Part shown: piece after piece, positions 1 through 64,000 of the stretch | Position numbering within the stretch: the stretch's first letter is position 1 | Layout of the letters: every line of letters begins with the position of its first letter | Assembly: GCF_058153355.1 (NCBI RefSeq) | Contig: NZ_CM177019.1 | DNA: 64,000 bases | Strand: one strand, 5' to 3' | Program-made: the position numbers and the translations under genes | Notes under the pieces: generated by a model | The model's input: only the letters and a program-made list of their open reading frames with translations | Databases searched by the model: none | What the model was told of the DNA's origin: nothing

Positions 1-140
1 GTGTCGAACTGAAGCTGAACGCGGAAGCTGTCGAGGCACTGAACGAGCTGGCAGAATCGCGCAATATGAGCCGTAGCGAACTGATCGAAGAGATGTTAAT
101 GCAGCAACTGGCGGCGCTGCGTAGTCAGGGCATCGTTTAA
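1..140 (+). CDS. ybfE: 3' end of ybfE (CopG-like DNA-binding protein), partial; 5' end lies outside the window
   Basis: Frame starting at position 3 reads ...[45 protein letters not shown], stop at 138-140; position upstream of fldA matches K-12 synteny. Confidence 0.6.
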
Positions 141-279
141 ATTTCCACTTTCATGTAGCACAGTGTGCAGTCCTGCTCGTTTGCTGATTCCGCAAGACTG
201 CCTGTTCTGCTATGATTGCCTTTATCCGTGGGCAATTTTCCACCCCCATTTCAATAAGTTTCAAGAGGTTATTTCACTC

Positions 280-810
280 ATGGCTATCACTGGCATCTTT
301 TTCGGCAGCGACACCGGTAATACCGAAAATATCGCAAAAATGATTCAAAAACAGCTTGGTAAAGACGTTGCCGATGTCCATGACATTGCAAAAAGCAGCA
401 AAGAAGATCTGGAAGCTTATGACATTCTGCTGCTGGGCATCCCAACCTGGTATTACGGCGAAGCGCAGTGTGACTGGGATGACTTCTTCCCGACTCTCGA
501 AGAGATTGATTTCAATGGCAAACTGGTTGCGCTGTTTGGTTGTGGTGACCAGGAAGATTACGCTGAATACTTCTGTGACGCATTGGGCACCATCCGCGAC
601 ATCATTGAACCGCGCGGTGCAACCATCGTTGGTCACTGGCCAACTGCGGGCTACCATTTCGAAGCATCAAAAGGTCTGGCAGATGACGACCACTTTGTCG
701 GTCTGGCTATCGACGAAGACCGTCAGCCGGAACTGACCGCTGAACGTGTAGAAAAATGGGTTAAACAGATTTCTGAAGAATTGCATCTCGACGAAATTCT
801 CAATGCCTGA
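280..810 (+). CDS. fldA: Flavodoxin 1 (176 aa)
   Basis: ORF 163..810; internal ATG at 280 preceded by AGAGG gives [20 protein letters not shown]..., the flavodoxin N-terminus and expected length. Confidence 0.95.
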
Positions 811-1015
811 TGTGATGCGGCGTAGACTCATGTCTACGCCGTATTAATAGATAATGCCAATCAAAATAATTGCTACAAATTTGTAACTTTTGCTGTTGTA
901 CCTGTACAATGTCCCGGTGTTCAAGTGGCCTTGCCGTTGTAAATGTAAGCTGTGCCACGTTTTTATTAACAATATTTGCCAGGGACTTGTGGTTTTCATT
1001 TAGGCGTGGCAATTC

Positions 1016-1034
1016 TATAATGATACGCATTATC
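1016..1034. promoter_or_regulatory. Fur box in the uof-fur promoter/leader region (autoregulation)
   Basis: TATAATGATACGCATTATC closely matches the GATAATGATAATCATTATC Fur consensus and lies immediately upstream of and overlapping the uof start. Confidence 0.55.
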
Positions 1035-1106
1035 TCAAGAGCAAATTCTGTCACTTCTCCTAATGAAGTGAACCGCTTAGTAACAGGACAGATTCCGCAT
1101 GACTGA
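1020..1106 (+). CDS. uof: uof, 28-aa upstream ORF translationally coupled to fur
   Basis: MIRIISRANSVTSPNEVNRLVTGQIPHD in ORF 870..1106; its 3' end overlaps the fur ATG at 1099. Confidence 0.75.
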   Translation: MIRIISRANSVTSPNEVNRLVTGQIPHD

Positions 1107-1545
1107 TAACAATACCGCCCTAAAGAAAGCTGGCCTGAAAGTAACGCTTCCTCGTTTAAAAATCCTGGAAGTTCTTCAGGAGCCGGACAACCATCACGTC
1201 AGTGCGGAAGATTTATACAAACGTCTGATCGATATGGGTGAAGAAATTGGTCTGGCTACGGTATATCGCGTACTGAACCAGTTTGACGATGCTGGTATCG
1301 TCACCCGCCACAATTTTGAAGGCGGTAAATCCGTATTTGAACTGACACAGCAACATCACCACGATCACCTGATCTGCCTCGACTGCGGCAAGGTTATCGA
1401 ATTTAGTGATGATTCCATCGAAGCGCGTCAGCGTGAAATTGCCGCCAAACATGGCATTCGCCTGACTAACCACAGTCTCTATCTTTACGGTCACTGTGCC
1501 GAAGGCGATTGCCGCGAAGATGAGCACGCGCACGAAGGCAAATAA
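1099..1545 (+). CDS. fur: Ferric uptake regulator Fur (148 aa)
   Basis: MTDNNTALKKAGLKVTLPRLKILEVL...; C-terminal HHHDHLICLDCGKV metal-binding region; correct length. Confidence 0.97.
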   Translation: MTDNNTALKKAGLKVTLPRLKILEVLQEPDNHHVSAEDLYKRLIDMGEEIGLATVYRVLNQFDDAGIVTRHNFEGGKSVFELTQQHHHDHLICLDCGKVIEFSDDSIEARQREIAAKHGIRLTNHSLYLYGHCAEGDCREDEHAHEGK

Positions 1546-1560
1546 GCCAGCCTGAACGAG

Positions 1561-1588
1561 AAAAGCCAACCTGCGGGTTGGCTTTTTT
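1561..1588. terminator. Bidirectional rho-independent terminator between fur (+) and chiQ (-)
   Basis: AAAAGCCAACCTGCGGGTTGGCTTTTTT: GC-rich hairpin flanked by an A-run on one side and a T-run on the other. Confidence 0.6.
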
Positions 1589-1628
1589 ATGCAAGGGAAA
1601 TAAGAAAAGCGAGAGTTACAGCTCTCAC

Positions 1629-1955
1629 TTATTTGTTATTACTGCGAATTTCCTGCCAGACTTTATCACAATCGGCTTTCACCGCCTGATCATTTCCGGT
1701 TTGCGTTGCACGCAGACACTGCTGATAATCCAGTACGCGTACACTTTCCTGCTCGGCAAACTGCTGATGTTGTTTCTCTTTCTTCAGCACGTTTAACACG
1801 CTCTGACAGGCTTCAATTTTTTCCGGCGAACCTTGCGCGGTGTTGATACAGGCGCTGTAAGCTTCTTTCAGATGGCTGTCTTCCTGTGGCGCGGTGGATT
1901 GTGCACAAGCCACCAGCCCCGATGCCATCATGGCGATGAGAATCAGTTTTTTCAT
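1629..1955 (-). CDS. chiQ: Lipoprotein ChiQ/YbfN (108 aa), chiPQ operon
   Basis: MKKLILIAMMASGLVAC... lipobox-type signal peptide; directly downstream of chiP on the same strand. Confidence 0.85.
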   Translation of the reverse strand: MKKLILIAMMASGLVACAQSTAPQEDSHLKEAYSACINTAQGSPEKIEACQSVLNVLKKEKQHQQFAEQESVRVLDYQQCLRATQTGNDQAVKADCDKVWQEIRSNNK

Positions 1956-2004
1956 TGCAAATTCCTCAAACGTGCGGCAGGCACAAAACCTGCCGCGTCG
2001 GGCA

Positions 2005-3411
2005 TCAGAAGATGGTGAATGGTGCGATTACCATAAATTTCACGTCACGCTCATCCTGGAAGATGTTGCCGTAACCACCGCCCCAGCTTGGGATGTCGGA
2101 GTGGTTGTCGTATTCGGTAAAGTGCAGTTTGAACATCGTGCCTTTGGCGCGACCGTCCTGAATGGTGTAGACCGCATCCAGGCTGTACGCAGACTCTTCA
2201 ATAGTCCGGTTCTTGTCGTAGTATGCATCCGGATTGCTCTGCCAGGTAGCGGGTTTAGCATCCCATGCGTAAACGTAGGAAGCGCCGATGGCGAAGCCTG
2301 GAAGATTCCAGTTTTTCAGGTCATACATCGCACCGAAGAAGACCGCTTTTTCGCCGTTGGCGTTGAAGTCAGAACGGTTATCCCACCAGATATCCAGGCG
2401 ACCGTTCGAGGAAGCATAGGTTGGAGTCATACGTTGCAGGAAGTATCCCTGCTGACCGTCGGCTTTAACCCAGGTGCCTTCCAGACGCAAATCCACTACG
2501 TCAGCCGCCCGGTAACCAAAGGTCAACGCTTGCAGCCAGGCAGTGCCGTCGTAAAGGTCGTTGACGCTGCGATCGTCAACTTTATCGCGCGTACCGTAGA
2601 ACTGGTAGCTGGTGGTTAACGGGCTACCGGCGATATCAAATTTATAGCTGGCTTTGGCAAAATACTGATCAATATACCCTTCCGCCTGACCAAACGCCGC
2701 TTCCAGTACGAAGTTATTTTTGAAGTCGTACTTCGCCCCAAGGGAGTGTAGATAATCAACTTTGGTGGTTTTATCGTTCTGATAAAACTCATCCATTTCC
2801 AGATGCCACGGCGCTTTATATTCGTTGGTCCACATGTAGGAGAAACTCAACGCACCAGCATCGCCGTAATCAAAATTCGCCCCCGCTTCCGCCCCCTGAT
2901 AAGTACCCGGCATAAAGCTCCAGTGCGGCGCTAACAGCGTCTGACCGGTTGGCTGAATATAACCTGCCCGCGCCCACACCGGACCGTATTTAAATTTGGC
3001 CGCTGCTTTATACAGGCTTATACCGCTTTTATCGCCGGACCAGTCTTCGTCATAGGCTTTATTGCTTTTTGAAAACGCGATTTCGTTCGGGTGAGAACTG
3101 TCGCCGTTTTCCGCCATTTCAATCGCCGTAAACGCCGCAATATCAAGGCCGAACATATCAGCAGCATAACCAGACTGAAAATCGAGGTTGGCGTTCCAGG
3201 TGGAATGAGAAAGGTTGGTTTTGTATTTGTCGCCGTCGGTAACGTCTTTACGGTCGCGTTCACGCTGCCAGTAATAGATACCGCCGGTTAAGGTTGAATC
3301 GTCGATGAATCCTTCGGCGCGAGCCTCCGGCATTGCCATAAAGCCCGACATTGCTGTAACACCGGCGATAGCCAGCGCCAGCGTACTACGTTTGCCACTA
3401 AACGTACGCAT
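2005..3411 (-). CDS. chiP: Chitoporin ChiP/YbfM (468 aa), OprD-family outer-membrane porin
   Basis: 468-aa ORF with signal peptide (...AMPEARAEG) and C-terminal beta-barrel signature ending ...IAPFTIF. Confidence 0.93.
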
Positions 3412-3417
3412 GGGTTA

Positions 3418-3430
3418 ATCCTCTTTGACG
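3418..3430 (-). promoter_or_regulatory. ChiX sRNA pairing site overlapping the chiP Shine-Dalgarno
   Basis: chiP mRNA reads GUCAAAGAGGAUUAACCCAUG here; GUCAAAGAGGA is complementary to the ChiX seed UCCUCUUUGAC as I recall it. Confidence 0.55.
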
Positions 3431-3764
3431 TATAAATTGCTGCACCAAAGGTGAACAGCGAAAAAAATAAAAATTAAAAAAGTAGCGTTGAGAAAAGTCT
3501 CGCTGACTACAGGAACAGACTATTTTTCGCGACGCGAATTATCAATCTCTTTCTGTAACCAGAATGTAAGAACATGAGCAACCGCACATATTTTGATGAT
3601 TTTTGTTACAAGGCTTAAGTTTGCAGTTGAAAGGCTTGCAGAAGAATAAAAGCGTGAATTTCCAGCAAGATGAAAACGGTTACATTTTATTTAATTATGG
3701 TTTGTGATTTTAAATTTGTTTTATGGATAAATTGCGAAGCGGAATTAATTCGCGAAGAAAAGCA

Positions 3765-3790
3765 GAAAAAAACGCCGCGGAGCGCGGCGT
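3765..3790 (-). terminator. Rho-independent terminator downstream of glnS
   Basis: Minus strand forms CGCCGCGCUCCGCGGCG hairpin followed by a U-run (plus-strand A-run at 3765-3772). Confidence 0.55.
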
Positions 3791-3812
3791 TTGGGTTTGT
3801 TTGCTATTTCTT

Positions 3813-3848
3813 GCCGGATGCGACGTAAACGCCTCACCCGGCCTGGTA
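3813..3848. repeat. REP (repetitive extragenic palindrome) element
   Basis: GCCGGATGCGACGTAAACGCCTCACCCGGCC resembles the REP consensus. Confidence 0.5.
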
Positions 3849-3858
3849 GAACTTAAAA

Positions 3859-5523
3859 TTACTCGCCTACTTTCGCCCAGGTATCACGCAGCCCAACGGT
3901 GCGGTTAAATACCGGTTTTTCCGCCGTAGAATGGCGGCTGTCGAGGCAGAAATAACCTTCACGCTCAAACTGGAATGCTTTGCCCGCTACCGCGTCTTTC
4001 AGCGACGGTTCAGCAAAGCCCTGTTTGATCACCAGCGATTCCGGGTTAATCACCGACAGGAAATCATCCGCAGCACCTGGGTTCGGCACGCTGAACAGAC
4101 GATCATACAGACGAATTTCTACCGGCAACGCATGTGCCGCGCTCACCCAGTGAATAACACCTTTTACTTTACGACCATCTGCCGGATCTTTGCTTAAGGT
4201 GTCAGCATCATAAGTACAGAAGATAGTGGTGATATTGCCTTCGGCATCTTTCTCCACGCGCTCTGCCTTAATAACGTAAGCATTACGCAGACGCACTTCT
4301 TTACCCAGCACCAGACGCTTGTACTGCTTGTTAGCTTCTTCGCGGAAATCAGCGCGATCGATCCAAATCTCACCGCTGAATGGCACCTGACGGCTGCCCA
4401 TTTCCGGTTTGTTCGGATGGTTCGGCATGGTGACCATTTCGCCTTCGCCCTGATAGTTTTCGATAACCAGTTTCACCGGATCGATAACCGCCATTGCGCG
4501 CGGGGCGTTTTCGTTGAGATCTTCACGAATGCAGGATTCCAGCGACGCCATCTCAATGGTGTTGTCCTGCTTGGTCACGCCAATGCGTTTGCAGAACTCA
4601 CGAATAGAAGCCGCCGTGTAACCACGACGACGCAGACCGGAAATAGTCGGCATACGCGGATCATCCCAGCCTTCAACGTGCTTGTCGGTCACCAGCAGGT
4701 TCAGCTTACGCTTGGACATCACGGTGTATTCCAGATTCAGGCGCGAGAATTCGTACTGGCGCGGGTGAACAGGAATGGTGATGTTGTCCAGTACCCAGTC
4801 GTACAGACGACGGTTGTCCTGGAACTCAAGCGTACACAGAGAGTGCGTAATACCTTCCAGCGCATCGCTGATGCAGTGTGTGAAGTCGTACATCGGGTAG
4901 ATGCACCACTTGTTGCCAGTCTGGTGGTGTTCAGCAAATTTAATGCGGTACAGCACCGGATCGCGCATTACGATAAATGGCGACGCCATGTCGATTTTCG
5001 CACGCAGGCAGGCTTTACCTTCTTCAAAACCGCCGGTACGCATTTTTTCGAACAGCGCCAGGTTCTCTTCAACGCTACGGTCGCGGTACGGGCTGTTTTT
5101 ACCCGGCTGAGTCAGGGTGCCGCGGTATTCGCGGATCTGTTCCGGTGTCAGTTCATCAACGTACGCCAGGCCTTTATTGATCAGTTCGATCGCATAGGCG
5201 TGGAGCTGATCAAAATAATCGGAGGAGTAACGGACGTTACCAGACCAGTGAAAACCTAACCACTCAACGTCGTTTTTGATCGACTCAACATACTCGATAT
5301 CTTCTTTTACCGGGTTAGTGTCGTCGAAACGCAGGTTGCACTGGCCTTTATAGTCCTGGGCGATCCCGAAGTTCAGGCAGATAGATTTCGCATGCCCAAT
5401 ATGCAGATAGCCATTCGGCTCCGGCGGGAAACGGGTGTGTACTGTGGTGTGCTTACCACTGGCCAGATCTTCATCGATGATCTGACGAATAAAGTTAGTC
5501 GGGCGGGCTTCTGCCTCACTCAT
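3859..5523 (-). CDS. glnS: Glutaminyl-tRNA synthetase (554 aa)
   Basis: [24 protein letters not shown]...; class I HIGH motif ([14 protein letters not shown]) and VMSKR (KMSKS-type) motif. Confidence 0.97.
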
Positions 5524-5689
5524 CGCGGATTCCTCAAAGCGTAAACAACGTATAACGGCGTATGATCTTATAAGCGGGACAGGCTGACAACTGTTAGTTA
5601 GTGAAAATCGAAAATCTCACTGAGATTATGGGGATGATTGATGAAAAAAAAAGCGGCAGAGAAGATCTCCACCGCTTCTGCCAGTCCTG

Positions 5690-5785
5690 CGTCATTGTTG
5701 GATGCGACGCTTAAGCGTCTTATCCAACCTGGACTGAGCTTTTGTAGGCCTGATAAGACGCGTCATGCGTCGCATCAGGCATGAA
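5690..5785. repeat. Pair of REP elements (BIME) in the glnS-nagE intergenic region
   Basis: GGATGCGACGCTTAAGCGTCTTATCCAACC and GTAGGCCTGATAAGACGCGTCATGCGTCGCATCAGGC palindromes. Confidence 0.55.
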
Positions 5786-5790
5786 GCAGA

Positions 5791-7737
5791 TTACTTTTTG
5801 ATTTCATACAGCGGCGTTTGACCCGCCACAACATGACCCTGAGCTTTAATGATAAGGCCGCTGAAATCGTCGATATTGCTGCAAACCACCGGGCTAATCA
5901 TCGAACGGGCGTTAGCGTTCAGGTAATCCAGATCCATTTCCAGAATCGGTTGCCCTGCGCTTACTTGCGCCCCCTCTTCCACCAGACGTTTAAAGCCTTT
6001 GCCTTCCAGCGCTACGGTGTCGATACCCATATGGACGACAATCTCAGCGCCTTTTTCGGTTTCCAGGCAGAACGCGTGATTGGTGTTGAAGATTTTCACG
6101 ATTGTCCCTGCGGCTGGCGATACGACGATTTTATCCGTCGGTTTCACCGCCACACCGTCACCCACCGCTTTGCTGGCAAATGCTTCGTCAGGAACCTGAT
6201 CCAGCGCCACAACATCACCGGTAATCGGCGATACCAGCTCCGCGACAGACACCGCGTTTGGTACAGCCTGCGGTTTTGCTACAGGCGCGGCAGTTACAGG
6301 CGCAGTTTCAGCTGACGCAGCGGCTACCGGACCACGGGCAACAACTTTCTTCATTGCATCGCCAATGGATTCCGCTTTCGCGCCAACAATCACCTGAATA
6401 GTCTGTTTGTTCAGTTTCACTACCCCAGAAGCACCCAGACGTTTACACATCGTATCGTTAACGCGGGCAGAGTCAGCCACGGTCAGACGCAGACGGGTGA
6501 TACAGGCGTCAATCGCTTTCAGGTTGTCAGTACCGCCAACCGCAGCAATATAGTTGGTCGCCAGTTGAGTCAGGCCTTCCTCGGTATTGCTGTTGGCTTC
6601 TTCAGTAACGATCTCGTCTTCTTTATCTTCGCGACCCGGCGTTTTCAGATTGAACATGCGGATAACCACACTGAACACCACGAAGTAGATAGCGAAGAAC
6701 ACAACCCCCATCACCAGCAGCATCCAGACGTTCTGGCTGGCGGCCGGCAGGTTATACATCAACGCGTAGTCGATAGCCCCCGCAGAGAAGGAGAAGCCAG
6801 CATGGATACCCAGCAGCGTTGCCACAAACAGGCTGATACCCGTCAGCAGTGCGTGCAGGAGGTACAGCAGCGGTGCAAGGAACATGAACAGGAATTCCAG
6901 CGGCTCAGTCACACCGGTCAGGAACGCAGTAACAGCAACAGAAAGCAGCATACCGCCAACCATCGGACGACGCTCTTTCGGTGCTGCGAAGTACATCGCC
7001 AGCGCCGCGCCCGGCAGACCGAACATCATAATCGGGAAGAAGCCGGACATGAACATCCCCGCGGTGCCGTCACCGGCATAGAAGCGGTTAATGTCGCCGT
7101 GGAAAACCGTACCCGCCGCGTTGGTGAATTCACCAATCTGGAACCAGGCGATGGTGTTCAGCACCTGATGCAGACCGGTTGGGATCAGCAGACGGTTGAT
7201 GAAACCAAAGATACCGGAACCCAGCGCGCCCGCAGAAACGATCCATTCGCCGCCTGCATGGATAGCGTGCTGTACCGGTGGCCAGACGTAACCAAAAATG
7301 GCCGCCAGCACCAGGCAGAAGAAGCCGGTGGCGATCGGCACAAAACGTTTGCCGCCGAAGAAGCTCAGGAAGTCCGGCAGTTTAATATCGGACCAACGGT
7401 TATAGGCAGCACCACCGACCAGACCGGTAATGATACCCGCCAGTACACCCATGTTAATTTCTGGGTTGATGGTCACCATCGCTTTGGTTAACACAAAGTA
7501 ACCGACCGCACCCGCCAGCGCCGCCGCACCTGCGCTGTCTTTCGACCAGCTGGATGCCACACCGATGGCGAAGATTAATGCGAGGTTATCAAAAATCGCA
7601 CCGCCCGCCTGGGCAATAAACGCAACGTTAAGTAAATCTGGCTGACCGAATCGCAGCAACAGTGCCGCCACCGGCAGCACCGCGATAGGGAGCTGTAACG
7701 CCCTACCGAGTCGCTGGAAAAAACCTAAAATATTCAT
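5791..7737 (-). CDS. nagE: PTS N-acetylglucosamine-specific EIICBA component (648 aa)
   Basis: N-terminal polytopic EIIC domain, central EIIB (...NLKAIDACITRLRLTV...) and C-terminal EIIA domain; divergent from nagB. Confidence 0.95.
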   Translation of the reverse strand: MNILGFFQRLGRALQLPIAVLPVAALLLRFGQPDLLNVAFIAQAGGAIFDNLALIFAIGVASSWSKDSAGAAALAGAVGYFVLTKAMVTINPEINMGVLAGIITGLVGGAAYNRWSDIKLPDFLSFFGGKRFVPIATGFFCLVLAAIFGYVWPPVQHAIHAGGEWIVSAGALGSGIFGFINRLLIPTGLHQVLNTIAWFQIGEFTNAAGTVFHGDINRFYAGDGTAGMFMSGFFPIMMFGLPGAALAMYFAAPKERRPMVGGMLLSVAVTAFLTGVTEPLEFLFMFLAPLLYLLHALLTGISLFVATLLGIHAGFSFSAGAIDYALMYNLPAASQNVWMLLVMGVVFFAIYFVVFSVVIRMFNLKTPGREDKEDEIVTEEANSNTEEGLTQLATNYIAAVGGTDNLKAIDACITRLRLTVADSARVNDTMCKRLGASGVVKLNKQTIQVIVGAKAESIGDAMKKVVARGPVAAASAETAPVTAAPVAKPQAVPNAVSVAELVSPITGDVVALDQVPDEAFASKAVGDGVAVKPTDKIVVSPAAGTIVKIFNTNHAFCLETEKGAEIVVHMGIDTVALEGKGFKRLVEEGAQVSAGQPILEMDLDYLNANARSMISPVVCSNIDDFSGLIIKAQGHVVAGQTPLYEIKK

Positions 7738-7856
7738 CTTATTCCCCCTACGAGAACCCTATTTGGCTCGTTTAAAGCCGTATTTTTATTTTGCTGCAAA
7801 TTGTACTGCCGATGTTCTGTAATCAGATTGTTAGATCATCTGCTACAGAGTGTGTG

Positions 7857-7885
7857 AAAATTTAATTCGTATCGCAAATTAAACG
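7857..7885. promoter_or_regulatory. Putative NagC operator, nagE-proximal
   Basis: AT-rich dyad AAATTTAATTCGTATCGCAAATTAAACG in the nagE-nagB divergent control region; about 94 bp from the second candidate, consistent with the known two-operator loop. Confidence 0.45.
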
Positions 7886-7894
7886 CGTGTCTTT

Positions 7895-7910
7895 TGTGAG
7901 TTTTGTCACC
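7895..7910. promoter_or_regulatory. CRP binding site between the nagE and nagB promoters
   Basis: TGTGAGTTTTGTCACC matches TGTGA-N6-TCACA. Confidence 0.6.
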
Positions 7911-7953
7911 AAATATCGTTATCATCACTCCCTTTTACTGGCTAAACCAGAAA

Positions 7954-7979
7954 ACTTATTTTATCATTCAAAAAATCAG
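7954..7979. promoter_or_regulatory. Putative NagC operator, nagB-proximal
   Basis: CTTATTTTATCATTCAAAAAATCAGG, AT-rich dyad at the expected spacing from the nagE-proximal site. Confidence 0.4.
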
Positions 7980-8069
7980 GTCGGATTGACGCCTGTCTGC
8001 GCAAATCCAGGTTACGCTTAAAGATGCCTAATCCGCCAACGGCTTACATTTTACTTACTGAGGTGAATA

Positions 8070-10078
<2,009 letters not shown>

Positions 10079-10086
10079 GAGAAAGT

Positions 10087-11307
10087 ATGACACCAGGCGG
10101 ACAAGCTCAGATAGGTAATGTTGATCTCGTAAAACAGCTTAACAGCGCGGCGGTTTATCGCCTGATTGACCAGTATGGGCCAATCTCGCGGATTCAGATT
10201 GCCGAGCAAAGCCAGCTTGCCCCCGCCAGCGTAACAAAAATTACGCGTCAGCTTATCGAACGCGGGCTGATTAAAGAAGTTGATCAGCAGGCCTCCACCG
10301 GGGGCCGCCGCGCTATCTCTATCGTCACCGAAACCCGCAATTTCCACGCAATCGGCGTACGGCTTGGTCGTCACGACGCCACCATCACCCTGTTTGATCT
10401 CAGCAGCAAAGTGCTGGCAGAAGAACATTACCCGCTGCCAGAACGTACCCAGCAGACGCTGGAACATGCCCTGCTGAATGCCATTGCTCAGTTTATTGAT
10501 AGCTACCAGCGCAAACTGCGCGAGCTGATCGCCATTTCCGTGATCCTGCCAGGGCTTGTTGACCCGGACAGCGGCAAAATTCATTACATGCCGCATATTC
10601 AGGTGGAAAACTGGGGACTGGTAGAAGCACTGGAAGAGCGTTTTAAAGTGACCTGTTTCGTCGGTCACGATATCCGTAGTCTGGCACTGGCAGAGCACTA
10701 CTTCGGTGCAAGTCAGGATTGCGAAGATTCCATTCTGGTGCGTGTCCATCGCGGGACCGGGGCCGGGATTATCTCTAATGGGCGCATTTTTATCGGCCGC
10801 AACGGCAACGTCGGTGAAATTGGCCATATTCAGGTCGAACCGCTGGGTGAACGCTGCCACTGCGGCAACTTTGGCTGCCTGGAAACTATCGCCGCCAACG
10901 CTGCCATTGAACAACGGGTGTTGAATCTGTTAAAGCAGGGCTACCAGAGCCGTGTGCCACTGGACGACTGCACCATCAAAACTATCTGCAAAGCCGCGAA
11001 CAAAGGCGATAGCCTGGCGTCGGAAGTGATTGAGTATGTCGGTCGTCATCTGGGCAAAACCATCGCCATTGCTATCAACTTATTTAATCCGCAAAAAATT
11101 GTTATTGCCGGTGAAATCACCGAAGCCGATAAAGTGCTGCTCCCTGCTATTGAAAGCTGCATTAATACCCAGGCGCTGAAGGCGTTTCGTACTAATCTGC
11201 CGGTGGTACGTTCTGAGCTGGATCACCGCTCGGCAATCGGCGCTTTTGCGCTGGTAAAACGCGCCATGCTCAACGGTATTTTGCTCCAGCATTTGCTGGA
11301 AAATTAA
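10087..11307 (+). CDS. nagC: NagC, ROK-family transcriptional repressor (406 aa)
   Basis: N-terminal HTH followed by ROK sugar-kinase-like domain with CHCGNFGCLE zinc motif. Confidence 0.95.
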   Translation: MTPGGQAQIGNVDLVKQLNSAAVYRLIDQYGPISRIQIAEQSQLAPASVTKITRQLIERGLIKEVDQQASTGGRRAISIVTETRNFHAIGVRLGRHDATITLFDLSSKVLAEEHYPLPERTQQTLEHALLNAIAQFIDSYQRKLRELIAISVILPGLVDPDSGKIHYMPHIQVENWGLVEALEERFKVTCFVGHDIRSLALAEHYFGASQDCEDSILVRVHRGTGAGIISNGRIFIGRNGNVGEIGHIQVEPLGERCHCGNFGCLETIAANAAIEQRVLNLLKQGYQSRVPLDDCTIKTICKAANKGDSLASEVIEYVGRHLGKTIAIAINLFNPQKIVIAGEITEADKVLLPAIESCINTQALKAFRTNLPVVRSELDHRSAIGAFALVKRAMLNGILLQHLLEN

Positions 11308-11354
11308 TGTGCTTTTATAGTGGCGCTTATTGTTGTCAATATTCTGGGTAGTCC

Positions 11355-12107
11355 ATGACCATTAAAAATGTAATTTGCGATATCGACGGCGTGCTGATGC
11401 ACGATAACGTCGCCGTACCGGGTGCAGCGGAATTTTTGCACGGGATTATGGATAAAGGCCTGCCGCTGGTGTTGCTGACCAACTATCCTTCGCAGACCGG
11501 GCAAGATCTGGCGAACCGCTTTGCCACTGCGGGTGTCGATGTGCCGGACAGCGTGTTTTATACCTCCGCGATGGCGACCGCCGATTTCCTGCGTCGCCAG
11601 GAAGGTAAGAAAGCGTATGTGGTGGGCGAAGGCGCACTGATTCATGAACTGTACAAAGCCGGTTTCACTATTACCGATGTGAACCCTGATTTTGTGATTG
11701 TTGGCGAAACGCGTTCCTACAACTGGGACATGATGCATAAAGCAGCCTATTTCGTCGCTAACGGTGCACGCTTTATCGCCACCAACCCGGACACCCACGG
11801 GCGCGGTTTTTATCCGGCCTGTGGCGCGCTATGCGCGGGGATCGAAAAAATCTCCGGACGTAAACCGTTCTATGTTGGTAAGCCGAGTCCGTGGATCATC
11901 CGCGCAGCATTAAACAAAATGCAGGCGCATTCGGAAGAAACGGTGATTGTCGGCGATAACTTGCGCACCGACATTCTGGCGGGCTTCCAGGCCGGTCTGG
12001 AGACGATTCTGGTGCTTTCTGGTGTTTCATCGCTCGACGATATCGACAGTATGCCGTTCCGCCCAAGCTGGATTTACCCGTCAGTCGCTGAAATCGACGT
12101 TATCTGA
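11355..12107 (+). CDS. nagD: UMP phosphatase NagD/UmpH (250 aa), HAD superfamily
   Basis: MTIKNVICDIDGVLMHDN... HAD motif I (DIDGV); correct length. Confidence 0.93.
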   Translation: MTIKNVICDIDGVLMHDNVAVPGAAEFLHGIMDKGLPLVLLTNYPSQTGQDLANRFATAGVDVPDSVFYTSAMATADFLRRQEGKKAYVVGEGALIHELYKAGFTITDVNPDFVIVGETRSYNWDMMHKAAYFVANGARFIATNPDTHGRGFYPACGALCAGIEKISGRKPFYVGKPSPWIIRAALNKMQAHSEETVIVGDNLRTDILAGFQAGLETILVLSGVSSLDDIDSMPFRPSWIYPSVAEIDVI

Positions 12108-12159
12108 ATACCACCCACGTCTGCGGACGTGGTTGGCTCTGATGACAAACGCCAAACTG

Positions 12160-13407
<1,248 letters not shown>

Positions 13408-13502
13408 CATGCCTGCAATCTGGGAAACCGGGGTAGAAAAAAACTTGCAGGCCATAACAGTATCTACGCAGCTCCTGCAATATATTGAATTTTCATGCTT
13501 TT

Positions 13503-13539
13503 GTAGGCAGGATAAGGCGTTCACGCCGCATCCGGCATG
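13503..13539. repeat. REP element downstream of the IS
   Basis: GTAGGCAGGATAAGGCGTTCACGCCGCATCCGGCATG. Confidence 0.5.
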
Positions 13540-13783
13540 AACAAATCGCACTTTGTCAGCAATTTGGCCCCCGTAAAATATAACCATTTAATAAAACCCG
13601 CTAAAAATTATCGATTCATCAATAAATACATCCTCACACCAGACCTTTTTTCACCAATCGACAATCACCATTACGTTTTTTATTCCCCCCCTGCCAAATC
13701 GCTTGCGCACAGTGCTGCTTTGCGGCATTTTTTTAAACAAGCAAACACAACAAGCAACAAATACCAGGTTAACGGAGAAGGTT

Positions 13784-15448
13784 ATGTGTTCAATTTTTGG
13801 CGTATTCGATATCAAAACAGACGCAGTTGAGCTGCGTAAGAAAGCACTCGAGCTGTCACGCCTGATGCGTCATCGTGGCCCGGACTGGTCCGGTATTTAT
13901 GCCAGCGATAACGCCATTCTCGCCCACGAACGTCTGTCCATTGTTGACGTTAACGCGGGGGCGCAACCTCTCTACAACCAACAAAAAACGCATGTGCTGG
14001 CGGTAAACGGTGAAATCTACAACCACCAGGCATTGCGCGCTGAATATGGCGATCGTTACCAGTTCCAGACCGGGTCTGACTGTGAAGTGATCCTCGCGCT
14101 GTATCAGGAAAAAGGGCCGGAATTTCTCGACGATTTGCAGGGCATGTTCGCTTTTGCCCTGTACGACAGCGAAAAAGATGCGTATCTGATTGGTCGCGAC
14201 CATCTGGGGATCATCCCACTGTATATGGGCTATGACGAACATGGTCAGCTGTATGTGGCCTCAGAAATGAAAGCCCTGGTGCCGGTATGCCGCACGATTA
14301 AAGAGTTCCCGGCGGGGAGCTATTTGTGGAGTCAGGACGGCGAAATCCGTTCTTATTATCACCGCGACTGGTTCGACTACGATGCGGTGAAAGATAACGT
14401 GACCGACAAAAACGAGCTGCGTCAGGCGCTGGAAGATTCCGTTAAAAGCCATCTGATGTCTGACGTGCCTTACGGTGTGCTGCTTTCTGGTGGTCTGGAT
14501 TCCTCAATTATTTCCGCGATCACCAAGAAATACGCCGCCCGTCGCGTGGAAGATCAGGAACGCTCTGAAGCCTGGTGGCCGCAGCTGCACTCCTTTGCTG
14601 TAGGTCTGCCGGGTTCACCGGATCTGAAGGCAGCCCAGGAAGTGGCAAACCATCTGGGCACTGTGCATCATGAAATTCACTTCACTGTACAGGAAGGTCT
14701 GGATGCCATCCGCGATGTTATTTACCACATCGAAACCTATGACGTGACGACTATCCGCGCTTCAACGCCGATGTATTTAATGTCGCGTAAGATCAAGGCG
14801 ATGGGCATTAAAATGGTGCTGTCCGGTGAAGGTTCTGATGAAGTGTTTGGCGGTTATCTCTACTTCCACAAAGCACCAAACGCCAAAGAGCTACATGAAG
14901 AGACGGTGCGTAAACTGCTGGCCCTGCATATGTATGATTGCGCGCGTGCCAACAAAGCGATGTCAGCCTGGGGCGTGGAAGCGCGCGTTCCGTTCCTCGA
15001 CAAGAAATTCCTCGACGTGGCAATGCGTATTAACCCACAGGATAAAATGTGCGGTAACGGCAAAATGGAAAAACACATCCTGCGTGAATGTTTTGAAGCG
15101 TATCTGCCTGCAAGCGTGGCCTGGCGGCAGAAAGAGCAGTTTTCCGATGGCGTCGGTTACAGTTGGATAGACACTCTGAAAGAAGTGGCGGCGCAGCAGG
15201 TTTCTGATCAACAACTGGAAACTGCCCGTTTCCGCTTCCCGTACAACACGCCGACCTCAAAAGAAGCGTATCTGTACCGGGAGATCTTTGAAGAACTGTT
15301 CCCGCTACCGAGCGCCGCTGAGTGTGTACCGGGCGGCCCGTCCGTCGCGTGTTCTTCCGCTAAAGCGATTGAATGGGATGAGGCGTTCAAGAAAATGGAC
15401 GATCCGTCTGGTCGTGCGGTTGGCGTTCACCAGTCGGCCTATAAGTAA
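13784..15448 (+). CDS. asnB: Asparagine synthetase B, glutamine-hydrolysing (554 aa)
   Basis: ATG at 13784 after AACGGAGAAGG gives MCSIFGVFDIKTDAVELRKK... (N-terminal Cys nucleophile); correct length. Confidence 0.96.
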   Translation: MCSIFGVFDIKTDAVELRKKALELSRLMRHRGPDWSGIYASDNAILAHERLSIVDVNAGAQPLYNQQKTHVLAVNGEIYNHQALRAEYGDRYQFQTGSDCEVILALYQEKGPEFLDDLQGMFAFALYDSEKDAYLIGRDHLGIIPLYMGYDEHGQLYVASEMKALVPVCRTIKEFPAGSYLWSQDGEIRSYYHRDWFDYDAVKDNVTDKNELRQALEDSVKSHLMSDVPYGVLLSGGLDSSIISAITKKYAARRVEDQERSEAWWPQLHSFAVGLPGSPDLKAAQEVANHLGTVHHEIHFTVQEGLDAIRDVIYHIETYDVTTIRASTPMYLMSRKIKAMGIKMVLSGEGSDEVFGGYLYFHKAPNAKELHEETVRKLLALHMYDCARANKAMSAWGVEARVPFLDKKFLDVAMRINPQDKMCGNGKMEKHILRECFEAYLPASVAWRQKEQFSDGVGYSWIDTLKEVAAQQVSDQQLETARFRFPYNTPTSKEAYLYREIFEELFPLPSAAECVPGGPSVACSSAKAIEWDEAFKKMDDPSGRAVGVHQSAYK

Positions 15449-15462
15449 GAAAGGCGGTACTG

Positions 15463-15490
15463 CCCCGGAGAAATCCGGGGCTGTTTCAGT
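15463..15490 (+). terminator. Candidate terminator downstream of asnB
   Basis: CCCCGGAGAAATCCGGGG hairpin followed by CTGTTTCAGTT (weak T-tract). Confidence 0.45.
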
Positions 15491-15759
15491 TATTGAGCTG
15501 CTTGTTGATTCTCATATGCAGTAAGGAAATGTTCCGGGTTTGCCACATCACTGTTTGACAACTCATCACTGTAGGCCAGTACTTCATAGATTAATTTCCT
15601 ACCACTATTGTTGAATTCCGAATTTCATCCTGTATGACAAAAGAATGGCTGTAGGGTGGGGAAAAAACACAAAGTAAACAATAATTGACGAATATAGCGC
15701 CACGCTGTTCGCAACCTAACCAAACAGTCACTTTCGAGCAATTTTCCTTGAAAAAGAGG

Positions 15760-15788
15760 TTGACGCTGCAAGGCTCTATACGCATAAT
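15760..15788 (+). promoter_or_regulatory. Sigma-70 promoter of the seven-tRNA operon
   Basis: TTGACG (15760-15765), 17-bp spacer, CATAAT (15783-15788), then GC-rich discriminator GCGCCCCGC; AT-rich UP-like stretch upstream. Confidence 0.5.
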
Positions 15789-15827
15789 GCGCCCCGCAAC
15801 GCCGATAAGGTATCGCGAAAAAAAGAT

Positions 15828-15904
15828 GGCTACGTAGCTCAGTTGGTTAGAGCACATCACTCATAATGATGGGGTCACAGGTTCGAATCCCGTCGTAGCC
15901 ACCA
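15828..15904 (+). tRNA. metT: tRNA-Met (elongator, anticodon CAU)
   Basis: GGCTACGTAGCTCAGTTGGTTAGAGCACATCACTCATAATGATGGGG...GTAGCCACCA; CAT in anticodon loop, CCA end. Confidence 0.95.
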
Positions 15905-15912
15905 TCTTTTTT

Positions 15913-15997
15913 GCGGGAGTGGCGAAATTGGTAGACGCACCAGATTTAGGTTCTGGCGCCGCAAGGTGTGCGAGTTCAAGTCTCGCCTCCCGCACCA
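15913..15997 (+). tRNA. leuW: tRNA-Leu (anticodon UAG)
   Basis: GCGGGAGTGGCGAAATTGGTAGACGCACCAGATTTAGGTTCTGG...CCCGCACCA; long variable arm. Confidence 0.95.
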
Positions 15998-16020
15998 TTC
16001 ACCAGAAAGCGTTGTACGGA

Positions 16021-16095
16021 TGGGGTATCGCCAAGCGGTAAGGCACCGGTTTTTGATACCGGCATTCCCTGGTTCGAATCCAGGTACCCCAGCCA
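16021..16095 (+). tRNA. glnU: tRNA-Gln (anticodon UUG)
   Basis: TGGGGTATCGCCAAGCGGTAAGGCACCGGTTTTTGATACCGG...CCCCAGCCA. Confidence 0.95.
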
Positions 16096-16129
16096 TCTTC
16101 TTCGAATAAGCGGTTCACCGCCCGGTTAT

Positions 16130-16204
16130 TGGGGTATCGCCAAGCGGTAAGGCACCGGTTTTTGATACCGGCATTCCCTGGTTCGAATCCAGGTACCCCA
16201 GCCA
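16130..16204 (+). tRNA. glnW: tRNA-Gln (anticodon UUG), second copy
   Basis: Identical to the preceding tRNA-Gln(UUG). Confidence 0.95.
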
Positions 16205-16219
16205 TCGAAGAAACAATCT

Positions 16220-16296
16220 GGCTACGTAGCTCAGTTGGTTAGAGCACATCACTCATAATGATGGGGTCACAGGTTCGAATCCCGTCGTAGCCACCA
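16220..16296 (+). tRNA. metU: tRNA-Met (elongator, anticodon CAU), second copy
   Basis: Identical to the copy at 15828-15904. Confidence 0.95.
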
Positions 16297-16344
16297 AATT
16301 CTGAATGTGTCGAATGCGTTCGGCAAATTCACAAACCAATTTGT

Positions 16345-16419
16345 TGGGGTATCGCCAAGCGGTAAGGCACCGGATTCTGATTCCGGCATTCCGAGGTTCG
16401 AATCCTCGTACCCCAGCCA
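16345..16419 (+). tRNA. glnV: tRNA-Gln (anticodon CUG)
   Basis: TGGGGTATCGCCAAGCGGTAAGGCACCGGATTCTGATTCCGG...; anticodon is wild-type CUG, not the CUA of supE. Confidence 0.95.
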
Positions 16420-16456
16420 ATTTATTCAAGACGCTTATATTGTAAGTGCACCCAGT

Positions 16457-16531
16457 TGGGGTATCGCCAAGCGGTAAGGCACCGGATTCTGATTCCGGCA
16501 TTCCGAGGTTCGAATCCTCGTACCCCAGCCA
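16457..16531 (+). tRNA. glnX: tRNA-Gln (anticodon CUG), second copy
   Basis: Identical to the copy at 16345-16419. Confidence 0.95.
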
Positions 16532-16535
16532 CATT

Positions 16536-16566
16536 AAAAAAACTCGCTTCGGCGAGCTTTTTGCTT
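16536..16566 (+). terminator. Rho-independent terminator of the tRNA operon
   Basis: AAAAAAACTCGCTTCGGCGAGCTTTTTGC: hairpin plus T-run. Confidence 0.7.
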
Positions 16567-16619
16567 TTCTGCGTATATTCAATGTCGAATGCGATGTTGA
16601 CACGTCTTATTCTTCAAAG

Positions 16620-16655
16620 TCGGATGCGACGCTGATGCGTCTTATCCGACCTACA
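16620..16655. repeat. REP element
   Basis: GTCGGATGCGACGCTGATGCGTCTTATCCGACCTAC. Confidence 0.5.
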
Positions 16656-16684
16656 GTTGGCATGCATCCGTCAATGTTGTAAGG

Positions 16685-17860
16685 CTACAACCCTAACGCA
16701 TATTTCAGCGCCTGCCGTTTCAATACGCCAGCACGCTCCGCCGCCATTAACCCGAGATTACGCATAAAACGCAGTGGCGGCAGATTATTGCTGAATCCGG
16801 CATAAAACAGATCCATACCGCTTTGCATAATGAAGTTATCCGCCATACGCCGCATCTGGTAACGCTTGAGGACAGGATAACTGGCCCACGCTTCACCGTA
16901 GCTGCGGGCATTCACCAGAACGTCAATCAGCGCATCAACATCGCGATAACCGAGGTTAACCCCCTGCCCCGCCAACGGATGAATGGTGTGCGCGGCATCG
17001 CCCACCAGCGCAAGCCCTGGTTGCACATACTGCAACGCATGGCGGCGCGTCAGCGGAAACGCACCAGCGGCGAGTGGCATCACGTACCCAAGACGCGACG
17101 GGAAATGCTTCGCGATTTCCGCCTGTAACTGCGCCATATTCATATTCTGCAACTGGCGAATGCGTGCCGGAGAGTCATACCACACCAGCGATGCCCAGTT
17201 ATCAAACAGCGGCAGAAACGCACGAGGTCCATCCGGGGTAAATTGCTGCCAGGTGCTGTCGCCGGGATCGTTCTCACACTGTACGCTAATCAACATACAC
17301 GACTGTGCATACTGCCAGGCATGAACGCCAATTCCCGCCATCTGCCGCACCTGCGAATTTGCGCCGTCGGCACCAATCACCAGCTTCGCGCGGATCGTTT
17401 CACCGCCCTTCAGTTCCAGCTCCTGAAGATCATTATGGCGATGCAGCGCAATCAGCGAGCCTGGCACACGTAACGTTACTTTCGGATGCGCTTCCAGCGC
17501 CTGCCACAGCGCCTGTTGCAGGACAGTGTTTTCCACCATATAGCCAAGCAACGGCAGCTTCAATTCGGCTGCATCAAACACCACATGCGCCGTTTCCCAC
17601 TCCCACGTTTCCAGTCTGCGATAAGGATGGCAACGCATGGCCTGTACCGCGTCCCAGACGCCTAAACCTTTAAGCAATGATACCGAAGCCGCACTAATCG
17701 CCGAGATCCGCACGTCAGGCTGGCTGTCAGCGACAAACGGTGCAGGTTGGGCATGTTCGATAACCGTTACCGAAAATCCGTGCTGAGCCAGTCCCAGCGC
17801 CAGTGCGCCGCCGACCATTCCTCCGCCGACAATGGCAATTTCCGTTGGTTGATTTGTCAT
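16685..17860 (-). CDS. ubiF: UbiF, ubiquinone-biosynthesis FAD-dependent hydroxylase (391 aa)
   Basis: MTNQPTEIAIVGGGMVGGALALGL... (FAD-binding GxGxxG); ATG at 17860 with AGGA RBS (ORF track uses upstream TTG). Confidence 0.93.
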   Translation of the reverse strand: MTNQPTEIAIVGGGMVGGALALGLAQHGFSVTVIEHAQPAPFVADSQPDVRISAISAASVSLLKGLGVWDAVQAMRCHPYRRLETWEWETAHVVFDAAELKLPLLGYMVENTVLQQALWQALEAHPKVTLRVPGSLIALHRHNDLQELELKGGETIRAKLVIGADGANSQVRQMAGIGVHAWQYAQSCMLISVQCENDPGDSTWQQFTPDGPRAFLPLFDNWASLVWYDSPARIRQLQNMNMAQLQAEIAKHFPSRLGYVMPLAAGAFPLTRRHALQYVQPGLALVGDAAHTIHPLAGQGVNLGYRDVDALIDVLVNARSYGEAWASYPVLKRYQMRRMADNFIMQSGMDLFYAGFSNNLPPLRFMRNLGLMAAERAGVLKRQALKYALGL

Positions 17861-18005
17861 GGTCAATCATCCTGTTAGCAATATGCTTTAAGTTTACAGG
17901 ATTTTTACCCCCAAGGGCTGATAACGCTCATACTGGTCACAACGGCAGCAAAGCATTACACTATGCGCCCTGCATTCCTGGCTACTATTTCGCAAGAGCA
18001 AGTCG

Positions 18006-19430
18006 ATGACCAAAAAACTCCATATTAAAACCTGGGGCTGTCAGATGAATGAGTACGATTCATCGAAGATGGCCGATCTGCTGGATGCCACCCACGGCTA
18101 TCAACTGACCGACGTGGCGGAAGAAGCGGATGTGCTGCTGCTGAACACCTGCTCAATCCGCGAGAAGGCTCAGGAAAAAGTCTTCCATCAGTTGGGTCGC
18201 TGGAAACTGTTAAAAGAGAAGAATCCAGACCTGATTATCGGCGTCGGCGGCTGCGTGGCATCGCAAGAAGGCGAGCACATTCGCCAGCGCGCCCACTATG
18301 TTGATATTATTTTTGGGCCGCAAACGCTGCACCGTCTGCCGGAGATGATCAACTCCGTGCGCGGCGATCGCAGCCCGGTTGTAGATATCAGCTTCCCGGA
18401 AATCGAGAAGTTTGACCGTCTGCCGGAACCGCGTGCCGAAGGACCAACCGCGTTTGTCTCCATCATGGAAGGCTGCAATAAATATTGCACCTACTGTGTG
18501 GTGCCTTACACCCGTGGTGAAGAGGTAAGCCGTCCTTCCGACGATATTCTGTTTGAGATTGCCCAGCTTGCGGCTCAGGGCGTGCGTGAAGTCAACCTGC
18601 TCGGTCAGAACGTGAACGCCTGGCGTGGTGAGAACTACGACGGCACCACCGGATCGTTTGCCGATCTGCTGCGTCTGGTTGCGGCGATCGACGGGATCGA
18701 TCGTATTCGCTTTACCACCAGCCATCCGATCGAATTCACCGACGATATAATCGAGGTGTACCGCGACACGCCGGAGCTGGTGAGCTTCCTGCATCTGCCG
18801 GTTCAGAGCGGTTCCGATCGCATTCTAAACCTGATGGGACGTACCCACACGGCGCTGGAGTACAAAGCGATCATCCGTAAATTGCGTGCGGCGCGTCCTG
18901 ATATTCAGATCAGTTCTGACTTCATTGTCGGCTTCCCGGGCGAAACCACCGAAGACTTCGAAAAAACGATGAAGCTGATTGCCGACGTCAATTTCGACAT
19001 GAGCTACAGCTTTATCTTCTCCGCTCGTCCAGGAACGCCTGCCGCCGATATGGTTGATGATGTTCCGGAAGAAGAGAAGAAGCAGCGTCTGTATATTCTG
19101 CAAGAGCGCATTAATCAGCAAGCGATGGCATGGAGCCGCCGTATGCTCGGCACCACCCAGCGTATTCTGGTAGAAGGTACATCGCGTAAGAGCATCATGG
19201 AGCTTTCCGGTCGTACTGAAAATAACCGCGTGGTCAACTTCGAAGGTACGCCGGATATGATCGGTAAATTCGTCGATGTAGAAATTACCGACGTCTACCC
19301 GAACTCTCTGCGCGGTAAAGTGGTGCGTACTGAAGATGAAATGGGTCTGCGCGTGGCAGAAACACCGGAATCGGTGATTGCCCGTACCCGCAAAGAAAAT
19401 GACCTGGGCGTGGGTTATTATCAGCCGTAA
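18006..19430 (+). CDS. miaB: tRNA-i6A37 methylthiotransferase MiaB (474 aa)
   Basis: Radical-SAM CxxxCxxC ([11 protein letters not shown]) and N-terminal MTTase cysteines; correct length. Confidence 0.97.
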
Positions 19431-19434
19431 TTCT

Positions 19435-19467
19435 CAGGCCCGCCGTTCCGGTGGGCCTTGTTTTTTC
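19435..19467 (+). terminator. Candidate terminator/attenuator after miaB
   Basis: AGGCCCGCCGTTCCGGTGGGCCT hairpin followed by TGTTTTTTCT. Confidence 0.5.
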
Positions 19468-19582
19468 TCTCTTTATCCCCATCTTTATCGCAATGCTTGC
19501 GCCTTTTTCCTGTGGCGTGAATAATTTCCTTATAGGCCGGTGAATGTTCAGCTTCCGGCGGCATACAGATAAGAGGAACGGT

Positions 19583-20623
19583 TTGAACATAGACACTCGC
19601 GAAATCACTCTGGAGCCAGCAAACAACGCACGTCTGTTGAGCCTGTGCGGCCCGTTTGATGACAACATCAAACAACTCGAACGCCGTCTCGGCATCGAAA
19701 TCAATCGCCGCGATAACCACTTTAAACTGACCGGCCGTCCGATTTGCGTCACCGCTGCGGCAGACATTCTGCGTAGCCTGTATGTCGATACTGCCCCGAT
19801 GCGCGGTCAGATTCAGGATATCGAGCCGGAACAGATCCACCTGGCGATTAAAGAAGCGCGCGTGCTGGAACAAAGTGCGGAGAGCGTGCCGGAGTATGGC
19901 AAAGCGGTCAATATCAAGACCAAACGAGGTGTAATTAAACCGCGCACGCCAAACCAGGCGCAGTACATCGCCAATATTCTCGACCATGATATTACCTTCG
20001 GCGTTGGCCCGGCGGGTACGGGTAAAACCTACCTGGCAGTGGCTGCGGCAGTTGATGCCCTGGAGCGTCAGGAAATTCGCCGTATTCTGCTGACTCGTCC
20101 GGCGGTAGAAGCCGGTGAGAAACTGGGCTTCCTGCCTGGCGATTTAAGCCAGAAAGTGGACCCGTATCTGCGCCCGCTGTATGACGCGCTGTTTGAAATG
20201 TTGGGCTTTGAGAAAGTCGAGAAGCTGATTGAGCGCAACGTTATTGAAGTCGCGCCACTGGCCTATATGCGTGGTCGTACGCTGAACGACGCGTTTATCA
20301 TTCTTGATGAGAGCCAGAACACCACCATCGAACAGATGAAGATGTTCCTGACTCGTATCGGTTTTAACTCAAAAGCGGTTATTACCGGCGATGTCACGCA
20401 GATCGACTTACCGCGTAATACTAAATCAGGTTTACGTCACGCTATCGAAGTGTTAGCCGATGTCGAAGAGATCAGCTTTAACTTCTTCCACAGCGAAGAC
20501 GTGGTTCGTCACCCGGTGGTAGCGCGTATCGTTAACGCTTATGAAGCCTGGGAAGAAGCCGAACAAAAACGAAAAGCGGCGCTGGCAGCAGAACGCAAGC
20601 GCGAAGAACAGGAACAAAAATGA
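19583..20623 (+). CDS. ybeZ: PhoH-like ATPase YbeZ (346 aa)
   Basis: Walker A GPAGTGKT; TTG start at 19583 after AAGAGGAACGG gives the 346-aa form; ORF track extends to 19544. Confidence 0.9.
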
Positions 20624-21087
20624 GTCAGGTGATCCTCGATTTACAACTGGCATGTGAAGATAATTCCGGGTTACCGGAAGAGAGCCAGTTTCAGACATGG
20701 CTGAATGCGGTGATCCCGCAGTTTCAGGAAGAATCGGAAGTGACGATTCGCGTGGTCGATACCGCCGAAAGCCACAGTCTCAATCTGACCTATCGCGGTA
20801 AGGATAAGCCGACCAACGTGCTCTCCTTCCCGTTTGAAGTACCGCCTGGCATGGAGATGTCGCTGCTGGGCGATCTGGTTATCTGCCGTCAGGTCGTTGA
20901 GAAGGAAGCACAAGAGCAAGGCAAACCACTGGAAGCGCACTGGGCGCATATGGTGGTGCACGGCAGTCTGCATTTGTTAGGTTACGATCACATCGAAGAC
21001 GACGAAGCAGAAGAAATGGAAGCCCTCGAAACAGAGATTATGCTTGCTCTGGGCTATGAGGATCCGTACATTGCCGAGAAAGAATAA
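20620..21087 (+). CDS. ybeY: Endoribonuclease YbeY (155 aa)
   Basis: [14 protein letters not shown]...; [11 protein letters not shown] zinc motif; 4-bp overlap with ybeZ stop. Confidence 0.95.
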
Positions 21088-21176
21088 TTTGCCAGGCATT
21101 TGACTGGCAGACATCCCCGCCGTTGGTGATTAACGACGGCGTTTTGATTAACCAACATGAGAACCCATACGACGCC

Positions 21177-22055
21177 ATGAGCGACGACAATTCACACAGT
21201 AGTGACACGATAAGCAACAAGAAGGGATTTTTCTCCCTGTTACTCAGCCAACTTTTCCACGGTGAACCGAAAAACCGTGACGAACTGCTGGCGCTGATCC
21301 GTGATTCCGGGCAGAACGACCTTATCGACGAAGATACGCGCGATATGCTCGAAGGGGTGATGGACATCGCAGACCAACGCGTTCGCGACATCATGATCCC
21401 CCGCTCCCAGATGATTACCCTGAAACGCAACCAGACGCTGGACGAATGCCTTGATGTCATCATCGAGTCCGCCCACTCACGTTTCCCGGTGATTAGCGAA
21501 GACAAAGATCACATTGAAGGGATTCTGATGGCGAAAGACTTGCTGCCGTTTATGCGCAGCGATGCAGAAGCCTTCAGCATGGACAAAGTGTTACGTCAGG
21601 CGGTTGTCGTTCCTGAAAGTAAGCGCGTAGACCGGATGCTGAAAGAGTTTCGCTCTCAGCGTTACCACATGGCGATCGTCATTGACGAATTCGGTGGGGT
21701 TTCCGGTCTGGTGACCATTGAAGATATCCTGGAACTGATTGTTGGTGAGATTGAAGACGAGTATGACGAAGAAGATGATATCGACTTCCGTCAGCTGAGT
21801 CGTCATACCTGGACCGTGCGCGCACTGGCTTCCATCGAAGATTTCAACGAAGCCTTCGGCACCCACTTTAGCGATGAAGAAGTCGACACCATCGGAGGTC
21901 TGGTGATGCAGGCATTTGGGCATCTCCCGGCGCGTGGCGAAACCATCGACATCGACGGTTACCAGTTCAAAGTGGCGATGGCCGACAGTCGGCGTATTAT
22001 TCAGGTTCATGTCAAAATCCCGGATGACTCACCCCAGCCAAAGCTGGATGAATAA
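21177..22055 (+). CDS. corC: CorC/YbeX, CBS-domain Mg/Co efflux-associated protein (292 aa)
   Basis: [23 protein letters not shown]... from internal ATG at 21177; CBS pair plus CorC_HlyC C-terminal domain. Confidence 0.93.
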
Positions 22056-22079
22056 AACCGAAACTGGATAGATAACTAC

Positions 22080-23618
22080 ATGGCTTTTGCCTCATTAATT
22101 GAACGCCAGCGCATTCGCCTGCTGCTGGCGTTATTATTCGGTGCCTGCGGAACGCTGGCCTTCTCTCCTTACGATGTCTGGCCTGCGGCGATTATTTCGC
22201 TGATGGGACTTCAGGCGCTCACCTTTAACCGCCGTCCACTCCAGTCTGCCTCTATTGGCTTTTGCTGGGGATTTGGCCTGTTTGGCAGCGGTATTAACTG
22301 GGTCTATGTCAGCATCGCGACCTTTGGCGGAATGCCTGGCCCGGTTAACATCTTCCTGGTGGTGCTGCTGGCGGCGTATTTGTCGCTGTATACCGGACTG
22401 TTTGCTGGCGTGCTGTCGCGTCTGTGGCCGAAAACCACCTGGCTGCGCGTGGCGATTGCCGCCCCTGCTCTCTGGCAAGTGACCGAGTTTCTGCGCGGTT
22501 GGGTGCTGACTGGCTTCCCGTGGTTGCAGTTCGGCTATAGCCAGATTGACGGTCCGTTAAAAGGACTGGCACCGATAATGGGCGTGGAAGCCATTAACTT
22601 CCTGCTGATGATGGTAAGCGGCCTGCTGGCACTGGCGTTGGTCAAACGCAACTGGCGTCCGCTGGTGGTGGCCGTCGTGCTGTTTGCCCTTCCCTTCCCG
22701 CTACGTTACATCCAGTGGTTTACCCCGCAACCGGAGAAAACCATTCAGGTTTCGATGGTTCAGGGCGACATTCCGCAATCGCTGAAGTGGGATGAAGGCC
22801 AGCTTCTCAATACGCTGAAGATTTACTACAACGCAACGGCACCGCTGATGGGCAAGTCATCGCTGATTATCTGGCCTGAATCGGCGATAACCGACCTGGA
22901 AATTAATCAGCAGCCGTTCCTCAAAGCACTGGACGGTGAGTTGCGTGATAAAGGTAGCTCGCTGGTCACCGGGATTGTCGACGCGCGTCTCAATAAGCAG
23001 AATCGCTACGATACCTACAACACCATCATCACGCTGGGTAAAGGTGCACCGTATAGCTACGAATCAGCCGATCGCTATAACAAAAACCATCTGGTACCGT
23101 TTGGCGAGTTTGTCCCGCTGGAGTCGATTCTGCGTCCGTTAGCACCGTTCTTTGATCTGCCGATGTCGTCATTCAGCCGTGGACCATATATCCAACCACC
23201 GCTGTCGGTAAATGGTATTGAGCTTACTGCGGCTATTTGCTACGAGATCATTCTCGGCGAGCAAGTGCGCGATAACTTCCGCCCGGATACCGACTATCTG
23301 CTGACTATCTCCAACGATGCGTGGTTTGGTAAGTCTATTGGCCCATGGCAGCACTTTCAGATGGCGCGAATGCGTGCGCTGGAGCTGGCGCGCCCGCTGC
23401 TGCGTAGCACCAACAACGGCATTACGGCGGTGATTGGCCCGCAGGGTGAGATTCAGGCGATGATCCCGCAATTCACCCGCGAGGTGTTGACCACTAATGT
23501 GACGCCGACTACCGGACTCACACCGTACGCACGTACCGGCAACTGGCCGCTGTGGGTACTGACGGCACTGTTTGGTTTTGCCGCTGTGTTGATGAGACTG
23601 CGAGCACGTCAACGTTAA
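22080..23618 (+). CDS. lnt: Apolipoprotein N-acyltransferase Lnt (512 aa)
   Basis: Polytopic N-terminal region plus nitrilase-like domain; correct length. Confidence 0.96.
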
Positions 23619-23722
23619 TGTGAATGATGCACTGGCCAGCAAAATCGCATCATTTTTGCAGGCCAGATAAACTGTTCACACCACATCCGGTATCAACAAA
23701 ACGTACTTTCTCATTGAGCTGT

Positions 23723-23750
23723 GGGGCGTGATTATCATGCCCCTTTTTTT
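23723..23750. terminator. Bidirectional terminator at the convergent 3' ends of lnt and the rhomboid gene
   Basis: GGGGCGTGATTATCATGCCCC hairpin followed by TTTTTTT; overlaps the rhomboid gene stop codon. Confidence 0.6.
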
Positions 23751-25626
23751 ACGGTTCAGGGATACAAGCCACATCGCCATATTGGGGATGCCGAATAATT
23801 GCCTGCGGATCAAGCGAGCGCGTCCTGTCCATTTGGATTAACCCGTTCTTCGCCATAACAAATATCTTTCTACCATCCGCTGAAAAACGAAGATGATTAA
23901 CGTAGCTGGCAGGATAAACGCCAATAATCTGCCCGGCATTAATATTGAGCAGGATGACATAACCTTGCAGGCCATATGACACCAACGCTAAATACTGACC
24001 GTCCGGGCTAATACCCTCAACAGAATAAACGCTCCTGCTACACCATTGCGTCATAATGCTGGCTTGTTGATCCCCTGTGCTTATACGTGAAATCCCCTGA
24101 CTATCGGCAAAAATAACCTCACCATTTTTTGGTCGGAATCCCATCGCAGAAACGACACCACGCGCATCACCTGCGGGAAAGTCTTCTTTCTGATGCGTGA
24201 TGGTATTGATCCGCACGATGTTACCTCTGCCTGCTCCTGGAACCAGTAATGTTTTTTCATCCGGGGAAAGTGCCATAACCCAGGCGCCTGGTTTACCGCT
24301 CGTCCCCGTCCCGTCGTATTTCTCCAGTGCGATATCCGCCACATGCTGATAAGTCACCAGATCAATCGCTGACACACTATTACTGGTGCGATTCATCACC
24401 CAGGCTTTTGTGCCATCACGCGAGAGGATAAGGCTGTCAGGATGGGCGCCGGTGGTAATCGACTGAATAATCTCCCCCGTCGCCACGTTAACGACCGATA
24501 ATGCATTCGCTTCAAATGAAGTCGCATACAGCAACTTTTCATCGGGGCTTAACACCAGCGATCTGACGCCCTGATCTTTACAGCCACCACAATGTTTGAC
24601 TGACTTTTCTTTCGCTATGGGCGCTGTAAAGGTATGCAGGATTTTCTTTTGTCCGAGGTCGAAAACAACAATACTGTTCGTGTTTTCAATTGCGGCATAT
24701 AACGTATTACCATCCCGATTGATCGCCATATCATGGATATCGGCAATCTCAGCGAGCAAATCACCACTGGCCTGTTCACGACTTACCGGAGCGGATAATG
24801 TTTCCCTGAGGGCATTGCGTTCCTCCGCTAACTGCTGCTTTTTATGCCGTCGCTCTTGTTCAATCTCCTGCGGATAAAACTCTTCACGCAGGCTTTGCCT
24901 GACCTGCAAAACTGATTCATCAATCTGCTGCTGCACAAGCCAGATAGCCCCGGTCAGTAGAAGACTACCCGCAACAATAATCCCACCTTCCGTAACGAGC
25001 CGGTTTTGCCCAGATAAACGCGCACTCAGCCAACCCAACGCTCCACCTGCCATCAGGCCGCCAATGTGGCAAGCGTTATCTATTCCTGCTTGCCGGGCAC
25101 CATACAACAGTGTCAGCGCCACCATACCCAACAGAGAAAATACTCGCCGCTGGTTTTTATGGTGTGTACCCGCACCTGAAGAAAGCTGTGTTGCTATCGC
25201 AGCGCCAGCTATTCCCATAATTGCCCCGGATGCCCCAACGCTGATGACTATCTGCTCACTTTCGCGTAACGCATAACAGGCGCTGATGAGCCCACCAAAG
25301 ATGCCGGAGAATAACCAGATAATCAGGAGTCGCCATTTCCCCAGTATCCGTTCCGCCACTGTCCCCACCACCAGGAGTGCAAACATATTCATCAGCAAAT
25401 GGGAAAAACTACTGTGCAGAAAAACACTGCTCAATAAGCGCCAGGGTTCACCCGACAACGTGAGAGAGGCAACGTTAGCGCCGAGATGGATGAGTGCGGA
25501 TTGATCGACTTCTTCATAACTCATCCATTGTGCGAGGTAACAAAATATCCCAACACATAGCGCAAAAAGGATCAGGGTTATTGCGGGTAATTGAACATTT
25601 AACGGCTTAACCGAAGATGCAGACAT
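23749..25626 (-). CDS. Rhomboid-family intramembrane serine protease fused to a C-terminal YVTN-type beta-propeller domain (about 625 aa)
   Basis: ATG at 25626 after AAGGAAG gives MSASSVKPLNV...; rhomboid motifs WRLLSSVFLHSSFSHLLMNM, GASGAIMG (Ser) and ACHIGGLMAG (His); 7th TM helix, coiled-coil linker, then repeated ...LYAAIENTNSIVVFDL / LYATSFEANALSVVNVATG / AWVMNRTSNSVSAIDL blades. Confidence 0.8.
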   Translation of the reverse strand: MSASSVKPLNVQLPAITLILFALCVGIFCYLAQWMSYEEVDQSALIHLGANVASLTLSGEPWRLLSSVFLHSSFSHLLMNMFALLVVGTVAERILGKWRLLIIWLFSGIFGGLISACYALRESEQIVISVGASGAIMGIAGAAIATQLSSGAGTHHKNQRRVFSLLGMVALTLLYGARQAGIDNACHIGGLMAGGALGWLSARLSGQNRLVTEGGIIVAGSLLLTGAIWLVQQQIDESVLQVRQSLREEFYPQEIEQERRHKKQQLAEERNALRETLSAPVSREQASGDLLAEIADIHDMAINRDGNTLYAAIENTNSIVVFDLGQKKILHTFTAPIAKEKSVKHCGGCKDQGVRSLVLSPDEKLLYATSFEANALSVVNVATGEIIQSITTGAHPDSLILSRDGTKAWVMNRTSNSVSAIDLVTYQHVADIALEKYDGTGTSGKPGAWVMALSPDEKTLLVPGAGRGNIVRINTITHQKEDFPAGDARGVVSAMGFRPKNGEVIFADSQGISRISTGDQQASIMTQWCSRSVYSVEGISPDGQYLALVSYGLQGYVILLNINAGQIIGVYPASYVNHLRFSADGRKIFVMAKNGLIQMDRTRSLDPQAIIRHPQYGDVACIPEP

Positions 25627-26081
25627 AAGGTGATTCTTCCTTGAAAAGACAGGTAAAAAAGCATTTTTCCCGTGTGCAGTTATCATCCCGGCAAACGTCC
25701 CATACCGAAAAGTTAACTCTGTCCGAAATATGACTTTTTCAGCCTGAAATTACAATCGTAATTAATTCACCCCTAAGTATTTTTTGGCATGTAAGTTGCT
25801 TTATTTACTGTGTAAGCAATGAAATCAGCCGCAACGCAACCGGGTTGCACCAACACAAATCAGCGGTAGCACCAAAAAGGTGCGGTTTAAGAGTTTTGCT
25901 TCGGAATGGTGCGGCGCATCTCGCAAAAACAAACAATAAAACATCAATATCTTTACATTTAACCAAACTAAATGTTACCTAACAAACACAACACTGCACA
26001 ATAAAGTTGCAGATGATAACAACACAAACACTCACAACGGGTATCCATGCGTTCTTAACGCAGAAGATAAAGGAGTTGGAT

Positions 26082-26990
26082 ATGCAATTACGTAAACCTG
26101 CCACAGCAATCCTGGCCCTGGCGCTTTCCGCAGGACTGGCACAGGCAGATGACGCCGCCCCGGCAGCAGGCAGTACGCTGGACAAAATCGCCAAAAACGG
26201 TGTGATTGTCGTCGGTCACCGTGAATCTTCAGTACCTTTCTCTTATTACGACAATCAGCAAAAAGTGGTGGGTTACTCGCAGGATTACTCCAACGCCATT
26301 GTTGAAGCAGTGAAAAAGAAACTCAACAAACCGGACTTGCAGGTGAAATTGATTCCGATCACCTCACAAAACCGTATTCCGCTGCTGCAAAACGGCACTT
26401 TCGATTTTGAATGTGGTTCTACCACCAACAACGTCGAACGCCAGAAACAGGCGGCTTTCTCCGACACTATTTTCGTGGTCGGTACGCGCCTGCTGACAAA
26501 AAAAGGCGGCGATATTAAAGATTTTGCCGATCTGAAAGACAAAGCCGTCGTAGTCACTTCCGGCACCACCTCTGAAGTTTTGCTCAACAAACTGAATGAA
26601 GAGCAAAAAATGAACATGCGCATCATCAGCGCCAAAGATCACGGTGACTCTTTCCGCACCCTGGAAAGCGGTCGTGCCGTTGCCTTTATGATGGATGACG
26701 CTCTGTTAGCCGGTGAGCGAGCGAAAGCGAAGAAACCAGACAACTGGGAAATCGTCGGCAAGCCGCAGTCTCAGGAAGCCTACGGTTGCATGTTGCGTAA
26801 AGACGATCCGCAGTTCAAAAAGCTGATGGATGACACTATCGCTCAGGTGCAGACCTCCGGTGAAGCGGAAAAATGGTTTGATAAGTGGTTCAAAAATCCA
26901 ATTCCGCCGAAAAACCTGAACATGAATTTCGAACTGTCGGACGAAATGAAAGCACTGTTCAAAGAACCGAATGACAAGGCACTGAACTAA
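26082..26990 (+). CDS. gltI: Glutamate/aspartate periplasmic binding protein GltI (302 aa)
   Basis: ATG at 26082 after AAGGAG gives MQLRKPATAILALALSAGLAQA signal peptide; correct length. Confidence 0.95.
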   Translation: MQLRKPATAILALALSAGLAQADDAAPAAGSTLDKIAKNGVIVVGHRESSVPFSYYDNQQKVVGYSQDYSNAIVEAVKKKLNKPDLQVKLIPITSQNRIPLLQNGTFDFECGSTTNNVERQKQAAFSDTIFVVGTRLLTKKGGDIKDFADLKDKAVVVTSGTTSEVLLNKLNEEQKMNMRIISAKDHGDSFRTLESGRAVAFMMDDALLAGERAKAKKPDNWEIVGKPQSQEAYGCMLRKDDPQFKKLMDDTIAQVQTSGEAEKWFDKWFKNPIPPKNLNMNFELSDEMKALFKEPNDKALN

Positions 26991-27146
26991 TTACAAGAAC
27001 CAGGGGCGGAAATTCCAGCCCTCTCGATTGTTACGTAGCACGGACAGACTATACGCCTGATGGTCGTTCCCCATCGGGCCTGAAAACCGCAATACGCTGG
27101 GTAACAATCTTCGAGGGTAGCAGTTAACGCTGCTACCCTTTTTTTT
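26991..27146 (+). ncRNA. sroC: SroC sRNA region (processed from the gltI-gltJ intergenic part of the gltIJKL mRNA)
   Basis: Location only: intergenic segment ending at the intrinsic terminator; SroC is known to derive from this position; sequence identity not verified from memory. Confidence 0.45.
27115..27146 (+). terminator. Intra-operon rho-independent terminator between gltI and gltJ
   Basis: GGGTAGCAGTTAACGCTGCTACCC hairpin followed by TTTTTTTT. Confidence 0.7.
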
Positions 27147-27159
27147 CTGGAGTAGATTT

Positions 27160-27900
27160 ATGTCTATAGACTGGAACTGGGGTATTTTTTTACAACAAGC
27201 CCCGTTCGGCAACACCACCTATCTTGGTTGGATCTGGAGTGGTTTTCAGGTGACGATTGCTTTGTCGATCTGCGCCTGGATTATCGCTTTCCTCGTCGGT
27301 TCATTTTTCGGCATTTTACGTACCGTTCCAAACCGTTTTCTCTCCGGTCTGGGTACGTTGTATGTCGAACTGTTCCGCAACGTGCCGTTGATTGTGCAAT
27401 TCTTTACCTGGTATCTGGTTATCCCTGAACTGTTGCCGGAAAAAATCGGCATATGGTTTAAGGCAGAACTAGACCCAAATATTCAGTTTTTCCTCTCCTC
27501 CATGCTCTGTCTGGGACTGTTTACTGCAGCTCGTGTTTGCGAACAAGTACGCGCCGCGATTCAGTCGCTGCCGCGTGGGCAAAAAAATGCCGCGCTGGCG
27601 ATGGGTCTGACGCTTCCGCAGGCTTACCGCTACGTACTGTTGCCTAACGCTTATCGCGTTATCGTCCCGCCAATGACCTCTGAGATGATGAACCTGGTAA
27701 AAAACTCCGCCATCGCCTCGACCATCGGTCTGGTAGATATGGCGGCGCAGGCCGGTAAATTGCTCGATTACTCAGCCCACGCCTGGGAGTCATTTACCGC
27801 CATTACGTTGGCGTATGTGTTGATTAACGCTTTTATCATGCTGGTGATGACGCTGGTTGAACGTAAAGTTCGCCTGCCCGGCAACATGGGGGGCAAATAA
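27160..27900 (+). CDS. gltJ: Glutamate/aspartate ABC transporter permease GltJ (246 aa)
   Basis: Polar amino-acid ABC permease with EAA-type loop; gene order gltIJKL. Confidence 0.95.
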
Positions 27901-28573
27901 TGTACGAGTTTGACTGGAGTTCCATTGTTCCTTCCCTGCCATATCTGCTCGACGGGCTGGTGATCACCCTGAAAATCACCATCACGGCGGTGGTCATTGG
28001 TATTTTGTGGGGTACGTTGCTGGCAGTAATGCGCTTGTCCAGCTTTGCGCCGATTGCCTGGTTTGCCAAAGCCTACGTTAACGTGTTCCGTTCGATCCCG
28101 TTAGTCATGGTTTTGCTATGGTTTTACCTGATTGTGCCGGGTTTTCTGCAAAACGTGCTGGGATTATCGCCAAAAAATGATATCCGTTTAATTTCGGCGA
28201 TGGTGGCGTTTTCGATGTTTGAAGCGGCCTACTATTCAGAGATTATCCGTGCCGGTATTCAAAGTATTTCCCGTGGTCAGTCGAGCGCCGCGCTGGCGTT
28301 GGGGATGACTCACTGGCAGTCGATGAAACTGATTATTCTGCCGCAGGCGTTCCGCGCGATGGTGCCGCTGCTGCTCACTCAGGGCATCGTACTGTTCCAG
28401 GATACCTCGCTGGTGTATGTGTTATCTCTGGCCGATTTCTTCCGTACCGCCTCAACCATTGGTGAGCGTGATGGTACGCAGGTTGAGATGATCCTGTTTG
28501 CCGGATTTGTTTATTTCGTTATTAGCCTTAGCGCATCGTTGTTGGTCAGCTACTTGAAAAGAAGGACAGCTTA

Positions 28574-28574
<1 letters not shown>
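27900..28574 (+). CDS. gltK: Glutamate/aspartate ABC transporter permease GltK (224 aa)
   Basis: Second permease; start overlaps gltJ stop (TAATG). Confidence 0.95.
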
Positions 28575-29299
<725 letters not shown>

Positions 29300-29416
29300 T
29301 CACTCTGGCGCGCATACCCAAGTGCGCGCCATCTCACGCTTTATCGTTTCGCTCCTCGTATCTGTTACATCCTGGCGGTACCCTTGTCGCAAAGAAGCAC
29401 ACAACAAGGAGCAACA

Positions 29417-30352
29417 ATGGCACTGCCAATTCTGTTAGATTGCGACCCAGGTCATGACGACGCTATCGCAATAGTTCTTGCCCTCGCCTCACCAGAGCTT
29501 GATGTCAAAGCAATTACGTCTTCCGCCGGAAACCAGACTCCAGAAAAAACCTTACGCAATGTTCTGCGTATGCTGACCTTGCTCAATCGCACCGATATTC
29601 CGGTAGCAGGCGGCGCGGTAAAACCGTTAATGCGTGAGTTGATTATCGCGGACAATGTGCACGGCGAAAGCGGTCTCGACGGCCCGGCATTACCGGAACC
29701 AACGTTCGCACCGCAAAACTGCACGGCGGTGGAGTTGATGGCGAAAACGCTGCGTGAAAGTGCGGAACCTGTCACGATTGTTTCTACCGGGCCGCAAACT
29801 AACGTTGCCTTGCTGCTCAATAGCCATCCGGAACTGCATAGCAAAATGGCCCGTATCGTGATTATGGGCGGCGCAATGGGGCTTGGTAACTGGACGCCAG
29901 CGGCAGAATTTAATATTTACGTTGACCCAGAAGCGGCAGAAATTGTCTTCCAGTCAGGGATACCGGTGGTGATGGCCGGTCTGGATGTTACTCACAAAGC
30001 GCAAATTCACGTTGAGGACACCGAGCGTTTCCGCACCATTGGTAACCCGGTTTCTACCATTGTTGCCGAACTGCTGGATTTCTTCCTCGAATATCACAAA
30101 GACGAAAAATGGGGCTTTGTGGGCGCACCGCTGCATGACCCATGCACCATCGCCTGGCTGTTGAAACCCGAGTTGTTTACCACTGTTGAGCGCTGGGTTG
30201 GCGTGGAAACACAGGGGAAATATACTCAGGGCATGACGGTTGTTGATTATTATTATCTGACGGGCAATAAACCGAATGCCACTGTAATGGTCGACGTTGA
30301 TCGTCAGGGCTTTGTTGATTTACTGGCTGAGCGTCTGAAATTTTACGCTTAA
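29417..30352 (+). CDS. rihA: Pyrimidine-specific ribonucleoside hydrolase RihA (311 aa)
   Basis: [19 protein letters not shown]... (DxDxxxDD nucleoside-hydrolase motif) from ATG at 29417. Confidence 0.94.
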
Positions 30353-30435
30353 CACACGTCATTGATTAAGATCACCACGCGTTACCTGGGTGGTCTTAAT
30401 CTGTTTATCTCTTTTTCCTTTAAGATATAAATGCA

Positions 30436-32106
30436 ATGGATAATGCAGAACTCGCCATTGGTATCTATCTCGGTACTACCAATAGTTTAATTGCCGTCTG
30501 GAAAGACGGTGCCGCGCAATTAATTCCAAATAAGTTCGGTGAATATTTAACACCATCCATAATTAGCATGGATGAAAATAATCATATTTTAGTCGGAAAA
30601 CCGGCTGTATCACGGCGCACTTCGCATCCGGATAAAACCGCCGCATTATTTAAACGCTCAATGGGCAGTAATACCAACTGGCGGTTAGGCAGCGACACAT
30701 TTAACGCACCAGAACTGTCCTCTTTGGTCTTACGTTCATTAAAAGAAGATGCCGAAGAATTTCTGCAACGTTCTATTAAAAATGTGGTGATCTCCGTTCC
30801 GGCTTATTTCAGCGATGAACAACGCAAGCATACCCGTTTAGCAGCGGAGTTAGCCGGGTTAAATGCGGTACGCTTAATTAATGAACCCACAGCAGCTGCA
30901 ATGGCGTATGGCCTGCATACCCAACAAAATACCCGTTCGCTGGTGTTTGATCTCGGTGGCGGCACGTTTGACGTTACGGTGCTTGAGTACGCCACGCCGG
31001 TGATTGAAGTTCACGCCTCCGCTGGCGACAACTTTCTTGGCGGCGAAGATTTTACTCATATGCTGGTGGATGAAGTTTTAAAACGCGCCGCAGTGGCTAA
31101 AAACATGCTCAACGAAAGTGAGCTGGCAGCCCTGTACACCAGCGTGGAAGCGGCAAAATGCAGCAATCAATTACCGCTACAAATTAGCTGGCAGTATCAG
31201 GAAGAAACGCGTGAGTGCGAATTTTACGAGAACGAACTGGAAGATTTGTGGTTGCCGCTGCTCAATCGCTTGCGAGTGCCGATTGAACAGGCGTTGCGCG
31301 ATGCGCGTCTGAAACCGAGTCAAATCGACAGTCTGGTGCTGGTTGGCGGCGCGTCACAAATGCCGCTAGTGCAACGAATCGCCGTGCGTCTGTTTGGCAA
31401 ATTGCCATATCAAAGTTACGACCCGAGCACCATTGTCGCGCTGGGCGCAGCGATCCAGGCCGCCTGCCGCTTACGCAGCGAAGACATTGAAGAAGTGATC
31501 CTCACCGATATTTGCCCCTACTCCTTAGGTGTTGAAGTTAACCGCCAGGGCGTTTCCGGCATTTTCTCACCGATTATTGAACGAAACACCACTGTACCGG
31601 TGTCGCGTGTAGAAACTTACTCGACCATGCACCCGGAACAGGATTCAATTACGGTTAACGTCTATCAGGGAGAAAACCACAAAGTTAAAAATAACATTCT
31701 GGTGGAATCCTTCGATGTGCCGTTGAAGAAAACCGGGGCTTATCAGTCGATTGATATTCGCTTTAGTTATGATATCAACGGGTTGCTTGAAGTTGACGTG
31801 CTTCTGGAAGACGGCAGCGTTAAGTCCAGAGTCATTAATCACAGTCCTGTAACATTGAGCGCACAGCAGATTGAAGAGAGTCGGACGCGGTTATCCGCAT
31901 TGAAAATTTATCCACGCGATATGCTCATCAACCGCACCTTTAAGGCCAAACTGGAAGAGTTGTGGGCGCGGGCGCTGGGTGACGAGCGAGAAGAGATCGG
32001 CCGGGTGATCACCGATTTTGATGCGGCGTTGCAGCCAAACGATATGGCCCGCGTCGATGAAGTTCGGCGACGGGCGAGCGATTATTTGGCTATTGAGATC
32101 CCTTAA
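30436..32106 (+). CDS. hscC: Hsp70-family chaperone HscC/Hsc62 (556 aa)
   Basis: Hsp70 signatures IGIYLGTTNS, DLGGGTFD, LVGGASQMP; correct length. Confidence 0.95.
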   Translation: MDNAELAIGIYLGTTNSLIAVWKDGAAQLIPNKFGEYLTPSIISMDENNHILVGKPAVSRRTSHPDKTAALFKRSMGSNTNWRLGSDTFNAPELSSLVLRSLKEDAEEFLQRSIKNVVISVPAYFSDEQRKHTRLAAELAGLNAVRLINEPTAAAMAYGLHTQQNTRSLVFDLGGGTFDVTVLEYATPVIEVHASAGDNFLGGEDFTHMLVDEVLKRAAVAKNMLNESELAALYTSVEAAKCSNQLPLQISWQYQEETRECEFYENELEDLWLPLLNRLRVPIEQALRDARLKPSQIDSLVLVGGASQMPLVQRIAVRLFGKLPYQSYDPSTIVALGAAIQAACRLRSEDIEEVILTDICPYSLGVEVNRQGVSGIFSPIIERNTTVPVSRVETYSTMHPEQDSITVNVYQGENHKVKNNILVESFDVPLKKTGAYQSIDIRFSYDINGLLEVDVLLEDGSVKSRVINHSPVTLSAQQIEESRTRLSALKIYPRDMLINRTFKAKLEELWARALGDEREEIGRVITDFDAALQPNDMARVDEVRRRASDYLAIEIP

Positions 32107-32114
32107 ACACGGCT

Positions 32115-32212
32115 GCCGGATGCGGCATAAACGCCTTATCCTGCCTACTCGTAGGTCGGATAAGATGCGTTAGCATCGCATCCGACGTTGAAGGATAAGA
32201 TGCGTTAGCCTC
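32115..32212. repeat. Cluster of REP elements (BIME) between hscC and djlC
   Basis: GCCGGATGCGGCATAAACGCCTTATCCTGCCTAC and GTAGGTCGGATAAGATGCGTTAGCATCGCATCCGAC. Confidence 0.55.
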
Positions 32213-32216
32213 ACAT

Positions 32217-33669
32217 CTAACTGAACAACATCGCGATTTTACCGAGCGCGTAACCTATCACCAGAACCGTTAAGCTGATTTTGATAATACTGGCAATGCT
32301 CTGTGGTTTTTCACTCTCATTATTCTTCTCTTCGTGTTCTTCAGGTGCTGGCTCGTCGATATCTTCTTCCACCGGCTCGAGCTTCACTTTCGTCAACAGC
32401 ATGTGAGTAATAATGGCTTCTAACGGATGTGCTTCTCCTCGTTCCAGTCGCGCATTCAGGCGGGCCAGCATCTCTTGTTTCGGGAACGCTTCCAGCACAA
32501 CCTGTTCCGCTACCCGATACAAATCCAGTAACGGTGAATCTTGTTCTGTCTCGCTACCGACTCTCGATTTCCACCATGCCCATGCTTTGCGCTTGAAGAA
32601 TAACGACTCAATAAACGATTGACCTAACGGCGATAATTTTCCGCTATGTAAAATTTCCGCCCATAACAGCCGCGTCCGGGCGCTCTCACCAGGAACATAT
32701 TTCAACGGTTGACCTTGAGCATCTATCATGCTTCGCGCTTCGATAACCATCACTAATAACGCGAAATAATCCGGGCAATGACGCTTGCTCCACTGCAACA
32801 ACAAATTATCAGCTTGTGTAGATGGGTAACTCTCCCGGTATGCGCAGAGATCGGCAAGCAGGCTTTCCCCCTCGCCACAGTACAACCGTTGCGCACACTG
32901 GTAATAACGGGCATCTTCGCTTTCTGGTTCTTCCGTTTGCCACTGTTGCGCTACAGAAATGAGTTCCGCCATACCTGTTTGCACCGAGCTATACCAGCGC
33001 AACAATTTGCGATGCAACTTCGCATCATCGGGAATGAACCACGGACCTTCCATCGCCAAAAACGCAGTGACATAGTCAGGGTGATAACGGCAGCAGCGTT
33101 CCAATGCGAAGTAATACTCAACAGTCTGGTTCTGCAACGCGACGGGATATTCCAGAAGGCTTAGAAAATCGAAACAATCCCCGGCCTGAATGGCCTCAAG
33201 AAAAGCCTCCCGTTCTTCCTCGTCCATGCCTTCACTTTCATTAAACGAATGCCAGTTCAAACGCTCTGCCAGCAAAGAAGCACAATTTAATGAAAGATAT
33301 CGCGCTTCTGTAGCGATTGCACACAGCGGCCAGCGTAATTGATCGACATCCTCCATGTTCCATGGTATTTAATTGCTGAATAAATTTCTGCCAGGCGGAG
33401 GGCTGAAAACGATCGCTTTCCGAAGCCAGTAAGGTTCTGAACGCTTTCAGTGCTTCGTGCTCTTCTGCAAGATTTTTCTCGTCATCAGCATTTTTTTCGT
33501 CCGGATTGACAGCCAGTCGCAGCGCCTCTTCATAGGCCTGGCGTAATGCTTTAAACCCCTGCGGATCGGTTTCGGGATGACACAACGGTAAGCGAGCAAG
33601 ATAAGCCTGGCGGATAATGTCTATTTGCGTCGTGCTTTCAATTTCGAGGATTTGCCAACATGTTTTCAT
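32217..33669 (-). pseudogene. djlC: djlC (J-domain co-chaperone of HscC), split by a frameshift into 142-aa and 379-aa overlapping ORFs
   Basis: ORF 33241..33669 ([15 protein letters not shown]...[10 protein letters not shown] then out of frame) and ORF 32217..33356 ([15 protein letters not shown]...) are collinear with intact paralog DjlB (...[24 protein letters not shown]...). Confidence 0.65.
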
Positions 33670-34373
33670 AGGTCGCTTACATCCTTAAGCGTTACCGGGC
33701 ATTCAGGCTGGACAATTAATGGCTGCCAGGGAAGCGTGGCATAGAAACGGTCGCTTCCCGCTGCCAGCTCTTCGAACATCCGACTCCCGGCGTTATCGTA
33801 TTTGTACAGGGTTAGCGCCTCGCGTAGCGAAGCGTTGTCTTCACACTGGGAAGATTGCCAGTAGAGACGTCCTAATGAATAGGCGGCAAAATAGTGAATC
33901 CAGCTGTGATAATAATGGTGAGCTCGTACATAAACGCGCGATTGCAGCCATAAACTCTCTTCTTCCGTCAGCCAATTGTTGAGCACACCGACCCGCGATA
34001 AAAACCCCATCCGCACATAATCCCAGGCTTTGATTCCCCCTTCCCCACAACACATAGCGGTTTGGGCAACGAATTGGGTATAAATCAACCCTCTCTCCGA
34101 GCCGCCAGCAATTAATGTTTTCCACTCTTCAGGGGAAGAGCGATGCCATGTCAGATATAAGCCAGCTAAATCATTGGCATGACCATCATCGGTCATCTGA
34201 TAAATAGTCTGAATTAAATCATCACGATTATTTATTCCCCAGGATGATGAGAGATCGAATTCTTTTATCCCAGTATACATTTTTGGCGAGTCATGCGCTG
34301 GCTTGCAACCCTGATTAAGTATTTCCATGGGTGCAGAAAGCGCAAAAAGAAGATATTGTTCTTCCTTATTCAT
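33666..34373 (-). CDS. ybeU: YbeU, DUF1266-family protein (235 aa)
   Basis: [23 protein letters not shown]...; paralog of YbeR; stop overlaps djlC start (ATGA). Confidence 0.9.
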
Positions 34374-34473
34374 TTGTTAATAATCCCTTAAGTGCATTAA
34401 CTGACTACTTTTTTATTATCGATGAGTATAAACTTGACGTTTTCAAAATAAAAGAAAATAGAAGTATTCATGC

Positions 34474-35028
34474 ATGAATAAAAAATTAATATATATATTC
34501 GCAATATTTATAGTTGCGGCAATTACCTGTATTAGCCAACCCAACAAAACGACCCTGCGCGATAAAGCTATGGCGAATTATGTCTTTGATTATTTAAGCT
34601 CACCGGGCAGTCTTCCGTTTACCACGGCAGCAACAGAGCTTTCCGCCATTCATGGTCACTCAACGTCGCAATATAGACTTGGCGAATTTTATCTTCATGG
34701 TAGCGATGGTAAGCCTCTGGATTATACAAAGGCGAGATACTGGTATGAGCAATCAGCGGAACAGGAAAATCCACGCGCGCAAAGTCAACTGGGATGGATC
34801 TACCTGAAAGGTTTGGGAGTCAATCCCGATACCCGTAAAGCAATTCTCTGGTATAAGGAAGCAGCTGAACAAGGGCATGTTCATGCACAATACACGTTGG
34901 GTTTGATCTACAGAAACGGCACGGGCATTAGCACCAACAATTATGAAGCTCGCAAATGGTTAGAACTGGCGGCAGAGCAACATTATAAAAATGCGGAAAG
35001 ATTACTTGCAGAGCTTCCCGCACATTAA
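34474..35028 (+). CDS. ybeT: YbeT, Sel1-repeat protein (184 aa)
   Basis: N-terminal hydrophobic segment then Sel1 repeats ([15 protein letters not shown]..., [15 protein letters not shown]...). Confidence 0.9.
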
Positions 35029-35037
35029 CGTCGACTG

Positions 35038-36465
35038 TCACCCGAACAGATGGAGTATTTTCCCTATCAAACCGGCAAAGATAAAAATGTAGAAAATAAT
35101 TTTGATGACGCCCAGGCAGCCCGGCCCACCATCGTCAACGGGCATCGACTGCGGTTGCGGCTCCGGTTCGACGGTTTGCTTCTCGGTAAAATTTGCCGCC
35201 TGAATTAATAATCGACGAATCATTAATGCTTCCAGTGGACAACGATCTTCTGCATCAAGGCGGCTGACGATCGGCATTAATGATTCTTCTGTCGGTTGGC
35301 TGGCCTGAACTAATTGTTTAGCAACTAAATATAATGGCCATAAGGGATGTTCTGTATCACGCGTGAGTGAGATCCGCGGCTTACGTCCTTTGTGCAAAAC
35401 CATCTCGACCAGAGAACGCCCCAGCGCAGAGAGTTTTTCATCACTGAGTATTTCGTATAAATGAAAACGCGTACGAGCGCTGTCACCAGGGACATAAAGT
35501 AGCGGTTTTCCCTGATCGTTAACCAGATCACGCGCTTCAATCATCATCACCACTAACGGGTAATAATCGACCCGATGCTGACGGCACCATTGCAACATTA
35601 AAGCATCCGCCTGGGTGGAGGGATACTCGCGCCAGTAGTCACAAAGTTCTGCCAGCAGGCTTTCGCCTTCTCCACAATAGACGCGTTGCGCGTATTCATA
35701 ATAACGCGCATCTTCATTATCAGGTTCAGCTTCCCGCCACGATCGGGCGTAATCCAGAAGTTCGGGGATATCCAGACGGCTTGTGCTATACCAGCGGAGT
35801 AAATTTTTGTGCAAATTTGCATCATCGGGGATAATCACTGCGCGATGTTGCGCTAAATACAATGTCAGCCATTCTGGATGCGATGACCAAATCCGAGCGA
35901 ACATTTGGTAAAAATCAATGGTGTCATTTTGTACGGCAACGGGCAGATGCAGAATGGTCTGGAAGTTAAAAACATTCCCCTTCGCAATGGCATATAAAAA
36001 GGATTCCAGTTCTTCTTCGTCTATTTCCCCGACGTTTTCCTCCTGCAACCACCGCAATCTTTCTGCTAATAACACCACGCACTCGAAGGATAAATGGGCA
36101 GTGTTCATAGCTATTGTGCACAGCGACCAGCGTAATTCATCAATATCTTCCATCGAGCAATAATTTAATTGCTGAATGAATCGCTGCCAGGCAGAGGGCA
36201 GAAAACGTTCGCTATCAGAGGCGAGTAACGCACGAAAGGCGAGCAGAATTTCATGTTCTGCAACTTCATGTTCTTCTGGTTGCCAAACAGATTTAGCAGG
36301 CGACTGCGCAATCCGTAGCGCGTCCTCATACGCCTGACGAAGTTGTTTAAAACCCTGCGGTTCGGTTTCTGGATGAAAGGACGGTAACAGCGCCAGATAA
36401 GCGCGGCGGATAATATCGACGTCAGTCGTTTCCTCTATTTCGAGAATATTCCAGCAATTTTTCAT
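35038..36465 (-). CDS. djlB: DjlB, tail-anchored J-domain co-chaperone (475 aa)
   Basis: N-terminal J-like domain (HPE in place of canonical HPD) and C-terminal hydrophobic tail [23 protein letters not shown]. Confidence 0.9.
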
Positions 36466-37178
36466 AGGTCGCTCATATCCTTAAGCGTTTCCGGACATGT
36501 GGGGTAGTCAGCCAGTGGTTGCCAGGGTAAGGTCGCGTAATATGCATCGTCACTGGCAATTAATTGATAAAACATATCATTGCCGGAATCGTCGTATTCT
36601 TTGCGTGCCAATGTTTCCCGCAATAACGGTAAATTGTCATCATCAGGAGACTGCCAGTATTGCCGGCCAAAGGTATAACCGGCGAAATACTGCCGCCAGC
36701 TGGTATAATAACGTAGCGCCCGCAGATGAAGACGCGATTGGATCCACAGGCTTTCTTCTTCGCTGAGCCAGTTATTAAGTACGCCCATCCGGCTTAAAAA
36801 ACCCATACGGACATAATCCCAGGCTTTTATACCGCCTTCGCCACAACATTCAGCAGTGCTGGCGGCAAACTGCGCGTAAGCCTGGCCTGACTCATTTAAC
36901 TCACTGGTATAGTTACGCCATTCACATGGTGAATAACGAAACCAGCGGTGATAAAAACCAACCAACCGCGCAGCATGACCGTTATCCATCATTCGGTGAA
37001 TTGTGCGCAGCAGGTCATCACGGTCATCAATTCCCCAGGAGGAAGAAAGGTCAAAAAAGCGTGTACCTAAATACATTTTGGGCGATGAATGCGAAGGTAA
37101 ACAGCATTCATTGCGTATTTCCATCGGAGTGGAAAGTGCAAACAATATTTTTTGCGACTCCATGTCCATATAATCCAT
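36462..37178 (-). CDS. ybeR: YbeR, DUF1266-family protein (235-238 aa; start at 37178 or 37169)
   Basis: [26 protein letters not shown]...; paralog of YbeU; stop overlaps djlB start (ATGA). Confidence 0.88.
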
Positions 37179-37332
37179 CCTTAAATATTCATTTAATGAA
37201 TATAAACTACATTGCGAGGCTCATTTATTTATACTTTTCTGACGCGACATAATACGCATAAAATAAGACTTGCGCAAAAATGGAATACATAAAAATATAA
37301 TATATTTTCTCCGTAACCATAAGGAAATGATA

Positions 37333-38310
37333 ATGATTTTTACATCAAGTTGCTGCGATAATTTATCAATAGATGAGATTATCGAACGTGCTGAAAAAGG
37401 AGATAGTGAAGCACAATATATTGTTGGGTTTTATTATAATCGCGATAGCGCAATTGACTCTCCGGACGACGAAAAAGCCTTCTACTGGCTGAAGCTTGCC
37501 GCTGAACAAGGCCATTGTGAAGCACAATATTCCTTAGGGCGGAAATACTCCGAGGATAAAAGCCGTCATAAAGATAATGAGCAAGCCATCTTTTGGCTGA
37601 AAAAAGCTGCCCTACAAGGCCATACTTTCGCTTCCAACGCCCTTGGCTGGATACTGGATCGTGGAGAAGACCCCAACTATAAAGAAGCGGTTGCCTGGTA
37701 TCAGATAGCCGCGGAGAGCGGAATGCCTTATGCGCAAAATAATCTTGGGTGGATGTACAGAAATGGCAACGGAGTCACACAAGATTATGCGCTGGCATTT
37801 TTCTGGTACAAACAAGCTGCATTGCAAGGCCATAGTTACGCACAAGACAATCTGGCCGATCTTTATGAAGACGGTAAAGGTGTTGCCCAAAACAAAGCTC
37901 TTGCCGCATTCTGGTATTTGAAAAGCGCACAGCAAGGTAATCGGCACGCTCAATTTCAAATTGCGTGGGATTATAACGCTGGCGAAGGGGTTGACCAGGA
38001 CTATAAGCAAGCAATGTACTGGTATCTGAAGGCTGCCGCTCAGGAAAGCGTCGGCGCTTACGTTAACATCGGCTATATGTATAAACACGGTCAAGGCGTT
38101 GAGAAGGATTATCAGGCAGCCTTTGAATGGTTTACGAAAGCCGCTGAATGCGATAATGCCACTGCCTAGTATAACCTTGCCATTATGTATCATTACGGAG
38201 AAGGAAGACCTGTCGATCTCCGACAGGCTCTCGATCTGTATCGTAAAGCTCAGTCATCCGGTACCAAGGATGTCAGTCAAAAAATCCGTGAGATTGAAGA
38301 TTTACTGTAG
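37333..38310 (+). pseudogene. ybeQ: ybeQ (Sel1-repeat protein) with in-frame amber stop at 38167-38169; would be 325 aa if read through
   Basis: Sel1 repeats continue uninterrupted across the TAG (...KAAECDNATA*YNLAIMYHYGEGRPVDLRQALDLYRKAQ...); the stop sits where other repeats have Gln (AQxxLG). Confidence 0.6.
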
Positions 38311-38311
38311 A

Positions 38312-38360
38312 GATAAAAACAAGGGCCGGGGAATTTTATTCGGCCCATATTCTCTTTATT
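38312..38360. terminator. Candidate bidirectional terminator between ybeQ and ybeL
   Basis: GGGCCGGGGAATTTTATTCGGCCC hairpin flanked by A- and T-rich runs. Confidence 0.45.
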
Positions 38361-38379
38361 GCTGTTTGAAATCGGACCA

Positions 38380-38862
38380 TTAAGGCTCGAACGGGCGTCT
38401 CTGGAACTGATCATGACCACATTTCGGGCATAGCGTCAGCACTTCCGGTGTGTAGATTGGGAGATGGAAGTGACATTTCTCGCAGACCAGATTCCCCAGA
38501 CCTACGACTTCCCCGCTGTGATAAACCCCGTGATGATTGAGGTCCTGGAAAACTTCGCGCCATTCAAGCTGCGTTTTATCGGTGATGTCTGCCAGTTCCT
38601 GCCACAAGCTTTCTTTAATCACCCGCATAAAGACGCTGTCAGACTCTTCTTTCAGGCTCTCTTCATAGCTCATGGCGAACTCTTCCAGGTCACGTCTGAC
38701 AGCTCGCGTCAGCTCATCGACCTCGGTTCGCGTTAACTCCCCTGTTTTTATTACGCGCTCGCGCGCCTGTTCCACCAGTGCGTCGATATCACGTTCGCCA
38801 TTACGCAGGCGTTCGCTCAGTGACGCGACCAGTTCACGGTAATATTGAGCAACCTTGTTCAT
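38380..38862 (-). CDS. ybeL: YbeL, DUF1451 zinc-ribbon protein (160 aa)
   Basis: C-terminal CEKCH...CPKCGH zinc-ribbon motif; correct length and position upstream of leuS. Confidence 0.92.
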   Translation of the reverse strand: MNKVAQYYRELVASLSERLRNGERDIDALVEQARERVIKTGELTRTEVDELTRAVRRDLEEFAMSYEESLKEESDSVFMRVIKESLWQELADITDKTQLEWREVFQDLNHHGVYHSGEVVGLGNLVCEKCHFHLPIYTPEVLTLCPKCGHDQFQRRPFEP

Positions 38863-39097
38863 CGTTTCATCTCCCGGGTCGTTAACTGACTATAATAATA
38901 GACGTTCTTTGTTCCTTGCTTTGCTATTACGCCCACAAACTCTGTAAATTAATGTATGAATAATCCGGGCATCATTTCAACGTCGAGTGCGCGAAAGGCT
39001 GTTTTGACGCGGACGTTTGGGCTATGCTATGCGGATCTGAAAAACCACCTCTAACGCTACTTTTGTAGCCGTATTGAAAACAGGACCACTGGCTGCC

Positions 39098-41680
39098 ATG
39101 CAAGAGCAATACCGCCCGGAAGAGATAGAATCCAAAGTACAGCTTCATTGGGATGAGAAGCGCACATTTGAAGTAACAGAAGACGAGAGCAAAGAGAAGT
39201 ATTACTGCCTGTCTATGCTTCCCTATCCTTCTGGTCGACTACACATGGGCCACGTACGTAACTACACCATCGGTGACGTGATCGCCCGTTACCAGCGCAT
39301 GCTGGGCAAAAACGTTCTGCAGCCGATCGGCTGGGACGCGTTTGGTCTGCCTGCGGAAGGCGCAGCGGTGAAAAATAACACCGCGCCAGCACCGTGGACG
39401 TACGACAACATCGCGTACATGAAAAACCAGCTCAAAATGCTGGGCTTTGGTTATGACTGGAGCCGCGAGCTGGCAACCTGTACACCGGAATACTACCGTT
39501 GGGAACAGAAATTCTTCACCGAGCTGTATAAAAAAGGCCTGGTATATAAGAAGACTTCTGCGGTCAACTGGTGCCCGAACGACCAGACCGTACTGGCGAA
39601 CGAACAGGTTATCGACGGCTGCTGCTGGCGCTGCGATACCAAAGTTGAGCGTAAAGAGATCCCGCAGTGGTTTATCAAAATCACCGCTTACGCTGACGAG
39701 CTGCTCAACGATCTGGATAAACTGGATCACTGGCCAGACACCGTTAAAACCATGCAGCGTAACTGGATCGGTCGTTCCGAAGGCGTGGAAATCACCTTCA
39801 ACGTTAACGACTATGACAACACGCTGACCGTTTACACTACCCGCCCGGACACCCTTATGGGTTGTACCTACCTGGCGGTAGCGGCAGGTCATCCGCTGGC
39901 ACAAAAAGCGGCGGAAAATAATCCTGAACTGGCGGCCTTTATTGACGAATGCCGTAACACCAAAGTTGCCGAAGCTGAAATGGCAACGATGGAGAAAAAA
40001 GGCGTCGATACTGGCTTTAAAGCGGTTCACCCATTAACGGGCGAAGAAATTCCCGTTTGGGCAGCAAACTTCGTATTGATGGAATACGGCACGGGCGCAG
40101 TTATGGCGGTTCCGGGTCACGACCAGCGCGACTACGAGTTTGCCTCTAAATACGGCCTGAATATCAAACCGGTTATCCTGGCAGCTGACGGTTCTGAGCC
40201 AGATCTTTCTCAGCAAGCCCTGACCGAAAAAGGCGTGCTGTTCAACTCTGGCGAGTTCAACGGCCTTGATCATGAAGCAGCCTTCAACGCCATTGCCGAT
40301 AAACTGACTGCGATGGGTGTTGGCGAGCGTAAAGTGAACTATCGCCTGCGCGACTGGGGTGTTTCCCGTCAACGTTACTGGGGCGCGCCGATTCCGATGG
40401 TGACGCTGGAAGACGGTACTGTAATGCCGACCCCGGACGACCAACTGCCGGTGATCCTGCCGGAAGATGTGGTGATGGACGGCATTACCAGCCCAATCAA
40501 AGCTGATCCTGAGTGGGCGAAAACCACCGTTAACGGTATGCCAGCGCTGCGTGAAACCGACACTTTCGACACCTTTATGGAGTCCTCCTGGTACTATGCG
40601 CGCTACACTTGCCCTGAGTACAAAGAAGGTATGCTGGATTCCGAAGCGGCCAACTACTGGCTGCCGGTGGATATCTACATTGGTGGTATCGAACACGCCA
40701 TTATGCACCTGCTCTACTTCCGCTTCTTCCATAAACTGATGCGTGATGCAGGCATGGTGAACTCTGACGAACCAGCAAAACAGTTGCTGTGTCAGGGTAT
40801 GGTGCTGGCGGATGCCTTCTACTATGTTGGCGAAAACGGCGAGCGTAACTGGGTTTCCCCAGTTGATGCTATCGTTGAACGTGACGAGAAAGGCCGTATC
40901 GTGAAAGCGAAAGATGCGGCAGGCCATGAACTGGTTTATACCGGCATGAGCAAAATGTCCAAGTCGAAGAACAACGGTATCGACCCACAGGTGATGGTTG
41001 AACGTTACGGCGCGGACACCGTTCGTCTGTTTATGATGTTTGCTTCTCCGGCGGATATGACTCTCGAATGGCAGGAGTCTGGCGTGGAAGGGGCTAACCG
41101 CTTCCTGAAACGTGTCTGGAAACTGGTTTACGAGCACACTGCAAAAGGTGATGTTGCAGCACTGAATGTCGACGCGTTGACTGAAGATCAGAAAGCACTG
41201 CGTCGCGATGTTCATAAAACTATCGCTAAAGTGACCGATGATATCGGCCGTCGTCAGACCTTCAACACCGCGATTGCGGCAATTATGGAGCTGATGAACA
41301 AACTGGCGAAAGCACCGACCGATGGCGAGCAGGATCGCGCCCTGATGCAGGAAGCGCTGCTGGCGGTAGTCCGTATGCTTAACCCGTTCACCCCGCACAT
41401 CTGCTTCACGCTGTGGCAGGAACTGAAAGGCGAAGGCGATATCGACAACGCGCCGTGGCCGGTTGCTGACGAAAAAGCGATGGTGGAAGACTCCACCCTG
41501 GTGGTGGTGCAGGTTAACGGTAAAGTCCGTGCCAAAATCACTGTTCCGGTGGACGCAACGGAAGAACAGGTTCGCGAACGTGCTGGCCAGGAACATCTGG
41601 TAGCAAAATATCTCGATGGCGTTACTGTGCGTAAAGTGATTTACGTACCAGGTAAACTCCTCAATCTGGTCGTTGGCTAA
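39098..41680 (+). CDS. leuS: Leucyl-tRNA synthetase (860 aa)
   Basis: [21 protein letters not shown]... from ATG at 39098; HMGH and KMSKS class I motifs. Confidence 0.97.
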
Positions 41681-41694
41681 GCGCGGGAGGAAGC

Positions 41695-42276
41695 GTGCGA
41701 TATCTGGTAACATTGTTGTTATCTCTGGCGGTGTTAATCACCGCCGGGTGTGGCTGGCATCTGCGTGACACCACGCAGGTTCCTTCCACTATGAAGGTCA
41801 TGATCCTGGACTCAGGCGATCCGAACGGGCCATTAAGCCGTGCGGTACGTAACCAGTTACGTCTGAATGGTGTCGAGTTGCTTGATAAAGAAACCACGCG
41901 TAAGGACGTTCCATCCCTGCGTTTGGGTAAAGTGAGCATCGCGAAAGATACCGCATCGGTATTCCGTAACGGTCAAACAGCAGAGTATCAGATGATCATG
42001 ACGGTCAATGCGACCGTGTTGATCCCCGGCCGTGACATCTACCCGATTAGCGCCAAAGTCTTCCGTTCGTTCTTCGATAACCCGCAAATGGCGTTAGCGA
42101 AAGATAACGAACAAGACATGATCGTAAAAGAGATGTACGACCGTGCTGCCGAACAGCTGATTCGTAAGCTGCCAAGCATCCGTGCTGCGGATATTCGTTC
42201 CGACGAAGAACAGACGTCGACCACAACGGATACTCCGGCAACGCCTGCACGCGTCTCTACCACGCTGGGTAACTGA
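41695..42276 (+). CDS. lptE: LPS-assembly lipoprotein LptE/RlpB (193 aa)
   Basis: [24 protein letters not shown] lipobox. Confidence 0.95.
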
Positions 42277-43307
42277 TGATTCGGTTGTACCCGGAACAAC
42301 TTCGCGCGCAGCTCAATGAAGGGCTGCGCGCGGCGTATCTTTTACTTGGTAACGATCCTCTGTTATTGCAGGAAAGCCAGGACGCTATTCGTCAGGTCGC
42401 TGCGGCACAAGGATTCGAAGAACACCACACTTTTTCCATTGATCCCAACACTGACTGGAATGCGGTCTTTTCGTTATGCCAGGCCATGAGTCTGTTTGCC
42501 AGTCGACAAACGCTATTGCTGTTGTTACCAGAAAACGGACCGAATGCGGCGATCAATGAACAACTTCTCACACTCACTGGACTTCTGCATGACGACCTGC
42601 TGTTGATCGTCCGCGGTAATAAATTAAGCAAAGCGCAAGAAAATGCTGCCTGGTTTACTGCTCTTGCGAATCGCAGCGTGCAGGTGACCTGTCAGACGCC
42701 GGAGCAGGCTCAGCTTCCCCGCTGGGTTGCTGCGCGTGCAAAACAGCTCAACTTAGAACTGGATGACGCCGCAAATCAGGTGCTCTGCTACTGTTATGAA
42801 GGTAACCTGCTGGCACTGGCCCAGGCACTGGAGCGTTTATCGCTGCTCTGGCCGGACGGCAAACTGACCTTACCGCGCGTTGAACAGGCGGTGAATGATG
42901 CCGCGCATTTCACCCCTTTTCATTGGGTTGATGCTTTGTTGATGGGCAAAAGTAAGCGCGCATTGCATATTCTTCAGCAACTGCGTCTGGAAGGCAGCGA
43001 GCCGGTTATTTTGTTGCGCACATTACAACGTGAACTGTTGTTACTGGTTAACCTGAAACGCCAGTCTGCCCATACGCCACTGCGTGCGTTGTTTGATAAG
43101 CATCGGGTATGGCAGAACCGCCGGGGCATGATGGGCGAGGCGTTAAATCGCTTAAGCCAGCCGCAGTTACGTCAGGCCGTGCAACTCCTGACACGAACGG
43201 AACTCACCCTCAAACAAGATTACGGTCAGTCAGTATGGGCAGAGCTGGAAGGATTATCTCTTCTGTTGTGCCATAAACCGCTGGCGGACGTATTTATCGA
43301 CGGTTGA
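42276..43307 (+). CDS. holA: DNA polymerase III delta subunit HolA (343 aa)
   Basis: [30 protein letters not shown]...; overlaps lptE stop. Confidence 0.95.
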
Positions 43308-43308
43308 T

Positions 43309-43950
43309 ATGAAATCTTTACAGGCTCTGTTTGGTGGCACCTTTGATCCGGTGCACTATGGTCATCTTAAGCCCGTGGAAACGCTGGCGAACTTGATTGG
43401 TCTGACGCGAGTCACCATCATCCCTAATAATGTTCCTCCGCATCGTCCCCAGCCGGAAGCAACCAGCGTGCAGCGTAGACACATGCTTGAACTGGCGATT
43501 GCCGACAAGCCACTGTTTACCCTTGATGAACGCGAGCTAAAGCGCAATTCTCCCTCTTACACTGCACAAACACTGAAAGAATGGCGGCAGGAACAAGGGC
43601 CAGATGTGCCGCTGGCATTTATTATTGGCCAGGATTCACTGCTCACCTTTCCAACCTGGTACGAATACGAAACGATACTCGACAATGCACATTTGATCGT
43701 CTGTCGGCGTCCCGGTTACCCACTAGAAATGGCGCAACCGCAATACCAGCAATGGCTGGAAGATCATTTGACACATAACCCGGAAGATCTCCATCTTCAG
43801 CCTGCCGGTAAAATTTATCTGGCTGAAACGCCATGGTTTAACATCTCGGCGACCATCATCCGCGAACGGTTGCAAAAGGGTGAATCGTGTGAGGATTTAT
43901 TGCCGGAACCGGTACTGACTTACATAAACCAACAAGGCTTGTATCGCTGA
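43309..43950 (+). CDS. nadD: Nicotinate-nucleotide adenylyltransferase NadD (213 aa)
   Basis: [11 protein letters not shown] nucleotidyltransferase motif. Confidence 0.95.
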
Positions 43951-43973
43951 TACCTGTCGTTACGGAGGGCATG

Positions 43974-44585
43974 ATGCGACTGTGGTTAATTCGTCATGGC
44001 GAAACGCAAGCGAATGTCGATGGTCTGTACAGCGGTCATGCGCCCACGCCCCTGACCGCACGCGGTATTGAGCAAGCGCAAAATCTACATACACTGCTAC
44101 ATGATGTTTCCTTTGACCTGGTTTTATGCAGTGAACTGGAACGGGCACAGCATACCGCGCGACGGGTTCTCAGTGACCGCCAGATCCCCGTGCAAATCAT
44201 CCCTGAACTCAACGAAATGTTTTTTGGCGACTGGGAGATGCGACATCATCGCGACCTCATGCAAGAAGATGCCGAAAACTATAGCGCGTGGTGCAATGAC
44301 TGGCAGCATGCTATCCCCACGAACGGTGAAGGATTTCAGGCATTTTCACAACGTGTGGAACGGTTTATCGCCAAGCTTAGTGAATTTCAGCACTATCAGA
44401 ATATTTTAGTCGTCAGCCATCAGGGTGTACTGAGTCTGTTAATCGCTCGTTTAATTGGCATGCCTGCCGAGGCTATGTGGCATTTTCGCGTTGACCAGGG
44501 GTGTTGGAGCGCCATTGATATCAACCAAAAATTCGCGACGCTACGCGTCCTCAATAGCCGTGCCATCGGGGTCGAGAATACATGA
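43974..44585 (+). CDS. cobC: Alpha-ribazole phosphatase CobC/PhpB (203 aa), histidine phosphatase family
   Basis: MRLWLIRHGETQAN (RHG catalytic motif). Confidence 0.9.
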   Translation: MRLWLIRHGETQANVDGLYSGHAPTPLTARGIEQAQNLHTLLHDVSFDLVLCSELERAQHTARRVLSDRQIPVQIIPELNEMFFGDWEMRHHRDLMQEDAENYSAWCNDWQHAIPTNGEGFQAFSQRVERFIAKLSEFQHYQNILVVSHQGVLSLLIARLIGMPAEAMWHFRVDQGCWSAIDINQKFATLRVLNSRAIGVENT

Positions 44586-44826
44586 CTTTTCTGTTTTTTT
44601 ACGGGTAAGCCGCAACGACCATTGACAGCCCCGGGCAGGCTGATATTCTCCGCAGCCAGACTTTTTTCGCCAGACACGACTTTGTAGAAATTGTTTTACA
44701 AAAATGGCGATGCAATCTGCGGCGCGGGGTGGGATGATAGCCCACTTTCGAAAGCCGATTCGGCGACAATTGTCCCGAAATCGCCTCTGGTTCAGGTATA
44801 CTGACAGACCATTTTTATCTATTTGA

Positions 44827-45162
<336 letters not shown>

Positions 45163-45165
45163 TGC

Positions 45166-45633
45166 GTGAAGCTGCAACTTGTCGCCGTGGGAACGAAAAT
45201 GCCGGACTGGGTACAAACCGGTTTTACCGAGTACCTGCGCCGTTTTCCGAAAGATATGCCCTTCGAGCTAATTGAAATTCCGGCCGGAAAACGCGGCAAG
45301 AATGCGGACATCAAGCGCATACTCGACAAAGAGGGTGAGCAGATGCTGGCAGCCGCAGGCAAAAACCGCATTGTCACCCTCGATATTCCAGGCAAGCCCT
45401 GGGATACGCCGCAGTTAGCCGCTGAACTGGAACGCTGGAAGCTGGATGGTCGCGACGTCAGTCTGCTGATTGGCGGGCCTGAAGGGTTGTCGCCTGCCTG
45501 CAAAGCGGCGGCGGAACAAAGCTGGTCGCTGTCGGCGCTTACCCTTCCCCATCCGCTGGTTCGCGTGCTGGTCGCAGAGAGCCTGTACCGGGCGTGGAGC
45601 ATCACCACCAACCATCCTTATCACCGTGAGTGA
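45166..45633 (+). CDS. rlmH: 23S rRNA m3Psi1915 methyltransferase RlmH (155 aa)
   Basis: SPOUT-class fold; [16 protein letters not shown]... Confidence 0.95.
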
Positions 45634-45663
45634 TAAGGGAGCTTTGAGTAGAAAACGCAGCGG

Positions 45664-47565
45664 ATGAAACTACAGAACTCTTTTCGCGACTATACGGCAG
45701 AGTCCGCGCTGTTTGTGCGCCGGGCGCTGGTCGCCTTTTTGGGGATTTTGCTGCTGACCGGCGTGCTTATCGCCAATCTGTATAATCTGCAAATTGTTCG
45801 CTTTACCGATTACCAGACCCGCTCTAATGAAAACCGCATTAAGCTGGTGCCTATCGCGCCAAGCCGCGGCATTATCTACGACCGCAACGGTATTCCTCTG
45901 GCACTCAACCGCACTATCTACCAGATAGAAATGATGCCGGAGAAAGTCGATAATGTGCAGCAAACGCTGGATGCTTTGCGCAGCGTGGTCGACCTAACCG
46001 ATGACGATATCGCTGCATTCCGAAAAGAGCGCGCTCGTTCACATCGTTTCACCTCTATCCCGGTGAAAACTAACCTGACCGAAGTACAAGTGGCGCGCTT
46101 TGCCGTTAACCAGTACCGTTTTCCGGGTGTCGAAGTTAAAGGCTATAAACGTCGTTACTATCCTTACGGTTCAGCGTTGACCCACGTCATCGGCTATGTG
46201 TCGAAAATCAACGATAAAGACGTCGAACGCCTGAATAATGACGGCAAACTGGCTAACTATGCGGCAACGCATGATATCGGTAAGCTGGGAATTGAACGTT
46301 ACTATGAAGACGTGCTGCACGGCCAGACAGGTTATGAAGAGGTTGAAGTTAACAACCGTGGGCGTGTTATCCGCCAGTTAAAAGAAGTGCCACCGCAAGC
46401 CGGACACGATATTTACCTGACGCTGGATCTCAAACTGCAGCAATATATTGAAACGCTGCTGGCGGGTAGCCGCGCAGCGGTGGTAGTCACCGATCCGCGT
46501 ACAGGTGGGGTGCTGGCGCTGGTTTCCACGCCTAGTTATGACCCAAACCTGTTTGTTGACGGTATCTCCAGCAAAGATTATTCCGCCTTGCTGAACGACC
46601 CAAATACACCGCTGGTGAACCGCGCCACACAGGGGGTTTATCCTCCCGCGTCTACAGTTAAACCCTATGTAGCGGTTTCGGCATTGAGCGCAGGAGTGAT
46701 CACGCGTAATACGACGCTGTTTGACCCAGGCTGGTGGCAACTGCCAGGTTCAGAAAAACGTTATCGTGACTGGAAAAAATGGGGCCACGGGCGTCTGAAT
46801 GTCACAAGATCGCTGGAAGAATCTGCGGATACCTTCTTCTATCAGGTGGCCTACGATATGGGAATCGATCGCCTCTCCGAATGGATGGGTAAATTCGGTT
46901 ATGGTCATTACACCGGTATCGACCTGGCGGAAGAACGTTCCGGCAACATGCCTACCCGCGAATGGAAACAGAAACGCTTTAAAAAACCGTGGTATCAGGG
47001 TGACACCATTCCGGTTGGTATCGGTCAGGGTTACTGGACAGCGACCCCAATCCAGATGAGTAAGGCACTGATGATCCTGATTAATGACGGTATCGTGAAA
47101 GTTCCACATTTGCTGATGAGCACCGCTGAAGACGGCAAACAGGTGCCATGGGTACAACCGCATGAACCGCCCGTCGGCGATATTCATTCCGGTTACTGGG
47201 AGCTGGCAAAAGACGGTATGTACGGTGTTGCTAACCGCCCTAACGGTACGGCGCATAAATACTTTGCCAGCGCACCGTACAAAATTGCAGCAAAATCCGG
47301 TACGGCTCAGGTCTTCGGCCTGAAAGCGAACGAAACCTATAATGCGCACAAAATTGCCGAGCGTTTACGTGACCACAAACTGATGACCGCCTTTGCGCCA
47401 TACAACAATCCGCAAGTCGCTGTCGCCATGATTCTGGAGAACGGCGGTGCGGGTCCGGCGGTTGGTACGCTGATGCGCCAGATCCTCGACCACATTATGT
47501 TGGGTGATAACAACACCGATCTGCCTGCGGAAAATCCAGCGGTTGCCGCAGCGGAGGACCATTAA
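45664..47565 (+). CDS. mrdA: Penicillin-binding protein 2 (633 aa)
   Basis: Transpeptidase motifs STVK, SGT/KSGT; N-terminal membrane anchor. Confidence 0.97.
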
Positions 47566-47567
47566 TC

Positions 47568-48680
47568 ATGACGGATAATCCGAATAAAAAAACATTCTGG
47601 GATAAAGTCCATCTCGATCCCACAATGCTGCTGATCTTACTGGCATTGCTGGTTTACAGCGCCCTGGTTATCTGGAGCGCCAGCGGTCAGGATATTGGCA
47701 TGATGGAGCGTAAAATAGGCCAAATCGCGATGGGCCTGGTCATCATGGTGGTGATGGCGCAAATTCCTCCACGCGTTTATGAAGGCTGGGCTCCCTATCT
47801 CTACATCATCTGTATTATTTTGCTGGTGGCGGTAGATGCTTTTGGTGCCATCTCTAAAGGCGCTCAACGCTGGCTGGACCTCGGTATCGTTCGTTTTCAG
47901 CCGTCGGAAATTGCCAAAATAGCCGTACCACTGATGGTAGCGCGCTTTATCAACCGCGACGTTTGCCCGCCGTCGTTGAAGAACACAGGCATCGCGCTGG
48001 TGCTGATATTTATGCCCACGCTGCTGGTGGCTGCGCAGCCTGACCTGGGGACATCAATCCTCGTTGCGCTTTCCGGTCTGTTTGTACTGTTCCTCTCTGG
48101 CCTTAGCTGGCGTCTGATTGGCGTCGCAGTAGTGCTGGTGGCGGCGTTCATTCCTATTCTGTGGTTCTTCCTGATGCATGATTACCAGCGCCAGCGCGTA
48201 ATGATGCTCCTGGACCCGGAATCAGACCCACTCGGCGCGGGCTATCATATTATTCAGTCTAAAATTGCTATTGGCTCCGGCGGATTACGCGGCAAAGGCT
48301 GGCTGCACGGTACTCAGTCACAGCTTGAATTTCTCCCCGAACGCCATACTGACTTTATTTTCGCGGTACTGGCGGAAGAGCTGGGATTAGTGGGCATTTT
48401 GATTCTGCTCGCCCTCTACATTCTGCTGATCATGCGCGGGCTGTGGATAGCCGCCAGAGCGCAAACCACCTTTGGTCGCGTCATGGCTGGCGGCTTAATG
48501 CTGATATTATTCGTTTATGTCTTCGTAAATATTGGTATGGTAAGCGGTATTCTGCCGGTTGTAGGGGTTCCGCTCCCACTGGTCAGTTATGGAGGATCGG
48601 CGCTAATTGTGCTGATGGCTGGGTTCGGGATTGTAATGTCAATCCACACCCACAGGAAAATGTTGTCGAAAAGCGTGTAA
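47568..48680 (+). CDS. mrdB: RodA, SEDS-family peptidoglycan polymerase (370 aa)
   Basis: Polytopic SEDS protein immediately downstream of mrdA. Confidence 0.96.
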
Positions 48681-48690
48681 GAGGTGCGCA

Positions 48691-49779
48691 ATGCGTAAGC
48701 AGTGGCTCGGGATCTGCATCGCGGCAGGAATGCTCGCGGCATGTACAAGCGATGATGGTCAGCAACAGACGGTAAGTGTACCGCAGCCTGCGGTATGTAA
48801 CGGCCCCATAGTTGAAATTAGCGGGGCGGACCCGCGTTTCGAACCACTGAACGCGACGGCAAATCAGGATTACCAGCGCGACGGTAAAAGCTACAAAATT
48901 GTGCAGGATCCGTCTCGATTTAGCCAGGCGGGACTGGCGGCAATCTATGATGCCGAACCCGGCAGTAACCTGACGGCCTCTGGCGAAGCTTTCGATCCGA
49001 CACAGCTGACGGCGGCCCATCCAACGCTTCCGATCCCCAGCTACGCCAGAATCACTAACCTGGCTAACGGGCGAATGATCGTGGTGCGCATTAATGATCG
49101 CGGTCCTTACGGCAACGACCGCGTTATTTCGCTTTCTCGCGCAGCAGCTGACCGTCTTAACACGTCAAACAACACCAAAGTTCGTATCGATCCGATTATT
49201 GTCGCCCAGGATGGTTCGCTTTCTGGTCCTGGTATGGCTTGTACCACAGTCGCCAAACAGACTTACGCCCTGCCTGCACCTCCCGATTTAAGCGGCGGCG
49301 CAGGAACAAGTTCAGTGTCTGGCCCGCAGGGTGACATTCTTCCGGTCAGTAATTCGACGCTAAAAAGCGAAGATCCGACTGGCGCGCCGGTAACCAGCAG
49401 CGGTTTTCTGGGCGCACCAACGACCTTAGCGCCTGGTGTACTGGAAGGCAGCGAACCGACACCTGCGCCACAGCCCGTTGTTACAGCTCCGGCGACAACG
49501 CCTGCAACCTCGCCTGCAATGGTGACACCGCAAGCCGCCTCGCAAAGCGCTAGCGGCAACTTTATGGTGCAAGTTGGGGCCGTAAGCGATCAGGCGCGTG
49601 CGCAACAGTACCAACAGCAACTGGGACAGAAGTTCGGCGTCCCCGGTCGCGTAACTCAAAATGGCGCGGTCTGGCGGATCCAGCTTGGCCCATTCGCCAG
49701 CAAAGCCGAAGCCAGTACCTTGCAGCAACGTTTGCAAACCGAAGCCCAATTACAGTCATTTATTACCACCGCGCAGTAG
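48691..49779 (+). CDS. rlpA: RlpA, septal lipoprotein with DPBB and C-terminal SPOR domain (362 aa)
   Basis: MRKQWLGICIAAGMLAACT lipobox; Pro/Thr-rich linker; C-terminal SPOR-like region. Confidence 0.95.
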   Translation: MRKQWLGICIAAGMLAACTSDDGQQQTVSVPQPAVCNGPIVEISGADPRFEPLNATANQDYQRDGKSYKIVQDPSRFSQAGLAAIYDAEPGSNLTASGEAFDPTQLTAAHPTLPIPSYARITNLANGRMIVVRINDRGPYGNDRVISLSRAAADRLNTSNNTKVRIDPIIVAQDGSLSGPGMACTTVAKQTYALPAPPDLSGGAGTSSVSGPQGDILPVSNSTLKSEDPTGAPVTSSGFLGAPTTLAPGVLEGSEPTPAPQPVVTAPATTPATSPAMVTPQAASQSASGNFMVQVGAVSDQARAQQYQQQLGQKFGVPGRVTQNGAVWRIQLGPFASKAEASTLQQRLQTEAQLQSFITTAQ

Positions 49780-49785
49780 CGTAAA

Positions 49786-49853
49786 GCAGGCATCTGATGT
49801 GTCAATTTCTGTAAATGACGTTAACAAAGTCACGCGGAAAGTCAGATGCCTGC
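49786..49853. repeat. 12-bp perfect inverted repeat separated by 44 bp in the rlpA-dacA intergenic region
   Basis: GCAGGCATCTGA (49786-49797) and TCAGATGCCTGC (49842-49853). Confidence 0.4.
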
Positions 49854-49918
49854 CGGTAGTGCATTTGCTATAGTAGGGCACTTTTTTTAATTCCATCACG
49901 GATGTCGTAGTTCAGACC

Positions 49919-51130
49919 ATGAATACCATTTTTTCCGCTCGTATCATGAAGCGCCTGGCGCTCACCACGGCTCTTTGCACAGCCTTTATCTCTGCTGCAC
50001 ATGCCGATGACCTGAATATCAAAACTATGATCCCGGGTGTACCGCAGATCGATGCGGAGTCCTACATCCTGATTGACTATAACTCGGGCAAAGTGCTCGC
50101 CGAACAGAACGCAGATGTCCGCCGCGATCCTGCCAGTCTGACCAAAATGATGACCAGTTACGTTATCGGCCAGGCAATGAAAGCCGGTAAATTTAAAGAA
50201 ACTGATTTAGTCACCATCGGCAACGACGCATGGGCCACCGGTAACCCGGTATTTAAAGGTTCTTCGCTGATGTTCCTCAAACCGGGCATGCAGGTTCCGG
50301 TTTCTCAGCTGATCCGCGGTATTAACCTGCAATCGGGTAACGATGCTTGCGTCGCCATGGCCGATTTTGCCGCTGGTAGCCAGGACGCTTTTGTTGGCTT
50401 GATGAACAGCTACGTTAACGCACTGGGCCTGAAAAACACTCACTTCCAGACCGTGCACGGTCTCGACGCTGACGGTCAGTACAGCTCCGCGCGAGATATG
50501 GCGCTGATCGGCCAGGCGTTGATCCGTGACGTACCGAATGAATACTCGATCTATAAAGAAAAAGAATTTACGTTTAACGGTATTCGCCAGCTGAACCGTA
50601 ACGGCCTGTTATGGGATAACAGCCTGAATGTCGACGGCATCAAAACCGGACACACTGACAAAGCAGGTTACAACCTTGTTGCTTCTGCGACTGAAGGCCA
50701 GATGCGCTTGATCTCTGCGGTGATGGGCGGACGTACTTTTAAAGGCCGTGAAGCCGAAAGTAAAAAACTGCTAACCTGGGGCTTCCGTTTCTTCGAAACC
50801 GTTAACCCACTGAAAGTAGGTAAAGAGTTCGCCTCTGAACCGGTTTGGTTTGGTGATTCTGATCGCGCTTCGTTAGGTGTTGATAAAGACGTGTACCTGA
50901 CCATTCCGCGTGGCCGCATGAAAGATCTGAAAGCCAGCTATGTGCTGAACAGCAGTGAATTGCATGCGCCGCTGCAAAAGAATCAGGTCGTCGGTACTAT
51001 CAACTTCCAGCTTGATGGCAAAACGATCGAACAACGCCCGCTGGTTGTGCTGCAAGAAATCCCGGAAGGCAACTTCTTCGGCAAAATCATTGATTACATT
51101 AAGTTAATGTTCCATCACTGGTTTGGTTAA
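49919..51130 (+). CDS. dacA: D-alanyl-D-alanine carboxypeptidase PBP5 (403 aa)
   Basis: Signal peptide, SLTK active-site motif, SGN and KTG motifs, C-terminal amphipathic anchor. Confidence 0.96.
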
Positions 51131-51182
51131 AAATCGAACACTTGAAAGTGTGATTTCCGCCCCCATATACTAAGCATCAGTA

Positions 51183-51216
51183 AAAAACTCCCGCCTTCTG
51201 GCGGGAGTTGCTATTT
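51183..51216 (+). terminator. Candidate terminator downstream of dacA
   Basis: CTCCCGCCTTCTGGCGGGAG hairpin followed by TTGCTATTT. Confidence 0.5.
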
Positions 51217-51239
51217 AATTACGTTACGCCGGAGCTGAC

Positions 51240-51503
51240 ATGAAAACCAAACTTAACGAACTGCTTGAATTCCCTACTCCTTTTACTTACAAAGTTATGG
51301 GGCAGGCGTTACCTGAGCTGGTTGATCAGGTGGTTGAAGTGGTACAGCGCCATGCGCCAGGTGACTACACCCCAACGGTAAAACCAAGCAGCAAAGGCAA
51401 CTACCACTCGGTATCTATCACTATCAACGCCACTCATATTGAGCAGGTTGAAACACTGTATGAAGAACTGGGCAAAATCGATATTGTCCGCATGGTTCTG
51501 TAA
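51240..51503 (+). CDS. ybeD: YbeD, UPF0250 protein (87 aa)
   Basis: [31 protein letters not shown]...; upstream of lipB. Confidence 0.93.
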
Positions 51504-51603
51504 CTCGCGTATTCTTTACCCGGCCCCTGGTCGGGTAACTCCCCTCTCCTCGCTGTGATATACTTTTCCCCCACTTTTACTCATTCTCCACGGAGATGCC
51601 GTT

Positions 51604-52245
51604 TTGTATCAGGATAAAATTCTTGTCCGCCAGCTCGGTCTTCAGCCTTACGAGCCAATCTCCCAGGCTATGCATGAATTCACCGATACCCGCGATGAAA
51701 GTACTCTTGATGAAATCTGGCTGGTCGAGCACTATCCGGTATTCACCCAAGGGCAGGCAGGAAAAGCGGAGCACATTTTAATGCCGGGCGATATTCCGGT
51801 GATCCAAAGCGATCGCGGTGGGCAGGTGACTTATCACGGGCCGGGGCAACAGGTGATGTATGTGTTGCTTAACCTGAAACGCCGTAAACTCGGTGTGCGT
51901 GAACTGGTGACCTTGCTCGAGCAAACAGTGGTGAATACCCTGGCTGAACTGGGTATAGAAGCGCATCCTCGGGCTGACGCGCCTGGTGTCTATGTCGGGG
52001 AAAAGAAAATTTGCTCACTGGGTTTACGTATTCGGCGCGGTTGTTCATTCCACGGTCTGGCATTAAACGTCAATATGGATCTTTCGCCATTTTTACGTAT
52101 TAATCCTTGTGGGTATGCCGGAATGGAAATGGCTAAAATATCACAATGGAGACCCGAAGCGACAACTAATAATATTGCACCGCGTTTGCTAGAAAATATT
52201 TTAGTGCTACTAAACAATCCCGACTTCGAATATATTACCGCTTAA
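51604..52245 (+). CDS. lipB: Octanoyltransferase LipB (213 aa)
   Basis: TTG start; (M)[25 protein letters not shown]...; catalytic Cys region KKICSLG. Confidence 0.93.
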
Positions 52246-52504
52246 TTATATACATCAATGGCCCAAATTACACTGGGTCATTACTCATAATACCTGCTAA
52301 TGCTTTACTTCTCCTTCGCGTTTGTATATTTTCTTTATCACTTGCAGAAATGCGATGCAATGCTTCGCTCCGTAACTCACCCCATTGATTAACTTATTGA
52401 AATAGTTGACTATGGTGAGCAAAAGCGTTCCATTCAAATTAGATATAAGATTATTGTAATTTTTTTAAATATTATTTTTCCATGAATAAAATTGGAGTAA
52501 GTGC

Positions 52505-53458
52505 GTGGATAGTAATAATCAAATTGAACCCTGTTTAAGCAGAAAGTCGTCAGAAGGTAAACCACAAATATTTACAACCTTACGAAATATTGATCTTAAC
52601 CTTCTAACTATTTTTGAAGCTGTATATGTACATAAAGGGATCGTTAATGCAGCGAAAGTGCTTAATCTGACCCCCTCGGCAATCAGTCAGTCTATTCAGA
52701 AACTGCGCGTTATATTCCCTGACCCATTGTTTATTCGCAAAGGCCAGGGGGTCACTCCTACCGCATTTGCGATGCATCTACATGAGTATATCAGTCAGGG
52801 CCTTGAATCCATTCTCGGCGCGCTGGATATCGAAGGAACCTATGATAAGCAACGAACGATAACTATCGCGACCACCCCCTCGGTCGGAGCCCTGGTCCTT
52901 CCAGTCATCTATCGCGCGATTAAAACTCATTATCCGCAGCTTTTACTGCGCAACCCCCCTATCAGCGACGCGGAAAGCCAACTCAGTCAGTTTCAAACCG
53001 ATCTCATCATTGATAACATGTTCTGCACCAATCGTACGGTACAACATCATGTTCTGTTCACCGACAATATGGTGTTAATTTGCCGCGAGGGAAATTCGCT
53101 ACTCTCCTTAGAAGATGACAGAGAGACTATCGAAAACGCTGCGCATATACTCCTGTTACCGGAAGGGCAAAATTTCAGCGGTCTGCGGCAGAGAGTTCAA
53201 GAGATGTTTCCGGACCGGCAAATCAGTTTCACCAGCTACAACATTTTGACAATCGCTGCACTGGTTGCCAACAGTGACATGTTAGCGATTATTCCCAGCC
53301 GTTTTTATAACCTGTTTAGCCGTTGCTGGCCGCTGGAAAAACTGCCTTTTCCGTCCTTAAATGAGGAGCAAGTAGATTTCTCTATCCACTACAACAAATT
53401 CAGCCTGCGAGATCCCATCCTGCACGGGGTAATAGATGTTATCCGTAATGCATTTTGA
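52505..53458 (+). CDS. ybeF: YbeF, LysR-type transcriptional regulator (317 aa)
   Basis: GTG start; N-terminal HTH (LNLLTIFEAVYVHKGIVNAAKVLNLTPSAISQSIQKLR). Confidence 0.88.
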   Translation: MDSNNQIEPCLSRKSSEGKPQIFTTLRNIDLNLLTIFEAVYVHKGIVNAAKVLNLTPSAISQSIQKLRVIFPDPLFIRKGQGVTPTAFAMHLHEYISQGLESILGALDIEGTYDKQRTITIATTPSVGALVLPVIYRAIKTHYPQLLLRNPPISDAESQLSQFQTDLIIDNMFCTNRTVQHHVLFTDNMVLICREGNSLLSLEDDRETIENAAHILLLPEGQNFSGLRQRVQEMFPDRQISFTSYNILTIAALVANSDMLAIIPSRFYNLFSRCWPLEKLPFPSLNEEQVDFSIHYNKFSLRDPILHGVIDVIRNAF

Positions 53459-53666
53459 AAAAGTATTGTTACAGCCAGATCACAGCGAAGAACGAAAAAA
53501 TGGCACAATCCAACAACAATTTTACATTTTCGCGACCGCTTTGGCTGCTTTCAGGTCCGTTTCAATGATATACTGCCAGTCGTTAATTCAAAAATAGTTG
53601 ATAATTACAACAATCTATTGAATTGAAACGCTTTCCTTCGTAATTCGCAACTGGAACACGCACGCT

Positions 53667-54632
53667 ATGAGTAAACCCATTGTGATGGAACGCGGTGTTA
53701 AATACCGCGATGCCGATAAGATGGCCCTTATCCCGGTTAAAAACGTGGCAACAGAGCGCGAAGCCCTGCTGCGCAAGCCGGAATGGATGAAAATCAAGCT
53801 TCCAGCGGACTCTACACGTATCCAGGGCATCAAAGCCGCAATGCGCAAAAATGGCCTGCATTCTGTCTGCGAGGAAGCCTCCTGCCCTAACCTGGCGGAA
53901 TGCTTCAACCACGGCACAGCAACGTTTATGATCCTCGGCGCTATTTGTACCCGCCGTTGTCCGTTCTGTGACGTTGCCCACGGTCGCCCGGTAGCTCCGG
54001 ATGCCAATGAACCAGTGAAACTGGCGCAGACCATTGCCGATATGGCGCTGCGTTATGTGGTTATCACCTCCGTTGACCGTGATGACCTGCGCGATGGCGG
54101 TGCCCAGCACTTTGCGGATTGCATTACTGCCATTCGGGAAAAAAGCCCGCAAATCAAAATTGAAACTCTGGTGCCGGATTTCCGCGGTCGTATGGATCGT
54201 GCTCTGGATATTCTGACCGCCACACCACCAGATGTGTTCAACCATAACCTGGAAAACGTACCGCGTATTTACCGTCAGGTACGGCCTGGTGCAGATTACA
54301 ACTGGTCGCTGAAGCTGCTGGAACGCTTTAAAGAAGCGCATCCGGAAATCCCGACCAAGTCTGGTCTGATGGTGGGTCTGGGTGAAACCAATGAAGAAAT
54401 TATTGAGGTAATGCGCGACCTGCGCCGTCATGGTGTGACGATGCTAACGCTGGGGCAATATTTGCAGCCAAGCCGCCATCACCTGCCGGTTCAACGTTAC
54501 GTTAGCCCGGATGAGTTCGACGAAATGAAAGCCGAAGCGCTGGCGATGGGCTTTACCCATGCTGCATGCGGTCCGTTTGTCCGCTCGTCTTACCACGCCG
54601 ATTTGCAGGCGAAAGGGATGGAAGTTAAGTAA
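53667..54632 (+). CDS. lipA: Lipoyl synthase LipA (321 aa)
   Basis: Radical-SAM CPFCDV plus auxiliary cluster cysteines ([12 protein letters not shown]). Confidence 0.97.
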
Positions 54633-54663
54633 TCCTGTAATAATTACTTACATCTGTCTGATA

Positions 54664-54694
54664 AAAAACCCGCTTTTTGAAGCGGGTTTTTTGT
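54664..54694. terminator. Bidirectional rho-independent terminator between lipA and tatE
   Basis: AAAAAACCCGCTTTTTGAAGCGGGTTTTTTG. Confidence 0.7.
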
Positions 54695-54732
54695 ATCGAA
54701 CAAGATATTGAGGGAGCGTCCTGCTCGCCACG

Positions 54733-54936
54733 TCACTCTTTATGAGAGAGCTTTTCAGCCTGAAGATCAACGTCTGCGCCTTTTTTCGCCGCAGCATCGT
54801 CATCATTCATCGCCTTCTTGAACCCTTTAATGGCCGCTCCAAGGTCTCCGCCCAGCGTACGTAACTTCTTAGTCCCAAACAGCAGAACGACCAGCGCCGC
54901 AACTACCAGCAGTTTGGTAATACTAATCTCCCCCAT
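54733..54936 (-). CDS. tatE: Twin-arginine translocase subunit TatE (67 aa)
   Basis: [33 protein letters not shown]... Confidence 0.93.
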
Positions 54937-55064
54937 AGATACCTTCTTGACATATAACCGGCAACAGAACGCGCCTTAAAAACCAGAGAATATTAACGGT
55001 CATTCGACGCGCGCACACAATAGCAATCTGTAACAAGGTGAATCAAGCACCGAGTAAAAAAACA

Positions 55065-55853
55065 TCATAATAATTGTGGCGGCGCAAAACGACGGTTGTT
55101 TAAGACGGGCAGTTGCGCGCGCACCTGACGCACACGTTCGGGCGTCACTTCCGCCATAATGAGTGCAGGCATTTCTGACGCTGCCGCAATGGTGACGCCA
55201 AAGGGATCTATAATCCGGCTTTGCCCGATATTTTTGTTCCCGCACTCCCCCGCCGCCACCATATAACAGGTGGTATCCAGCGCACGAGCGGCAAGCAACG
55301 TTGACCAGTGATGCTCTTTGAGCGGCCCGCGAACCCAGGCGGCAGGAAGTACCAGGATTTCAGCTCCCTGTAATGCCTGTGCCAGCGCCAGCTCTGGAAA
55401 GCGTAAGTCATAACAGGTCATCAGACCGACCTTCATCCCTTCCACCTCCAGTAACGGAGCTATTTCATTACCAGCATCAACATGGCGTGATTCCTGAATG
55501 GCAAATGCATCATAGAGATGCAGTTTGGCATAACGGGCGACGATGTTTCCTGCCTGTAGCGCCACCAGCATATTCCATGCGCGCCCCGGCGTTGAAGGAA
55601 CATGAATCGTCAGAATTGTCGTCATCATGTTACGTTTACTTTCTCGCCGTAAACGTCCGAGGAATTCGCCTTCCAGCAGCTGTGCTGATTTAACCGATAG
55701 ATCTGCATCATGATCATCACGCGCCAACAATGCTTCCGGCAGGACAAACAGCGAAACGTCGTTTTCCGCCGCCTGCGCCATCAACGAGGCACAAATCTCA
55801 GCGTTCTTTTCCCACACAGATGTAACAGCAAACTGTCCTGCGGCAACCAGCAT
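55065..55853 (-). CDS. ybeM: YbeM, nitrilase-superfamily (C-N hydrolase) protein, apparently intact (262 aa)
   Basis: ATG at 55853 after AGGAGGAGGTG gives [10 protein letters not shown]...; uninterrupted nitrilase-like ORF with catalytic-Cys region ([12 protein letters not shown]). Confidence 0.85.
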
Positions 55854-55948
55854 TGCCACCTCCTCCTGTCAGAGTCGTAAAATTCGCCAACGGCGATTAT
55901 TCGGCGTTACACTTATCACTCATACAAATCAAATAGCAGGATTTTGCA

Positions 55949-56332
55949 GTGTTACAACTTCTTTTAGCAGTTTTTATTGGCGGTGGTACGGGAAGCGTGG
56001 CGAGATGGCTGTTAAGTATGCGATTTAACCCGCTGCATCAGGCGATTCCGATGGGGACGCTGGCTGCAAACCTGATTGGGGCATTCATCATAGGAATGGG
56101 ATTCGCCTGTTTTAGCAGGATGACGAACATTGATCCAGTGTGGAAAGTATTAATCACCACCGGATTTTGTGGCGGTCTAACAACCTTCTCAACATTTTCG
56201 GCAGAAGTGGTGTTTTTGTTACAAGAGGGCCGCTTTGGCTGGGCATTACTGAACGTTTTCGTCAACCTTCTGGGGTCTTTTGCCATGACCGCACTGGCTT
56301 TCTGGCTGTTTTCGGCCTCAACCGCACACTAA
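55949..56332 (+). CDS. crcB: Fluoride channel CrcB/FluC (127 aa)
   Basis: GTG start; four-TM protein [20 protein letters not shown]... Confidence 0.92.
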
Positions 56333-56337
56333 AGACC

Positions 56338-56367
56338 AAAAAAAACCCGCTGATTAAGCGGGTTTTG
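56338..56367. terminator. Bidirectional terminator between crcB and cspE
   Basis: AAAAAAACCCGCTGATTAAGCGGGTTTTGAATT. Confidence 0.7.
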
Positions 56368-56385
56368 AATTCTTGCTGACGTATC

Positions 56386-56595
56386 TTACAGAGCGATTAC
56401 GTTTGCAGCAGAAGGGCCTTTGGCACCGTTAGTGATTTCGAACTCTACGCGCTGACCTTCAGCAAGAGTTTTAAAACCATTAGTCTGGATTGCAGAGAAG
56501 TGTACGAACACGTCTTTGCTGCCGTCTTCCGGAGTAATGAAACCGAATCCTTTGGACTCATTAAACCACTTAACGTTACCTTTAATCTTAGACAT
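56386..56595 (-). CDS. cspE: Cold-shock-domain protein CspE (69 aa)
   Basis: [37 protein letters not shown]... (RNP1/RNP2 motifs). Confidence 0.95.
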
Positions 56596-56769
56596 CAAAA
56601 TTACCTTTACATGAAAAATAGACACAAATGCTGTGTCGGTTACCAGTACACCAATTGTGGTACGCTTTGTCCAGTGCAACTTTACTAAAAAGTGATAAAA
56701 GTCGCGTTATTTTTGATGTTAATTATTTTACTCATTGATTTTAAAGAAGTTACTAAAATTTCATTTGTC

Positions 56770-57330
56770 TCAAAACTGAAAGCGCATCCAGGCAAAGTAC
56801 ACATTGCCATTGTTATAGGTACCCGGAATGTAGGTCATCTGAAAAGTCACTGGACCATAACCCACAGAGGCCAATGGCAGTAGAACCGGGAGAGGGATGT
56901 AATTCCAGTTATCGCGTGCCGTTACGCCAGCGGTGAATCCCAGTCCTAAATGAAAATTTTCATCCGCCAGCGGTCGCCAGGTACTTTCCCATCCGTATCC
57001 GGCAATCGGTTCCCATTTGTTCCACGAGTCCTTAAATGCCATGGCATACAGGCCATGCCAGTTTCCTTTTTCATCCCAACGCGACTGACCAAAACCGCCC
57101 CCCCACGGTCGCTCGTTATAGCGATCGGTTTTTTCTTTGTCGTAAGCGAAACGAGCATGCCAGGTGATGGCAGGAATATATAAATCATAATGTTCAGGCT
57201 GTTGCCAGGTTTGTGTAATATTTTCTCCAAACGTTGTCATCCACTCATCTGCGTTAGCTAAAACTTTACCAACGCTGATTAACTGAATAAAAACAAAGGA
57301 AAATATAGAGACATATTTACTCACGTTCAT
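56770..57330 (-). CDS. pagP: Lipid A palmitoyltransferase PagP/CrcA (186 aa)
   Basis: [30 protein letters not shown]... signal peptide and outer-membrane beta-barrel. Confidence 0.93.
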
Positions 57331-57919
57331 TTGTGACCATAAAACATTTATCAAAAATCTACTATTAGCATAGCAAAGCTACAATTAACATAACCTTAAT
57401 AGCCCCAACATAAAGAATAATCTGAATAGCTGCTCTATTTATTTCCGCTTGTTTAAGTTAAATATTTCCGCGCATCGATTAAAGATGATGCGTCGTTTTC
57501 TGCGATGGGAATAGTCAAAAAAGAAAAACCAAGTCTTTTTTGATGACAAAATGCAATCAAGGAAAAATTATTTTATTTTTTAACTAGATACAACAATCAT
57601 CTTAACGAAGTATATAATATATATCGTCAACCCATGCTCATGGTAGATTATTTTATGAGCACACAACCGCAGCTAACACCATTGCAATTAACAAATTTGC
57701 ATCAATCCACCATCAATTTACACACATTATTATGTGATAATTGCCAACCGCTAAATATGCGTTTTGTTATCTATGTATAAAAACAGCAACTTCAATGTCT
57801 TAATGGCAGTTTTTCTTGATTTTAATCAGCATTCACCGCCAATTTATTGGGCATATTTTTTTCCTTAAGCTTTAGGAATTTTTTATTATTTACTTTGGGG
57901 CCTGGAGACAGGAAAAATT

Positions 57920-59305
57920 ATGCTGACATTCATTGAACTCCTTATTGGGGTTGTGGTTATTGTGGGTGTAGCTCGCTACATCATTAAAGGGTATTCCGCC
58001 ACTGGCGTGTTATTTGTCGGTGGCCTGTTATTGCTGATTATCAGTGCCATTATGGGGCACAAAGTGTTACCGTCCAGCCAGGCTTCAACAGGCTACAGCG
58101 CCACGGATATCGTTGAATACGTTAAAATATTGCTAATGAGCCGCGGCGGCGACCTCGGCATGATGATTATGATGCTGTGTGGCTTTGCCGCTTACATGAC
58201 CCATATCGGCGCGAATGATATGGTGGTCAAGCTGGCGTCAAAACCATTGCAGTATATTAACTCCCCTTACCTGCTGATGATTGCCGCCTATTTTGTCGCC
58301 TGTCTGATGTCTCTGGCCGTCTCTTCCGCAACCGGTCTGGGTGTTTTGCTGATGGCAACCCTGTTTCCGGTGATGGTAAACGTTGGTATCAGCCGTGGTG
58401 CAGCTGCTGCTATTTGTGCCTCCCCGGCGGCGATTATTCTCGCACCGACTTCAGGGGATGTGGTGCTGGCGGCGCAGGCTTCCGAAATGTCGCTGATTGA
58501 CTTCGCCTTCAAAACGACGCTGCCTATCTCAATTGCTGCAATTATCGGCATGGCGATCGCCCACTTCTTCTGGCAACGTTATCTGGATAAAAAAGAGCAC
58601 ATCTCTCATGAAATGTTAGATGTCAGTGAAATCACCACCACTGCTCCTGCGTTTTATGCCATTTTGCCGTTCACGCCGATCATCGGAGTGCTGATTTTTG
58701 ACGGCAAATGGGGGCCGCAATTACACATCATCACTATTCTGGTGATTTGTATGCTGATTGCCTCCATTCTGGAGTTCATCCGCAGCTTTAATACCCAGAA
58801 AGTGTTCTCGGGCCTGGAAGTGGCTTATCGCGGGATGGCAGATGCGTTTGCTAACGTGGTGATGCTGCTGGTTGCCGCTGGGGTATTCGCTCAGGGGCTT
58901 AGCACCATCGGCTTTATTCAAAGTCTGATTTCTATCGCCACTTCGTTTGGTTCGGCGAGTATCATCCTGATGCTGGTATTGGTGATCCTGACAATGCTGG
59001 CGGCAGTCACGACCGGTTCAGGCAATGCGCCGTTTTATGCGTTTGTTGAGATGATCCCGAAACTGGCGCACTCTTCCGGCATTAACCCGGCGTATTTGAC
59101 TATCCCAATGCTGCAGGCGTCAAACCTCGGTCGTACCCTGTCACCCGTTTCTGGCGTAGTCGTTGCGGTTGCCGGGATGGCGAAAATCTCACCATTTGAA
59201 GTCGTAAAACGCACCTCGGTGCCGGTGCTTGTTGGGCTGGTGATTGTTATCGTTGCTACAGAGCTGATGGTGCCAGGAACGGCAGCCGCGGTCACAGGCA
59301 AGTAA
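57920..59305 (+). CDS. dcuC: Anaerobic C4-dicarboxylate transporter DcuC (461 aa)
   Basis: Polytopic DcuC-family protein of correct length. Confidence 0.93.
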   Translation: MLTFIELLIGVVVIVGVARYIIKGYSATGVLFVGGLLLLIISAIMGHKVLPSSQASTGYSATDIVEYVKILLMSRGGDLGMMIMMLCGFAAYMTHIGANDMVVKLASKPLQYINSPYLLMIAAYFVACLMSLAVSSATGLGVLLMATLFPVMVNVGISRGAAAAICASPAAIILAPTSGDVVLAAQASEMSLIDFAFKTTLPISIAAIIGMAIAHFFWQRYLDKKEHISHEMLDVSEITTTAPAFYAILPFTPIIGVLIFDGKWGPQLHIITILVICMLIASILEFIRSFNTQKVFSGLEVAYRGMADAFANVVMLLVAAGVFAQGLSTIGFIQSLISIATSFGSASIILMLVLVILTMLAAVTTGSGNAPFYAFVEMIPKLAHSSGINPAYLTIPMLQASNLGRTLSPVSGVVVAVAGMAKISPFEVVKRTSVPVLVGLVIVIVATELMVPGTAAAVTGK

Positions 59306-59313
59306 ATAGTCAT

Positions 59314-59340
59314 GCCGGAGGCAAGCTTCCTCCGGCTTTA
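59314..59340. terminator. Bidirectional terminator between dcuC and dpiA
   Basis: GCCGGAGGCAAGCTTCCTCCGGC hairpin followed by TTTATC. Confidence 0.55.
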
Positions 59341-59345
59341 TCATG

Positions 59346-60026
59346 TCACCCACTGTGGTATATGCGTTGCGGTCTGCCAACTTTGCCGTGAACAATTTCA
59401 GCAATAATCAGATGGCGGCTGGCGCAATATTCAAGATAACGTCTGGCAGTGGTGCGGCTGATAGTCAGTGCCTGCGCCACCGTTTCTGCCGTATGTTGCA
59501 CACCAGGCTCTTTAAACAGTTTTCGCACCGCGTTTAGCGTCAAGGGGTCAATGCCGGTCGGCAGTTCGTCTTTGGGTTCACCGCGAGCATAGGCATTAAA
59601 CATCTCATCGATTTGCTTCTGGCTGGCGCTATCAATACTTTCCAGCATATGTTTACGCTGGCGGAAACGGGTTAGCGTTTGCCCCAGCCGTTCATAGGCA
59701 ATTGGCTTAATGAGATAATCAAATACACCACAACGTACGGCTTCAGACACCGTTTCCATATCACTGGCTGCAGTGGTAAACACCACGTCGCCGGGATAAT
59801 GCGCCTGCACCAGTTCATGCAGTAAATTAATCCCTCTACCGTCAGGAAGATAGTTATCGAGCAAGATTAGCCCCGGCTTAAAACGCTCGATCATCATTCG
59901 GGCCTGCGCCAGGTTTCCCGCCAGTAATATCTGACTGAATCCGGGAATGTGACGAATATATTCCGCATGCATCTCTGCCAGCGGCGTTTCGTCCTCAACG
60001 ATCAATAGGGTTAATGGAGCTGTCAT
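59346..60026 (-). CDS. dpiA: DpiA/CitB response regulator (226 aa)
   Basis: Receiver domain (LIVEDETPLAEMH..., conserved Asp) plus C-terminal HTH. Confidence 0.92.
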   Translation of the reverse strand: MTAPLTLLIVEDETPLAEMHAEYIRHIPGFSQILLAGNLAQARMMIERFKPGLILLDNYLPDGRGINLLHELVQAHYPGDVVFTTAASDMETVSEAVRCGVFDYLIKPIAYERLGQTLTRFRQRKHMLESIDSASQKQIDEMFNAYARGEPKDELPTGIDPLTLNAVRKLFKEPGVQHTAETVAQALTISRTTARRYLEYCASRHLIIAEIVHGKVGRPQRIYHSG

Positions 60027-61653
60027 TAGGTTTCACTTTCGGAATATAGATTGAAAATAAGGTACCGCAGGGATCATTATCTTCGAGAGTGATAACACCA
60101 CCGCAGCGCGTTACGTAGCTGGCAATCAAGTACAACCCAATGCCATGTTCGCCGGGCTCGTCAGCACGCGTACTGACACCCTGCTCAAATATTTTGTCTC
60201 GTAGAGACTCTGGAACGCCGCAGCCCTGATCGGCGACTTCAATCACCACATCATCGCCTTCATCGCTGAGGAATAATTCAACGATCTTGTTTCCTTCATC
60301 GCTACGCAGGCTGGCTTCGAAGGCGTTATCAAGTAAATTGCCAATAATGGCTGCAAACTCGGTGCTGTCCAGTCCTGGCGGCAGTTGCGAAAGCTGACTT
60401 CCGGGGACGATGACCATTTTTAGCCCCAGTTCGCGGGCGCGCTGCACTTTACCAAAAAGCAGCCCCGCCACCTGGCGATCGGCAAACGCCTCGCGCAGGC
60501 TATCAATAAGCTGTTGCTGGGCCTGAGACTCCCCCTGCACCATCGCCAACACGCGATCATACTCTTTCATCTGCAACAGACCATTGAGCGTCGACATCCA
60601 ATTGAGATGCTCGTGTCGCAATGTGCGCAGGCTCTCGACGTATTGTTTAATTTGCGTCAGTTGTGCATTGAGGGTGGATATTTCGTCTTTACTACGAAAG
60701 CTGATAATGGCCCCCAGCAAATCATCACCAGAACGAATAGCTTCCCGGTTGGCAATAACGCTCAGACCGTTAAAGTTCGCCACCACATCCTGACGTTTTT
60801 CATCAATCTGTTCGGTAAAGAAATCGGCGGGCCTGACCACTTCAGCAATGGGTTTACCCAACCATTGCCGTCCGGGGGAACTTAGCCCCAGCATCTTTCT
60901 TGCGTTACGATTGATGGCGGTAATGTAACCGTGCGGATCCACCGCAATCAGCCCTTCATAAACCGAACTAAACAGCGCCTCTTGCTGACGGACCACGCGT
61001 GCGATTTGCTTTGGCTCCATGCCCATCATTTGCCGACGGATATGCGCGGCCAGGAACCACGACAGCAACATCAGAATCCCTAACAGCACGACAAACACGC
61101 CAGCCATCGGTAATAAAAACTCAGCCCGCCAGCTATCGATTTTACTCACCAGGTAGCCAATCGACACCACGCCGATGACTTTTCCATCGTCATCAAAGAT
61201 TGGCGTTTTGGCACGCATCGCCATGCCAATTGACCCTTTCCCGGTGATAAAGTAGCTCTCCCCTTTCTCCAGCGCGCCCGGTTTGGTGAACTGCATAGGA
61301 TAACCAATTTTCTCCGGATTAGGATGGTAAAGACGAATCGAGTGCCGATCGCCAATCACCACATAATCGAAATCAGTATCTCTTTGTAATTTGTCAGCGA
61401 TGGTCGCCAACCTCTTGTAGTCACGCGTTTTCACTGCGCTGATGATACTGTCATTAGAAGCAATAATTTTTGCCTGATTCATTGCCATGTCGCGCACATG
61501 AAGCGTTAAATAGTCCTCAAAACTGGCCGTAAAATATTGCGCCAGGGCTGCAATGACAAATATTGAGAACACCAGAATCAGCAAAAAGATACGCAGCGGA
61601 AATGCCAGTCTTTGGAAAAATGCAAACTGTTTATTCTCGTTAAGCTGCAACAT
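59995..61653 (-). CDS. dpiB: DpiB/CitA citrate-sensing histidine kinase (552 aa)
   Basis: ATG at 61653 after AAGGAAAAC gives MLQLNENKQFAFFQRL...; periplasmic PAS, H-box (LRHEHLNW) and HATPase; 3' end overlaps dpiA by 32 nt. Confidence 0.9.
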   Translation of the reverse strand: MLQLNENKQFAFFQRLAFPLRIFLLILVFSIFVIAALAQYFTASFEDYLTLHVRDMAMNQAKIIASNDSIISAVKTRDYKRLATIADKLQRDTDFDYVVIGDRHSIRLYHPNPEKIGYPMQFTKPGALEKGESYFITGKGSIGMAMRAKTPIFDDDGKVIGVVSIGYLVSKIDSWRAEFLLPMAGVFVVLLGILMLLSWFLAAHIRRQMMGMEPKQIARVVRQQEALFSSVYEGLIAVDPHGYITAINRNARKMLGLSSPGRQWLGKPIAEVVRPADFFTEQIDEKRQDVVANFNGLSVIANREAIRSGDDLLGAIISFRSKDEISTLNAQLTQIKQYVESLRTLRHEHLNWMSTLNGLLQMKEYDRVLAMVQGESQAQQQLIDSLREAFADRQVAGLLFGKVQRARELGLKMVIVPGSQLSQLPPGLDSTEFAAIIGNLLDNAFEASLRSDEGNKIVELFLSDEGDDVVIEVADQGCGVPESLRDKIFEQGVSTRADEPGEHGIGLYLIASYVTRCGGVITLEDNDPCGTLFSIYIPKVKPNDSSINPIDR

Positions 61654-61754
61654 TGTTTTCCTTGCGGGTTGTCCCGAGCCTCTTTGACGGATGTAATTAA
61701 AATGTTGAATCAAAATACATAGATATTAAATATAATCGTGGCAAATTTTATTCA

Positions 61755-61787
61755 TTAAATCAATTAAATCAATTAAATCACTTAAAC
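61755..61787. repeat. Tandem AT-rich decamer repeats in the dpiB-citC control region
   Basis: TTAAATCAATTAAATCAATTAAATCACTTAAA, about three copies of TTAAATCAAT. Confidence 0.5.
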
Positions 61788-62041
61788 CTGCGGGTCATTT
61801 CGTAATTACATTAATTAAAAAACTTAAAACCATTAAATAAATAAAAAACCACTAACTCTATGTGAAATAAATCAAAATTTCACGCTGCAATACTCCTTAG
61901 GATGTATAGCGAAAGGAGAAAAAGATATACCTCGATCGCCCCCCTTTCTCCCAAGTGAAAATAAAAGGTTATCAATTTGCAACATCGAACAACATTCGTT
62001 GCAAATCGATAACAACATGCACCTTCAGGATACTATTTATT

Positions 62042-63100
62042 ATGTTCGGCAATGATATTTTCACCCGTGTAAAACGTTCAGAAAATAAAAAAATGGCGGA
62101 AATCGCCCAATTCCTGCATGAAAATGATTTGAGCGTTGACACCACAGTCGAAGTATTTATTACCGTAACCCGCGATGAAAAGCTTATCGCGTGCGGTGGA
62201 ATTGCCGGAAATATTATTAAATGCGTTGCTATCAGTGAATCCGTTCGCGGTGAAGGACTGGCGCTGACATTAGCCACTGAATTGATAAACCTCGCCTATG
62301 AGCGGCACAGCACGCATCTGTTTATTTATACCAAAACCGAATACGAGGCGCTGTTCCGCCAGTGCGGTTTTTCCACGCTGACCAGTGTACCCGGCGTGAT
62401 GGTGCTGATGGAAAACAGCGCCACGCGACTGAAACGCTATGCCGAATCGCTGAAAAAATTTCGTCATCCAGGGAACAAGATTGGCTGCATTGTGATGAAC
62501 GCCAATCCCTTTACGAATGGTCACCGTTATCTGATTCAACAGGCTGCAGCACAGTGCGACTGGTTGCACCTGTTTTTAGTTAAAGAAGATTCTTCACGCT
62601 TTCCCTATGAAGACCGGCTGGATCTGGTGTTAAAAGGCACCGCCGATATTCCACGCCTGACTGTGCATCGCGGCTCCGAATACATCATCTCCCGCGCTAC
62701 GTTCCCTTGCTACTTCATTAAAGAACAGAGCGTCATTAACCATTGTTACACCGAAATTGATCTGAAGATTTTCCGTCAGTACCTCGCTCCCGCGCTGGGT
62801 GTAACTCACCGCTTTGTCGGTACTGAACCCTTTTGTCGCGTTACCGCCCAGTACAACCAGGATATGCGCTACTGGCTGGAAACGCCGACTATCTCCGCAC
62901 CGCCCATCGAACTGGTTGAAATTGAGCGGCTGCGTTACCAGGAGATGCCGATATCCGCTTCCCGGGTACGTCAACTGCTGGCGAAAAACGATCTCACGGC
63001 TATCGCGCCGCTGGTCCCTGCAGTCACGCTGCATTATTTGCAGAACCTGCTTGAGCACTCCCGCCAGGACGCGGCAGCTCGTCAAAAGACCCCCGCATGA
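62042..63100 (+). CDS. citC: [Citrate (pro-3S)-lyase] ligase CitC (352 aa)
   Basis: MFGNDIFTRVKRSENKKMAEIAQFLHENDL... from ATG at 62042; GNAT-like N-terminus and nucleotidyltransferase region. Confidence 0.9.
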   Translation: MFGNDIFTRVKRSENKKMAEIAQFLHENDLSVDTTVEVFITVTRDEKLIACGGIAGNIIKCVAISESVRGEGLALTLATELINLAYERHSTHLFIYTKTEYEALFRQCGFSTLTSVPGVMVLMENSATRLKRYAESLKKFRHPGNKIGCIVMNANPFTNGHRYLIQQAAAQCDWLHLFLVKEDSSRFPYEDRLDLVLKGTADIPRLTVHRGSEYIISRATFPCYFIKEQSVINHCYTEIDLKIFRQYLAPALGVTHRFVGTEPFCRVTAQYNQDMRYWLETPTISAPPIELVEIERLRYQEMPISASRVRQLLAKNDLTAIAPLVPAVTLHYLQNLLEHSRQDAAARQKTPA

Positions 63101-63114
63101 GAAACAGGTGAAAA

Positions 63115-63411
63115 ATGAAAATAAACCAGCCCGCCGTTGCAGGCACCCTTGAGTCTGGGGATGTGATGATACGCATCGCCCCACTCGATACGCAGGATAT
63201 CGACCTGCAAATCAACAGCAGCGTTGAAAAACAGTTTGGTGATGCCATTCGCACCACCATTCTGGACGTTCTCGCCCGCTACAACGTGCGCGGCGTACAG
63301 CTGAATGTCGATGACAAAGGCGCACTGGACTGCATTTTACGTGCACGACTGGAAGCCCTGCTGGCACGCGCCAGCGGTATCCCGGCTCTGCCATGGGAGG
63401 ATTGCCAATGA
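63115..63411 (+). CDS. citD: Citrate lyase acyl carrier protein (gamma subunit) CitD (98 aa)
   Basis: [25 protein letters not shown]...; Ser in ESGDV region is the prosthetic-group attachment site. Confidence 0.93.
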
Positions 63412-64000
63412 TTTCCGCTTCGCTGCAACAACGTAAAACTCGCACCCGCCGCAGCATGTTGTTTGTGCCTGGTGCCAATGCCGCGATGGTCAGCAACTCA
63501 TTCATCTACCCGGCTGATGCCCTGATGTTTGACCTCGAAGACTCCGTAGCATTACGTGAAAAAGACACCGCCCGCCGCATGGTTTACCACGCGCTGCAAC
63601 ATCCGCTGTATCGCGATATTGAAACCATTGTGCGTGTAAACGCGCTGGATTCCGAATGGGGTGTCAACGACCTGGAAGCCGTCGTTCGCGGTGGTGCGGA
63701 CGTTGTGCGTCTGCCGAAAACCGATACCGCTCAGGATGTTCTGGATATCGAAAAAGAGATCCTGCGTATCGAAAAAGCCTGTGGTCGTGAACCCGGCAGT
63801 ACCGGCTTGCTGGCGGCGATTGAATCTCCGCTGGGCATTACCCGCGCAGTGGAAATCGCTCACGCTTCCGAGCGTTTGATCGGTATCGCCCTCGGTGCAG
63901 AAGACTATGTGCGCAACCTGCGTACAGAACGCTCCCCGGAAGGAACTGAACTGCTGTTCGCTCGCTGCTCCATTTTGCAGGCCGCGCGATCTGCGGGTAT
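63408..64000 (+). CDS. citE: Citrate lyase beta subunit CitE, 5' part (3' end outside window)
   Basis: ATG overlaps citD stop (ATGA); [47 protein letters not shown]... (HpcH/HpaI aldolase-like); frame remains open to the window end. Confidence 0.9.

Follow-up and report, generated by a model that had tools for sequence, protein, structure and literature searches.

Linkage of a DUF1266 Gene to the HscC Co-chaperone Gene across at Least 10 Bacterial Genera

Genes of the HscC Locus

The window analyzed here is a stretch of 64,000 nucleotides (contig NZ_CM177019.1, assembly GCF_058153355.1), of which positions 30436–38310 correspond to the hscC-djlC-ybeU-ybeT-djlB-ybeR-ybeQ region of E. coli, which is already known and annotated and has partly decayed in this strain. 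By synteny comparison, gene set and order match K-12 b0644–b0650, with proteins 90–97% identical, and the flanks, rihA/gltLKJ and ybeL/leuS, are arranged identically in K-12 b0643–b0652. This is the E. coli locus of HscC, the cell's third Hsp70 system, with the following features:

30436–32106, + strand: hscC, Hsp70 family chaperone HscC, 556 aa, 97.5% identical to K-12 HscC
32217–33669, − strand: djlC pseudogene, HPE J-protein and HscC co-chaperone, in two ORFs
33666–34373, − strand: ybeU, DUF1266 protein, 235 aa, intact
34374–34473, no strand: AT-rich spacer separating the divergent ybeU-djlC and ybeT, GC ~0.42
34474–35028, + strand: ybeT, Sel1-repeat protein, 184 aa, intact, between both DUF1266-J pairs
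35038–36465, − strand: djlB, HPE J-protein, 475 aa, intact
36462–37169, − strand: ybeR, DUF1266 protein, 235 aa with the start equivalent to that of K-12 (Pfam PF06889, E = 1.9e-45)
37170–37332, no strand: AT-rich spacer separating the divergent ybeR-djlB and ybeQ, GC ~0.42
37333–38310, + strand: ybeQ pseudogene, cytoplasmic Sel1-repeat protein, 325 aa in K-12

A second candidate ATG of ybeR lies upstream at 37178 and would give 238 aa. The ybeU-djlC/ybeT intergenic region (34374–34473) presumably contains divergent promoters, and regulation of ybeT and ybeU-djlC by H-NS/SlyA has been described in K-12 (PMC5797941).

The locus encodes the same system as the E. coli HscC-DjlC/DjlB one (Hsc62/Hsc56; Kluck et al. 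2002, reviewed in PMC8215388). HscC ATPase activity is stimulated by DjlC, a protein inserted into the inner membrane; loss of hscC, or of djlB and djlC together, causes Cd2+ sensitivity, and all three proteins are under proteomic detection in exponential phase (PMC8215388). Both DjlB and DjlC carry HPE in place of HPD and end in a hydrophobic anchor (residues 450–468 in DjlB, 464–482 in DjlC), DjlB being made of a J-domain (residues 4–47), a TPR-like helical body, and the anchor. The HPE motifs and tail anchors, like the partnership with HscC, had been picked out in an earlier sequence-only reading of this DNA; the HPE motif was already in print (PMC13254874; PMC10410713), as were the paralogy of DjlB and DjlC, their tail anchoring, and their HscC partnership (PMC8215388). 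All 32 family members were matched by Pfam DnaJ at E ≤ 0.1 (14 at E ≤ 1e-3), which indicates that the J-like domains are genuine, though divergent, J-domains, as that reading had supposed. The TPR-containing J-proteins DNAJC3 (p58IPK) and DNAJC7 and the bacterial membrane-anchored DjlA can be compared with DjlB and DjlC, which have an N-terminal HPE J-domain and a C-terminal anchor, but they share no sequence homology with them, so the resemblance is architectural only.

The Duplicated Unit and the Conserved Cassette

Pairwise alignments established that the locus contains two paralogous units, as previously proposed: YbeR and YbeU are identical at 142 of 235 residues (60%), DjlB and DjlC at 239 of 475 (50%), and the two units at 65.6% of 1417 aligned nucleotides. 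The further proposal that a three-gene module including the Sel1 gene had been duplicated had to be abandoned. YbeT and YbeQ share 54 of 170 aligned residues (32%), a similarity at the level of Sel1 repeats only, and they differ in length (184 vs. 325 aa) and in an N-terminal hydrophobic segment, a signal or anchor, that is present in YbeT and absent in YbeQ. In Salmonella and Citrobacter, hscC, ybeQ, and the two DUF1266-J pairs are present but ybeT is missing; the unit duplicated was therefore the DUF1266-J pair. This duplication predates the Escherichia/Salmonella/Citrobacter split, the DUF1266 and J-protein trees mirroring each other in a and b clades. All YbeT orthologs with at least 70% identity and an organism name were labeled Escherichia coli, the next matches (43% or less) being Sel1 proteins. 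Thus ybeT was seen in Escherichia only and ybeQ in Escherichia, Salmonella, and Citrobacter only, and the loci fetched outside these three genera contained no Sel1 gene. Like the Sel1-like repeat (SLR) proteins MotX, ExoR, AlgK, and MerG, YbeT and YbeQ match Sel1 repeats (partial NCBIfam matches), and relatives of YbeT match PF08238; because the YbeT and YbeQ matches fall far under the family cut-offs, we regard both as generic repeat proteins rather than as members of any of these four families.

Using DUF1266 alone for retrieval, we fetched 83 loci from at least 10 genera (Pseudomonas, Gilliamella, Erwinia, Rahnella, Pectobacterium, Limnobaculum, Leminorella, Klebsiella, non-coli Escherichia, and a Vibrionaceae-like genome). 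Their conserved core is a DUF1266 gene followed by an HPE J-protein gene and a convergent hscC, without a Sel1 gene. The J gene comes after the DUF1266 gene across the 83 loci, its product nearly always contains HPE, and the exact ATGA overlap, in which the TGA stop of the DUF1266 gene lies over the ATG start of the J gene, is found in 78 of 84 pairs; both overlaps of the window, at 33666–33669 (ybeU/djlC) and 36462–36465 (ybeR/djlB), were read directly. An HscC homolog (55–64% identical outside Enterobacteriaceae) is encoded in 77 of the 83 loci, on the opposite strand and directly past the J gene, at a median distance of ~25 bp; in two Leminorella loci, no hscC was found within 9 kb of the pair. 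The trio still occurs where DUF1266 identity is only 29%, and the genes flanking it vary between genera. The conserved third gene is hscC, not the Sel1 gene. The ancestral J-protein had ~900 aa and a DUF805-like polytopic membrane end, and dN/dS values of 0.06–0.15 point to purifying selection on the intact genes. The translational coupling proposed from the overlaps is supported, and co-conservation of DUF1266 and J-protein genes outside E. coli, on which the sequence-only reading depended, is strongly borne out. The published HscC system has two components, an Hsp70 and a J-protein; the new point is that the J-protein gene has a DUF1266 gene coupled to it in at least 10 bacterial genera.

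Lesions in This Strain and in Other E. coli

Two genes of the locus are inactivated, as the first inspection had recognized. An extra base at ~33363 (codon 103, +1 frameshift) splits djlC into a 142-aa N-terminal ORF (33241–33669) and a C-terminal ORF (32217–33356), and a TGG to TAG change at 38167–38169 (W279*) removes the last 47 residues of YbeQ. Since djlC and ybeQ are the only two disrupted among the 54 K-12 genes lying wholly within the window, these lesions do not reflect general sequence noise. HscC itself carries D11Y (codon TAT, 30466–30468), a change that the sequence-only reading did not mention. D11, the catalytic phosphate-1 Asp, is Asp in K-12 and in 73 of 73 homologs; given this invariance, the whole HscC system is probably dead in this strain, and the intact ybeR-djlB pair is probably without a working Hsp70.

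The three lesions are private to this strain's copy: no complete E. coli genome contained a 100% match to the 65-nt stretch with hscC codon 11 or to the 71-nt stretch with the djlC insertion, and none of the 101 complete E. coli genomes matching the 66-nt ybeQ stretch did so at 100%. Independent lesions, IS1 insertions, and deletions affect the locus in five of eight E. coli genomes inspected. Among 5426 complete E. coli genomes, 4453 gave any match and 3146 a match with at least 80% coverage, the locus being absent from ~18%; it is dispensable and often broken in this species. The inactivated copies had been taken to hint at redundancy or ongoing decay. Of the two, decay fits better, because of D11Y and of the independent lesions in the five genomes. 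Overall, what that reading observed in the sequence stood, and its interpretation was partly supported.

Possible Roles of the DUF1266 Proteins

The literature searched mentions DUF1266 only in the expression tables of one paper and ybeU/ybeR only for regulation or a frameshift, with no function, in keeping with the view that its role is undescribed. The AF2 model of YbeU predicts a confident all-alpha fold (pLDDT 94.9, pTM 0.92), for which we found no solved structural relative. A linked YbeR-(GGGGS)6-DjlB(1–445) model, built with 23 paired sequences, reached a pTM of 0.77, with low confidence only in the linker, the loop joining J-domain and body, and the tail; this single-chain model is only suggestive of a YbeR-DjlB complex. 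Residues W45, H65, W117, D118, R121, R127, E139, W158, Y161, G168, W172, and W216 are conserved throughout the DUF1266 family, including in proteins without a nearby J-protein or Hsp70 (DUF1266 fused to Cu_amine_oxidN1, or tandem DUF1266 proteins), so the domain may not simply be a subunit but may act in its own right.

On balance, we lean toward a scenario in which the DUF1266 protein pairs stoichiometrically with the membrane-anchored J-protein that targets HscC. Coupled translation from one mRNA would yield the two proteins in roughly equal amounts, as suggested by the conservation of the overlap, and they would assemble on the cytoplasmic face of the inner membrane, a complex that the linked-chain AlphaFold model weakly suggests. 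The HPE J-domain would recruit HscC-ATP and trigger hydrolysis, as the literature shows for DjlC, and a client presented by the TPR-like/DUF1266 platform would then be clamped by HscC. Duplication of the pair, its J-protein already shortened to a tail-anchored ~475-aa form, in the ancestor of Escherichia, Salmonella, and Citrobacter would have equipped a single HscC with alternative modules for targeting, YbeR-DjlB and YbeU-DjlC. YbeQ and YbeT would be later, lineage-restricted additions outside this core, and the system is now decaying in this strain through the djlC frameshift, the ybeQ truncation, and HscC D11Y.

Alternatively, DUF1266 may be a dedicated client of HscC/Djl, delivered by the J-protein and remodeled or activated by HscC, as IscU is for HscA/HscB. 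In both systems a specialized Hsp70 has a J-protein all its own, and the gene of a third, co-conserved protein lies next to theirs; HscA, the other specialized bacterial Hsp70, has one dedicated client encoded nearby (PMC8215388), and the strict co-conservation of DUF1266, J-protein, and hscC, together with polar and aromatic residues kept in homologs unlinked to J-proteins and suggesting an activity, would suit such a role. However, the client role of IscU is established and its binding motif defined, whereas DUF1266 has no known activity; the IscU gene, moreover, is not translationally coupled to hscB, and the exact 4-bp overlap in 78 of 84 pairs fits subunits made in a fixed ratio better than a chaperone and its client. 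As DUF1266 also takes a defined position on the J-protein in the linked model, and its compact, very confidently predicted fold shows no sign of needing remodeling, we consider this explanation unlikely.

About equally unlikely is a regulatory role like that of CbpM, which blocks the J-domain of CbpA, by which DUF1266 would hold DjlB/DjlC off HscC until a signal arrives. With CbpM there is already one small protein that shares an operon with, and is specific for, a single bacterial J-protein (PMC8215388), as the small, cytoplasmic DUF1266 protein probably is too, and both the co-divergence of cognate a and b pairs and the predicted YbeR-DjlB complex agree with such a role. On the other hand, the gene order is reversed, cbpM lying downstream of cbpA, the partner of CbpA is DnaK and not HscC, no similarity of sequence or fold was found between CbpM and DUF1266, and the linked-model output is silent on contact between DUF1266 and the J-domain.

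A somewhat more doubtful possibility is that the cassette does not serve general proteostasis but is an accessory module related to stress, envelope, or conflict, such as membrane surveillance for phages or toxins, and is subject to gain, loss, and silencing as other accessory islands are. Its patchy presence in E. coli, repeated independent inactivation, H-NS/SlyA-type silencing, dS and protein divergence above those of the flanks, and different neighbors between genera are all compatible with this. Furthermore, ybeT was a top transposon-sequencing (TraDIS) hit after phage challenge, but the ybeT knockout behaved as wild type in the phage assay (bioRxiv 10.1101/2025.12.01.691526). Against it, no PADLOC family matched HscC, the J-proteins, or the DUF1266 proteins, YbeT and YbeQ matched PtuA only weakly (E ~1e-4), none of the stretches passing by itself, no effector-like domain (nuclease, pore, NADase) was seen, and the dN/dS values denote ordinary purifying, not diversifying, selection. 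Finally, that DUF1266/J adjacency is a functionally meaningless product of operon history is very improbable: the literature searched holds no experimental link between a DUF1266 protein and a J-protein, but order, strand, and 4-bp overlap persist between genomes as different as Escherichia, Pseudomonas, Gilliamella, and the Vibrionaceae-like genome, down to 29% protein identity while flanking genes change, which would be unexpected in the absence of selection on co-expression. The linkage of its gene to the co-chaperone gene in at least 10 genera makes the DUF1266 protein a likely third component of the least understood Hsp70 system of E. coli.

The hscC locus and its two paralogous pairs

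We identified the region at 30436-38310 as E. coli hscC-djlC-ybeU-ybeT-djlB-ybeR-ybeQ by combining an ORF listing with a comparison to annotated genomes; its flanks, gltLKJ-rihA and ybeL-leuS, complete an arrangement identical to that of b0643-b0652 in the reference strain K-12. The feature is real and correctly placed, and it is the known HscC locus. Against complete E. coli genomes, the neighboring leuS reaches 99.2% identity; the locus itself is 90–95% identical to most carrier genomes and 95–96.3% to the 33 closest. The strain is thus an E. coli in which this variable region is present as a divergent allele. Apart from two insertions, the window and K-12 711744..649898 are collinear. Its features are:

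12186-13463: 1278 bp not present in K-12, inserted between umpH (nagD) and asnB, of a size that we take to be like that of IS621
12378-13358 (+): 326-aa RNA-guided transposase of the IS110 family (NCBIfam NF033542, E-value 3e-75)
15828-16528: cluster of seven tRNAs (Rfam)
23603-25836: segment absent from K-12, where IS5 occupies the site between lnt and gltI
23749-25686 (-): 645-aa fusion protein joining a rhomboid-like membrane domain to a YVTN beta-propeller
26986-27148: sroC sRNA (Rfam)
30436-38310: hscC (+), djlC (-), ybeU (-), ybeT (+), djlB (-), ybeR (-) and ybeQ (+)
33666-33669 (-): ATGA overlap of the ybeU stop and djlC start
36462-36465 (-): ATGA overlap of the ybeR stop and djlB start
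56338-56751 (-): cspA-type thermoregulator upstream of cspE (Rfam)

An Rfam scan of the whole window gave no match within 30436-38310, and a consensus scan for promoters and terminators returned fewer sites than, or no more sites than, shuffled sequences. HscC is a full-length Hsp70, with nucleotide-binding and substrate-binding domains, and orthologous to K-12 HscC (97.5% identity over 556 aa). The NCBIfam DnaK and HscA models match it with E-values of about 1e-113; these matches stay under the equivalog cut-offs, which is normal for a protein of the HscC branch. No NCBIfam model was found for DjlB, DjlC, YbeR, or YbeU.

The sequence-only reading had described two paralogous units with overlapping genes, HPE motifs, and hydrophobic C-terminal ends, and all of these proved correct on pairwise alignment and direct reading. 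YbeR and YbeU are identical at 142 of 235 residues (60%), DjlB and DjlC at 239 of 475 (50%), and the DNA of the two units is 65.6% identical over 1417 nt. YbeR matches the DUF1266 family (PF06889) over residues 41–216 with an E-value of 1.9e-45, and all YbeU relatives carry this domain. The J-domain match of DjlB is weak (PF00226, residues 4–47, E-value 1.2e-3), and both DjlB and DjlC have HPE in this domain. Each also ends like a tail-anchored inner-membrane protein, with one hydrophobic segment in the last ~30 residues and no N-terminal signal: residues 450–468 of 475 in DjlB and 464–482 of 483 in DjlC, with maximal hydropathies of 2.37 and 1.99, respectively (19-residue Kyte–Doolittle windows).

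Reviews describe a two-part system, HscC plus DjlB/DjlC. More than 20 years after its biochemistry was described, HscC is to our knowledge the only one of the three E. coli Hsp70s to which no client or physiological role has been assigned. Most of the points that the first reading singled out (paralogy, HPE, tail anchors) had already been published. DjlB and DjlC are known to be 50% identical, tail-anchored and encoded beside hscC; insertion of DjlC into the inner membrane is documented, and hscC mutants as well as djlB djlC mutants are sensitive to Cd2+ (PMC8215388). DjlC stimulates the HscC ATPase (Kluck 2002, as cited in PMC8215388), and no such stimulation is reported for DjlB. HPE, described for DjlB/DjlC, is the sole tolerated variant of HPD and is functional with HscC (PMC13254874); large-scale counts of HPE J-proteins also exist (PMC10410713). 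In the literature searched, "DUF1266" appeared only in the expression tables of a single paper, and the reports consulted on ybeU or ybeR concerned regulation or a frameshift, with no function. The H-NS/SlyA regulon includes ybeT and ybeU-djlC (PMC5797941), and in strain 042 an hns mutation strongly de-represses a DUF1266 gene (PMC7582179).

A DUF1266–J-protein–HscC cassette across genera

Among 1.84 billion representative proteins, HMMER found only 377 DUF1266 clusters at an E-value ≤1e-3. We collected 78 loci from a one-genome-per-species scan with DUF1266 alone as bait, the query being an alignment of seven sequences, and others by looking up individual matches. In essentially every locus uncut by a contig end, the next gene on the same strand is DjlB/DjlC-like. 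Just past the J gene, 77 of the 83 loci carry a convergent hscC homolog, at a median gap of ~25 bp. The genera concerned include Pseudomonas, Gilliamella, Erwinia, Rahnella, Pectobacterium, Limnobaculum, Klebsiella, and non-coli Escherichia, and the cassette also occurs in a Vibrionaceae-like genome where DUF1266 identity is only 29%; HscC homologs outside Enterobacteriaceae are 55–64% identical. Co-conservation of the DUF1266 and J genes thus extends well past E. coli. Of 84 pairs, 78 overlap by exactly ATGA and the rest by 1 or 10 nt, and a purine-rich stretch lies 10–13 nt upstream of the J-gene ATG. Conservation of the stop/start overlap over these lineages argues for a translationally coupled pair, and together with the co-conservation lends strong support to the initial hunch that DUF1266 is functionally tied to the J-protein.

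HPD was not found in DjlB, DjlC, or nearly all fetched homologs, which have HPE instead. All 32 family members match Pfam DnaJ at E-values ≤0.1 (14 of them at ≤1e-3, the best at 2.1e-8), so that the J-domains are genuine, if divergent, which answers the doubt whether these J-like domains are J-domains at all. The DjlC ortholog of Escherichia sp. E1V33 (locus L006:9705-11156) has YPE, possibly another inactivating change.

A few loci depart from this pattern. Two Leminorella loci (L003 and L009) keep the DUF1266–J pair, with a J-protein of ~905 aa, and have no hscC within 9 kb; a HipA/HipB toxin–antitoxin pair lies near the L003 cassette. A contig of Paenibacillus sp. USDA918EY (L008) ends in a fragment that, when translated, matches K-12 YbeU residues 81–209 at 100% identity; contamination or a chimeric contig is the probable cause. 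AFDB entry A0A077ZGN2 (Trichuris trichiura "DnaJC13"), 92% identical to YbeU, resembles this case.

Outside Enterobacteriaceae, the J-protein is ~890–910 aa long (e.g., Pseudomonas L029:9693-12383; loci L010-L081, L083, and L087). It has its first 310–440 residues in common with DjlB/DjlC, ends in two to three hydrophobic segments with a DUF805 match in 20 of 32 members, and carries an RRLHD-like motif. The ~475-aa tail-anchored protein of enterobacteria is a shortened derivative of the long form. Precomputed annotation assigns the long J-protein to a newer Pfam family, PF27158 DjlB_C_2nd. A resemblance of YbeR/YbeU to the long Pseudomonas protein (L029) was rejected, as BLASTP gave no similarity (E-value >0.9).

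The sequence-only reading had proposed a tandemly duplicated module of three genes, encoding a Sel1 protein, a DUF1266 protein, and a J-protein. Duplication holds for the DUF1266 (60%) and J (50%) pairs and fails for the Sel1 genes. YbeT and YbeQ share 54 of 170 aligned residues (32%), a similarity at the level of the repeats only; they differ in length (184 vs. 325 aa) and topology, YbeT alone having an N-terminal hydrophobic signal or anchor. In Salmonella and Citrobacter, the order is a ybeQ ortholog (50–59% identical), then ybeR-djlB abutting ybeU-djlC orthologs, then hscC; ybeT is absent from these loci, though both DUF1266–J pairs are present. Neighbor-joining trees place the YbeR and YbeU types and their J partners in mirrored clades, each with members from Escherichia, Salmonella, and Citrobacter. 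These observations indicate that the duplicated unit is the two-gene DUF1266–J pair, and that the duplication is older than the split of the three genera. Among the 83 fetched loci, no Sel1 gene was found outside Escherichia. YbeT orthologs of at least 70% identity with an organism name are all labeled Escherichia coli, and the next matches (≤43%) are generic Sel1 proteins. The third conserved gene is hscC, with ybeQ and ybeT as lineage-restricted additions. In a TraDIS challenge with phage Arnold, ybeT was among the top five insertion-enriched genes, and in the same study the Keio ybeT knockout behaved as wild type (bioRxiv 10.1101/2025.12.01.691526).

Lesions in this strain and variation among E. 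coli strains

Three changes affect the locus in the present strain:

30466-30468 (+): GAT to TAT in hscC, making residue 11 Tyr (GIYLGTT vs. GIDLGTT)
~33363 (-): one extra base in djlC, codon 103
38167-38169 (+): TGG to TAG in ybeQ (W279*)

The last two bear out the inactivation of djlC and ybeQ noticed on first reading. Position 11 of HscC is Asp in 73 of 73 homologs and in all eight E. coli genomes inspected. This residue is the catalytic phosphate-1 Asp (D8 of DnaK, D10 of Hsc70). HscC here is an Hsp70 member by descent that is probably inactive through D11Y, in which case the intact ybeR-djlB pair is likely functionless in this strain as well. No complete E. coli genome matches the 65-nt stretch around the D11Y codon at 100%; for each of the three lesions, the complete E. 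coli genomes that matched the surrounding stretch gave no exact match. A programmed frameshift in djlC was rejected, since K-12 lacks the extra base and complete E. coli genomes give no exact match to the 71-nt stretch around it. Among the 54 K-12 genes wholly in the window, only djlC and ybeQ are disrupted, so the lesions are concentrated in the locus and do not reflect general noise; sequencing error is an unlikely source, as all 47 such genes outside the locus are intact. Of the two explanations first offered, redundancy or decay, decay fits better, also in view of D11Y, and redundancy less well.

The locus is absent from ~18% of complete E. coli genomes, and fewer than 60% hold at least 80% of it. 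It is intact in three of the eight genomes inspected (K-12, MFDS1022581, and 504239) and damaged in the other five.

Table. Damage to the locus in five E. coli genomes
Genome: damage
2017-02-2CC: stop codon in djlB
O157:H7 MB41-1: stop codon in djlC and a different ybeQ stop
RM14721 (L094, NZ_CP027105.1): two IS1 copies, one in ybeT and one in djlB
NCTC10537: one DUF1266–J pair left, a frameshifted djlC beside ybeR, without ybeU, ybeT, and djlB; a third, different ybeQ stop
TUM11356: djlB, ybeR, and the 5' part of ybeQ deleted

The single pair of NCTC10537 fits a recombination between the paralogous units. Unit number varies among E. coli strains (e.g., L091, NZ_CP135656.1; L092, NZ_LR134248.1), and four further genomes (H52-H55) show 63% coverage like TUM11356, forming a class (H51-H55) without djlB, ybeR, and 5' ybeQ. 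Intact copies of the genes evolve under purifying selection, with dN/dS of 0.06–0.15 versus 0–0.03 in the flanks. Their dS from K-12 is unusually high in ybeR (0.49) and ybeT (0.38), against 0.14–0.20 in neighboring genes, a pattern suggestive of old alleles, of recombination, or of gene conversion inside the locus.

Possible roles of the DUF1266 protein

YbeU is predicted as a compact fold of 12 helices (pLDDT 94.9, pTM 0.92, from a 90-sequence alignment), and a Foldseek search of AFDB50 with this model returned almost only DUF1266 proteins, with a few E. coli-like copies under other names. We also modeled YbeR joined by a 30-residue Gly-Ser linker to DjlB(1–445), using 23 paired sequences from adjacent genes. 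This model, which gives pTM and pLDDT alone and no PAE or contacts, scored a pLDDT of 83.3 and a pTM of 0.77 over 710 residues, with confidence low only in the linker, in the loop that follows the J-domain, and in the tail. Such a pTM for a chain of three ordered parts points to one defined arrangement, i.e., a YbeR–DjlB complex, although this prediction is only suggestive.

The observed basis for a mechanism consists of the gene order, the conserved overlap, the HPE J-domain, the membrane anchor, the TPR-like body, and the adjacency of hscC. The DUF1266 and J-proteins would be made in a fixed ratio and would form a membrane-bound platform recruiting HscC to a client; the two enterobacterial pairs may then be alternative targeting modules for a single HscC. 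Alternatively, DUF1266 could be a dedicated client, as IscU is. DUF1266 domains also occur without J-proteins, and proteins of that kind share the conserved residues of the family (Trp, His, Asp, Arg, Glu, and Tyr), a hint of an intrinsic site for binding or catalysis that counts against a pure "subunit" role.

The whole cassette might also be an accessory surveillance or conflict module. HscC, the HPE J-protein, and DUF1266 would then constitute a self-contained, horizontally mobile membrane machine that monitors a specific membrane or invader-derived signal and does not serve general folding, with DUF1266 as its sensor or ligand-binding subunit and an ancestral J-protein of ~900 aa that combines a TPR-like body with a polytopic membrane end. 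Such a role would account for a locus that in E. coli is silenced, varies, and has been lost repeatedly. PADLOC-DB v2 gave no match for HscC, DjlB, DjlC, YbeR, or YbeU, and the repeats of the Sel1 proteins gave only a marginal PtuA match (E-value ~1e-4), with no stretch passing; we regard surveillance as quite improbable. A role of DUF1266 as a CbpM-like regulator is a further rival; the DUF1266 protein resembles CbpM in neither sequence nor fold.

The Sel1 proteins are lineage add-ons, which corrects the original picture of the module. Because strains differ widely in how intact the system is, this variation matters for the reading of E. coli knockout phenotypes, and organisms with a single long-form cassette, free of redundancy, would be better models. 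From Escherichia to Pseudomonas and Gilliamella, a DUF1266 gene coupled to the J gene beside hscC presents a third component to test, and the conserved three-gene cassette is a concrete, testable lead for an orphan Hsp70.

Follow-up and report, generated by a model that had tools for sequence, protein, structure and literature searches.

Whether a bacterial gene that appears as two overlapping reading frames has been lost, or has only been misread, is the question raised by djlC in the 64,000-nucleotide stretch of DNA analysed here (hereafter the window; contig NZ_CM177019.1 of assembly GCF_058153355.1). A sequence-only reading of the window had noticed the two frames and had left two explanations standing: the strain has lost one of the two J-protein partners of the Hsp70 protein HscC, or a base was miscalled within a short repeat. 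DjlC is a tail-anchored inner-membrane protein and the only partner that has been shown experimentally to stimulate the HscC ATPase, whereas the second partner, DjlB, is assumed from homology and gene position (PMC8215388); thus, the earlier count of two partners holds by experiment for DjlC and by assumption for DjlB. Deletion of hscC, or joint deletion of djlB and djlC, results in cadmium sensitivity, and HscC, DjlB and DjlC all lie under proteomic detection in exponential growth (PMC8215388). The evidence set out below strongly favours the first explanation, and we regard djlC in this genome as very probably a frameshift pseudogene created by a genuine and evolutionarily recent one-base insertion.

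Organization of the djlC locus

The gene order of the window is that of Escherichia coli K-12 and of strain 24A16CRGN010, with djlC placed between ybeU and the convergent hscC. The features of the locus are as follows.

32217 to 33669, minus strand: the whole djlC pseudogene, 1453 nt as against 1452, supported by DNA identity and the synteny ybeU-djlC-hscC
33241 to 33669, minus strand: open reading frame of the N-terminal fragment, 142 aa, the same as GenBank EGO8351998.1
32217 to 33356, minus strand: open reading frame of the C-terminal fragment, 379 aa, DjlC residues 105-483, the same as GenBank EGO8351997.1
33363, minus strand: the lesion, an extra A (T on the plus strand) between ACC (Thr102) and TGG (Trp103), placed by alignments
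33352 to 33364, minus strand: direct repeat CATGGA-A-CATGGA with a period of 7, read directly from the sequence, a candidate template for the insertion
33360 to 33365, no strand assigned: palindrome CCATGG, made by the insertion in place of the ancestral CCTGG
30436 to 32106, plus strand: hscC, the Hsp70 partner, intact, 556 aa
35038 to 36465, minus strand: djlB, encoding the paralogous J-domain protein, intact, 475 aa
33666 to 34373, minus strand: ybeU, the upstream gene, encoding a DUF1266 protein; its stop overlaps the djlC start

Both frames that the sequence-only reading had proposed as halves of djlC were thus recovered. The native start of djlC overlaps the ybeU stop (ATGA), and from this start the N-terminal fragment runs through 102 native residues, comprising the J domain and a linker, into 40 out-of-frame residues. 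The C-terminal fragment has no J domain and holds the hydrophobic tail anchor (residues 464-482; maximum Kyte-Doolittle value 1.99 in a 19-residue window).

The identity of the gene is well defined at the DNA level. The djlC DNA of the window matches annotated djlC with 90-95% identity and at least 80% coverage in 4,371 complete genomes, and a count of 4,376 complete genomes was obtained for 91-95% identity combined with conserved synteny; the nearest annotated DjlC, WP_474025307.1, shares 95.7% identity with the repaired protein. The K-12 protein (DjlC, YbeV or Hsc56), a class C J-domain co-chaperone of HscC, is encoded at the orthologous locus with the same neighbours and 91.3% DNA identity; it has the 483-aa length of the repaired product, the probable N-terminal J domain with an HPE motif and the C-terminal hydrophobic anchor, and it differs in that the window allele bears one extra base after codon 102, which breaks the frame. 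By BLASTP, the N-terminal fragment is 66% identical to DjlB residues 1-101 and the C-terminal fragment 44% identical to DjlB residues 105-475. The HPE motif occupies DjlC residues 31-33, within the J-domain loop, and DjlB likewise has HPE instead of the canonical HPD. A scan of NCBIfam with the repaired DjlC, both fragments and DjlB matched no family, and a Pfam-A scan of DjlC gave a weak, sub-threshold DnaJ match (residues 4-47, i-E 0.04); therefore, the family assignment rests on orthology and synteny. In the literature, the J region of DjlC is treated as a J domain (PMC8215388). Because the J domain and the anchor are not in one frame, the djlC of the window is a pseudogene of the DjlC family and most likely not a functional member of it.

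A single inserted base is the only defect

The references for the alignment were djlC of K-12, the nearest allele among complete genomes (NZ_CM148325.1) and djlB from the window itself. All of them read AAT ACC TGG AAC ATG GAG (N-T-W-N-M-E), whereas the window has AAT ACC A TGG AAC ATG GAG, a +1 insertion relative to every reference. The extra A is flanked by C and T and belongs to no homopolymer, so its placement at 33363 is unambiguous; this lies inside the interval 33351-33369 to which the break had been assigned. The alignment with K-12 djlC that had been proposed as a way of defining the indel also bears out the length given for the K-12 protein, as that gene has 1452 nt and encodes 483 aa.

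Deletion of the extra A in silico yields a 1452-nt open reading frame of 483 aa with no internal stop and no other defect, and the insertion is therefore the sole lesion in djlC. The locus thus shows what defines a frameshift pseudogene: compared with intact, constrained orthologs it has a single indel, and both halves can otherwise be aligned. Intact djlC alleles have a dN/dS of 0.10-0.14, and this value, together with a single lesion in an otherwise clean frame, indicates that the gene is normally constrained and that the break is recent.

The insertion is very probably genuine

The +A allele was sought with an 81-nt probe centred on the insertion among complete E. coli genomes carrying djlC. 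The extra A was found in none of the 4,372 matched genomes, all of which matched at 98.8% identity or less, the best of them differing by the one-base gap alone. The same insertion is present in GCA_015332025.1 (contig AAXEGZ010000015.1, an 87-kb draft), where the allele is already in GenBank as two coding sequences named 'hypothetical protein' and 'J domain-containing protein'. Contigs with EGO8351998.1 number two by one count and four by another. The same split products occur in the Logan assembly of SRR8656992, which possibly derives from the reads of GCA_015332025.1 and would then test the assembler only. Across the 3.1 kb and 6.4 kb compared with GCA_015332025.1 and SRR8656992, the window is identical except for one SNP, at 32035; the window is therefore a sister genome, and at least two closely related sequences carry the insertion. 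A further occurrence was found in the unrelated run SRR26453408, which encodes another protein of 142 aa ending in that same out-of-frame tail, owing to the identical +A at the identical position.

These observations bear on the base-calling error that the sequence-only reading had kept as its second branch, in which the true genome would read ACCTGG and djlC would be intact. Short-read draft assemblies do occasionally contain false indels, the sequence in GenBank is a draft contig of 87 kb, and the Logan assembly may come from the reads behind that record. However, the site is neither a homopolymer nor a simple repeat, two different assemblers are concordant, the window, which differs by one SNP, adds a third sequence that has the insertion, and the unrelated run carries +A too. 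Moreover, the absence of the allele from the 4,372 complete genomes and its rarity among thousands of drafts argue against a systematic error at this motif. An artefact of sequencing or assembly is thus improbable, and a real mutation is strongly favoured.

The insertion is polarized by the 4,372 E. coli genomes and by the paralog djlB. A scan of GTDB species representatives for the pattern ACC(N)TGG returned only a 403-bp Caballeronia contig, which is without the extra A, and gave no outgroup state. That contig (NZ_AEJF01000292.1, from Caballeronia mineralivorans PML1(12)) matches E. coli djlC exactly over 40 nt and is probably E. coli contamination of that assembly. The repaired 483-aa protein has no exact match in the protein collection searched, so that the immediate intact ancestor was not seen there.

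The SNP at 32035 falls in hscC codon 534, where TCA (Ser) is replaced by CCA (Pro); it is non-synonymous and private to the window, the codon being Ser in GCA_015332025.1, in SRR8656992 and in five other E. coli alleles. The exact HscC protein of the window is absent from a collection of 15 billion proteins. This Ser534Pro replacement could reflect chance or a relaxed constraint on HscC.

Probable consequences for the DjlC protein

Two overlapping frames might also be read as an expressed arrangement, either by a programmed +1 ribosomal frameshift or transcriptional slippage that restores a full-length, functional DjlC, or by separate translation of two useful products. For recoding, it can be noted that the frames overlap, that a +1 shift anywhere from codon 102 on would give a near-native protein and that a GGAGG motif lies nearby. 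Yet a reference djlC with this same sequence and an annotated programmed frameshift, which the sequence-only reading had named as evidence against a lesion, was found in none of the 4,372 complete genomes, and this lack of conservation speaks against any conserved or programmed event. At the junction, no slippery codon precedes a stop or hungry codon, and the zero frame continues for 40 sense codons; the sole GGAGG is situated downstream of the point at which a shift would have to occur, is present in intact alleles too, and in prfB the corresponding element is upstream; and there is no homopolymer run on which RNA polymerase could slip. Compared with a prfB-type +1 frameshift, the djlC site thus lacks ortholog conservation, a slippery codon with a stop or rare codon, and an upstream Shine-Dalgarno-like element. 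As both conservation and recoding signals are absent, we reject programmed frameshifting, to which we attach a negligible probability.

If djlC is instead read as a broken gene, its native, ybeU-coupled start would yield a 142-aa product consisting of the J domain, the linker and 40 nonsense residues, and this product would have neither the C-terminal region nor the tail anchor by which DjlC sits in the inner membrane. The 379-codon fragment would begin at an internal ATG (33356), for which the Shine-Dalgarno pairing is -3.3 kcal/mol compared with -6.8 kcal/mol at the native start. The frame of this fragment is open for only 4 codons upstream of the ATG (TAA at 33371-33369), and translational coupling is unavailable to it because the upstream frame ends 115 nt downstream of the ATG. 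With no J domain and a weak ribosome-binding site, the C-terminal fragment is probably made poorly or not at all. Since the frameshift parts the J domain from the anchor and the internal start is weak, the strain has most likely lost functional, membrane-anchored DjlC, as far as can be judged from sequence.

A functional split gene, in which both fragments accumulate and act apart or together, or in which the J fragment alone stimulates HscC, must nevertheless be considered. The 142-aa frame preserves the entire J domain (residues 1 to about 70) along with the native ybeU-coupled start, the 379-aa frame has an ATG as its first codon and still encodes the tail anchor, and isolated J domains can stimulate Hsp70 ATPase. 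Against this stand the poor Shine-Dalgarno sequence and missing coupling of the internal ATG, the restriction of the arrangement to one clone and one other run with no sign of selection for a split, and a 40-residue nonsense tail that is likely to be destabilizing. We therefore consider a working split gene unlikely, to about the same degree as an assembly error. The J-domain fragment could still keep some HscC-stimulating activity, and the C-terminal fragment could be translated at a low level. On the preferred reading of djlC as a pseudogene, HscC itself is kept intact and its paralogous J protein DjlB plausibly covers the loss of DjlC.

Recurrence and possible origin of the insertion

The djlC allele of SRR26453408 is close to that of K-12, with 97.5% identity, and 125 of 1452 nt (8.6%) distinguish it from the window allele; without its extra A, it too has an intact 483-aa frame. 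The two alleles are identical over only 104 nt around the site, a stretch that is nearly invariant in all alleles. Therefore, the +A either arose twice independently or came to be shared by recombination over a very short tract (up to 104 nt).

The sequence around the site offers a candidate explanation for recurrence. Before the insertion, the region would have been a quasi-repeat, C-TGGA / CATGGA, with a 7-nt period, and the insertion makes the two copies identical. The direct repeat that the sequence-only reading had put forward as a slippage site is indeed present (CATGGA at 33364-33359 and at 33357-33352), but simple slippage on it does not account for the lesion, as it would change a 7-nt unit and not one base. 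Two of the six repeat bases match only through the insertion, and of all the one-base insertions that djlC could undergo, only 1.4% would yield such a short-range 6-nt repeat. A repeat-finding program listed only a palindrome and two unrelated 6-mers; the period-7 CATGGA repeat was identified in the sequence itself. Six-base direct repeats at similar spacing occur at about 1.6 per kb in the window, so that the repeat alone is unremarkable.

The most likely origin, reconstructed after the fact, would be a replication misalignment templated by the adjacent near-identical pentamer or hexamer. On the plus strand, a nascent end in TTCCA would slip back onto the earlier TCCA, copy TG and then realign with its terminal G paired, and the outcome would be the conversion of C-TGGA into CATGGA, identical to the copy at a distance of 7 nt. 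Templated 'correction' of a quasi-repeat may thus describe the insertion better than direct-repeat slippage. Frameshifts templated by quasi-repeats or misalignment are known from E. coli and phage T4 (Streisinger/Ripley/Kunkel-type models). The djlC insertion resembles them in that a one-base addition perfects an imperfect short repeat and in that +A recurs at one position on two backgrounds; it differs in that the homology is only 4-5 nt, the mechanism is a candidate here, and a site for Dcm methylation and very-short-patch (VSP) repair provides an alternative. CCWGG is the Dcm methylation site, and the insertion destroys the Dcm site CCTGG and creates the NcoI-type palindrome CCATGG. A link between the insertion and very-short-patch repair at the Dcm site is conceivable; we know of no reported link between Dcm or VSP repair and +1 insertions of this type.

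The recurrence hints at a small mutational hotspot formed by the quasi-repeat at the CCTGG Dcm site. The much broader proposition that CC-TGGA/ACATGGA is a sequence-directed +1 hotspot, acting through quasi-repeat templating or error-prone VSP repair and repeatedly, perhaps reversibly, silencing djlC in natural E. coli, has in our estimation a slim chance of being correct. Slimmer still is the chance of a reversible contingency switch, in which the hotspot would turn djlC off and on at a raised frequency. Such a switch would fit the identical +A on two djlC alleles 8.6% apart, the perfecting of a quasi-repeat by an insertion of a kind that only 1.4% of the possible ones would match, and the Dcm sequence of the ancestral site. 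However, only two lineages are involved among many thousands of genomes, the recombination tract mentioned above could account for the sharing, and reversion would need a precise 1-nt deletion without an obvious driver. Simple-sequence tracts, the hallmark of contingency loci, are also lacking: the inserted A lies in no homopolymer or tandem tract, and the only repeat is the 6-nt one in two copies. The identical insertion on two divergent alleles at a quasi-repeat and Dcm site is the sole mildly unusual aspect of this locus, and it would make the djlC site well suited as a natural test of templated frameshift mutagenesis.

Divergence of the window allele

The djlC of the window is 91-92% identical to most E. 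coli alleles and at best 95.1% identical among complete genomes, with a dS of about 0.34 relative to K-12. Compared with its best match, it is 99-100% identical over the first 700 nt and then 82-90% identical in blocks, and its last ~250 nt are only 80-87% identical to five comparators; the divergence is strongest at about 32217-32470 and 32770-32870. The allele is a mosaic, apparently shaped by past recombination among deeply diverged alleles. The flanking 20 kb share 97-97.6% identity with E. coli, and djlB shares 99.7% with that of SMS-3-5. Given these values for the flanks and djlB, another Escherichia species was rejected as the source of the window.

The convergent spacer between djlC and hscC (32107-32216) measures 110 nt, compared with 59 nt in K-12. 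CTAACGCATCTTATCC, a sequence similar to a REP/BIME element, occurs twice in its extra ~51 nt.

Loss of djlC in other E. coli

Lesions in djlC are not confined to this lineage, and at least four independent ones were observed. In AP027822, djlC is a nonsense allele (CAG to TAG), and in SRR12667821 and eight other contigs another nonsense change (CGA to TGA) is found. E. coli B, BL21 and C strains carry a -1G frameshift in a djlB/djlC hybrid that PGAP marks as 'frameshifted', and this segment is present in 89 complete genomes. The pseudogene of the B/BL21/REL606 and C strains resembles the one described here in having a 1-nt frameshift in the N-terminal part, the same 379-aa frame beginning MEDVDQLRW and an intact hscC, and its GenBank entry is named 'Hsc56 co-chaperone of HscC' (379 aa). 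It differs in its own, independent lesion (the -1G falls in a G run within the J domain) and in its first ~110 nt, which are djlB-like, with the gene directly after ybeR; the B/BL21/C lesion is found in 89 complete genomes and the +A allele of the window in none. With ybeR directly upstream and a djlB-like 5' end, the ybeR-djlB and ybeU-djlC units have seemingly recombined, with deletion of djlB-ybeT-ybeU. The widely used laboratory strains of the B/BL21/C type thus appear to be without any intact J protein for HscC. The hybrid was seen at NZ_CP014268.2 (E. coli B C2566), positions 1690-3140, and at further B/BL21/C-type loci.

Each of djlC, hscC and djlB is detectable in about 4,380-4,410 of 5,426 complete genomes, which means that about 19% of complete genomes appear to be without the whole djlC/hscC/djlB module. 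In E. coli, the HscC/DjlB/DjlC module can be dispensed with and has decayed repeatedly despite purifying selection on intact alleles, and the locus described here is an ordinary recent pseudogenisation of a dispensable accessory chaperone gene. It has little importance beyond annotation, where a single frameshifted djlC pseudogene would be a better description than the two coding sequences now deposited.

In the B/BL21/C-type strains, ybeQ is also a pseudogene, with an internal stop.

Follow-up and report, generated by a model that had tools for sequence, protein, structure and literature searches.

The window, a stretch of 64,000 nucleotides, contains on its plus strand (37333–38310) an orthologue of Escherichia coli ybeQ that has, with a probability of about 0.88, recently been turned into a pseudogene by a single G-to-A transition at a Dcm methylation site, a change that recurs in other E. 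coli genomes. The mutated base, at 38168, lies in codon 279 (38167–38169, plus strand). Codon-wise comparison with K-12, strain Z0117EC0005, and three other Escherichia species shows that this codon was TGG (Trp), and the lesion is thus W279*, TGG to TAG.

A megablast search of 5,426 complete E. coli genomes identified the locus as ybeQ, annotated as “Sel1 family TPR-like repeat protein YbeQ.” When K-12 genes are mapped onto the window, ybeR and ybeL lie on either side and leuS is nearby, with the strands arranged as in K-12. The frame that begins at the ATG at 37333 is collinear with K-12 ybeQ and spans 978 nt, or 325 codons plus a stop; its start and length agree with those of the coding sequence that PGAP calls in K-12. 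The two genes (978 versus 978 nt) differ at 66 nt (93.3% nucleotide identity) and align without indels. Synteny and this gap-free alignment uphold the gene name given in the initial annotation, which had also given the K-12 length correctly. A Pfam search of the repaired translation finds eight Sel1 repeats (PF08238), each with E < 0.001, and the nearest solved structures are Sel1-repeat proteins such as 4bwr (E = 4.5e-90). An NCBIfam search of YbeQ and YbeT gave nothing above threshold, with Sel1/TPR matches below the cutoff only. Judged from these comparisons, the locus is the orthologue of a cytoplasmic Sel1-repeat protein of uncharacterized function; we found no report of a characterized function for ybeQ in the literature.

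In frame with the ATG at 37333, translation meets a TAG at 38167–38169, beyond which the frame is open for 46 codons until a second TAG at 38308–38310, as the initial annotation had described. The truncated open reading frame (37333–38169, plus strand) comprises 278 codons and the TAG, and keeps Sel1 repeats 1–7. The orphaned stretch (38170–38310, plus strand), made up of the 46 codons and the original stop, encodes the eighth Sel1 repeat and the C-terminal tail and is undecayed: it aligns without gaps to the YbeQ C terminus and matches strain Z0117EC0005, the source of the closest intact allele (14 nt differences across ybeQ), at 45 of 46 residues. Since an open run of 46 codons arises by chance with a probability of ∼0.1, openness alone is weak evidence, and it is the homology that identifies this stretch as a true gene remnant. 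The single residue separating these codons from the closest intact allele indicates that W279* is recent. The Pfam match to the eighth repeat covers residues 280–306 (model positions 5–31), which makes codon 279 its position 4 and places the stop, as first proposed, inside a conserved Sel1 repeat, the last of the protein. With one in-frame stop in an otherwise full-length family match, ybeQ in the window is an internal-stop pseudogene.

The identity of the ancestral codon is where our analysis departs from the initial annotation, which had read the stop as a CAG-to-TAG change because neighboring repeats have Gln at the corresponding place. Gln is indeed usual at that position, since position 4 across the eight repeats reads Q, Q, S, Q, Q, Q, Y, W, or Gln in five of eight. 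However, codon 279 is TGG in K-12, in Z0117EC0005, in 24A16CRGN010, and in Escherichia sp. E1V33, Escherichia sp. MOD1-EC7003, and E. whittamii. The last three are the only species-representative genomes in which our scan found true ybeQ orthologues, the remaining matches being Sel1 proteins with ∼40% identity. The comparison with K-12 codon 279 that had been proposed as a check thus returns a sense codon, TGG, and no CAG allele was seen in any intact orthologue compared. A single-base transition nonsense mutation is what we observe (G to A at 38168), but descent from a Gln codon is wrong on this evidence and retains virtually no probability.

Two further readings would leave the genome with a full-length YbeQ. 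One is that 38168 is really G and ybeQ intact, the TAG having been introduced in sequencing or assembly; a single base is at issue, and the window is known from its assembled sequence alone. However, an independent read set, SRR8656992, has the identical TAG in its Logan assembly, where contig 40 matches the window at all but 1 of 6,837 positions, and among assemblies of public read sets three contigs yield precisely this 278-aa product. The lesion is a substitution rather than a homopolymer indel. Moreover, mapping ∼55 K-12 genes onto the window leaves ybeQ and djlC as the only disrupted ones, which argues that the assembly is not generally error-ridden. The djlC lesion (32217–33669, minus strand; hscC/djl/ybe cluster) is likewise reproduced: a +1 frameshift, caused by an extra A at ∼33363 outside any homopolymer, splits this gene for a co-chaperone of HscC into 142-aa and 379-aa open reading frames, and the SRR8656992 contig shares the split. 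Exact look-up in a clustered protein collection returned neither the 278-aa nor the repaired 325-aa YbeQ. The repaired product also has no contig record, so that no intact twin of the exact window allele was found, and an exact-pattern scan of metagenome contigs found no copy of the window TAG haplotype. A sequencing artefact is very unlikely as the source of the TAG.

The other reading is that full-length YbeQ is still made, either with the help of a suppressor tRNA encoded elsewhere or through programmed readthrough of the TAG. The intact 46 codons downstream could be taken in its favor, as could the fact that the tRNA inspection covers 64 kb of the genome, but those codons, with one amino acid difference from the closest allele, fit a recent mutation. 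None of the seven tRNAs that ARAGORN identifies in the window has a CUA anticodon; the four tRNA-Gln genes comprise two UUG and two CUG, all wild-type. The two tRNA-Gln(CUG) genes (16345–16419 and 16457–16531, plus strand; also matched by the Rfam tRNA model) are of the glnV/glnX type that gives rise to supE, and their wild-type anticodons bear out what had been said of them from the initial inspection. In supE44 laboratory strains a glnV amber suppressor provides a route to read UAG, whereas the glnV/glnX-type genes here keep CUG. With wild-type anticodons on all seven tRNAs, no supE-type suppression is expected from the window. Amber suppressors are in any case rare in natural isolates, and supE would insert Gln rather than the native Trp of YbeQ. 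Pyrrolysine and selenocysteine-type recoding at the TAG was dismissed because the stop is not conserved: five other Escherichia lineages or species have TGG, and a stop that orthologues do not conserve is not a recoding site. Taken together, these observations make readthrough highly improbable.

The sequence context of the transition suggests how it arose. In all intact alleles the codon is embedded in GCCTGGT, and the former Dcm site at 38165–38169 reads CCTGG, where the window has CCTAG. The change, G836 to A in gene coordinates (window 38168), falls opposite the internal C of the bottom-strand CCAGG, the base that Dcm methylates. K-12 ybeQ contains three CCWGG sites with six possible outcomes of 5-methylcytosine deamination, and only two of the six create stops, at Q222 (CAG to TAG) and at W279 (TGG to TAG). 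In the mechanism that we propose, 5-methylcytosine on the antisense strand would have deaminated at CCTGG and escaped very-short-patch repair, giving TGG to TAG. With TAG at codon 279, translation should end after residue 278, costing the protein its C-terminal tail and the last of its eight Sel1 repeats (46 residues in all), and the outcome would be a recent ybeQ pseudogene or, at best, a protein truncated at its C terminus. The dcm and vsr genes lie outside the 64-kb window. Deamination at the Dcm site is the most likely origin of W279*; that methylation rather than ordinary mutation was the cause is a step that we infer from the context and recurrence of the change.

There is a well-known precedent in lacI, where amber hotspots at CCAGG Dcm sites result from 5-methylcytosine deamination (Coulondre et al. 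1978, reviewed in PMC12606429); such mutations are normally countered by Vsr very-short-patch repair (PMC2715241). In lacI as in ybeQ, a G:C-to-A:T transition at the internal methylated C of CCWGG yields UAG, and the lacI hotspots recur far more often than other nonsense sites, just as W279* is recurrent. The two differ in strand, the methylated C being antisense in ybeQ (CCTGG, TGG to TAG) and sense in lacI (CCAGG, CAG to TAG), and in the source of the evidence, which is natural populations for ybeQ and a mutant collection for lacI.

Recurrence was assessed with 41-mer megablast queries centered on the variant, which seed only where the central base matches. The window haplotype with A had no match among the complete E. 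coli genomes, whereas the control with G restored matched 100 genomes, 99 of them exactly. The K-12 haplotype with A, on the other hand, is present in 14 complete E. coli genomes: AR436, AR_0374, ETEC1747, HNSQ2209, and ten OkiPb strains. In each of the four carriers that we inspected, PGAP labels ybeQ a pseudogene with an internal stop, and the neighboring DjlB and LeuS alleles vary among them. Codon, base change, and gene context are identical between these RefSeq pseudogenes and the window; what differs is the haplotype, which is K-12-like or of the ETEC1747 kind in the former, while the window haplotype with TAG occurs in no complete genome. The initial annotation had raised the case that K-12 and other strains carry the same TAG and are annotated with a shorter protein. 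K-12 lacks the TAG and the 14 genomes have it, but in the four inspected the locus is a pseudogene, not a shorter protein. Finding the stop in 14 other genomes marks the ybeQ event as real but not unusual.

The haplotypes themselves suggest that the change arose more than once. Over 2.5 kb, HNSQ2209 departs from K-12 at the W279* base only, and AR436 is a TUM1887-type haplotype plus that base. AR436, OkiPb, and ETEC1747 have a 3′ flank haplotype in common, and ETEC1747, with a distinct 5′ haplotype, represents a third haplotype bearing W279*. The window allele is 63–69 nt away from those of all other W279* TAG carriers. These comparisons point to at least three independent origins of W279* TAG (window, K-12 type, and AR436 type) and possibly four, and the Dcm 5-methylcytosine hotspot would account for an identical W279* on several unrelated ybeQ haplotypes.

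K-12 ybeQ can acquire a stop codon by 47 different transitions; to survey nonsense changes across the gene, we joined 41-mers for all of these into one query and verified representatives of the matches. The survey covers K-12-like local haplotypes (28-mers) and, having been prompted by the W279 site itself, is subject to ascertainment bias. At the two methylated Dcm positions it recovered Q222* (TAG) in two genomes that have the K-12 allele with this base only changed, and W279* (TAG) in the 14 genomes. Away from methylated positions it recovered W52* (TAG) in ∼308 O157:H7-type genomes (verified in EDL933), W88* (TAG) in one genome, W140* (TGA) in two, and W279* (TGA) in one. At least seven events have thus occurred on K-12-like haplotypes, at least three of them at the 2 Dcm positions among 47 sites (binomial P ∼0.002, with the window event excluded), although the counts are small; we regard this apparent excess at Dcm positions as supportive, not conclusive. 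The other inactivations, most of them single transitions in Trp or Gln codons, resemble that in the window in that the same dispensable gene is lost, but their positions differ and only Q222* has the Dcm mechanism in common with it. Together with a further stop at W266 (see below), W52*, W88*, W140*, and the TGA form of W279* lie off methylated positions and indicate that ordinary mutation combined with relaxed selection also inactivates ybeQ.

The gene is dispensable, and this is why W279* is tolerated. Of the 5,426 complete E. coli genomes, only 3,849 contain at least 80% of the locus, and no match was detected in 978. About 600 genomes have a 5′ deletion and keep only the 3′ third of ybeQ; in the one inspected, SCU-115, the annotation lists the remnant, which has an additional stop (W266*), as an incomplete pseudogene, and beside it djlB–ybeR is deleted and hscC pseudogenized. 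Once the W52* genomes of O157:H7 are counted, approximately one-third of complete E. coli genomes are without an intact ybeQ. Pseudogenization of ybeQ is also reported to define a lineage of Shigella sonnei (CenAsiaIII) (PMC6811581). The losses in SCU-115 suggest that the HscC/Djl/Sel1/DUF1266 module decays as a whole.

Against this background, two other accounts of the repeated stop at codon 279 can be weighed. The first posits a single origin of W279* followed by transfer to other haplotypes through homologous recombination. Recombination is frequent in E. coli, and the 3′ flank common to AR436, OkiPb, and ETEC1747 means that some of these may represent one event. However, HNSQ2209 matches K-12 on both sides of the stop, with the nearest markers at −122 and +419 nt, and the 63–69 differences of the window allele include positions no more than 10 nt from the stop, so that a single origin would require several very short conversion tracts; we consider it quite improbable. 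The alternative account is that truncation was selected, either because the 278-aa YbeQ is functional or advantageous or because losing the hscC/djl/ybe module is of adaptive value; the repeated changes at codon 279 would follow from this. That codon has been struck by two different base changes, giving TAG at least three times and TGA once, djlC of the same cluster is broken in the window, and SCU-115-type strains have hscC, djlB, and ybeR either broken or deleted. On the other hand, stops at codons 52, 88, 140, 222, and 266, together with deletions and outright absence, indicate that any loss of function is tolerated rather than this truncation in particular, and the Dcm context accounts for the excess of TAG, which leaves selection an unlikely explanation. 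Its more specific form, in which codon 279 acts as a selected “off switch” for convergent adaptive loss of an HscC/DjlB/DjlC–Sel1–DUF1266 chaperone module in particular niches, we hold to be distinctly unlikely. Recurrent deamination in a dispensable gene is the reading that we favor.

For the cell carrying the window allele, the consequences of the stop are predicted to be confined to YbeQ. The gene appears to be monocistronic and convergent with ybeL, and hence no polarity would be expected. On inspection of the sequence, the ATG at 38185 has no obvious Shine-Dalgarno sequence, which makes re-initiation unlikely. The product is probably non-functional, although a 278-aa YbeQ with seven repeats might retain some function.

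The rest of the window is collinear with K-12 from fldA to citE, with housekeeping genes ∼96%–97% identical. The leuS gene (39098–41680) is 97.0% identical to that of K-12 and 99.2% identical to that of 24A16CRGN010, where the ordinary E. coli pairs compared are 98.4%–100% identical, and the best 20-kb match to the window among complete E. coli genomes is 97.5%. By these measures the window would belong to a divergent lineage of the E. coli complex, or to a mosaic, and not to a relative of K-12. PADLOC assigned none of the cluster proteins to a defense system, one negligible match aside. Several features elsewhere in the window distinguish it from K-12. Between nagD and asnB, where K-12 has no counterpart, lies a 326-aa IS110-family RNA-guided transposase (12378–13358, plus strand), whose open reading frame matches NF033542 at 253 bits against a cutoff of 140; an Rfam search over 11500–17000 returned tRNAs only. 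The metT–leuW–gln cluster has four tRNA-Gln genes in the window (15828–16531) versus seven in K-12 GM4792, an apparent tandem amplification. Between lnt and gltI, at a site where K-12 has IS5, a 645-aa open reading frame (23749–25686, minus strand) combines a rhomboid-protease-like N terminus with beta-propeller repeats. The ybeM-type gene for a deaminated glutathione amidase (55065–55859, minus strand) is intact in the window (264 aa); in K-12 GM4792 it carries a frameshift according to the annotation. Outside Escherichia, a 254-nt contig of the Alkalicoccobacillus porphyridii assembly (NZ_VLXZ01000311.1) is 97.6% identical to the window ybeQ and almost certainly represents E. coli contamination of that assembly.

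This is a routine and recurrent pseudogenization of a dispensable gene; the lesion is already public and annotated, and its novelty is low. Its biological weight is likewise small, ybeQ being an uncharacterized accessory gene that is often lost. For annotation, the locus is to be called a ybeQ pseudogene, rather than a 278-aa protein followed by an orphan open reading frame, and for typing, W279* is unsuitable as a lineage marker in SNP-based phylogenies. What the allele offers is a clean natural example in which a Dcm/5-methylcytosine amber hotspot would have yielded one nonsense allele repeatedly in wild E. coli.

Follow-up and report, generated by a model that had tools for sequence, protein, structure and literature searches.

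An inverted repeat in the rlpA-dacA intergenic region

The short intergenic region between rlpA and dacA contains a perfect inverted repeat, which raises the question of whether it acts as an RNA structure, as a terminator, as a binding site in DNA, or not at all. The window analysed here, a stretch of 64,000 nucleotides, originates from Escherichia coli: a 351-nt query spanning the repeat matches 5424 of the 5426 complete genomes at 95-100% identity, and the genes on either side of the repeat are annotated as rlpA and dacA in the matched E. coli genomes. Both mrdA and mrdB are found upstream of rlpA in the window, and together the three form a transcription unit, mrdA-mrdB-rlpA, that rlpA closes. 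The mrdA product is PBP2 and the mrdB product RodA, of the elongasome, whereas dacA encodes PBP5. In the list of open reading frames, rlpA spans positions 48691-49779 and dacA positions 49919-51130, both on the plus strand, leaving an intergenic region of 139 nt in which the RefSeq annotation contains no feature. The preliminary description of this locus had placed the repeat after the rlpA stop codon and upstream of dacA, which is correct, since rlpA ends at 49779 and dacA begins at 49919.

The repeat itself was confirmed as a 12-nt perfect inverted repeat with a 44-nt spacer. The left (5') arm, GCAGGCATCTGA, is located at positions 49786-49797 and begins 6 nt past the rlpA stop codon, and the right (3') arm, TCAGATGCCTGC, at positions 49842-49853, is the exact reverse complement of GCAGGCATCTGA. 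The spacer between them (49798-49841), which would form the loop of a hairpin on the plus strand, had been characterized as AT-rich. This is roughly right, with approximately 61% A+T, but it is not filler, since it contains positions that are invariant across 49 species (see below). The repeat is a single-copy sequence, present at a median of one place per E. coli genome and without a match to any Rfam family, in line with the earlier judgement that a REP can be dismissed. Of the 5424 complete E. coli genomes, 5269 share an identical 81-nt segment around the repeat. The sole match in Rfam 15 at a permissive threshold was to MIR477, a chance hit with E = 3.8 that scored 16.4 bits where the gathering score is 65. 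Like REP and BIME elements, which can stabilise upstream mRNA, the rlpA hairpin is intergenic and palindromic; unlike them, it occurs once, lacks the REP consensus and is conserved in different genera at a single orthologous position.

Perfect inverted repeats with arms of at least 12 nt and a loop of 3-60 nt occur three times in the window, versus 0.2 ± 0.45 times in 100 dinucleotide-preserving shuffles. Another of these repeats, at positions 35217-35286, has 13-nt arms (GAATCATTAATGC and GCATTAATGATTC) and a 44-nt spacer, and is located within a 475-codon minus-strand ORF (35038-36465), i.e., in coding sequence. Short palindromes do occur, and the presence of a repeat of similar kind in a coding region is what could be said for a chance palindrome devoid of function in the rlpA-dacA region. 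We give this explanation next to no credence, given that 0.2 such repeats are expected per window, that published RNA 3' ends map to the base of the stem and, above all, that the arms co-vary between species, which effectively refutes it.

Conservation and co-variation of the arms

The dacA locus was retrieved from 80 species of Enterobacterales, a set from which Salmonella and Klebsiella are absent, and the region from the rlpA stop codon to the dacA -10 element was aligned for 49 species of Enterobacteriaceae. The preliminary description had named missing conservation of the arms in close relatives as what would refute it, and across the alignment the arms are both conserved and complementary. 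The core of the right arm, GATGCC, is invariant or nearly so, whereas the left arm has higher column entropies and is more variable, yet stays complementary to the right one. For instance, the paired segments TCTGA/TCAGA of Escherichia and Citrobacter are replaced by TCCGA/TCGGA in Enterobacter. Co-varying arm pairs in Enterobacteriaceae further include GGCACCAG/CTGGTGCC, along with AGGCATCCT/AGGATGCCT in Pluralibacter, CTGGCACCAG/CTGGTGCCAG in Mangrovibacter and TGGCACCCG/CGGGTGCCA in Shimwellia.

Across the 49 species, 84.3% of the alignment cells of the 12-pair stem are paired, versus 30-37% when the partner is slid, and two-sided changes in the stem are found in 53 cells compared with 19 ± 6 in shuffles, none of 500 shuffles reaching the observed count. 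Stem pair 36/90, for example, is UA in 23 sequences and CG in 20. The duplex of cognate arms is also more stable than that of arms swapped between species (-25.7 versus -21.0 kcal/mol; 0 of 10000 permutations). The outer stem therefore displays what is generically expected of a conserved RNA, namely compensatory changes beyond those seen in the controls.

The kind of mismatch tolerated in the stem distinguishes the two strands. The nine core pairs comprise 373 Watson-Crick cells, 36 that are G-U on the plus strand and 6 A-C cells, the latter being equivalent to G-U on the minus strand, and the G-U wobbles are spread over many distinct arm haplotypes. This asymmetry, together with arms that drift and nevertheless remain complementary, suggests selection on the plus-strand transcript, i.e., the rlpA 3' UTR. 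Judging from the aligned sequences, the pattern of the arms is better accounted for by a stem in the rlpA RNA than by a dyad bound as DNA. The stability of the whole-arm duplex shows a modest bias in the same direction, with an average advantage of 2.4 kcal/mol for the plus strand, which is the more stable one in 32 of the 49 species; the Cedecea/Buttiauxella clade is an exception in which folding favours the minus strand. Part of the right-arm conservation is not RNA-driven, because it is confounded by the role of this arm in the promoter. Thus, of the two kinds of element initially proposed for the repeat, an RNA structure is upheld by the covariation, by the strand-specific wobbles and by RNA 3' ends that follow the helix, whereas a protein-binding dyad is disfavoured by the wobble bias.

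In the latter proposal, the arms would be bound as DNA by a regulator acting on the dacA promoter, such as BolA, with one site over the -35 element and one 56 bp upstream, perhaps engaged through looping. Binding of BolA to the dacA promoter region is reported in work cited in PMC4337573, and the ChIP-seq consensus of the protein is YYGCCAGH. The arms of the repeat carry GCCTG in E. coli, which differs at one position from the core GCCAG, whereas in Cedecea/Buttiauxella they have GCCAG itself; the right arm overlaps the predicted -35 element and the loop holds a conserved, dyad-like TGTnA-N7-TnACA. However, the BolA motif is weak and of low information, being found with one mismatch in 39.5% of genes, and the arms show no fixed half-site, since their sequences differ between species (GGCACCAG, GGCATCCT and others) with complementarity preserved. 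The left arm is also much less conserved than the right one, and one-sided arm changes yield plus-strand G-U six times more often than A-C, a bias that a dyad does not predict. We consider a regulator-binding dyad to be quite unlikely.

In other families of Enterobacterales, represented by Serratia, Rahnella, Brenneria and Edwardsiella, rlpA is followed by a different local hairpin, often with a U-tract. In Rahnella (three loci) and Brenneria (one locus), a short local hairpin followed by a U-tract forms a canonical terminator, and in Serratia (three loci) there is a 12-bp local hairpin without a U-tract. This looks like one locus switching between terminator types during evolution. The occurrence of different local hairpins after rlpA in these families suggests that some hairpin is generally required where rlpA ends, the long-range form being the solution of Enterobacteriaceae and, in part, of Erwiniaceae.

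RNA folding and mapped 3' ends

RNA folding had been recommended as a check on the repeat, and it returned a stable structure: RNA of positions 49780-49860 folds with -32.4 kcal/mol (z = -6.2), and none of 200 shuffles is equally stable. RNA ending at position 49864 has one dominant structure of -40.6 kcal/mol (z = -5.8), which accounts for 69% of the ensemble. In this extended helix, covering positions 49773-49862 of the plus strand in E. coli, the region of the rlpA stop codon pairs with the spacer between the -35 and -10 elements of the dacA promoter, and the mapped 3' end is therefore located only 1-2 nt beyond the base of the helix at 49862. Co-evolution is not significant for this outer extension (cognate -6.53 versus swapped -6.47 kcal/mol across the 49 species), and the inner helices of the loop in the E. 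coli fold are weakly supported across species, with 68% of cells paired versus 56% in the slid control.

The 3' ends in question come from two independent maps, both obtained from E. coli K-12. In the Term-seq data of Adams et al. 2021 (PMC7815308), an end at MG1655 position 664018 (-) is recorded in LB at OD 0.4 with 91306 reads and classified as 'orphan', and an end at 664017 (-) is given on the sheet of a second growth condition. In an independent TRS study, 664017 and 664014 are annotated as 'Primary rlpA' (PMC10687069). These ends correspond to plus-strand positions 49863, 49864 and 49867 of the window, where the placement of the Term-seq ends is based on the printed flanks, the 3' end being nucleotide 51 of 61. 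No Rho termination region is called near the hairpin in supplementary file 2 of Adams et al., where the dacA promoter itself would mask one. On the minus strand, an antisense or divergent RNA ends at 49780/49781 (MG1655 664101/664100 (+)) in both studies, with low read numbers of 1166-1788 in three conditions in Adams et al. 2021 (PMC7815308) and with a TRS signal of 0.906 (PMC10687069). This end is located 5-6 nt beyond the stem on that strand (GCCUGC-UUUACG) and is weaker than the plus-strand end.

A second, weak hairpin (hairpin 2; -8.1 kcal/mol in E. coli) is followed by a T7 run, the two together covering positions 49858-49888 of the plus strand and carrying the extended -10 element of the dacA promoter. 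A further TRS end, 663995, falls within this U-run at approximately position 49886 (PMC10687069). Hairpin 2 with T7 plausibly behaves as a weak intrinsic terminator of read-through and may represent the true termination site. Hairpin 2 was rejected as a conserved terminator structure, because its structure is not conserved.

Proximity of the 3' ends to the stem invites the question of whether the stem itself terminates transcription. The rlpA hairpin resembles intrinsic terminators, including bidirectional ones, in that a stem containing GC pairs comes after the stop codon, with 3' ends beside it on both strands, and also in that its minus-strand copy is followed by a short U-tract; the weak downstream hairpin with U7 behaves like a conventional weak terminator. 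However, intrinsic terminators combine a short loop of approximately 3-8 nt on a GC-rich stem with a U-tract of approximately 7-8 nt that contains the 3' end. The rlpA hairpin has a loop of 44 nt, which is far too long, its plus-strand 3' end lies in non-U sequence 10-14 nt beyond the 12-bp stem, and its minus-strand copy is followed by UUU only. On the plus strand, the main stem is followed by CGGUAGUGCAUU, without a U-tract. A scan with consensus promoter and terminator models, which cover neither extended -10 promoters nor bulged hairpins, gave no match. The long loop and the missing U-tract bear out the earlier statement that the repeat is not a simple terminator.

A non-canonical terminator or insulator has nevertheless to be weighed, in which polymerase coming from rlpA would stop on reaching the stem or immediately beyond it, perhaps with help from NusA/NusG, from Rho or from a polymerase parked at the dacA promoter. 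Such an element would prevent upstream transcription from occluding the dacA promoter and would be bidirectional by virtue of the minus-strand UUUAC. It would explain why 3' ends directly follow the helix on both strands, and would agree with the high stability of the stem, with the short U-tract in the minus orientation, with the AAAG that often precedes the left arm on the plus strand and with the canonical hairpin-plus-U terminators found at the equivalent place in related families. By contrast, the plus strand has no U-tract and the consensus terminator scan is empty, a hairpin with a 44-nt loop is slower to fold than those of terminators, and the 3' end in the downstream U-run means that part of the polymerases read through the stem. 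We therefore regard termination at the stem as unlikely, if still deserving of attention.

Overlap with the dacA promoter

The right arm of the repeat overlaps the predicted -35 region of a promoter. In PMC9338883, a promoter named PdacA-3 is described with a predicted -35 element, ATGCCT, and a predicted -10 element, TATAGT, and an 88-bp fragment starting at window position 49851 drives GFP. The predicted -35 element corresponds to positions 49846-49851 of the plus strand, inside the right arm, and the extended -10 element, TGcTATAGT, to positions 49866-49874; 75 of the 80 Enterobacterales loci have a motif resembling TGyTATAGT. The dacA start is predicted at 49880-49881, a placement based on the predicted PdacA-3 and on the promoter-active fragment, while the supplements of SMRT-Cappable-seq mention neither dacA nor rlpA. 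The right arm is thus under two constraints, as RNA stem and as -35 region, and therefore barely varies, leaving the left arm to adapt.

The loop contains conserved motifs of its own. TGTnA-N7-TnACA (49810-49826), which can also be read as a dyad-like TGT-N11-ACA, is conserved with fixed spacing in the 49 species, and AAAGTCA occurs twice (49826-49832 and 49838-49844), 12 nt apart, again conserved with fixed spacing. TGTCA is also among the conserved motifs of positions 49800-49844. A TTAACA-like sequence recurs in Erwiniaceae, where the architecture of the hairpin differs. We suggest that the loop motifs are probably DNA-level elements upstream of the dacA promoter, i.e., putative binding sites. 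Consensus spacings of candidate regulators are TGT-N10-ACA for CRP, TGT-N12-ACA for TyrR, GTAAA-N5-GTAAA for CpxR and an 11-bp period for PhoB. Sites for all four were rejected for TGTnA-N7-TnACA on spacing, by comparison with these consensuses by eye, and a Sigma-E promoter in the loop motifs was rejected owing to poor -35 and -10 matches.

The leader of dacA has several features of its own. Within positions 49866-49889, the extended -10 element is followed by a GC-rich discriminator and then by a T7 run (T6 in K-12), which would fall at approximately +2 to +8 when counted from the predicted dacA start; this single T-run doubles as the U-tract of the weak hairpin-2 terminator. A T-run near the start resembles the leaders of pyrBI, codBA and upp, which are subject to UTP-sensitive reiterative transcription; such regulation, if true here, would be notable for a peptidoglycan gene. 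Further downstream, the block CACGGA(T/C)GT(C/T)GT(A/T)GT in the dacA 5' UTR (49897-49915) is conserved from Escherichia to Edwardsiella. The dacA ATG has no canonical Shine-Dalgarno sequence nearby, the sole GGA being approximately 17 nt upstream. A mini upstream ORF, ATG TCG TAG, in the E. coli dacA leader was dropped from consideration because Citrobacter has GGACG in place of GGATG.

Possible divergent transcription from the dacA -10 element

The sequence TATAGTA at positions 49869-49875 reads as a -10 element on both strands, as TATAGT and TACTAT, and may represent a bidirectional -10. In the commonest arrangement of bidirectional promoters, the two starts are 18 bp apart (PMC12825309). 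The locus resembles promoters that work in both directions from one symmetric -10 (Warman et al.; PMC12825309) in that starts are predicted at approximately 49881 (+) and 49863 (-), about 18 bp apart; this likeness concerns the neighbouring -10 and not the inverted repeat, and the divergent start is a predicted one. The gap between rlpA and dacA is also spanned by a 47-codon ORF on the minus strand (49756-49899), which is unannotated in RefSeq K-12. This ORF is probably the counterpart of c0723 of strain CFT073 and of EDL933_0706, hypothetical genes that figure in two papers, and probably just reflects the antisense transcript.

These observations raise the possibility that the hairpin belongs to a pair of small RNAs, one a fragment of the rlpA 3' UTR and the other a divergent RNA of approximately 83 nt extending from about 49863 to 49780/49781. 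The two RNAs would be fully complementary, so that the antisense RNA could control the stability of the mrdAB-rlpA mRNA, or either RNA could act in trans. The antisense 3' end is robust in the sense of being found in two studies, and the -10 is symmetric with a predicted start spacing of 18 bp. In addition, in vitro transcription 'upstream of dacA in the opposite direction' has been described for c0723, and in EDL933 ribosome profiling is reported to yield antisense reads and the gap to hold a hypothetical ORF that is annotated. On the other hand, the antisense reads in Adams et al. are low (1166-1788), no Rfam family matches, and the wobble bias indicates selection on the plus-strand fold rather than on a minus-strand RNA; moreover, a literature search for small RNAs linked to dacA found none. 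A small-RNA pair thus appears very improbable. In the cis-antisense version, a predicted structured RNA of the same length may start from the symmetric dacA -10, be ended by the hairpin stem and pair with the rlpA 3' UTR. We consider it just as improbable that such an overlap makes the stability of the mrdA/mrdB mRNA depend on how active the dacA promoter is, or that a nascent hairpin, with the -35 sequence as its right arm, mediates cross-talk between read-through and dacA initiation.

A candidate protective stem-loop at the end of the mrdAB-rlpA mRNA

Taken together, our analysis argues, with reasonable though far from complete confidence, that the inverted repeat is a 3'-terminal, exonuclease-blocking stem-loop that defines and protects the 3' end of the mrdAB-rlpA mRNA. 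The repeat would form the stem of a plus-strand RNA hairpin in the rlpA 3' UTR. Transcripts passing the rlpA stop codon would end downstream, some at hairpin 2 and the U-run around 49886 and others possibly beyond, and exonucleases would then trim them in the 3'-to-5' direction until blocked by the stable hairpin (-32 kcal/mol for the core and -40.6 for the extended form). Trimming would leave the steady-state 3' end at 49863-49867, shielding the operon mRNA, and the hairpin would also limit the steady-state level of read-through RNA into dacA. On the minus strand, the same stem followed by UUUAC would end a short divergent or antisense transcript, either as a by-product or in a secondary role. 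We infer the exonucleolytic origin of the 3' end, as well as the actual place of transcription termination and the origin of the antisense RNA; the end at 49863-49867 could equally be a product of RNase E cleavage, as AU|UUG fits the preference of this enzyme, or of termination at the hairpin. The preliminary description had suggested an RNA structure controlling read-through from the operon into dacA; the evidence fits a constitutive element that defines and protects a 3' end.

Because the intergenic region comprises only 139 nt, the hairpin would have been built around the dacA promoter: the right arm would serve as the -35 region and the loop as promoter-upstream DNA, so that the left arm alone would be free and would track the right arm.

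A model of this kind was put forward for E. coli mRNAs by Dar and Sorek in 2018, in which stem-loops set steady-state ends after exonuclease trimming of transcripts terminated downstream (PMC6061677). In common with the protective stem-loops of that class, the rlpA element is a stable stem-loop just past the last ORF of an operon, the steady-state 3' end directly follows the structure, and no uridine-rich tract comes after the stem (PMC6061677). It differs in that its loop is 44 nt long, with possible inner helices, whereas loops of the class are typically a few nucleotides, and in that it shares its sequence with the promoter of the downstream gene, the right arm lying at the -35 element. Members of the class would also show longer 3' extensions in pnp/rnb mutants and Rho-dependent termination downstream; the rlpA hairpin is a candidate member on account of its stable stem-loop, its mapped 3' end and the absence of a U-tract.

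Implications

The element is of an ordinary kind in an unusually compact arrangement, and its mechanism is not new. The 3' ends themselves are already known from published supplementary tables, and our literature search found no description of the hairpin structure, of its covariation and conservation or of its superposition on the dacA promoter. The compactness of the design lies in the fact that one strand of the promoter region is at the same time half of an RNA hairpin, the free arm of which co-evolves. If our interpretation is correct, the operon encoding PBP2, RodA and RlpA would have a defined and protected 3' end approximately 20 nt before the promoter of dacA (PBP5). Replacing or moving the dacA promoter, or deleting the rlpA-dacA spacer, would then also remove the 3' stabiliser of mrdAB-rlpA, and such constructs could alter the levels of essential elongasome proteins.

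Follow-up and report, generated by a model that had tools for sequence, protein, structure and literature searches.

An intact ybeM gene, predicted to encode a deaminated-glutathione amidase, in a non-K-12 Escherichia coli strain

The ybeM gene of the strain studied here is very probably a normal, intact chromosomal gene of a non-K-12 Escherichia coli, encoding a cytoplasmic nitrilase-superfamily enzyme of 262 aa that belongs to the Nit1 branch and is predicted to be a deaminated-glutathione amidase. It was analyzed in its context within the window, by which we mean the whole 64,000-nucleotide stretch of contig NZ_CM177019.1 (RefSeq assembly GCF_058153355.1). The window carries the ordinary form of a gene that is already known and annotated, which confirms a non-K-12 E. 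coli origin and in itself matters little.

The coding sequence, 262 codons followed by TGA, occupies positions 55065..55853 on the minus strand, as supported by the ORF list, the PF00795 and NF033621 matches and identity to a RefSeq protein. In the six-frame ORF list it appears as 55065..55859 (minus strand), where 264 aa are counted from a GTG further upstream; translation from the ATG at 55853, in the same frame, gives the 262-aa product, and this ATG is the RefSeq start of the identical protein WP_001305561.1 (strain 2013C-4282). The exact YbeM sequence was found on at least 1000 public contigs, named 'deaminated glutathione amidase [Escherichia coli]'. Ahead of the start codon the minus strand reads C-AGGAGGAGGTGG-CA-ATG at 55868..55851, so that the Shine-Dalgarno region AGGAGGAGGTGG lies at 55856..55867 (minus strand); its proximal AGGAGG is 5 nt from the ATG, a strong Shine-Dalgarno sequence at optimal spacing. 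Alignment showed that this region contains (AGG)3, as against (AGG)2 in MG1655 and most E. coli, a 3-nt indel, and the exact (AGG)3 60-mer was retrieved from 846 of 5423 complete E. coli genomes. The first-pass annotation had described a continuous 262-aa C-N hydrolase ORF with a good ribosome-binding site, located between tatE and crcB. The ORF list and its coordinates, the Pfam search and the minus-strand sequence agree with that description, and the ribosome-binding site that it quoted, AGGAGGAGGTG, is present at 55867..55857 (minus strand). The minus strand of the gene was missing from the description, the coordinates of which were right. A simple sigma-70 consensus scan of the 95-nt spacer between ybeM and crcB found no promoter and is uninformative.

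According to the ORF list and annotation, ybeM is followed by the co-oriented tatE (54733..54936, minus strand) after a 128-nt spacer, and the TatE encoded in the window is 100% identical to that of MG1655; lipA (53667..54632, plus strand; ORF list) lies beyond tatE. On the upstream side, the fluoride channel gene crcB (55949..56332, plus strand) is divergent, 95 nt of intergenic DNA (55854-55948) lying between it and ybeM. The gene of the window therefore occupies the orthologous position in the order crcB / ybeM / tatE / lipA, which was conserved in nearly all Enterobacteriaceae loci examined. YbeM evolves faster than its neighbours, identity between Escherichia and Enterobacter being ~72% for YbeM, ~85% for CrcB, ~91% for TatE and ~97% for LipA. 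An Rfam scan of positions 54500-56500 gave just weak terminator-like matches and the cspE 5' UTR; it returned no fluoride-riboswitch match before crcB at E<=1 and nothing bearing on ybeM. The match in the cspE 5' region (56338-56500) was to the cspA thermoregulator, at 68.4 bits below the gathering score of 78, and was clipped by the search range.

Membership of the nitrilase superfamily was found with the Pfam model CN_hydrolase (PF00795), which matched residues 3-245 at E=4.2e-41 and 141.4 bits against a gathering score of 23.2. NCBIfam NF033621 ('deaminated glutathione amidase', de_GSH_amidase) was the sole NCBI curated model whose cutoff YbeM passed, with 451.5 bits against 355 over model positions 2-260 of 260. 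With these two matches a chance ORF can be discounted. YbeM scored below the cutoffs of the YafV-type amidohydrolase/omega-amidase model NF007757 (61.5 bits, cutoff 249), of the aguB model (63.3 bits, cutoff 410) and of NF043013 (82.7 bits, cutoff 500), a Yersinia-type deaminated glutathione amidase model that represents another subfamily with the same name. The nearest solved sequences were the Nit domain of Caenorhabditis elegans NitFhit (1.7e-29) and yeast Nit2 (1.1e-26). An AF2 model built on 22 orthologues (pLDDT 89.2, pTM 0.89) had yeast Nit2 as its best PDB fold match in Foldseek (TM 0.87-0.90), including the C169S variant with a bound endogenous peptide-like ligand, and its similarity to many solved superfamily members (TM 0.84-0.90) predicts an alpha-beta-beta-alpha sandwich. 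The catalytic residues were located by alignment with NitFhit (1EMS), the triad of which we take to be residues 54, 127 and 169. Glu40 (codon 55734..55736), Lys110 (55524..55526) and the nucleophile Cys147 (TGT, 55413..55415), all on the minus strand, align with Glu54, Lys127 and C169, respectively, the cysteine lying in the motif MTCYD at residues 145-149. E40, K110, E121 and C147 were invariant in the orthologue alignments (25 and 22 orthologues), down to 49% identity.

We infer the substrate and chemistry of YbeM from homology, the NCBI curated family name and secondary citations. In the proposed mechanism, Cys147 would attack the amide carbonyl of deaminated glutathione (N-(4-oxoglutaryl)-Cys-Gly), with Glu40 acting as base and the intermediate being stabilized by Lys110 and probably by Glu121; a thioester acyl-enzyme would form and would then be hydrolysed, yielding 2-oxoglutarate and Cys-Gly. 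The conversion of deaminated glutathione to these two products is classified as EC 3.5.1.128. Such a reaction would provide metabolite repair and salvage, deaminated glutathione being a by-product of transaminases that act on glutathione. A passage of PMC7041631 that cites Peracchi et al. describes the enzyme as recycling a transaminase side-product, and hydrolysis of deaminated glutathione is also the reaction assigned to eukaryotic Nit1, yeast Nit2 and the NitFhit Nit domain (PMC7041631, PMC9913352).

The pseudogene status of ybeM in K-12 is already known and stands in the reference annotation: NC_000913.3 lists the 788-nt MG1655 gene (b4581, 658031..658818) as a pseudogene, and in a second K-12 genome the gene bears the PGAP label 'deaminated glutathione amidase, frameshifted'. 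The first-pass annotation had described ybeM as annotated as a frameshifted pseudogene in MG1655 and proposed alignment with that strain as a check; when the alignment was run, the K-12 gene proved neither identical nor intact. In a three-way alignment, the single length difference within the coding sequence was a G missing from K-12 at CDS nt 200. This base is present in the window at 55654, within codon 67 (CGT, Arg; 55653..55655, minus strand), and the gene is accordingly not the K-12-type pseudogene allele. The K-12 frame reaches a stop after 75 aa, consisting of 66 native residues and LYGEKVNVT, a product that keeps Glu40, loses Lys110 and Cys147, and scores 82.8 bits with NF033621 (cutoff 355). 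Apart from the deleted G, the window and MG1655 genes differ at 12 of 789 coding positions. Two K-12-specific changes, V33A and V37A, are both non-synonymous, and the window copy has neither; V37, which is three residues away from Glu40, was invariant outside K-12 in the orthologue alignments. As substitutions of this kind are expected once a gene is already dead, V33A and V37A are consistent with decay after inactivation. The K-12 pseudogene has served as a neutral integration site (PMC4788846). With this predicted metabolite-repair enzyme missing from K-12, studies of glutathione damage and repair in K-12 would amount to work in a natural null background.

How common each allele is was assessed by querying 5,426 complete E. 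coli genomes with a K-12 60-mer taken across the deletion. The exact deletion 60-mer was present in 860 of 5423 genomes; in the other 4563 (~84%) the deletion was absent and the best match fell in the 95-99% band, most of the listed rows having 98.4% over a 61-base target, the value expected with one extra base. A second 60-mer search found the K-12-specific haplotype in 365 of the 860 deletion genomes. With its 28-nt word limit this haplotype probe matched K-12-like records only and so counts K-12 derivatives, not a full census; the rows sampled among the 365 were mostly K-12 laboratory derivatives (MG1655, W3110, BW25113, DH1, NEB10-beta, MC4100). Deletion carriers outside K-12 number about 495 genomes, wild isolates included, or about one in ten (~10%) of the non-K-12 complete genomes. 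In the two wild isolates that were checked, the human isolate 300709 (Mozambique) and the pig isolate JP538 (Japan), ybeM is annotated as 'frameshifted' and equals the intact UMNK88 allele apart from the missing G, which indicates that the deletion arose on a natural haplotype and is older than laboratory K-12. The deletion at nt 200 is thus not specific to K-12. Intact ybeM, for its part, is the majority state and hence ordinary: with ~84% of complete genomes intact, it excludes K-12 and says little more. Since loss is tolerated in nature, with 860 genomes frameshifted, the contribution of ybeM to fitness is small.

Among the genomes inspected, BHUCD02 (NZ_CM183444.1, 'human stool') has a size of 4,641,766 bp and carries ybeM at 658062, nearly the length and coordinates of MG1655. 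Its ybeM is intact; of the alleles compared, that of E. coli B is nearest to it at the DNA level. This genome may be a reference-guided or mixed assembly.

The origin of the strain outside K-12 is shown more directly by its identity to MG1655, by an IS621 element and by the absence of IS5D than by the intact ybeM. Compared with MG1655 645-713 kb, the window shows 95.8-97.7% identity in collinear blocks. IS5D of MG1655 (687851..689045) has no counterpart in the window, its absence at ~25978-25982 being precise. A 1278-bp IS110-like element of the IS621 family (12186..13463) is inserted between asnB and umpH relative to MG1655, with its junction at MG1655 699496/699497; it encodes a 326-aa IS110-family transposase (12378..13358), matches annotations of 'IS110-like element IS621 family transposase' and has a best match of 99.6% in complete genomes. 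Between lnt and gltI, adjacent to the site without IS5D, lies a 2.2-kb segment absent from MG1655 (23603..25836), within which a gene at 23749..25686 (minus strand) gives a 645-aa product that combines a rhomboid domain at its N terminus with a beta-propeller at its C terminus. A non-K-12 background had already been proposed from the IS621, the rhomboid gene, the missing IS5 and the intact ybeM, and this holds, the 12 substitutions in ybeM and the overall identity to MG1655 being further evidence for it. Over the 20 kb of positions 44000-64000, identity was at most 99.2% to any of the 5,426 complete RefSeq E. coli genomes, which means that the lineage of the strain is not closely represented among them.

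To place the intact allele in evolutionary context, we scanned one genome per bacterial species and took the best 80 loci, which included no Salmonella; E. albertii, Citrobacter, Enterobacter, Klebsiella and others therefore took the place of the Salmonella ybeM with which the first-pass annotation had proposed an alignment. Each of the 80 contained one uninterrupted ybeM match, and in 77 the match covered the whole protein (query residues 1-261 or 1-262). The remaining three were from Alsobacter (residues 3-261), Pseudonocardia (1-256) and Enterobacter sp. kpr-6 (1-262, in 264 codons). Among the species were cryptic Escherichia clades, E. whittamii, E. albertii, Citrobacter, Leclercia, Kosakonia, Enterobacter, Klebsiella, Kluyvera, Pantoea and Erwinia, and full-length orthologues of 261-264 aa in conserved synteny were found elsewhere in Escherichia and in many Enterobacteriaceae. 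Nei-Gojobori estimates of dN/dS for ybeM against five other Escherichia lineages ranged from 0.04 to 0.10. Together, the uninterrupted syntenic orthologues and these dN/dS values show that the intact allele is ancestral and has been under purifying selection. The suggestion made in the first-pass annotation, that the strain keeps the ancestral functional allele, is upheld in this form, the orthologues speaking for 'ancestral' and the invariant triad together with dN/dS pointing to 'functional'.

Several other readings of these data were weighed. The gene might seem intact through an error of sequencing or assembly, or might be a K-12-type pseudogene that has secondarily reverted, and single-base indels are indeed a common class of error; nothing specific favours this reading, to which we attach a negligible probability. 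The 4563 independent complete genomes that match as expected with the base present, the 12 other differences from MG1655, the identity of the protein to a RefSeq protein and the G-containing frame in outgroup species all stand against it, and on these grounds both artefact and reversion from the K-12 allele were rejected. A gene intact in sequence could also be effectively silent or decaying, so that 'functional allele' would be an overstatement. The persistence of the frameshift in the roughly 495 non-K-12 genomes, wild isolates among them, would fit such a state, as would the fact that no consensus promoter emerged from our scan; Salmonella, too, has a ybeM, a translational reporter of which showed very weak expression (bioRxiv 10.1101/2020.09.09.289983). 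However, the low dN/dS and an active site that is invariant over deep divergence show long-term purifying selection, and the Shine-Dalgarno sequence is strong and optimally spaced. In uropathogenic CFT073, where ybeM is intact, the transcript has been detected and is regulated, the gene being an NsrR ChIP target that is down-regulated under NO (PMC5320621). We consider a silent or decaying gene very unlikely; the strong Shine-Dalgarno sequence and the published CFT073 data suggest that ybeM is expressed in this strain.

It is also conceivable that YbeM is an intact and active enzyme with a different substrate, either an omega-amidase acting on 2-oxoglutaramate (Nit2/YafV-type) or a hydrolase of small amides, in which case its current name would be an over-annotation. 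The fold and triad are common to all branch-10 amidases of the nitrilase superfamily, and mouse Nit2 and a plant N-carbamoylputrescine amidase were likewise strong fold matches of the YbeM model. Against this, the only curated cutoff passed was that of NF033621, the YafV-type and aguB models having failed, and the best matches in both sequence and fold (NitFhit and yeast Nit2) belong to the Nit1 branch; a different substrate seems improbable to us. Omega-amidase identity in particular was rejected, given 61.5 bits against 249 for NF007757 and 451.5, above 355, for NF033621. A more speculative proposal concerns the polymorphisms of ybeM, namely the 1-bp deletion (~10% of non-K-12 complete genomes), the non-synonymous decay in K-12 and the (AGG)2/(AGG)3 Shine-Dalgarno variant (~16% of genomes). 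These might stem from selection on the capacity to repair deaminated glutathione, not from neutral drift, with loss being adaptive or conditionally neutral in a commensal, phylogroup-A-like lineage and the window representing a high-expression intact haplotype, a scenario that we regard as unlikely. We retain the reading of ybeM as a normal intact gene for a Nit1-branch enzyme.

Among known systems, the closest is E. coli YbeM itself: the protein of the window is identical to WP_001305561.1, with the same length, start codon and genomic position, and differs by H124R only from WP_000959109.1, the allele of E. coli B, UMNK88 and BHUCD02. For these known E. coli YbeM proteins the commoner Shine-Dalgarno sequence is (AGG)2, whereas that of the window is (AGG)3. 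The MG1655 pseudogene (b4581) shares the locus and orientation of the gene in the window. More distantly, yeast Nit2 (4H5U, 4HG3, 4HGD) and the Nit domain of NitFhit (1EMS) have the same Glu-Lys-Cys triad as YbeM and the fold predicted for it, but the identity of eukaryotic Nit1, yeast Nit2 and NitFhit to YbeM is only 28-30%, and YbeM, at 262 aa as compared with about 300 for Nit proteins and 440 for the Fhit fusion, is without the Fhit partner domain. E. coli YafV and the mammalian Nit2 omega-amidase belong to the same superfamily branch and would share their catalytic chemistry with YbeM, but differ from it in locus and in their substrate, 2-oxoglutaramate.

Follow-up and report, generated by a model that had tools for sequence, protein, structure and literature searches.

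The 589 bp that separate pagP from dcuC in Escherichia coli (positions 57331 to 57919 of the window, by which we mean the whole 64-kb stretch of DNA analyzed) very probably form a bidirectional control region for the two divergent genes, consisting of two conserved promoter blocks with a fast-evolving spacer between them. The gap is an ordinary regulatory region, the main elements of which, namely, control by FNR, by PhoP, and by H-NS, SlyA, and RcsB, are already in the literature, and the finding carries little weight beyond careful annotation. For the locus itself, it revises the placement of the PhoP box and identifies the FNR box as the dominant conserved element; a far-upstream block with a conserved response-regulator-like half-site is the sole modestly new lead. 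The anatomy of the gap, its conservation, the pattern of constraint, and the absence of ORF and RNA signals were computed here, while FNR occupancy, the effects of FNR, ArcA, H-NS, SlyA, and RcsB on expression, and the description of the PhoP box are taken from published papers.

The pagP-dcuC gap is AT-rich and constrained at both ends

The gap is delimited by its flanking ORFs, and the gene order in this E. coli window is crcB, cspE(-), pagP(-), gap, dcuC(+), dpiA(-), dpiB(-). The 99.5%-identical E. coli genome EC42405 and K-12 MG1655 have the identical arrangement, with a gap of 588 bp that carries no annotated feature. Across complete E. coli genomes, the gap was found at a coverage of at least 80% in 5375 of 5426, with 92 to 99.5% identity, and no annotated feature lies under it among the matches listed. 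Its GC content is 0.312, whereas the window as a whole has 0.502; among stretches of 589 bp, just 0.15% are as AT-rich, and the GC minimum of the 64 kb falls within the gap, the composition of which is well beyond chance. TpA steps make up 9.7% of the gap versus 4.7% across the window (about twofold), and A or T tracts of at least 5 nucleotides number 11. The initial annotation had described an AT-rich 589-bp divergent gap without an assigned gene and without an ORF of 60 aa or more; both statements hold, the longest ORF being 48 aa.

pagP and dcuC are divergent neighbors in Escherichia, Citrobacter, Salmonella, Enterobacter, Klebsiella, Raoultella, Trabulsiella, and Buttiauxella, where the gap between them ranges from 281 to 899 bp and its GC content from 0.30 to 0.46. 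Since a divergent AT-rich gap occurs in all eight genera, we regard a long AT-rich gap as an old, common property of the locus. A DcuC scan of species-representative genomes gave 80 Enterobacteriaceae loci for comparison, and in alignments across genera conservation is limited to the two ends of the gap.

Constraint within the gap was mapped using an alignment of eight E. coli strains, chosen across the identity range, and three other Escherichia lineages; nucleotide diversity (pi) for each segment is given in Table 1, together with the coordinates of all features. At third codon positions, pi is 0.049 in pagP and 0.062 in dcuC. Relative to E. whittamii and Escherichia sp. E1V33, divergence amounts to 0.47 to 0.50 in the spacer, 0.22 in the far-upstream block, and 0.33 at third positions, and in other genera the spacer is absent or unalignable. 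Because the spacer varies at or above the synonymous rate, its 246 bp are taken to be unconstrained in sequence, whereas about 343 bp at the two ends are constrained. The earlier description of most of the region as unexplained was therefore overstated, as these 343 of the 589 bp fall into two constrained promoter or regulatory blocks; the remaining 40% or so of the gap is compositional spacer and not hidden coding capacity.

Table 1. Features of the pagP-dcuC gap and its flanks, with nucleotide diversity within E. coli where a segment was scored
Feature	Position	Strand	pi within E. coli	Basis or remark
pagP (lipid A palmitoyltransferase), left flank	56770..57330	-		ORF; RefSeq annotation of the 99.5%-identical locus and of K-12
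pagP 5' UTR, predicted, ~30 nt	57331..57361	-		-10 position and published 32-bp crcA spacing
pagP leader	57331-57366		0.019
pagP -10 hexamer TATGCT	57367..57372	-		TAnnnT invariant in 10-genus alignment
pagP -10 to PhoP box	57367-57401		0.029
PhoP box-type direct repeat TATTAAGGTTATGTTAA (TATTAA-GGTTA-TGTTAA)	57385..57401	-		Position and conservation
Middle spacer, AT-rich	57440-57685		0.085	62 segregating sites in 246 bp (eight E. coli strains)
TGTTTA "half-site"	57450..57455	+		Polymorphic, not conserved
Terminator-like hairpin	57470..57493	+		Not conserved; only such hairpin in the gap
48-aa ORF, not a gene	57634..57780	+		Broken in strains and species
Constrained far-upstream block, dcuC side	57686..57815		0.0165	Low pi (6 segregating sites in 130 bp), low interspecies divergence
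TGATGCAAATT-TGTTA direct-repeat-like element, candidate ArcA or PhoP-type response-regulator site	57689..57704	-		Sequence only
FNR box TTGATTTTAATCAG	57816..57829	+		Near-invariant in 80 Enterobacteriaceae loci
FNR box to start	57816-57864		0.017
dcuC -10 hexamer CATATT	57852..57857	+		Inside conserved block TTTATTsGGCAyATT
dcuC 5' UTR, predicted, with Shine-Dalgarno GGAGACAGGAAA	57864..57919	+		Promoter geometry; Shine-Dalgarno region conserved
dcuC leader	57865-57919		0.018
dcuC (anaerobic C4-dicarboxylate transporter), right flank	57920..59305	+		ORF; RefSeq annotation of relatives; DcuC scan

dcuC has a predicted class II FNR-dependent promoter

The best-conserved element in the gap, an FNR box that is bound in ChIP and that the initial annotation had overlooked, matches 9 of the 10 core positions of TTGAT-N4-ATCAA. 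The hexamer downstream of it is CACATT in other genera; the CATATT found here has A2 and T6 of a -10 hexamer. From the center of the FNR box (57822.5) to the first base of this hexamer is 29.5 bp, the spacing seen in class II promoters. With this geometry, dcuC transcription would start at about 57864, placing the FNR box at approximately -41.5 and leaving a 56-nt leader.

Published data place FNR at this box. Supplement file 6 of Myers 2013 lists an FNR PWM site, CTGATTAAAATCAA, at 655,281 (U00096.2), assigned to dcuC/pagP and bound in ChIP; the motif is identical to the box described here, and conversion of its coordinate (+777 to U00096.3, then mirrored from the pagP start) lands exactly on 57816-57829. 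FNR ChIP-seq peaks were reported in the same study at 655,298 and 655,340. dcuC is a documented member of the FNR regulon, with anaerobic FNR-dependent induction reported for this site, and was classed as directly FNR activated with an expression ratio of 0.05 (Myers 2013), which we read as aerobic/anaerobic since that table gives values of about 50 for the sdh genes.

We propose that the dcuC control region comprises about 230 bp adjoining the gene and that its promoter would be FNR dependent and of class II, with CATATT as a weak -10. It shares with class II FNR promoters (e.g., dmsA, or those of narG-type geometry) the TTGAT-N4-ATCAr box and its distance from a weak -10; unlike them, it has an additional constrained block of 130 bp upstream. 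Myers 2013 noted for dcuC "TSS not in peak region," from which it follows that the dcuC start then on record did not adjoin the FNR box; dcuC may have another, more distal promoter.

The probable PhoP box of pagP lies 12 nt upstream of the -10 hexamer

At the opposite end of the gap, the pagP core promoter would occupy the 70 bp or so adjoining pagP, with a PhoP-type repeat upstream of a weak -10, TATGCT. Across 10 genera, the invariant columns of this hexamer are positions 1, 2, and 6 (T69, A70, and T74 of alignment A1), and the mapped -10 of Salmonella pagP, TATTAT, can be aligned with it (PMC3335776). The pagP strand reads cTATTAAGGTTATGTTAAttgtagctttgcTATGCTaatagta...ATG through the box and the -10. 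The repeat, which lies 12 nt upstream of the -10, has 3 mismatches to (T/G)GTTTA-N5-(T/G)GTTTA, and the TT.A core of both half-sites, 11 bp apart, is invariant in the 10-genus alignment. Matches with 3 mismatches are not above chance on their own (8 found versus 4.2 expected by shuffling), and the repeat was therefore assigned to PhoP because of its position and conservation, not its match score.

The assignment was reconstructed from two secondary descriptions of Minagawa 2003, plus conservation. According to these, the E. coli crcA (pagP) box has three mismatches to the consensus (PMC7667037, citing Minagawa 2003), and the crcA PhoP site is 32 bp from the transcription start site in E. coli, compared with 44 bp in Salmonella (PMC2908699); the repeat identified here agrees with the crcA promoter as so described. 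A sigma70 ChIP peak listed at 655,742 (U00096.2) by Myers 2013 converts to approximately 57368. Transcription of pagP would start at about 57360 to 57362, giving a leader of about 30 nt, and phosphorylated PhoP would substitute for the -35 element. PhoP-activated promoters in which the box replaces the -35 (architecture I/II; Zwir 2012) are organized similarly, the pagP repeat being likewise in direct orientation and at the same distance from the -10.

The Salmonella pagP promoter differs in detail: the activating box footprinted there, CTGTTTATAGTTTGTTAAG, is separated from the -10 by 23 nt and so is shifted upstream by one helical turn, and in a further difference from E. coli there is a second box at 126 (PMC3335776). 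The two species share a half-site, downstream in the Salmonella box and upstream in the E. coli pair, which suggests that the pair used by E. coli is the next one in that tandem array of half-sites.

PhoP control of pagP had been suggested previously from a TGTTTA half-site at 57450-57455. The control itself is supported, being known for E. coli crcA through secondary citations of Minagawa 2003, but the half-site is misplaced: although the sequence TGTTTA is indeed present, it is TGTTCA in K-12, RM13322, ATCC 8739, and EC958 (four of the eight E. coli strains) and is unalignable outside Escherichia, whereas the conserved repeat is the one adjoining the -10.

The spacer as a putative H-NS tract

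Silencing of pagP by H-NS is supported by genetic data in the literature. Deletion of hns gave 18-fold derepression of pagP-lacZ, and hns insertions were recovered in a derepression screen; the same study found that induction of pagP in biofilm needs SlyA and described the promoter region as having three SlyA-like sites (Chalabaev 2014, PMC4147861). RcsB is required for pagP induction according to Szczesny 2018, where GadE was also added as a regulator, and in Yamanaka 2014 the gene belongs to the YdeO > GadE cascade.

The gap has the composition of an H-NS-silenced locus, with a GC content of 0.31, a doubled TpA frequency, and 11 A/T tracts. The high-affinity H-NS motif TCGWTWAATT is not enriched in it (7 found versus 5.3 expected), and at the FNR site itself Myers 2013 gave the enrichment of Fis, H-NS, and IHF as "None." From composition and the published genetics, we infer that the spacer serves as an H-NS nucleation and spreading tract. 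Its sequence would be free to drift, and it would matter through its composition, as a tract from which H-NS silences pagP; SlyA, RcsB/GadE, or PhoP would relieve the silencing. The suggestion of the initial annotation that the gap holds H-NS-silenced promoters is thus borne out for pagP by the 18-fold effect, while occupancy of the spacer by H-NS is our reading of its composition.

Similar arrangements are found at pagC and ugtL of Salmonella and at hlyE and the K5 capsule locus of E. coli, which are silenced by H-NS and countersilenced by SlyA or RcsB; pagP likewise has an upstream region that is AT-rich and rich in TpA steps and A tracts. Unlike these genes, pagP is an ancestral core gene and was not horizontally acquired. 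The gap can be regarded as the site at which lipid A palmitoylation in biofilms is controlled.

A constrained block upstream of the FNR box contains a response-regulator-like half-site

Between the spacer and the FNR box lies a block with far fewer segregating sites than the spacer (6 in 130 bp versus 62 in 246 bp; Fisher p = 1.9e-7). An element within it, at 57689-57704, matches TGTTA-N6-TGTTA with 2 mismatches, and a TGAT is located 11 bp upstream of TGTTAATTG. The 9-mer CAATTAACA at 57685-57693 is identical to 57382-57390 in the PhoP box, the pagP strand reading TGTTAATTG. Of 77 species loci, 54 have a TTAAC at 110 to 150 bp upstream of the FNR box, compared with 9.5% of control bins, and the loci with an upstream TTAAC include 15 in which dcuC does not adjoin pagP; in the short gaps of the Klebsiella type, the TTAAC that aligns is that of the pagP box. 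The TGAT-N7-TGTTAATTG element is conserved across genera, and its distance upstream of the predicted start is about 170 bp for dcuC and about 335 bp for pagP.

It is reasonable to read the element as fitting an ArcA-type or PhoP-type site, and its half-site as a candidate for binding by an OmpR-family regulator such as ArcA. Our first guess at the protein that would bind the block is ArcA-P and our second is PhoP-P, the latter being considered because the pagP PhoP box is formed by an identical half-site. A study of ArcA (Park 2013) gives values of -2.8 for pagP and -4.1 for dcuC in its table of differential expression, which we read as lower expression in ΔarcA. The same study predicted an ArcA site scoring 15 bits or more in the gap, with no ArcA ChIP signal there; the predicted site may be either the element at 57689-57704 or the PhoP box. 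The block might be a shared module through which an OmpR-family response regulator would coactivate both divergent genes under anaerobiosis. We consider this rather unlikely, but if true it would explain the apparent fall of both pagP and dcuC in ΔarcA without a called ArcA ChIP peak.

Possible further promoters and the origin of the spacer

A control region made up of two promoter blocks is compatible with additional promoters that are silenced by H-NS or specific to certain conditions, such as a distal dcuC promoter with a long leader or an upstream pagP promoter responding to RcsB, GadE, or SlyA. We view such promoters as possible but doubtful. Cryptic promoters are common in AT-rich H-NS targets, and the gap contains a perfect TATAAT at 57613-57618 on the + strand; however, the region around this hexamer is SNP dense among strains, and only 2 promoter-like pairs of hexamers were found in the gap versus 5.2 expected from shuffles. 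The literature offers indications of the same kind, including the dcuC start recorded outside the FNR peak (Myers 2013), an RT-PCR signal for the predicted RNA Ssr31 upstream of the pagP core promoter (Wang 2016), and a mention of the pagP/dcuC spacer in a paper on gSELEX with the RpoD holoenzyme. Against these, an extra start site in the gap was not found in the literature consulted, including the supplements of Romero 2014 and of a Shigella M90T study, neither of which lists a start site for pagP or dcuC.

A different origin for the Escherichia-specific middle segment, as decayed inserted mobile DNA or other horizontally acquired DNA, would account for its extreme AT content and for its absence from other genera, in which the gaps are 120 to 300 bp shorter; the gap is also an IS5 target, both in nature (strain F11) and in the laboratory. 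We judge this origin to be very unlikely, however. The gap is single copy, with a median of 1 place per genome in 5407 genomes, and a search of it for terminal inverted repeats, target duplications, and notable tandem repeats found none, the repeats present being short families of two copies each, no more than chance would give. The middle segment showed no ORF remnant with homology, and gap length is continuous among genera, as in ordinary indel turnover.

Searches for a small RNA or small protein

The initial annotation had also allowed for an unannotated small RNA or small protein in the gap, which is long enough for a small RNA. One has been predicted on the pagP strand of the pagP/dcuC gap of Shigella flexneri 2a 301, where Ssr31 (295 nt, 694,274 to 693,980) was scored "Yes" by RT-PCR (Wang 2016), a hint of some transcription upstream of the pagP core promoter. 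Anchored on the dacA/ybeD candidate Ssr5, it corresponds to approximately 57340 to 57650, in the middle and pagP-proximal half of the gap. So placed, however, Ssr31 spans the pagP promoter and about 250 bp upstream of it and ends at about the pagP transcription start site. It was reported without a northern blot or RACE, and the RT-PCR as described was not strand specific (Wang 2016); the curated K-12 record has no small RNA annotated in the gap. Moreover, the region concerned drifts at or above the synonymous rate in E. coli and is unalignable outside Escherichia.

Signals of RNA structure were also lacking. No terminator-like site was found on the - strand within the gap, and the stability of the hairpin on the + strand, -10.1 kcal/mol, is reduced to -2.4 kcal/mol in ATCC 8739 and -4.8 kcal/mol in P31_YH1, with no compensatory changes. 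Folding of 120-nt tiles on both strands gave z values of -1.8 to +1.5 versus dinucleotide shuffles, i.e., no signal, and a search of Rfam at E = 10 yielded only chance-level matches in the gap (snoR775, 23.7 bits; RT-8, 19.4 bits). With neither conservation nor structure nor an Rfam match in its favor, an independent small RNA in this part of the gap is highly improbable. Ssr31, a low-confidence promoter-plus-terminator prediction with RT-PCR, comes from the same intergenic region and strand, and the sequence tests applied here gave no support for it as an independent RNA gene; it looks like a prediction artifact combined with a low-level or non-strand-specific signal, which leaves room for an upstream pagP promoter.

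A small protein can be virtually dismissed: the best candidate, the 48-aa ORF, is intact in six of the eight E. coli strains and well conserved in its C-terminal two-thirds, but it has no upstream Shine-Dalgarno sequence, lacks the start codon in ATCC 8739, has a frameshift in EC958, carries stops and indels in E. whittamii and Escherichia sp. E1V33, and shows mostly nonsynonymous changes at its N terminus, while its conserved 3' part coincides with the DNA block at 57686-57815, which is kept where the frame is broken; the remaining ORFs of the gap (20 to 36 aa) are each interrupted in some strain.

Other sites and repeats

Consensus scans of the gap for SlyA, the GAD box, RcsB/RcsAB, IHF, NarL, CRP, Fur, EvgA, and sigma54 gave no site that was above shuffles or convincingly placed; the SlyA-like matches in the gap need 4 mismatches. 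A sigma54 site in the gap was considered and rejected, as the RpoN gSELEX peak attributed to the pagP/dcuC spacer is best explained by a sigma54 ChIP-seq motif inside pagP, beyond the gap. Minor features of the locus include an imperfect 20-bp tandem in the pagP promoter and an A-tract/T-tract inverted repeat at 57515-57543. The sole genuine Rfam match is the cspA thermoregulator on cspE, outside the gap. Finally, the gap is a recurrent target of IS5, insertion being tied to kanamycin exposure in one laboratory-evolution study.

A sigma54-type sequence within pagP

Features of the pagP/dcuC region and its surroundings
Feature	Position	Strand	Details
cspA thermoregulator family (Rfam)	56338-56751	-	strong match, 123.8 bits, E = 1.6e-32
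sigma54 site-like sequence TTGGTAAAGTTTTAGCT	57256-57272	-	inside pagP; match to IS06
20-bp imperfect tandem	57355-57392		1.9 copies, 83% match; spans pagP -10 and proximal PhoP half-site
perfect 10-bp inverted repeat, A and T tracts	57515-57543		arms TCAAAAAAGA / TCTTTTTTGA, 9 nt apart
exact 12-nt duplicate AGGAAAAATTAT of the dcuC ribosome-binding region	57560-57571 and 57910-57921
near-perfect palindrome TTCCTTAAGCTTTAGGAA	57861-57878	+	spans inferred dcuC start

The sigma54-type sequence within pagP corresponds to IS06, an intragenic site identified by sigma54 ChIP-seq (Bonocora 2015), whose K-12 version reads TTGGTAAAGTTTTTGCT and is centred at 655,846. The -12 element is AGC in the window, versus TGC. 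Shimada 2021 assigned an RpoN gSELEX peak to the dcuC/pagP spacer; this peak is probably explained by the sigma54 site inside pagP.

Repeats within the gap

On the pagP strand, the tandem repeat consists of TATGTTAATTGTAG followed by TATGCTAATAGTAG, so that the pagP -10 element resembles a copy of the PhoP half-site. The inverted repeat lies within the variable spacer, the fast-evolving AT-rich middle of the gap (57440-57685), and carries indels in some strains.

The palindrome at the dcuC start differs from the EvgA box consensus at three positions; it is limited to E. coli and is changed in EC958. The upstream copy of the duplicated dcuC ribosome-binding sequence, which is followed by ATT and then a five-codon frame, varies between strains and is not conserved, and in AT-rich DNA a 12-nt duplication of this kind is close to the chance expectation.

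Disruption of the gap and haplotypes of pagP

The pagP/dcuC gap is disrupted in about 30 complete genomes. In the natural isolate E. coli F11 (NZ_CM184318.1, 2876-4048), nearly the entire gap has been replaced by an IS5 element; the sole remainder is 48 bp upstream of dcuC, and neither the FNR box nor the promoter of pagP survives. Repeated IS5 insertions into the same gap have been reported in kanamycin-exposed MG1655 lines (PMC6307192).

The pagP gene itself looks decayed in two representative genomes, Escherichia sp. MOD1-EC7003 and E. coli SCPM-O-B-8794, one of which retains a full-length sequence of 62% identity and the other a C-terminal fragment only; both genomes carry intact dcuC and cspE. 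Within E. coli, comparison of the gap and pagP (56770-57919) with five further loci (L083-L087) and K-12 separated distinct haplotype groups, with ∼93% versus ∼98% identity to the window, and the PagP protein of the window differs from that of K-12 at five residues. The groups are discordant with phylogroup, ATCC 8739 (phylogroup A) clustering with ST131 (phylogroup B2), and the pattern suggests recombination or old alleles at this locus.

Other features of the window

The cspA thermoregulator match covers the leader and coding region of cspE. A second very AT-rich divergent gap was observed at ∼61700-61950, where GC content falls as low as 0.23 in 200-bp windows; it is flanked by dpiB and by an ORF starting at 61955, the counterpart of K-12 citC.

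Follow-up and report, generated by a model that had tools for sequence, protein, structure and literature searches.

The junction of dpiB and dpiA, the citrate-sensing kinase and regulator genes of E. coli, raises the question of whether a 32-nt gene overlap says anything about how the downstream gene is translated. The window, the whole 64,000-nt stretch of DNA analysed here (contig NZ_CM177019.1 of RefSeq assembly GCF_058153355.1), carries both genes on its minus strand. dpiB (citA), coding for a sensor histidine kinase of 552 aa, lies at 59995..61653 with its annotated ATG at 61653 (RefSeq and Pfam), and dpiA (citB), coding for a response regulator of 226 aa, lies at 59346..60026 (Pfam, and DpiA-named proteins that are 100 % identical). 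The out-of-frame overlap spans 59995..60026, and since 32 mod 3 = 2 the two reading frames differ. Read on the minus strand, dpiB ends ...CCG AAA GTG AAA CCT AAT GAC AGC TCC ATT AAC CCT ATT GAT CGT TGA and dpiA begins ATG ACA GCT CCA TTA ACC CTA TTG ATC GTT GAG GAC...; the dpiA ATG (60026-60024) is the first start codon in its frame, and the dpiB stop codon TGA (59997-59995) is made up of the third base of the dpiA Val10 codon (GTT) and the first two bases of that for Glu11 (GAG). The program-made list of open reading frames extends dpiB by 20 codons (61654-61713) to a TTG at 61713, giving 572 aa. Pfam finds sCache_3_2, PAS and HATPase_c domains in DpiB, where HATPase_c stops at residue 539 of the 552, and Response_reg (residues 8-117) and HTH_64 (residues 162-226) in DpiA. 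This combination of a Cache/PAS/HATPase_c kinase with a receiver and a DpiA-type HTH places the pair among the DpiB/DpiA (CitA/CitB) two-component systems of the Enterobacteriaceae, as does the position of the genes, which are divergent from citC, adjoin dcuC and are near-identical to annotated dpiBA. Induction of dpiBA takes place during anaerobic growth with citrate.

The overlap itself is a matter of record. In the RefSeq annotation of K-12 MG1655, dpiB (652235..653893) and dpiA (653862..654542; b0619/b0620) overlap by the identical 32 nt, as do the two genes in the RefSeq annotation of the closest complete genome, and the supplement to Huber et al. (2023; PMC10666635) has the entry 'b0619 dpiB / b0620 dpiA: -32'. 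The window region is matched in 5420 of 5426 complete E. coli genomes, with query coverage of at least 80 %, identity of at least 90 % and loci annotated dpiB/dpiA in 5412, and the 126-nt dpiB/dpiA junction is found in 5416 of the 5426, at 99 % identity or more in 5099. Set beside K-12 dpiB-dpiA (citA-citB), the window has equal genes, equal neighbours (citC upstream, dcuC downstream), the same 32-nt overlap and a junction at 99 % identity or above in which we see no difference at all; where the window strain departs is between citC and dpiB, with one more copy of a 9-bp repeat that has no bearing on the overlap. What a sequence-only reading of this DNA gave for the identity of the two genes, their coordinates, their difference of frame and the length of the overlap is therefore all borne out by the sequence and by RefSeq K-12, and the comparison with the annotated dpiA start that it proposed returns the same start. 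This feature of the citrate-sensing two-component operon of E. coli, its dpiB-dpiA junction, is annotated and already known; nothing at it is new in kind, and the detail added here is mechanistic book-keeping. Since both the reference annotation and a published tabulation of gene spacings in E. coli already contain it, the overlap has little importance beyond correct annotation, although it has a modest teaching value as a natural example of a long 3n+2 overlap frozen by a stop codon within a downstream motif and by an N-terminus that forbids earlier stops.

The length of the overlap can be accounted for from its anatomy. On the dpiA side it covers codons 1-10 and two nt of codon 11 (Met1 to Val10 and the start of Glu11), comprising a short N-terminal lead and strand beta-1 of the receiver domain; on the dpiB side it begins in codon 543 and consists of two nt of an Asn codon, the last nine codons and the stop, all of it tail lying beyond HATPase_c. 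The phase of the dpiB frame is that of 3n+2 overlaps and, with no dpiB stop ahead of the dpiA start or level with it, dpiB continues to the first one available. For a stop to arise in the dpiB frame, a dpiA codon whose third base is T must be followed by one that opens with AA, AG or GA, and residues 2-10 of E. coli DpiA (T-A-P-L-T-L-L-I-V) have no codons that permit this, whatever the synonymous choice; 32 nt is thus the shortest overlap possible without an amino-acid change in DpiA. The stop that does occur is embedded in the V10-E11 codons (GTT GAR) of the LIVEDE motif, at the beginning of the conserved receiver motif. Frame phase and the composition of the DpiA N-terminus together fix the length at 32 nt. 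After loss of a stop near the start, a nine-codon stop-free run in another frame has a chance of about 2/3 ((61/64)^9), and because such a run is expected by chance about two times in three, the length is unremarkable in itself; the overlap is a structural fact and not a statistical signal.

Comparison across genera indicates which of the two frames is under constraint. Loci recovered through DpiA homologues have the -32 overlap in Salmonella enterica, Citrobacter freundii, Atlantibacter hermannii, Buttiauxella and Erwinia sp. JUb26, an overlap of 8 nt in Providencia, and no dpiB in Cedecea lapagei. We also scanned species-representative genomes with a DNA pattern requiring an ATG and GTN-GAR-GAY-GA, which is blind to junctions lacking that motif. 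It returned at least 120 stretches, and among the matches listed 48 scored as DpiA loci and 72 did not, nearly all of the latter coming from unrelated organisms, a lower specificity than was aimed for; with the motif required and the listing giving minima only, the counts are biased lower bounds. Spacing is -32 at 32 or more of the 48 listed loci (Escherichia coli, E. albertii, E. whittamii and other Escherichia, many Citrobacter, S. enterica diarizonae, Atlantibacter, Buttiauxella and Intestinirhabdus), and -35, or -32 if counted from the second ATG, at two at least (Pluralibacter sp. and Enterobacter sp. CC120223-11). Providencia accounts for at least eight loci at -8 and at least three at +1 or +2; at least two more, from S. 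enterica arizonae and Enterobacter sp. BIGb0383, have -4, and dpiB is deleted from at least one, that of strain RIT693, a relative of Cedecea. A change of state can be seen in S. enterica subsp. arizonae CCUG 6322T, where the A-run before the dpiA ATG is A9 and not the A8 of subsp. diarizonae: the dpiB frame shifts onto ATGA, -32 becomes -4 and the DpiB tail is gone. A slippery A8 tract is present in many Citrobacter and Salmonella and is absent from E. coli.

Every lineage with the -32 overlap has GTTGAR. Among 26 distinct junctions, residues 2-10 of DpiA share a mean pairwise identity of 0.74 and the last nine of DpiB one of 0.41, and synonymous changes in dpiA show up as amino-acid changes in the DpiB tail. 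With the DpiA N-terminus conserved and the DpiB tail not, selection acts on the dpiA frame, the DpiB tail being a dispensable passenger, as the lineages at -4, -8 and +1/+2 also imply; the ten or so extra DpiB residues past the ATPase domain drift freely and are missing from several lineages. The overlap is, on the evidence of these sequences, inherited by descent across genera. Elsewhere in the family the spacing is shorter: in the paralogues dcuS and dcuR the overlap is 4 nt, and the CitA@CitB COG pair has a median spacing in prokaryotes of -3.4 (quartiles -7.4 and -0.4, n = 423; supplement of Huber et al., 2023, PMC10666635), so that, the family usually standing at about -4, the long dpiBA overlap is a lineage-specific state. 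Two records from the comparison deserve comment in their own right. One titled Citrobacter freundii strain M-21 has a dpiBA junction and a DpiA similarity score of the Atlantibacter type, and could be a mislabelled assembly or reflect horizontal transfer; in Erwinia sp. JUb26 (locus 1207-2532) the called DpiB has 441 aa, against 552-554 elsewhere, and no PAS match, and either its start is mis-called or the kinase is shortened.

The dpiA initiation region (60015-60045) lies wholly within dpiB. Its only SD-like element is the GUGA of an invariant GAAAGUGAA (60040-60032), which pairs with UCAC of 16S rRNA; the DNA element, GAAAGTGAA (60032..60040, minus strand), is the same in all orthologous junctions and encodes part of DpiB P-K-V-K. 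It ends 5 nt ahead of the dpiA ATG in E. coli and 8 nt ahead of it in most other genera. The pairing is weak, at -3.9 kcal/mol, against a median of -3.2 for random positions in the window, 40 % of which reach -4.0 or lower, and against -11.3 for dcuR. Codon identity across CCG AAA GTG AAA is 0.71-1.0 against a background of 0.45, and we considered this raised synonymous-site conservation as independent evidence but set it aside, since it concerns four codons only, all of them common, and is not significant alone. Retention of the element where the kinase gene has gone is more telling. In Cedecea lapagei (LR134201.1, locus 1994-2501) and strain RIT693 nearly all of dpiB is deleted and an orphan dpiA adjoins citC, the remnants of dpiB being some 30-45 codons of its 5' end and its last 45 nt or so, including GAAAGTGAA, which both of these dpiB-deleted genomes keep following what is a single deletion event. 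This retention fits a role for GAAAGTGAA in dpiA initiation; it carries more weight than the codon identity, yet it is one event. The same two genomes may offer a natural test of a DpiA without its kinase, or another kinase may serve. A conserved upstream small ORF that might keep coupling alive in the dpiB-deleted Cedecea lineage was also considered and rejected, the 51-codon ORF of C. lapagei being interrupted in RIT693. Nor did a consensus scan lend credit to an internal dpiA promoter within dpiB: it gave three sites against 1.4 +/- 1.0 expected, and the sole minus-strand site lies about 320 nt upstream with a score of 9/12. At the other end of the transcription unit, a consensus scan places a GC-rich, terminator-like hairpin at 59314..59336 (plus strand) between the convergent dpiA and dcuC genes, its T-run scoring on the plus strand only, which is the dcuC side.

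The explanation that we favour, and consider probable, is that translation of dpiA depends for the most part on weak de novo initiation, with minor re-initiation at most, and that the overlap is an inherited constraint and not a coupling device. It would have originated when an upstream dpiB stop was lost, making the overlap an inherited by-product, and it would since have been held in place by selection on the DpiA N-terminus and on the T of GTT, without being tuned for coupling. Ribosomes would bind dpiA inside dpiB and initiate weakly de novo on the conserved GAAAGUGAA together with an A-rich element, those terminating 29 nt downstream of the dpiA start contributing at most a small share by re-initiation. 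The junction has the characters of the long 'phase 1' (3n+2) stop-loss overlaps described by Huber et al. (2023, citing Cock and Whitworth, 2010): a 3n+2 length (32 = 3x10+2), a poorly conserved C-terminal extension of the upstream protein that belongs to no domain, and relatives with a short overlap or none and no tail (Providencia at -8 or without overlap, S. enterica arizonae and Enterobacter sp. BIGb0383 at -4, dcuSR, and the family median). As in that class there is no conversion to -4 or -1 without a frameshift. It differs in that the dpiBA stop lies inside the strongly conserved V-E of LIVEDE and in that the length is set by DpiA N-terminal composition, which would explain why the overlap is so stable across genera.

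The sequence-only reading had gone further, taking the 32-nt overlap to imply tight translational coupling of kinase and regulator, and this part of it does not stand with the overlap facts. Re-initiation measured with reporters in E. coli stays about level between 0 and +25 nt; beyond -10 it drops from a plateau of 0.0072 by 0.0004 per nt, with an 11.6-fold lower value at -25, and overlaps of 25 nt or more are advised for preventing coupling (PMC4538824). A 2025 review likewise gives no coupling at -25 and notes that a longer overlap cuts coupling more than a longer spacing does, while recording that the coat-lysis pair of phage fr is coupled at -38 by backward scanning, that the distance rule rests on synthetic reporters, and that sequence context matters (PMC12548453). 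Termination-reinitiation pairs occupy a permissive window of -8 to +6 nt, typically with ATGA or TGATG, and long 3n+2 overlaps, which are in excess, are put down to the loss of a stop, with no way of shortening them to -4 or -1, 'typically without translational coupling' (Huber et al., 2023; PMC10666635). At -32, dpiBA lies outside the spacing of such pairs. With published re-initiation fading past -10 and nearly gone at -25, and no conserved structure that would hide the start, overlap does not by itself imply tight coupling, and the two should not be equated.

Some coupling between dpiB and dpiA is possible, given the weak dpiA SD and the phage fr precedent at -38. The strong form of the idea, in which ribosomes ending dpiB at 59995 would return over 29 nt to begin again at the dpiA ATG, locking DpiA to DpiB synthesis, draws on the same two points and also on the coupling-type spacing of about -4 usual in the CitA/CitB family and on the retention of the overlap across genera. 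Surveys of E. coli protein synthesis generally show regulators to be produced in larger amounts than their kinases, an excess that a downstream gene fed only by inefficient re-initiation could not attain. Lineages at -4, -8 and +1/+2 show in addition that the -32 geometry is dispensable, and, with re-initiation 11.6-fold lower or absent by -25 and -32 well outside the permissive range, we judge tight positive coupling unlikely.

A similar degree of doubt, or slightly more, attaches to coupling of the opposite sign, in which ribosomes elongating over the last 60 nt of dpiB would briefly cover the dpiA start, such that more translation of dpiB would mean less de novo initiation on dpiA. The whole of 60015-60045 does lie inside dpiB, and initiation there is apparently de novo and weak; kinase genes are usually poorly translated, however, so that ribosome occupancy would be low, and most published cases describe a positive effect of upstream translation (PMC12548453). 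Such occlusion is accordingly an improbable account of the junction.

There are nevertheless points against the explanation based on an inherited constraint. A weak SD is itself typical of coupling-dependent genes, and the persistence of -32 despite easy routes to a shorter overlap could hint at selection for a long overlap and not at neutrality: a single 1-nt indel leads to -4, and in Citrobacter and Salmonella one synonymous change at Thr2 (ACG/ACA to ACT) leads to -8. It might be that the geometry of 32 nt has been selected, along with the invariant GAAAGUGAA and the weak SD, as a 'translational attenuator': one that fixes DpiA as a small constant fraction of dpiB translation through inefficient backward re-initiation, on the model of phage fr coat-lysis, or one that insulates DpiA output from dpiB translation. 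We offer this as speculation of low probability; if true, it would account for -32 persisting in most Enterobacteriaceae though -4 and -8 are near at hand.

Coupling through RNA unfolding is somewhat more doubtful again. Here the dpiA start would sit in a hairpin opened only by ribosomes at the dpiB end, as has been proposed for the MS2 coat-lysis overlap at -50. The minimum-energy fold of the E. coli junction does pair GAAAGUGA with UUAUUUUC about 20 nt upstream, and a ribosome terminating dpiB at -32 is estimated from typical footprints not to cover the dpiA start itself (the general point is made in PMC12548453). The single-sequence fold is no more stable than expected as a structure masking the ribosome-binding site, however (z = -0.37, with 68 of 200 shuffles folding equally well), and the GAAAGUGA/UUAUUUUC helix is absent from the eight-species consensus fold, which at -2.19 kcal/mol and with a positive (unfavourable) covariation term has no conserved helix over the dpiA start; a search of Rfam gave no family at the dpiB/dpiA junction. 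A stable, conserved structure sequestering the start, as in MS2, is thus not what we find. The coat-lysis overlaps of fr and MS2 (-38 and -50 nt) do resemble dpiBA in that the downstream gene starts, out of frame, a long way before the upstream one ends, and they are a precedent for coupling at a distance, but in the phage cases either independent initiation has been shown to be lacking, or RNA structure is involved, or both apply, and no such structure was detected at dpiBA. The dcuS-dcuR pair of E. coli is another comparison, with shared protein families and the same kinase-then-regulator order, but there the 4-nt overlap is an ATGA and the SD of dcuR is strong, whereas dpiBA has 32 nt and a weak dpiA SD.

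It remains to consider whether the overlap could be an artefact of a wrongly placed dpiA start. An in-frame TGA three codons 5' of the ATG (60035-60033) makes the ATG at 60026 the earliest possible start, and all seven orthologues found by protein homology, from seven genera, have an ATG at the equivalent position, their N-termini sharing the pattern M-x-x-x-x-x-(x)-LIVEDE. The Pfam receiver match on DpiA begins at residue 8, which is profile position 2, and the alignment with the closest solved receiver domain (5lwk) begins at residue 5-6. Annotated long gene overlaps do reflect start-codon errors in some cases, and two downstream codons, TTG codon 8 and ATG codon 19, are in frame. The TTG (60003..60005, minus strand) is the sole alternative upstream of the acidic pair E11-D12, and ATG codon 19 is the first start that would abolish the overlap. 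A start further downstream is nonetheless very improbable, as the ATG is kept at the same position in all the protein-homology orthologues, the TTG has SD pairing of just -0.6 kcal/mol, is CTG, TTA or CTC in other genera and would still leave an 11-nt overlap, and codon 19 would remove strand beta-1 and E11-D12 of the receiver. The case that the sequence-only reading had named as fatal to its overlap, a true dpiA start downstream with no overlap, is accordingly not supported, codon 19 being a start that would destroy a functional receiver domain. Near-cognate starts were ruled out on domain integrity, SD strength and conservation, and no downstream in-frame start combines a better ribosome-binding site with an intact domain and conservation. 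From Met1 (60026) the predicted N-terminal peptide of DpiA is (M)TAPLTLLIVEDETPLAEMHAEYIR; a literature search for published ribosome-profiling, start-site mapping or N-terminal protein data on dpiA found none.

The junction calls for care when dpiB is engineered. Within roughly the last 45 nt of dpiB lie the dpiA start region and the first ten dpiA codons, and dpiB deletions or C-terminal tags will therefore disturb DpiA expression.

Several observations elsewhere in the window are recorded here for completeness. The citC-dpiB intergenic region has three tandem copies of TGATTTAAT (61754-61780, minus strand) against two in K-12 MG1655 and in the best-matching genome, and the additional copy explains why all the top BLAST hits differ from the window by 9 nt in length; these repeats sit in the divergent cit/dpi control region. 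The neighbouring citC region (61955-63100 here) is reportedly the site of a young overlapping gene, nog1, said to have been described as antisense within citC in E. coli O157:H7. Rfam matches unrelated to the overlap are a cspA-type thermoregulator over the cspE gene region beside pagP (56338-56751, minus strand), the sRNA sroC (26986-27148, plus strand) and a cluster of seven tRNA genes (15828-16528, plus strand).
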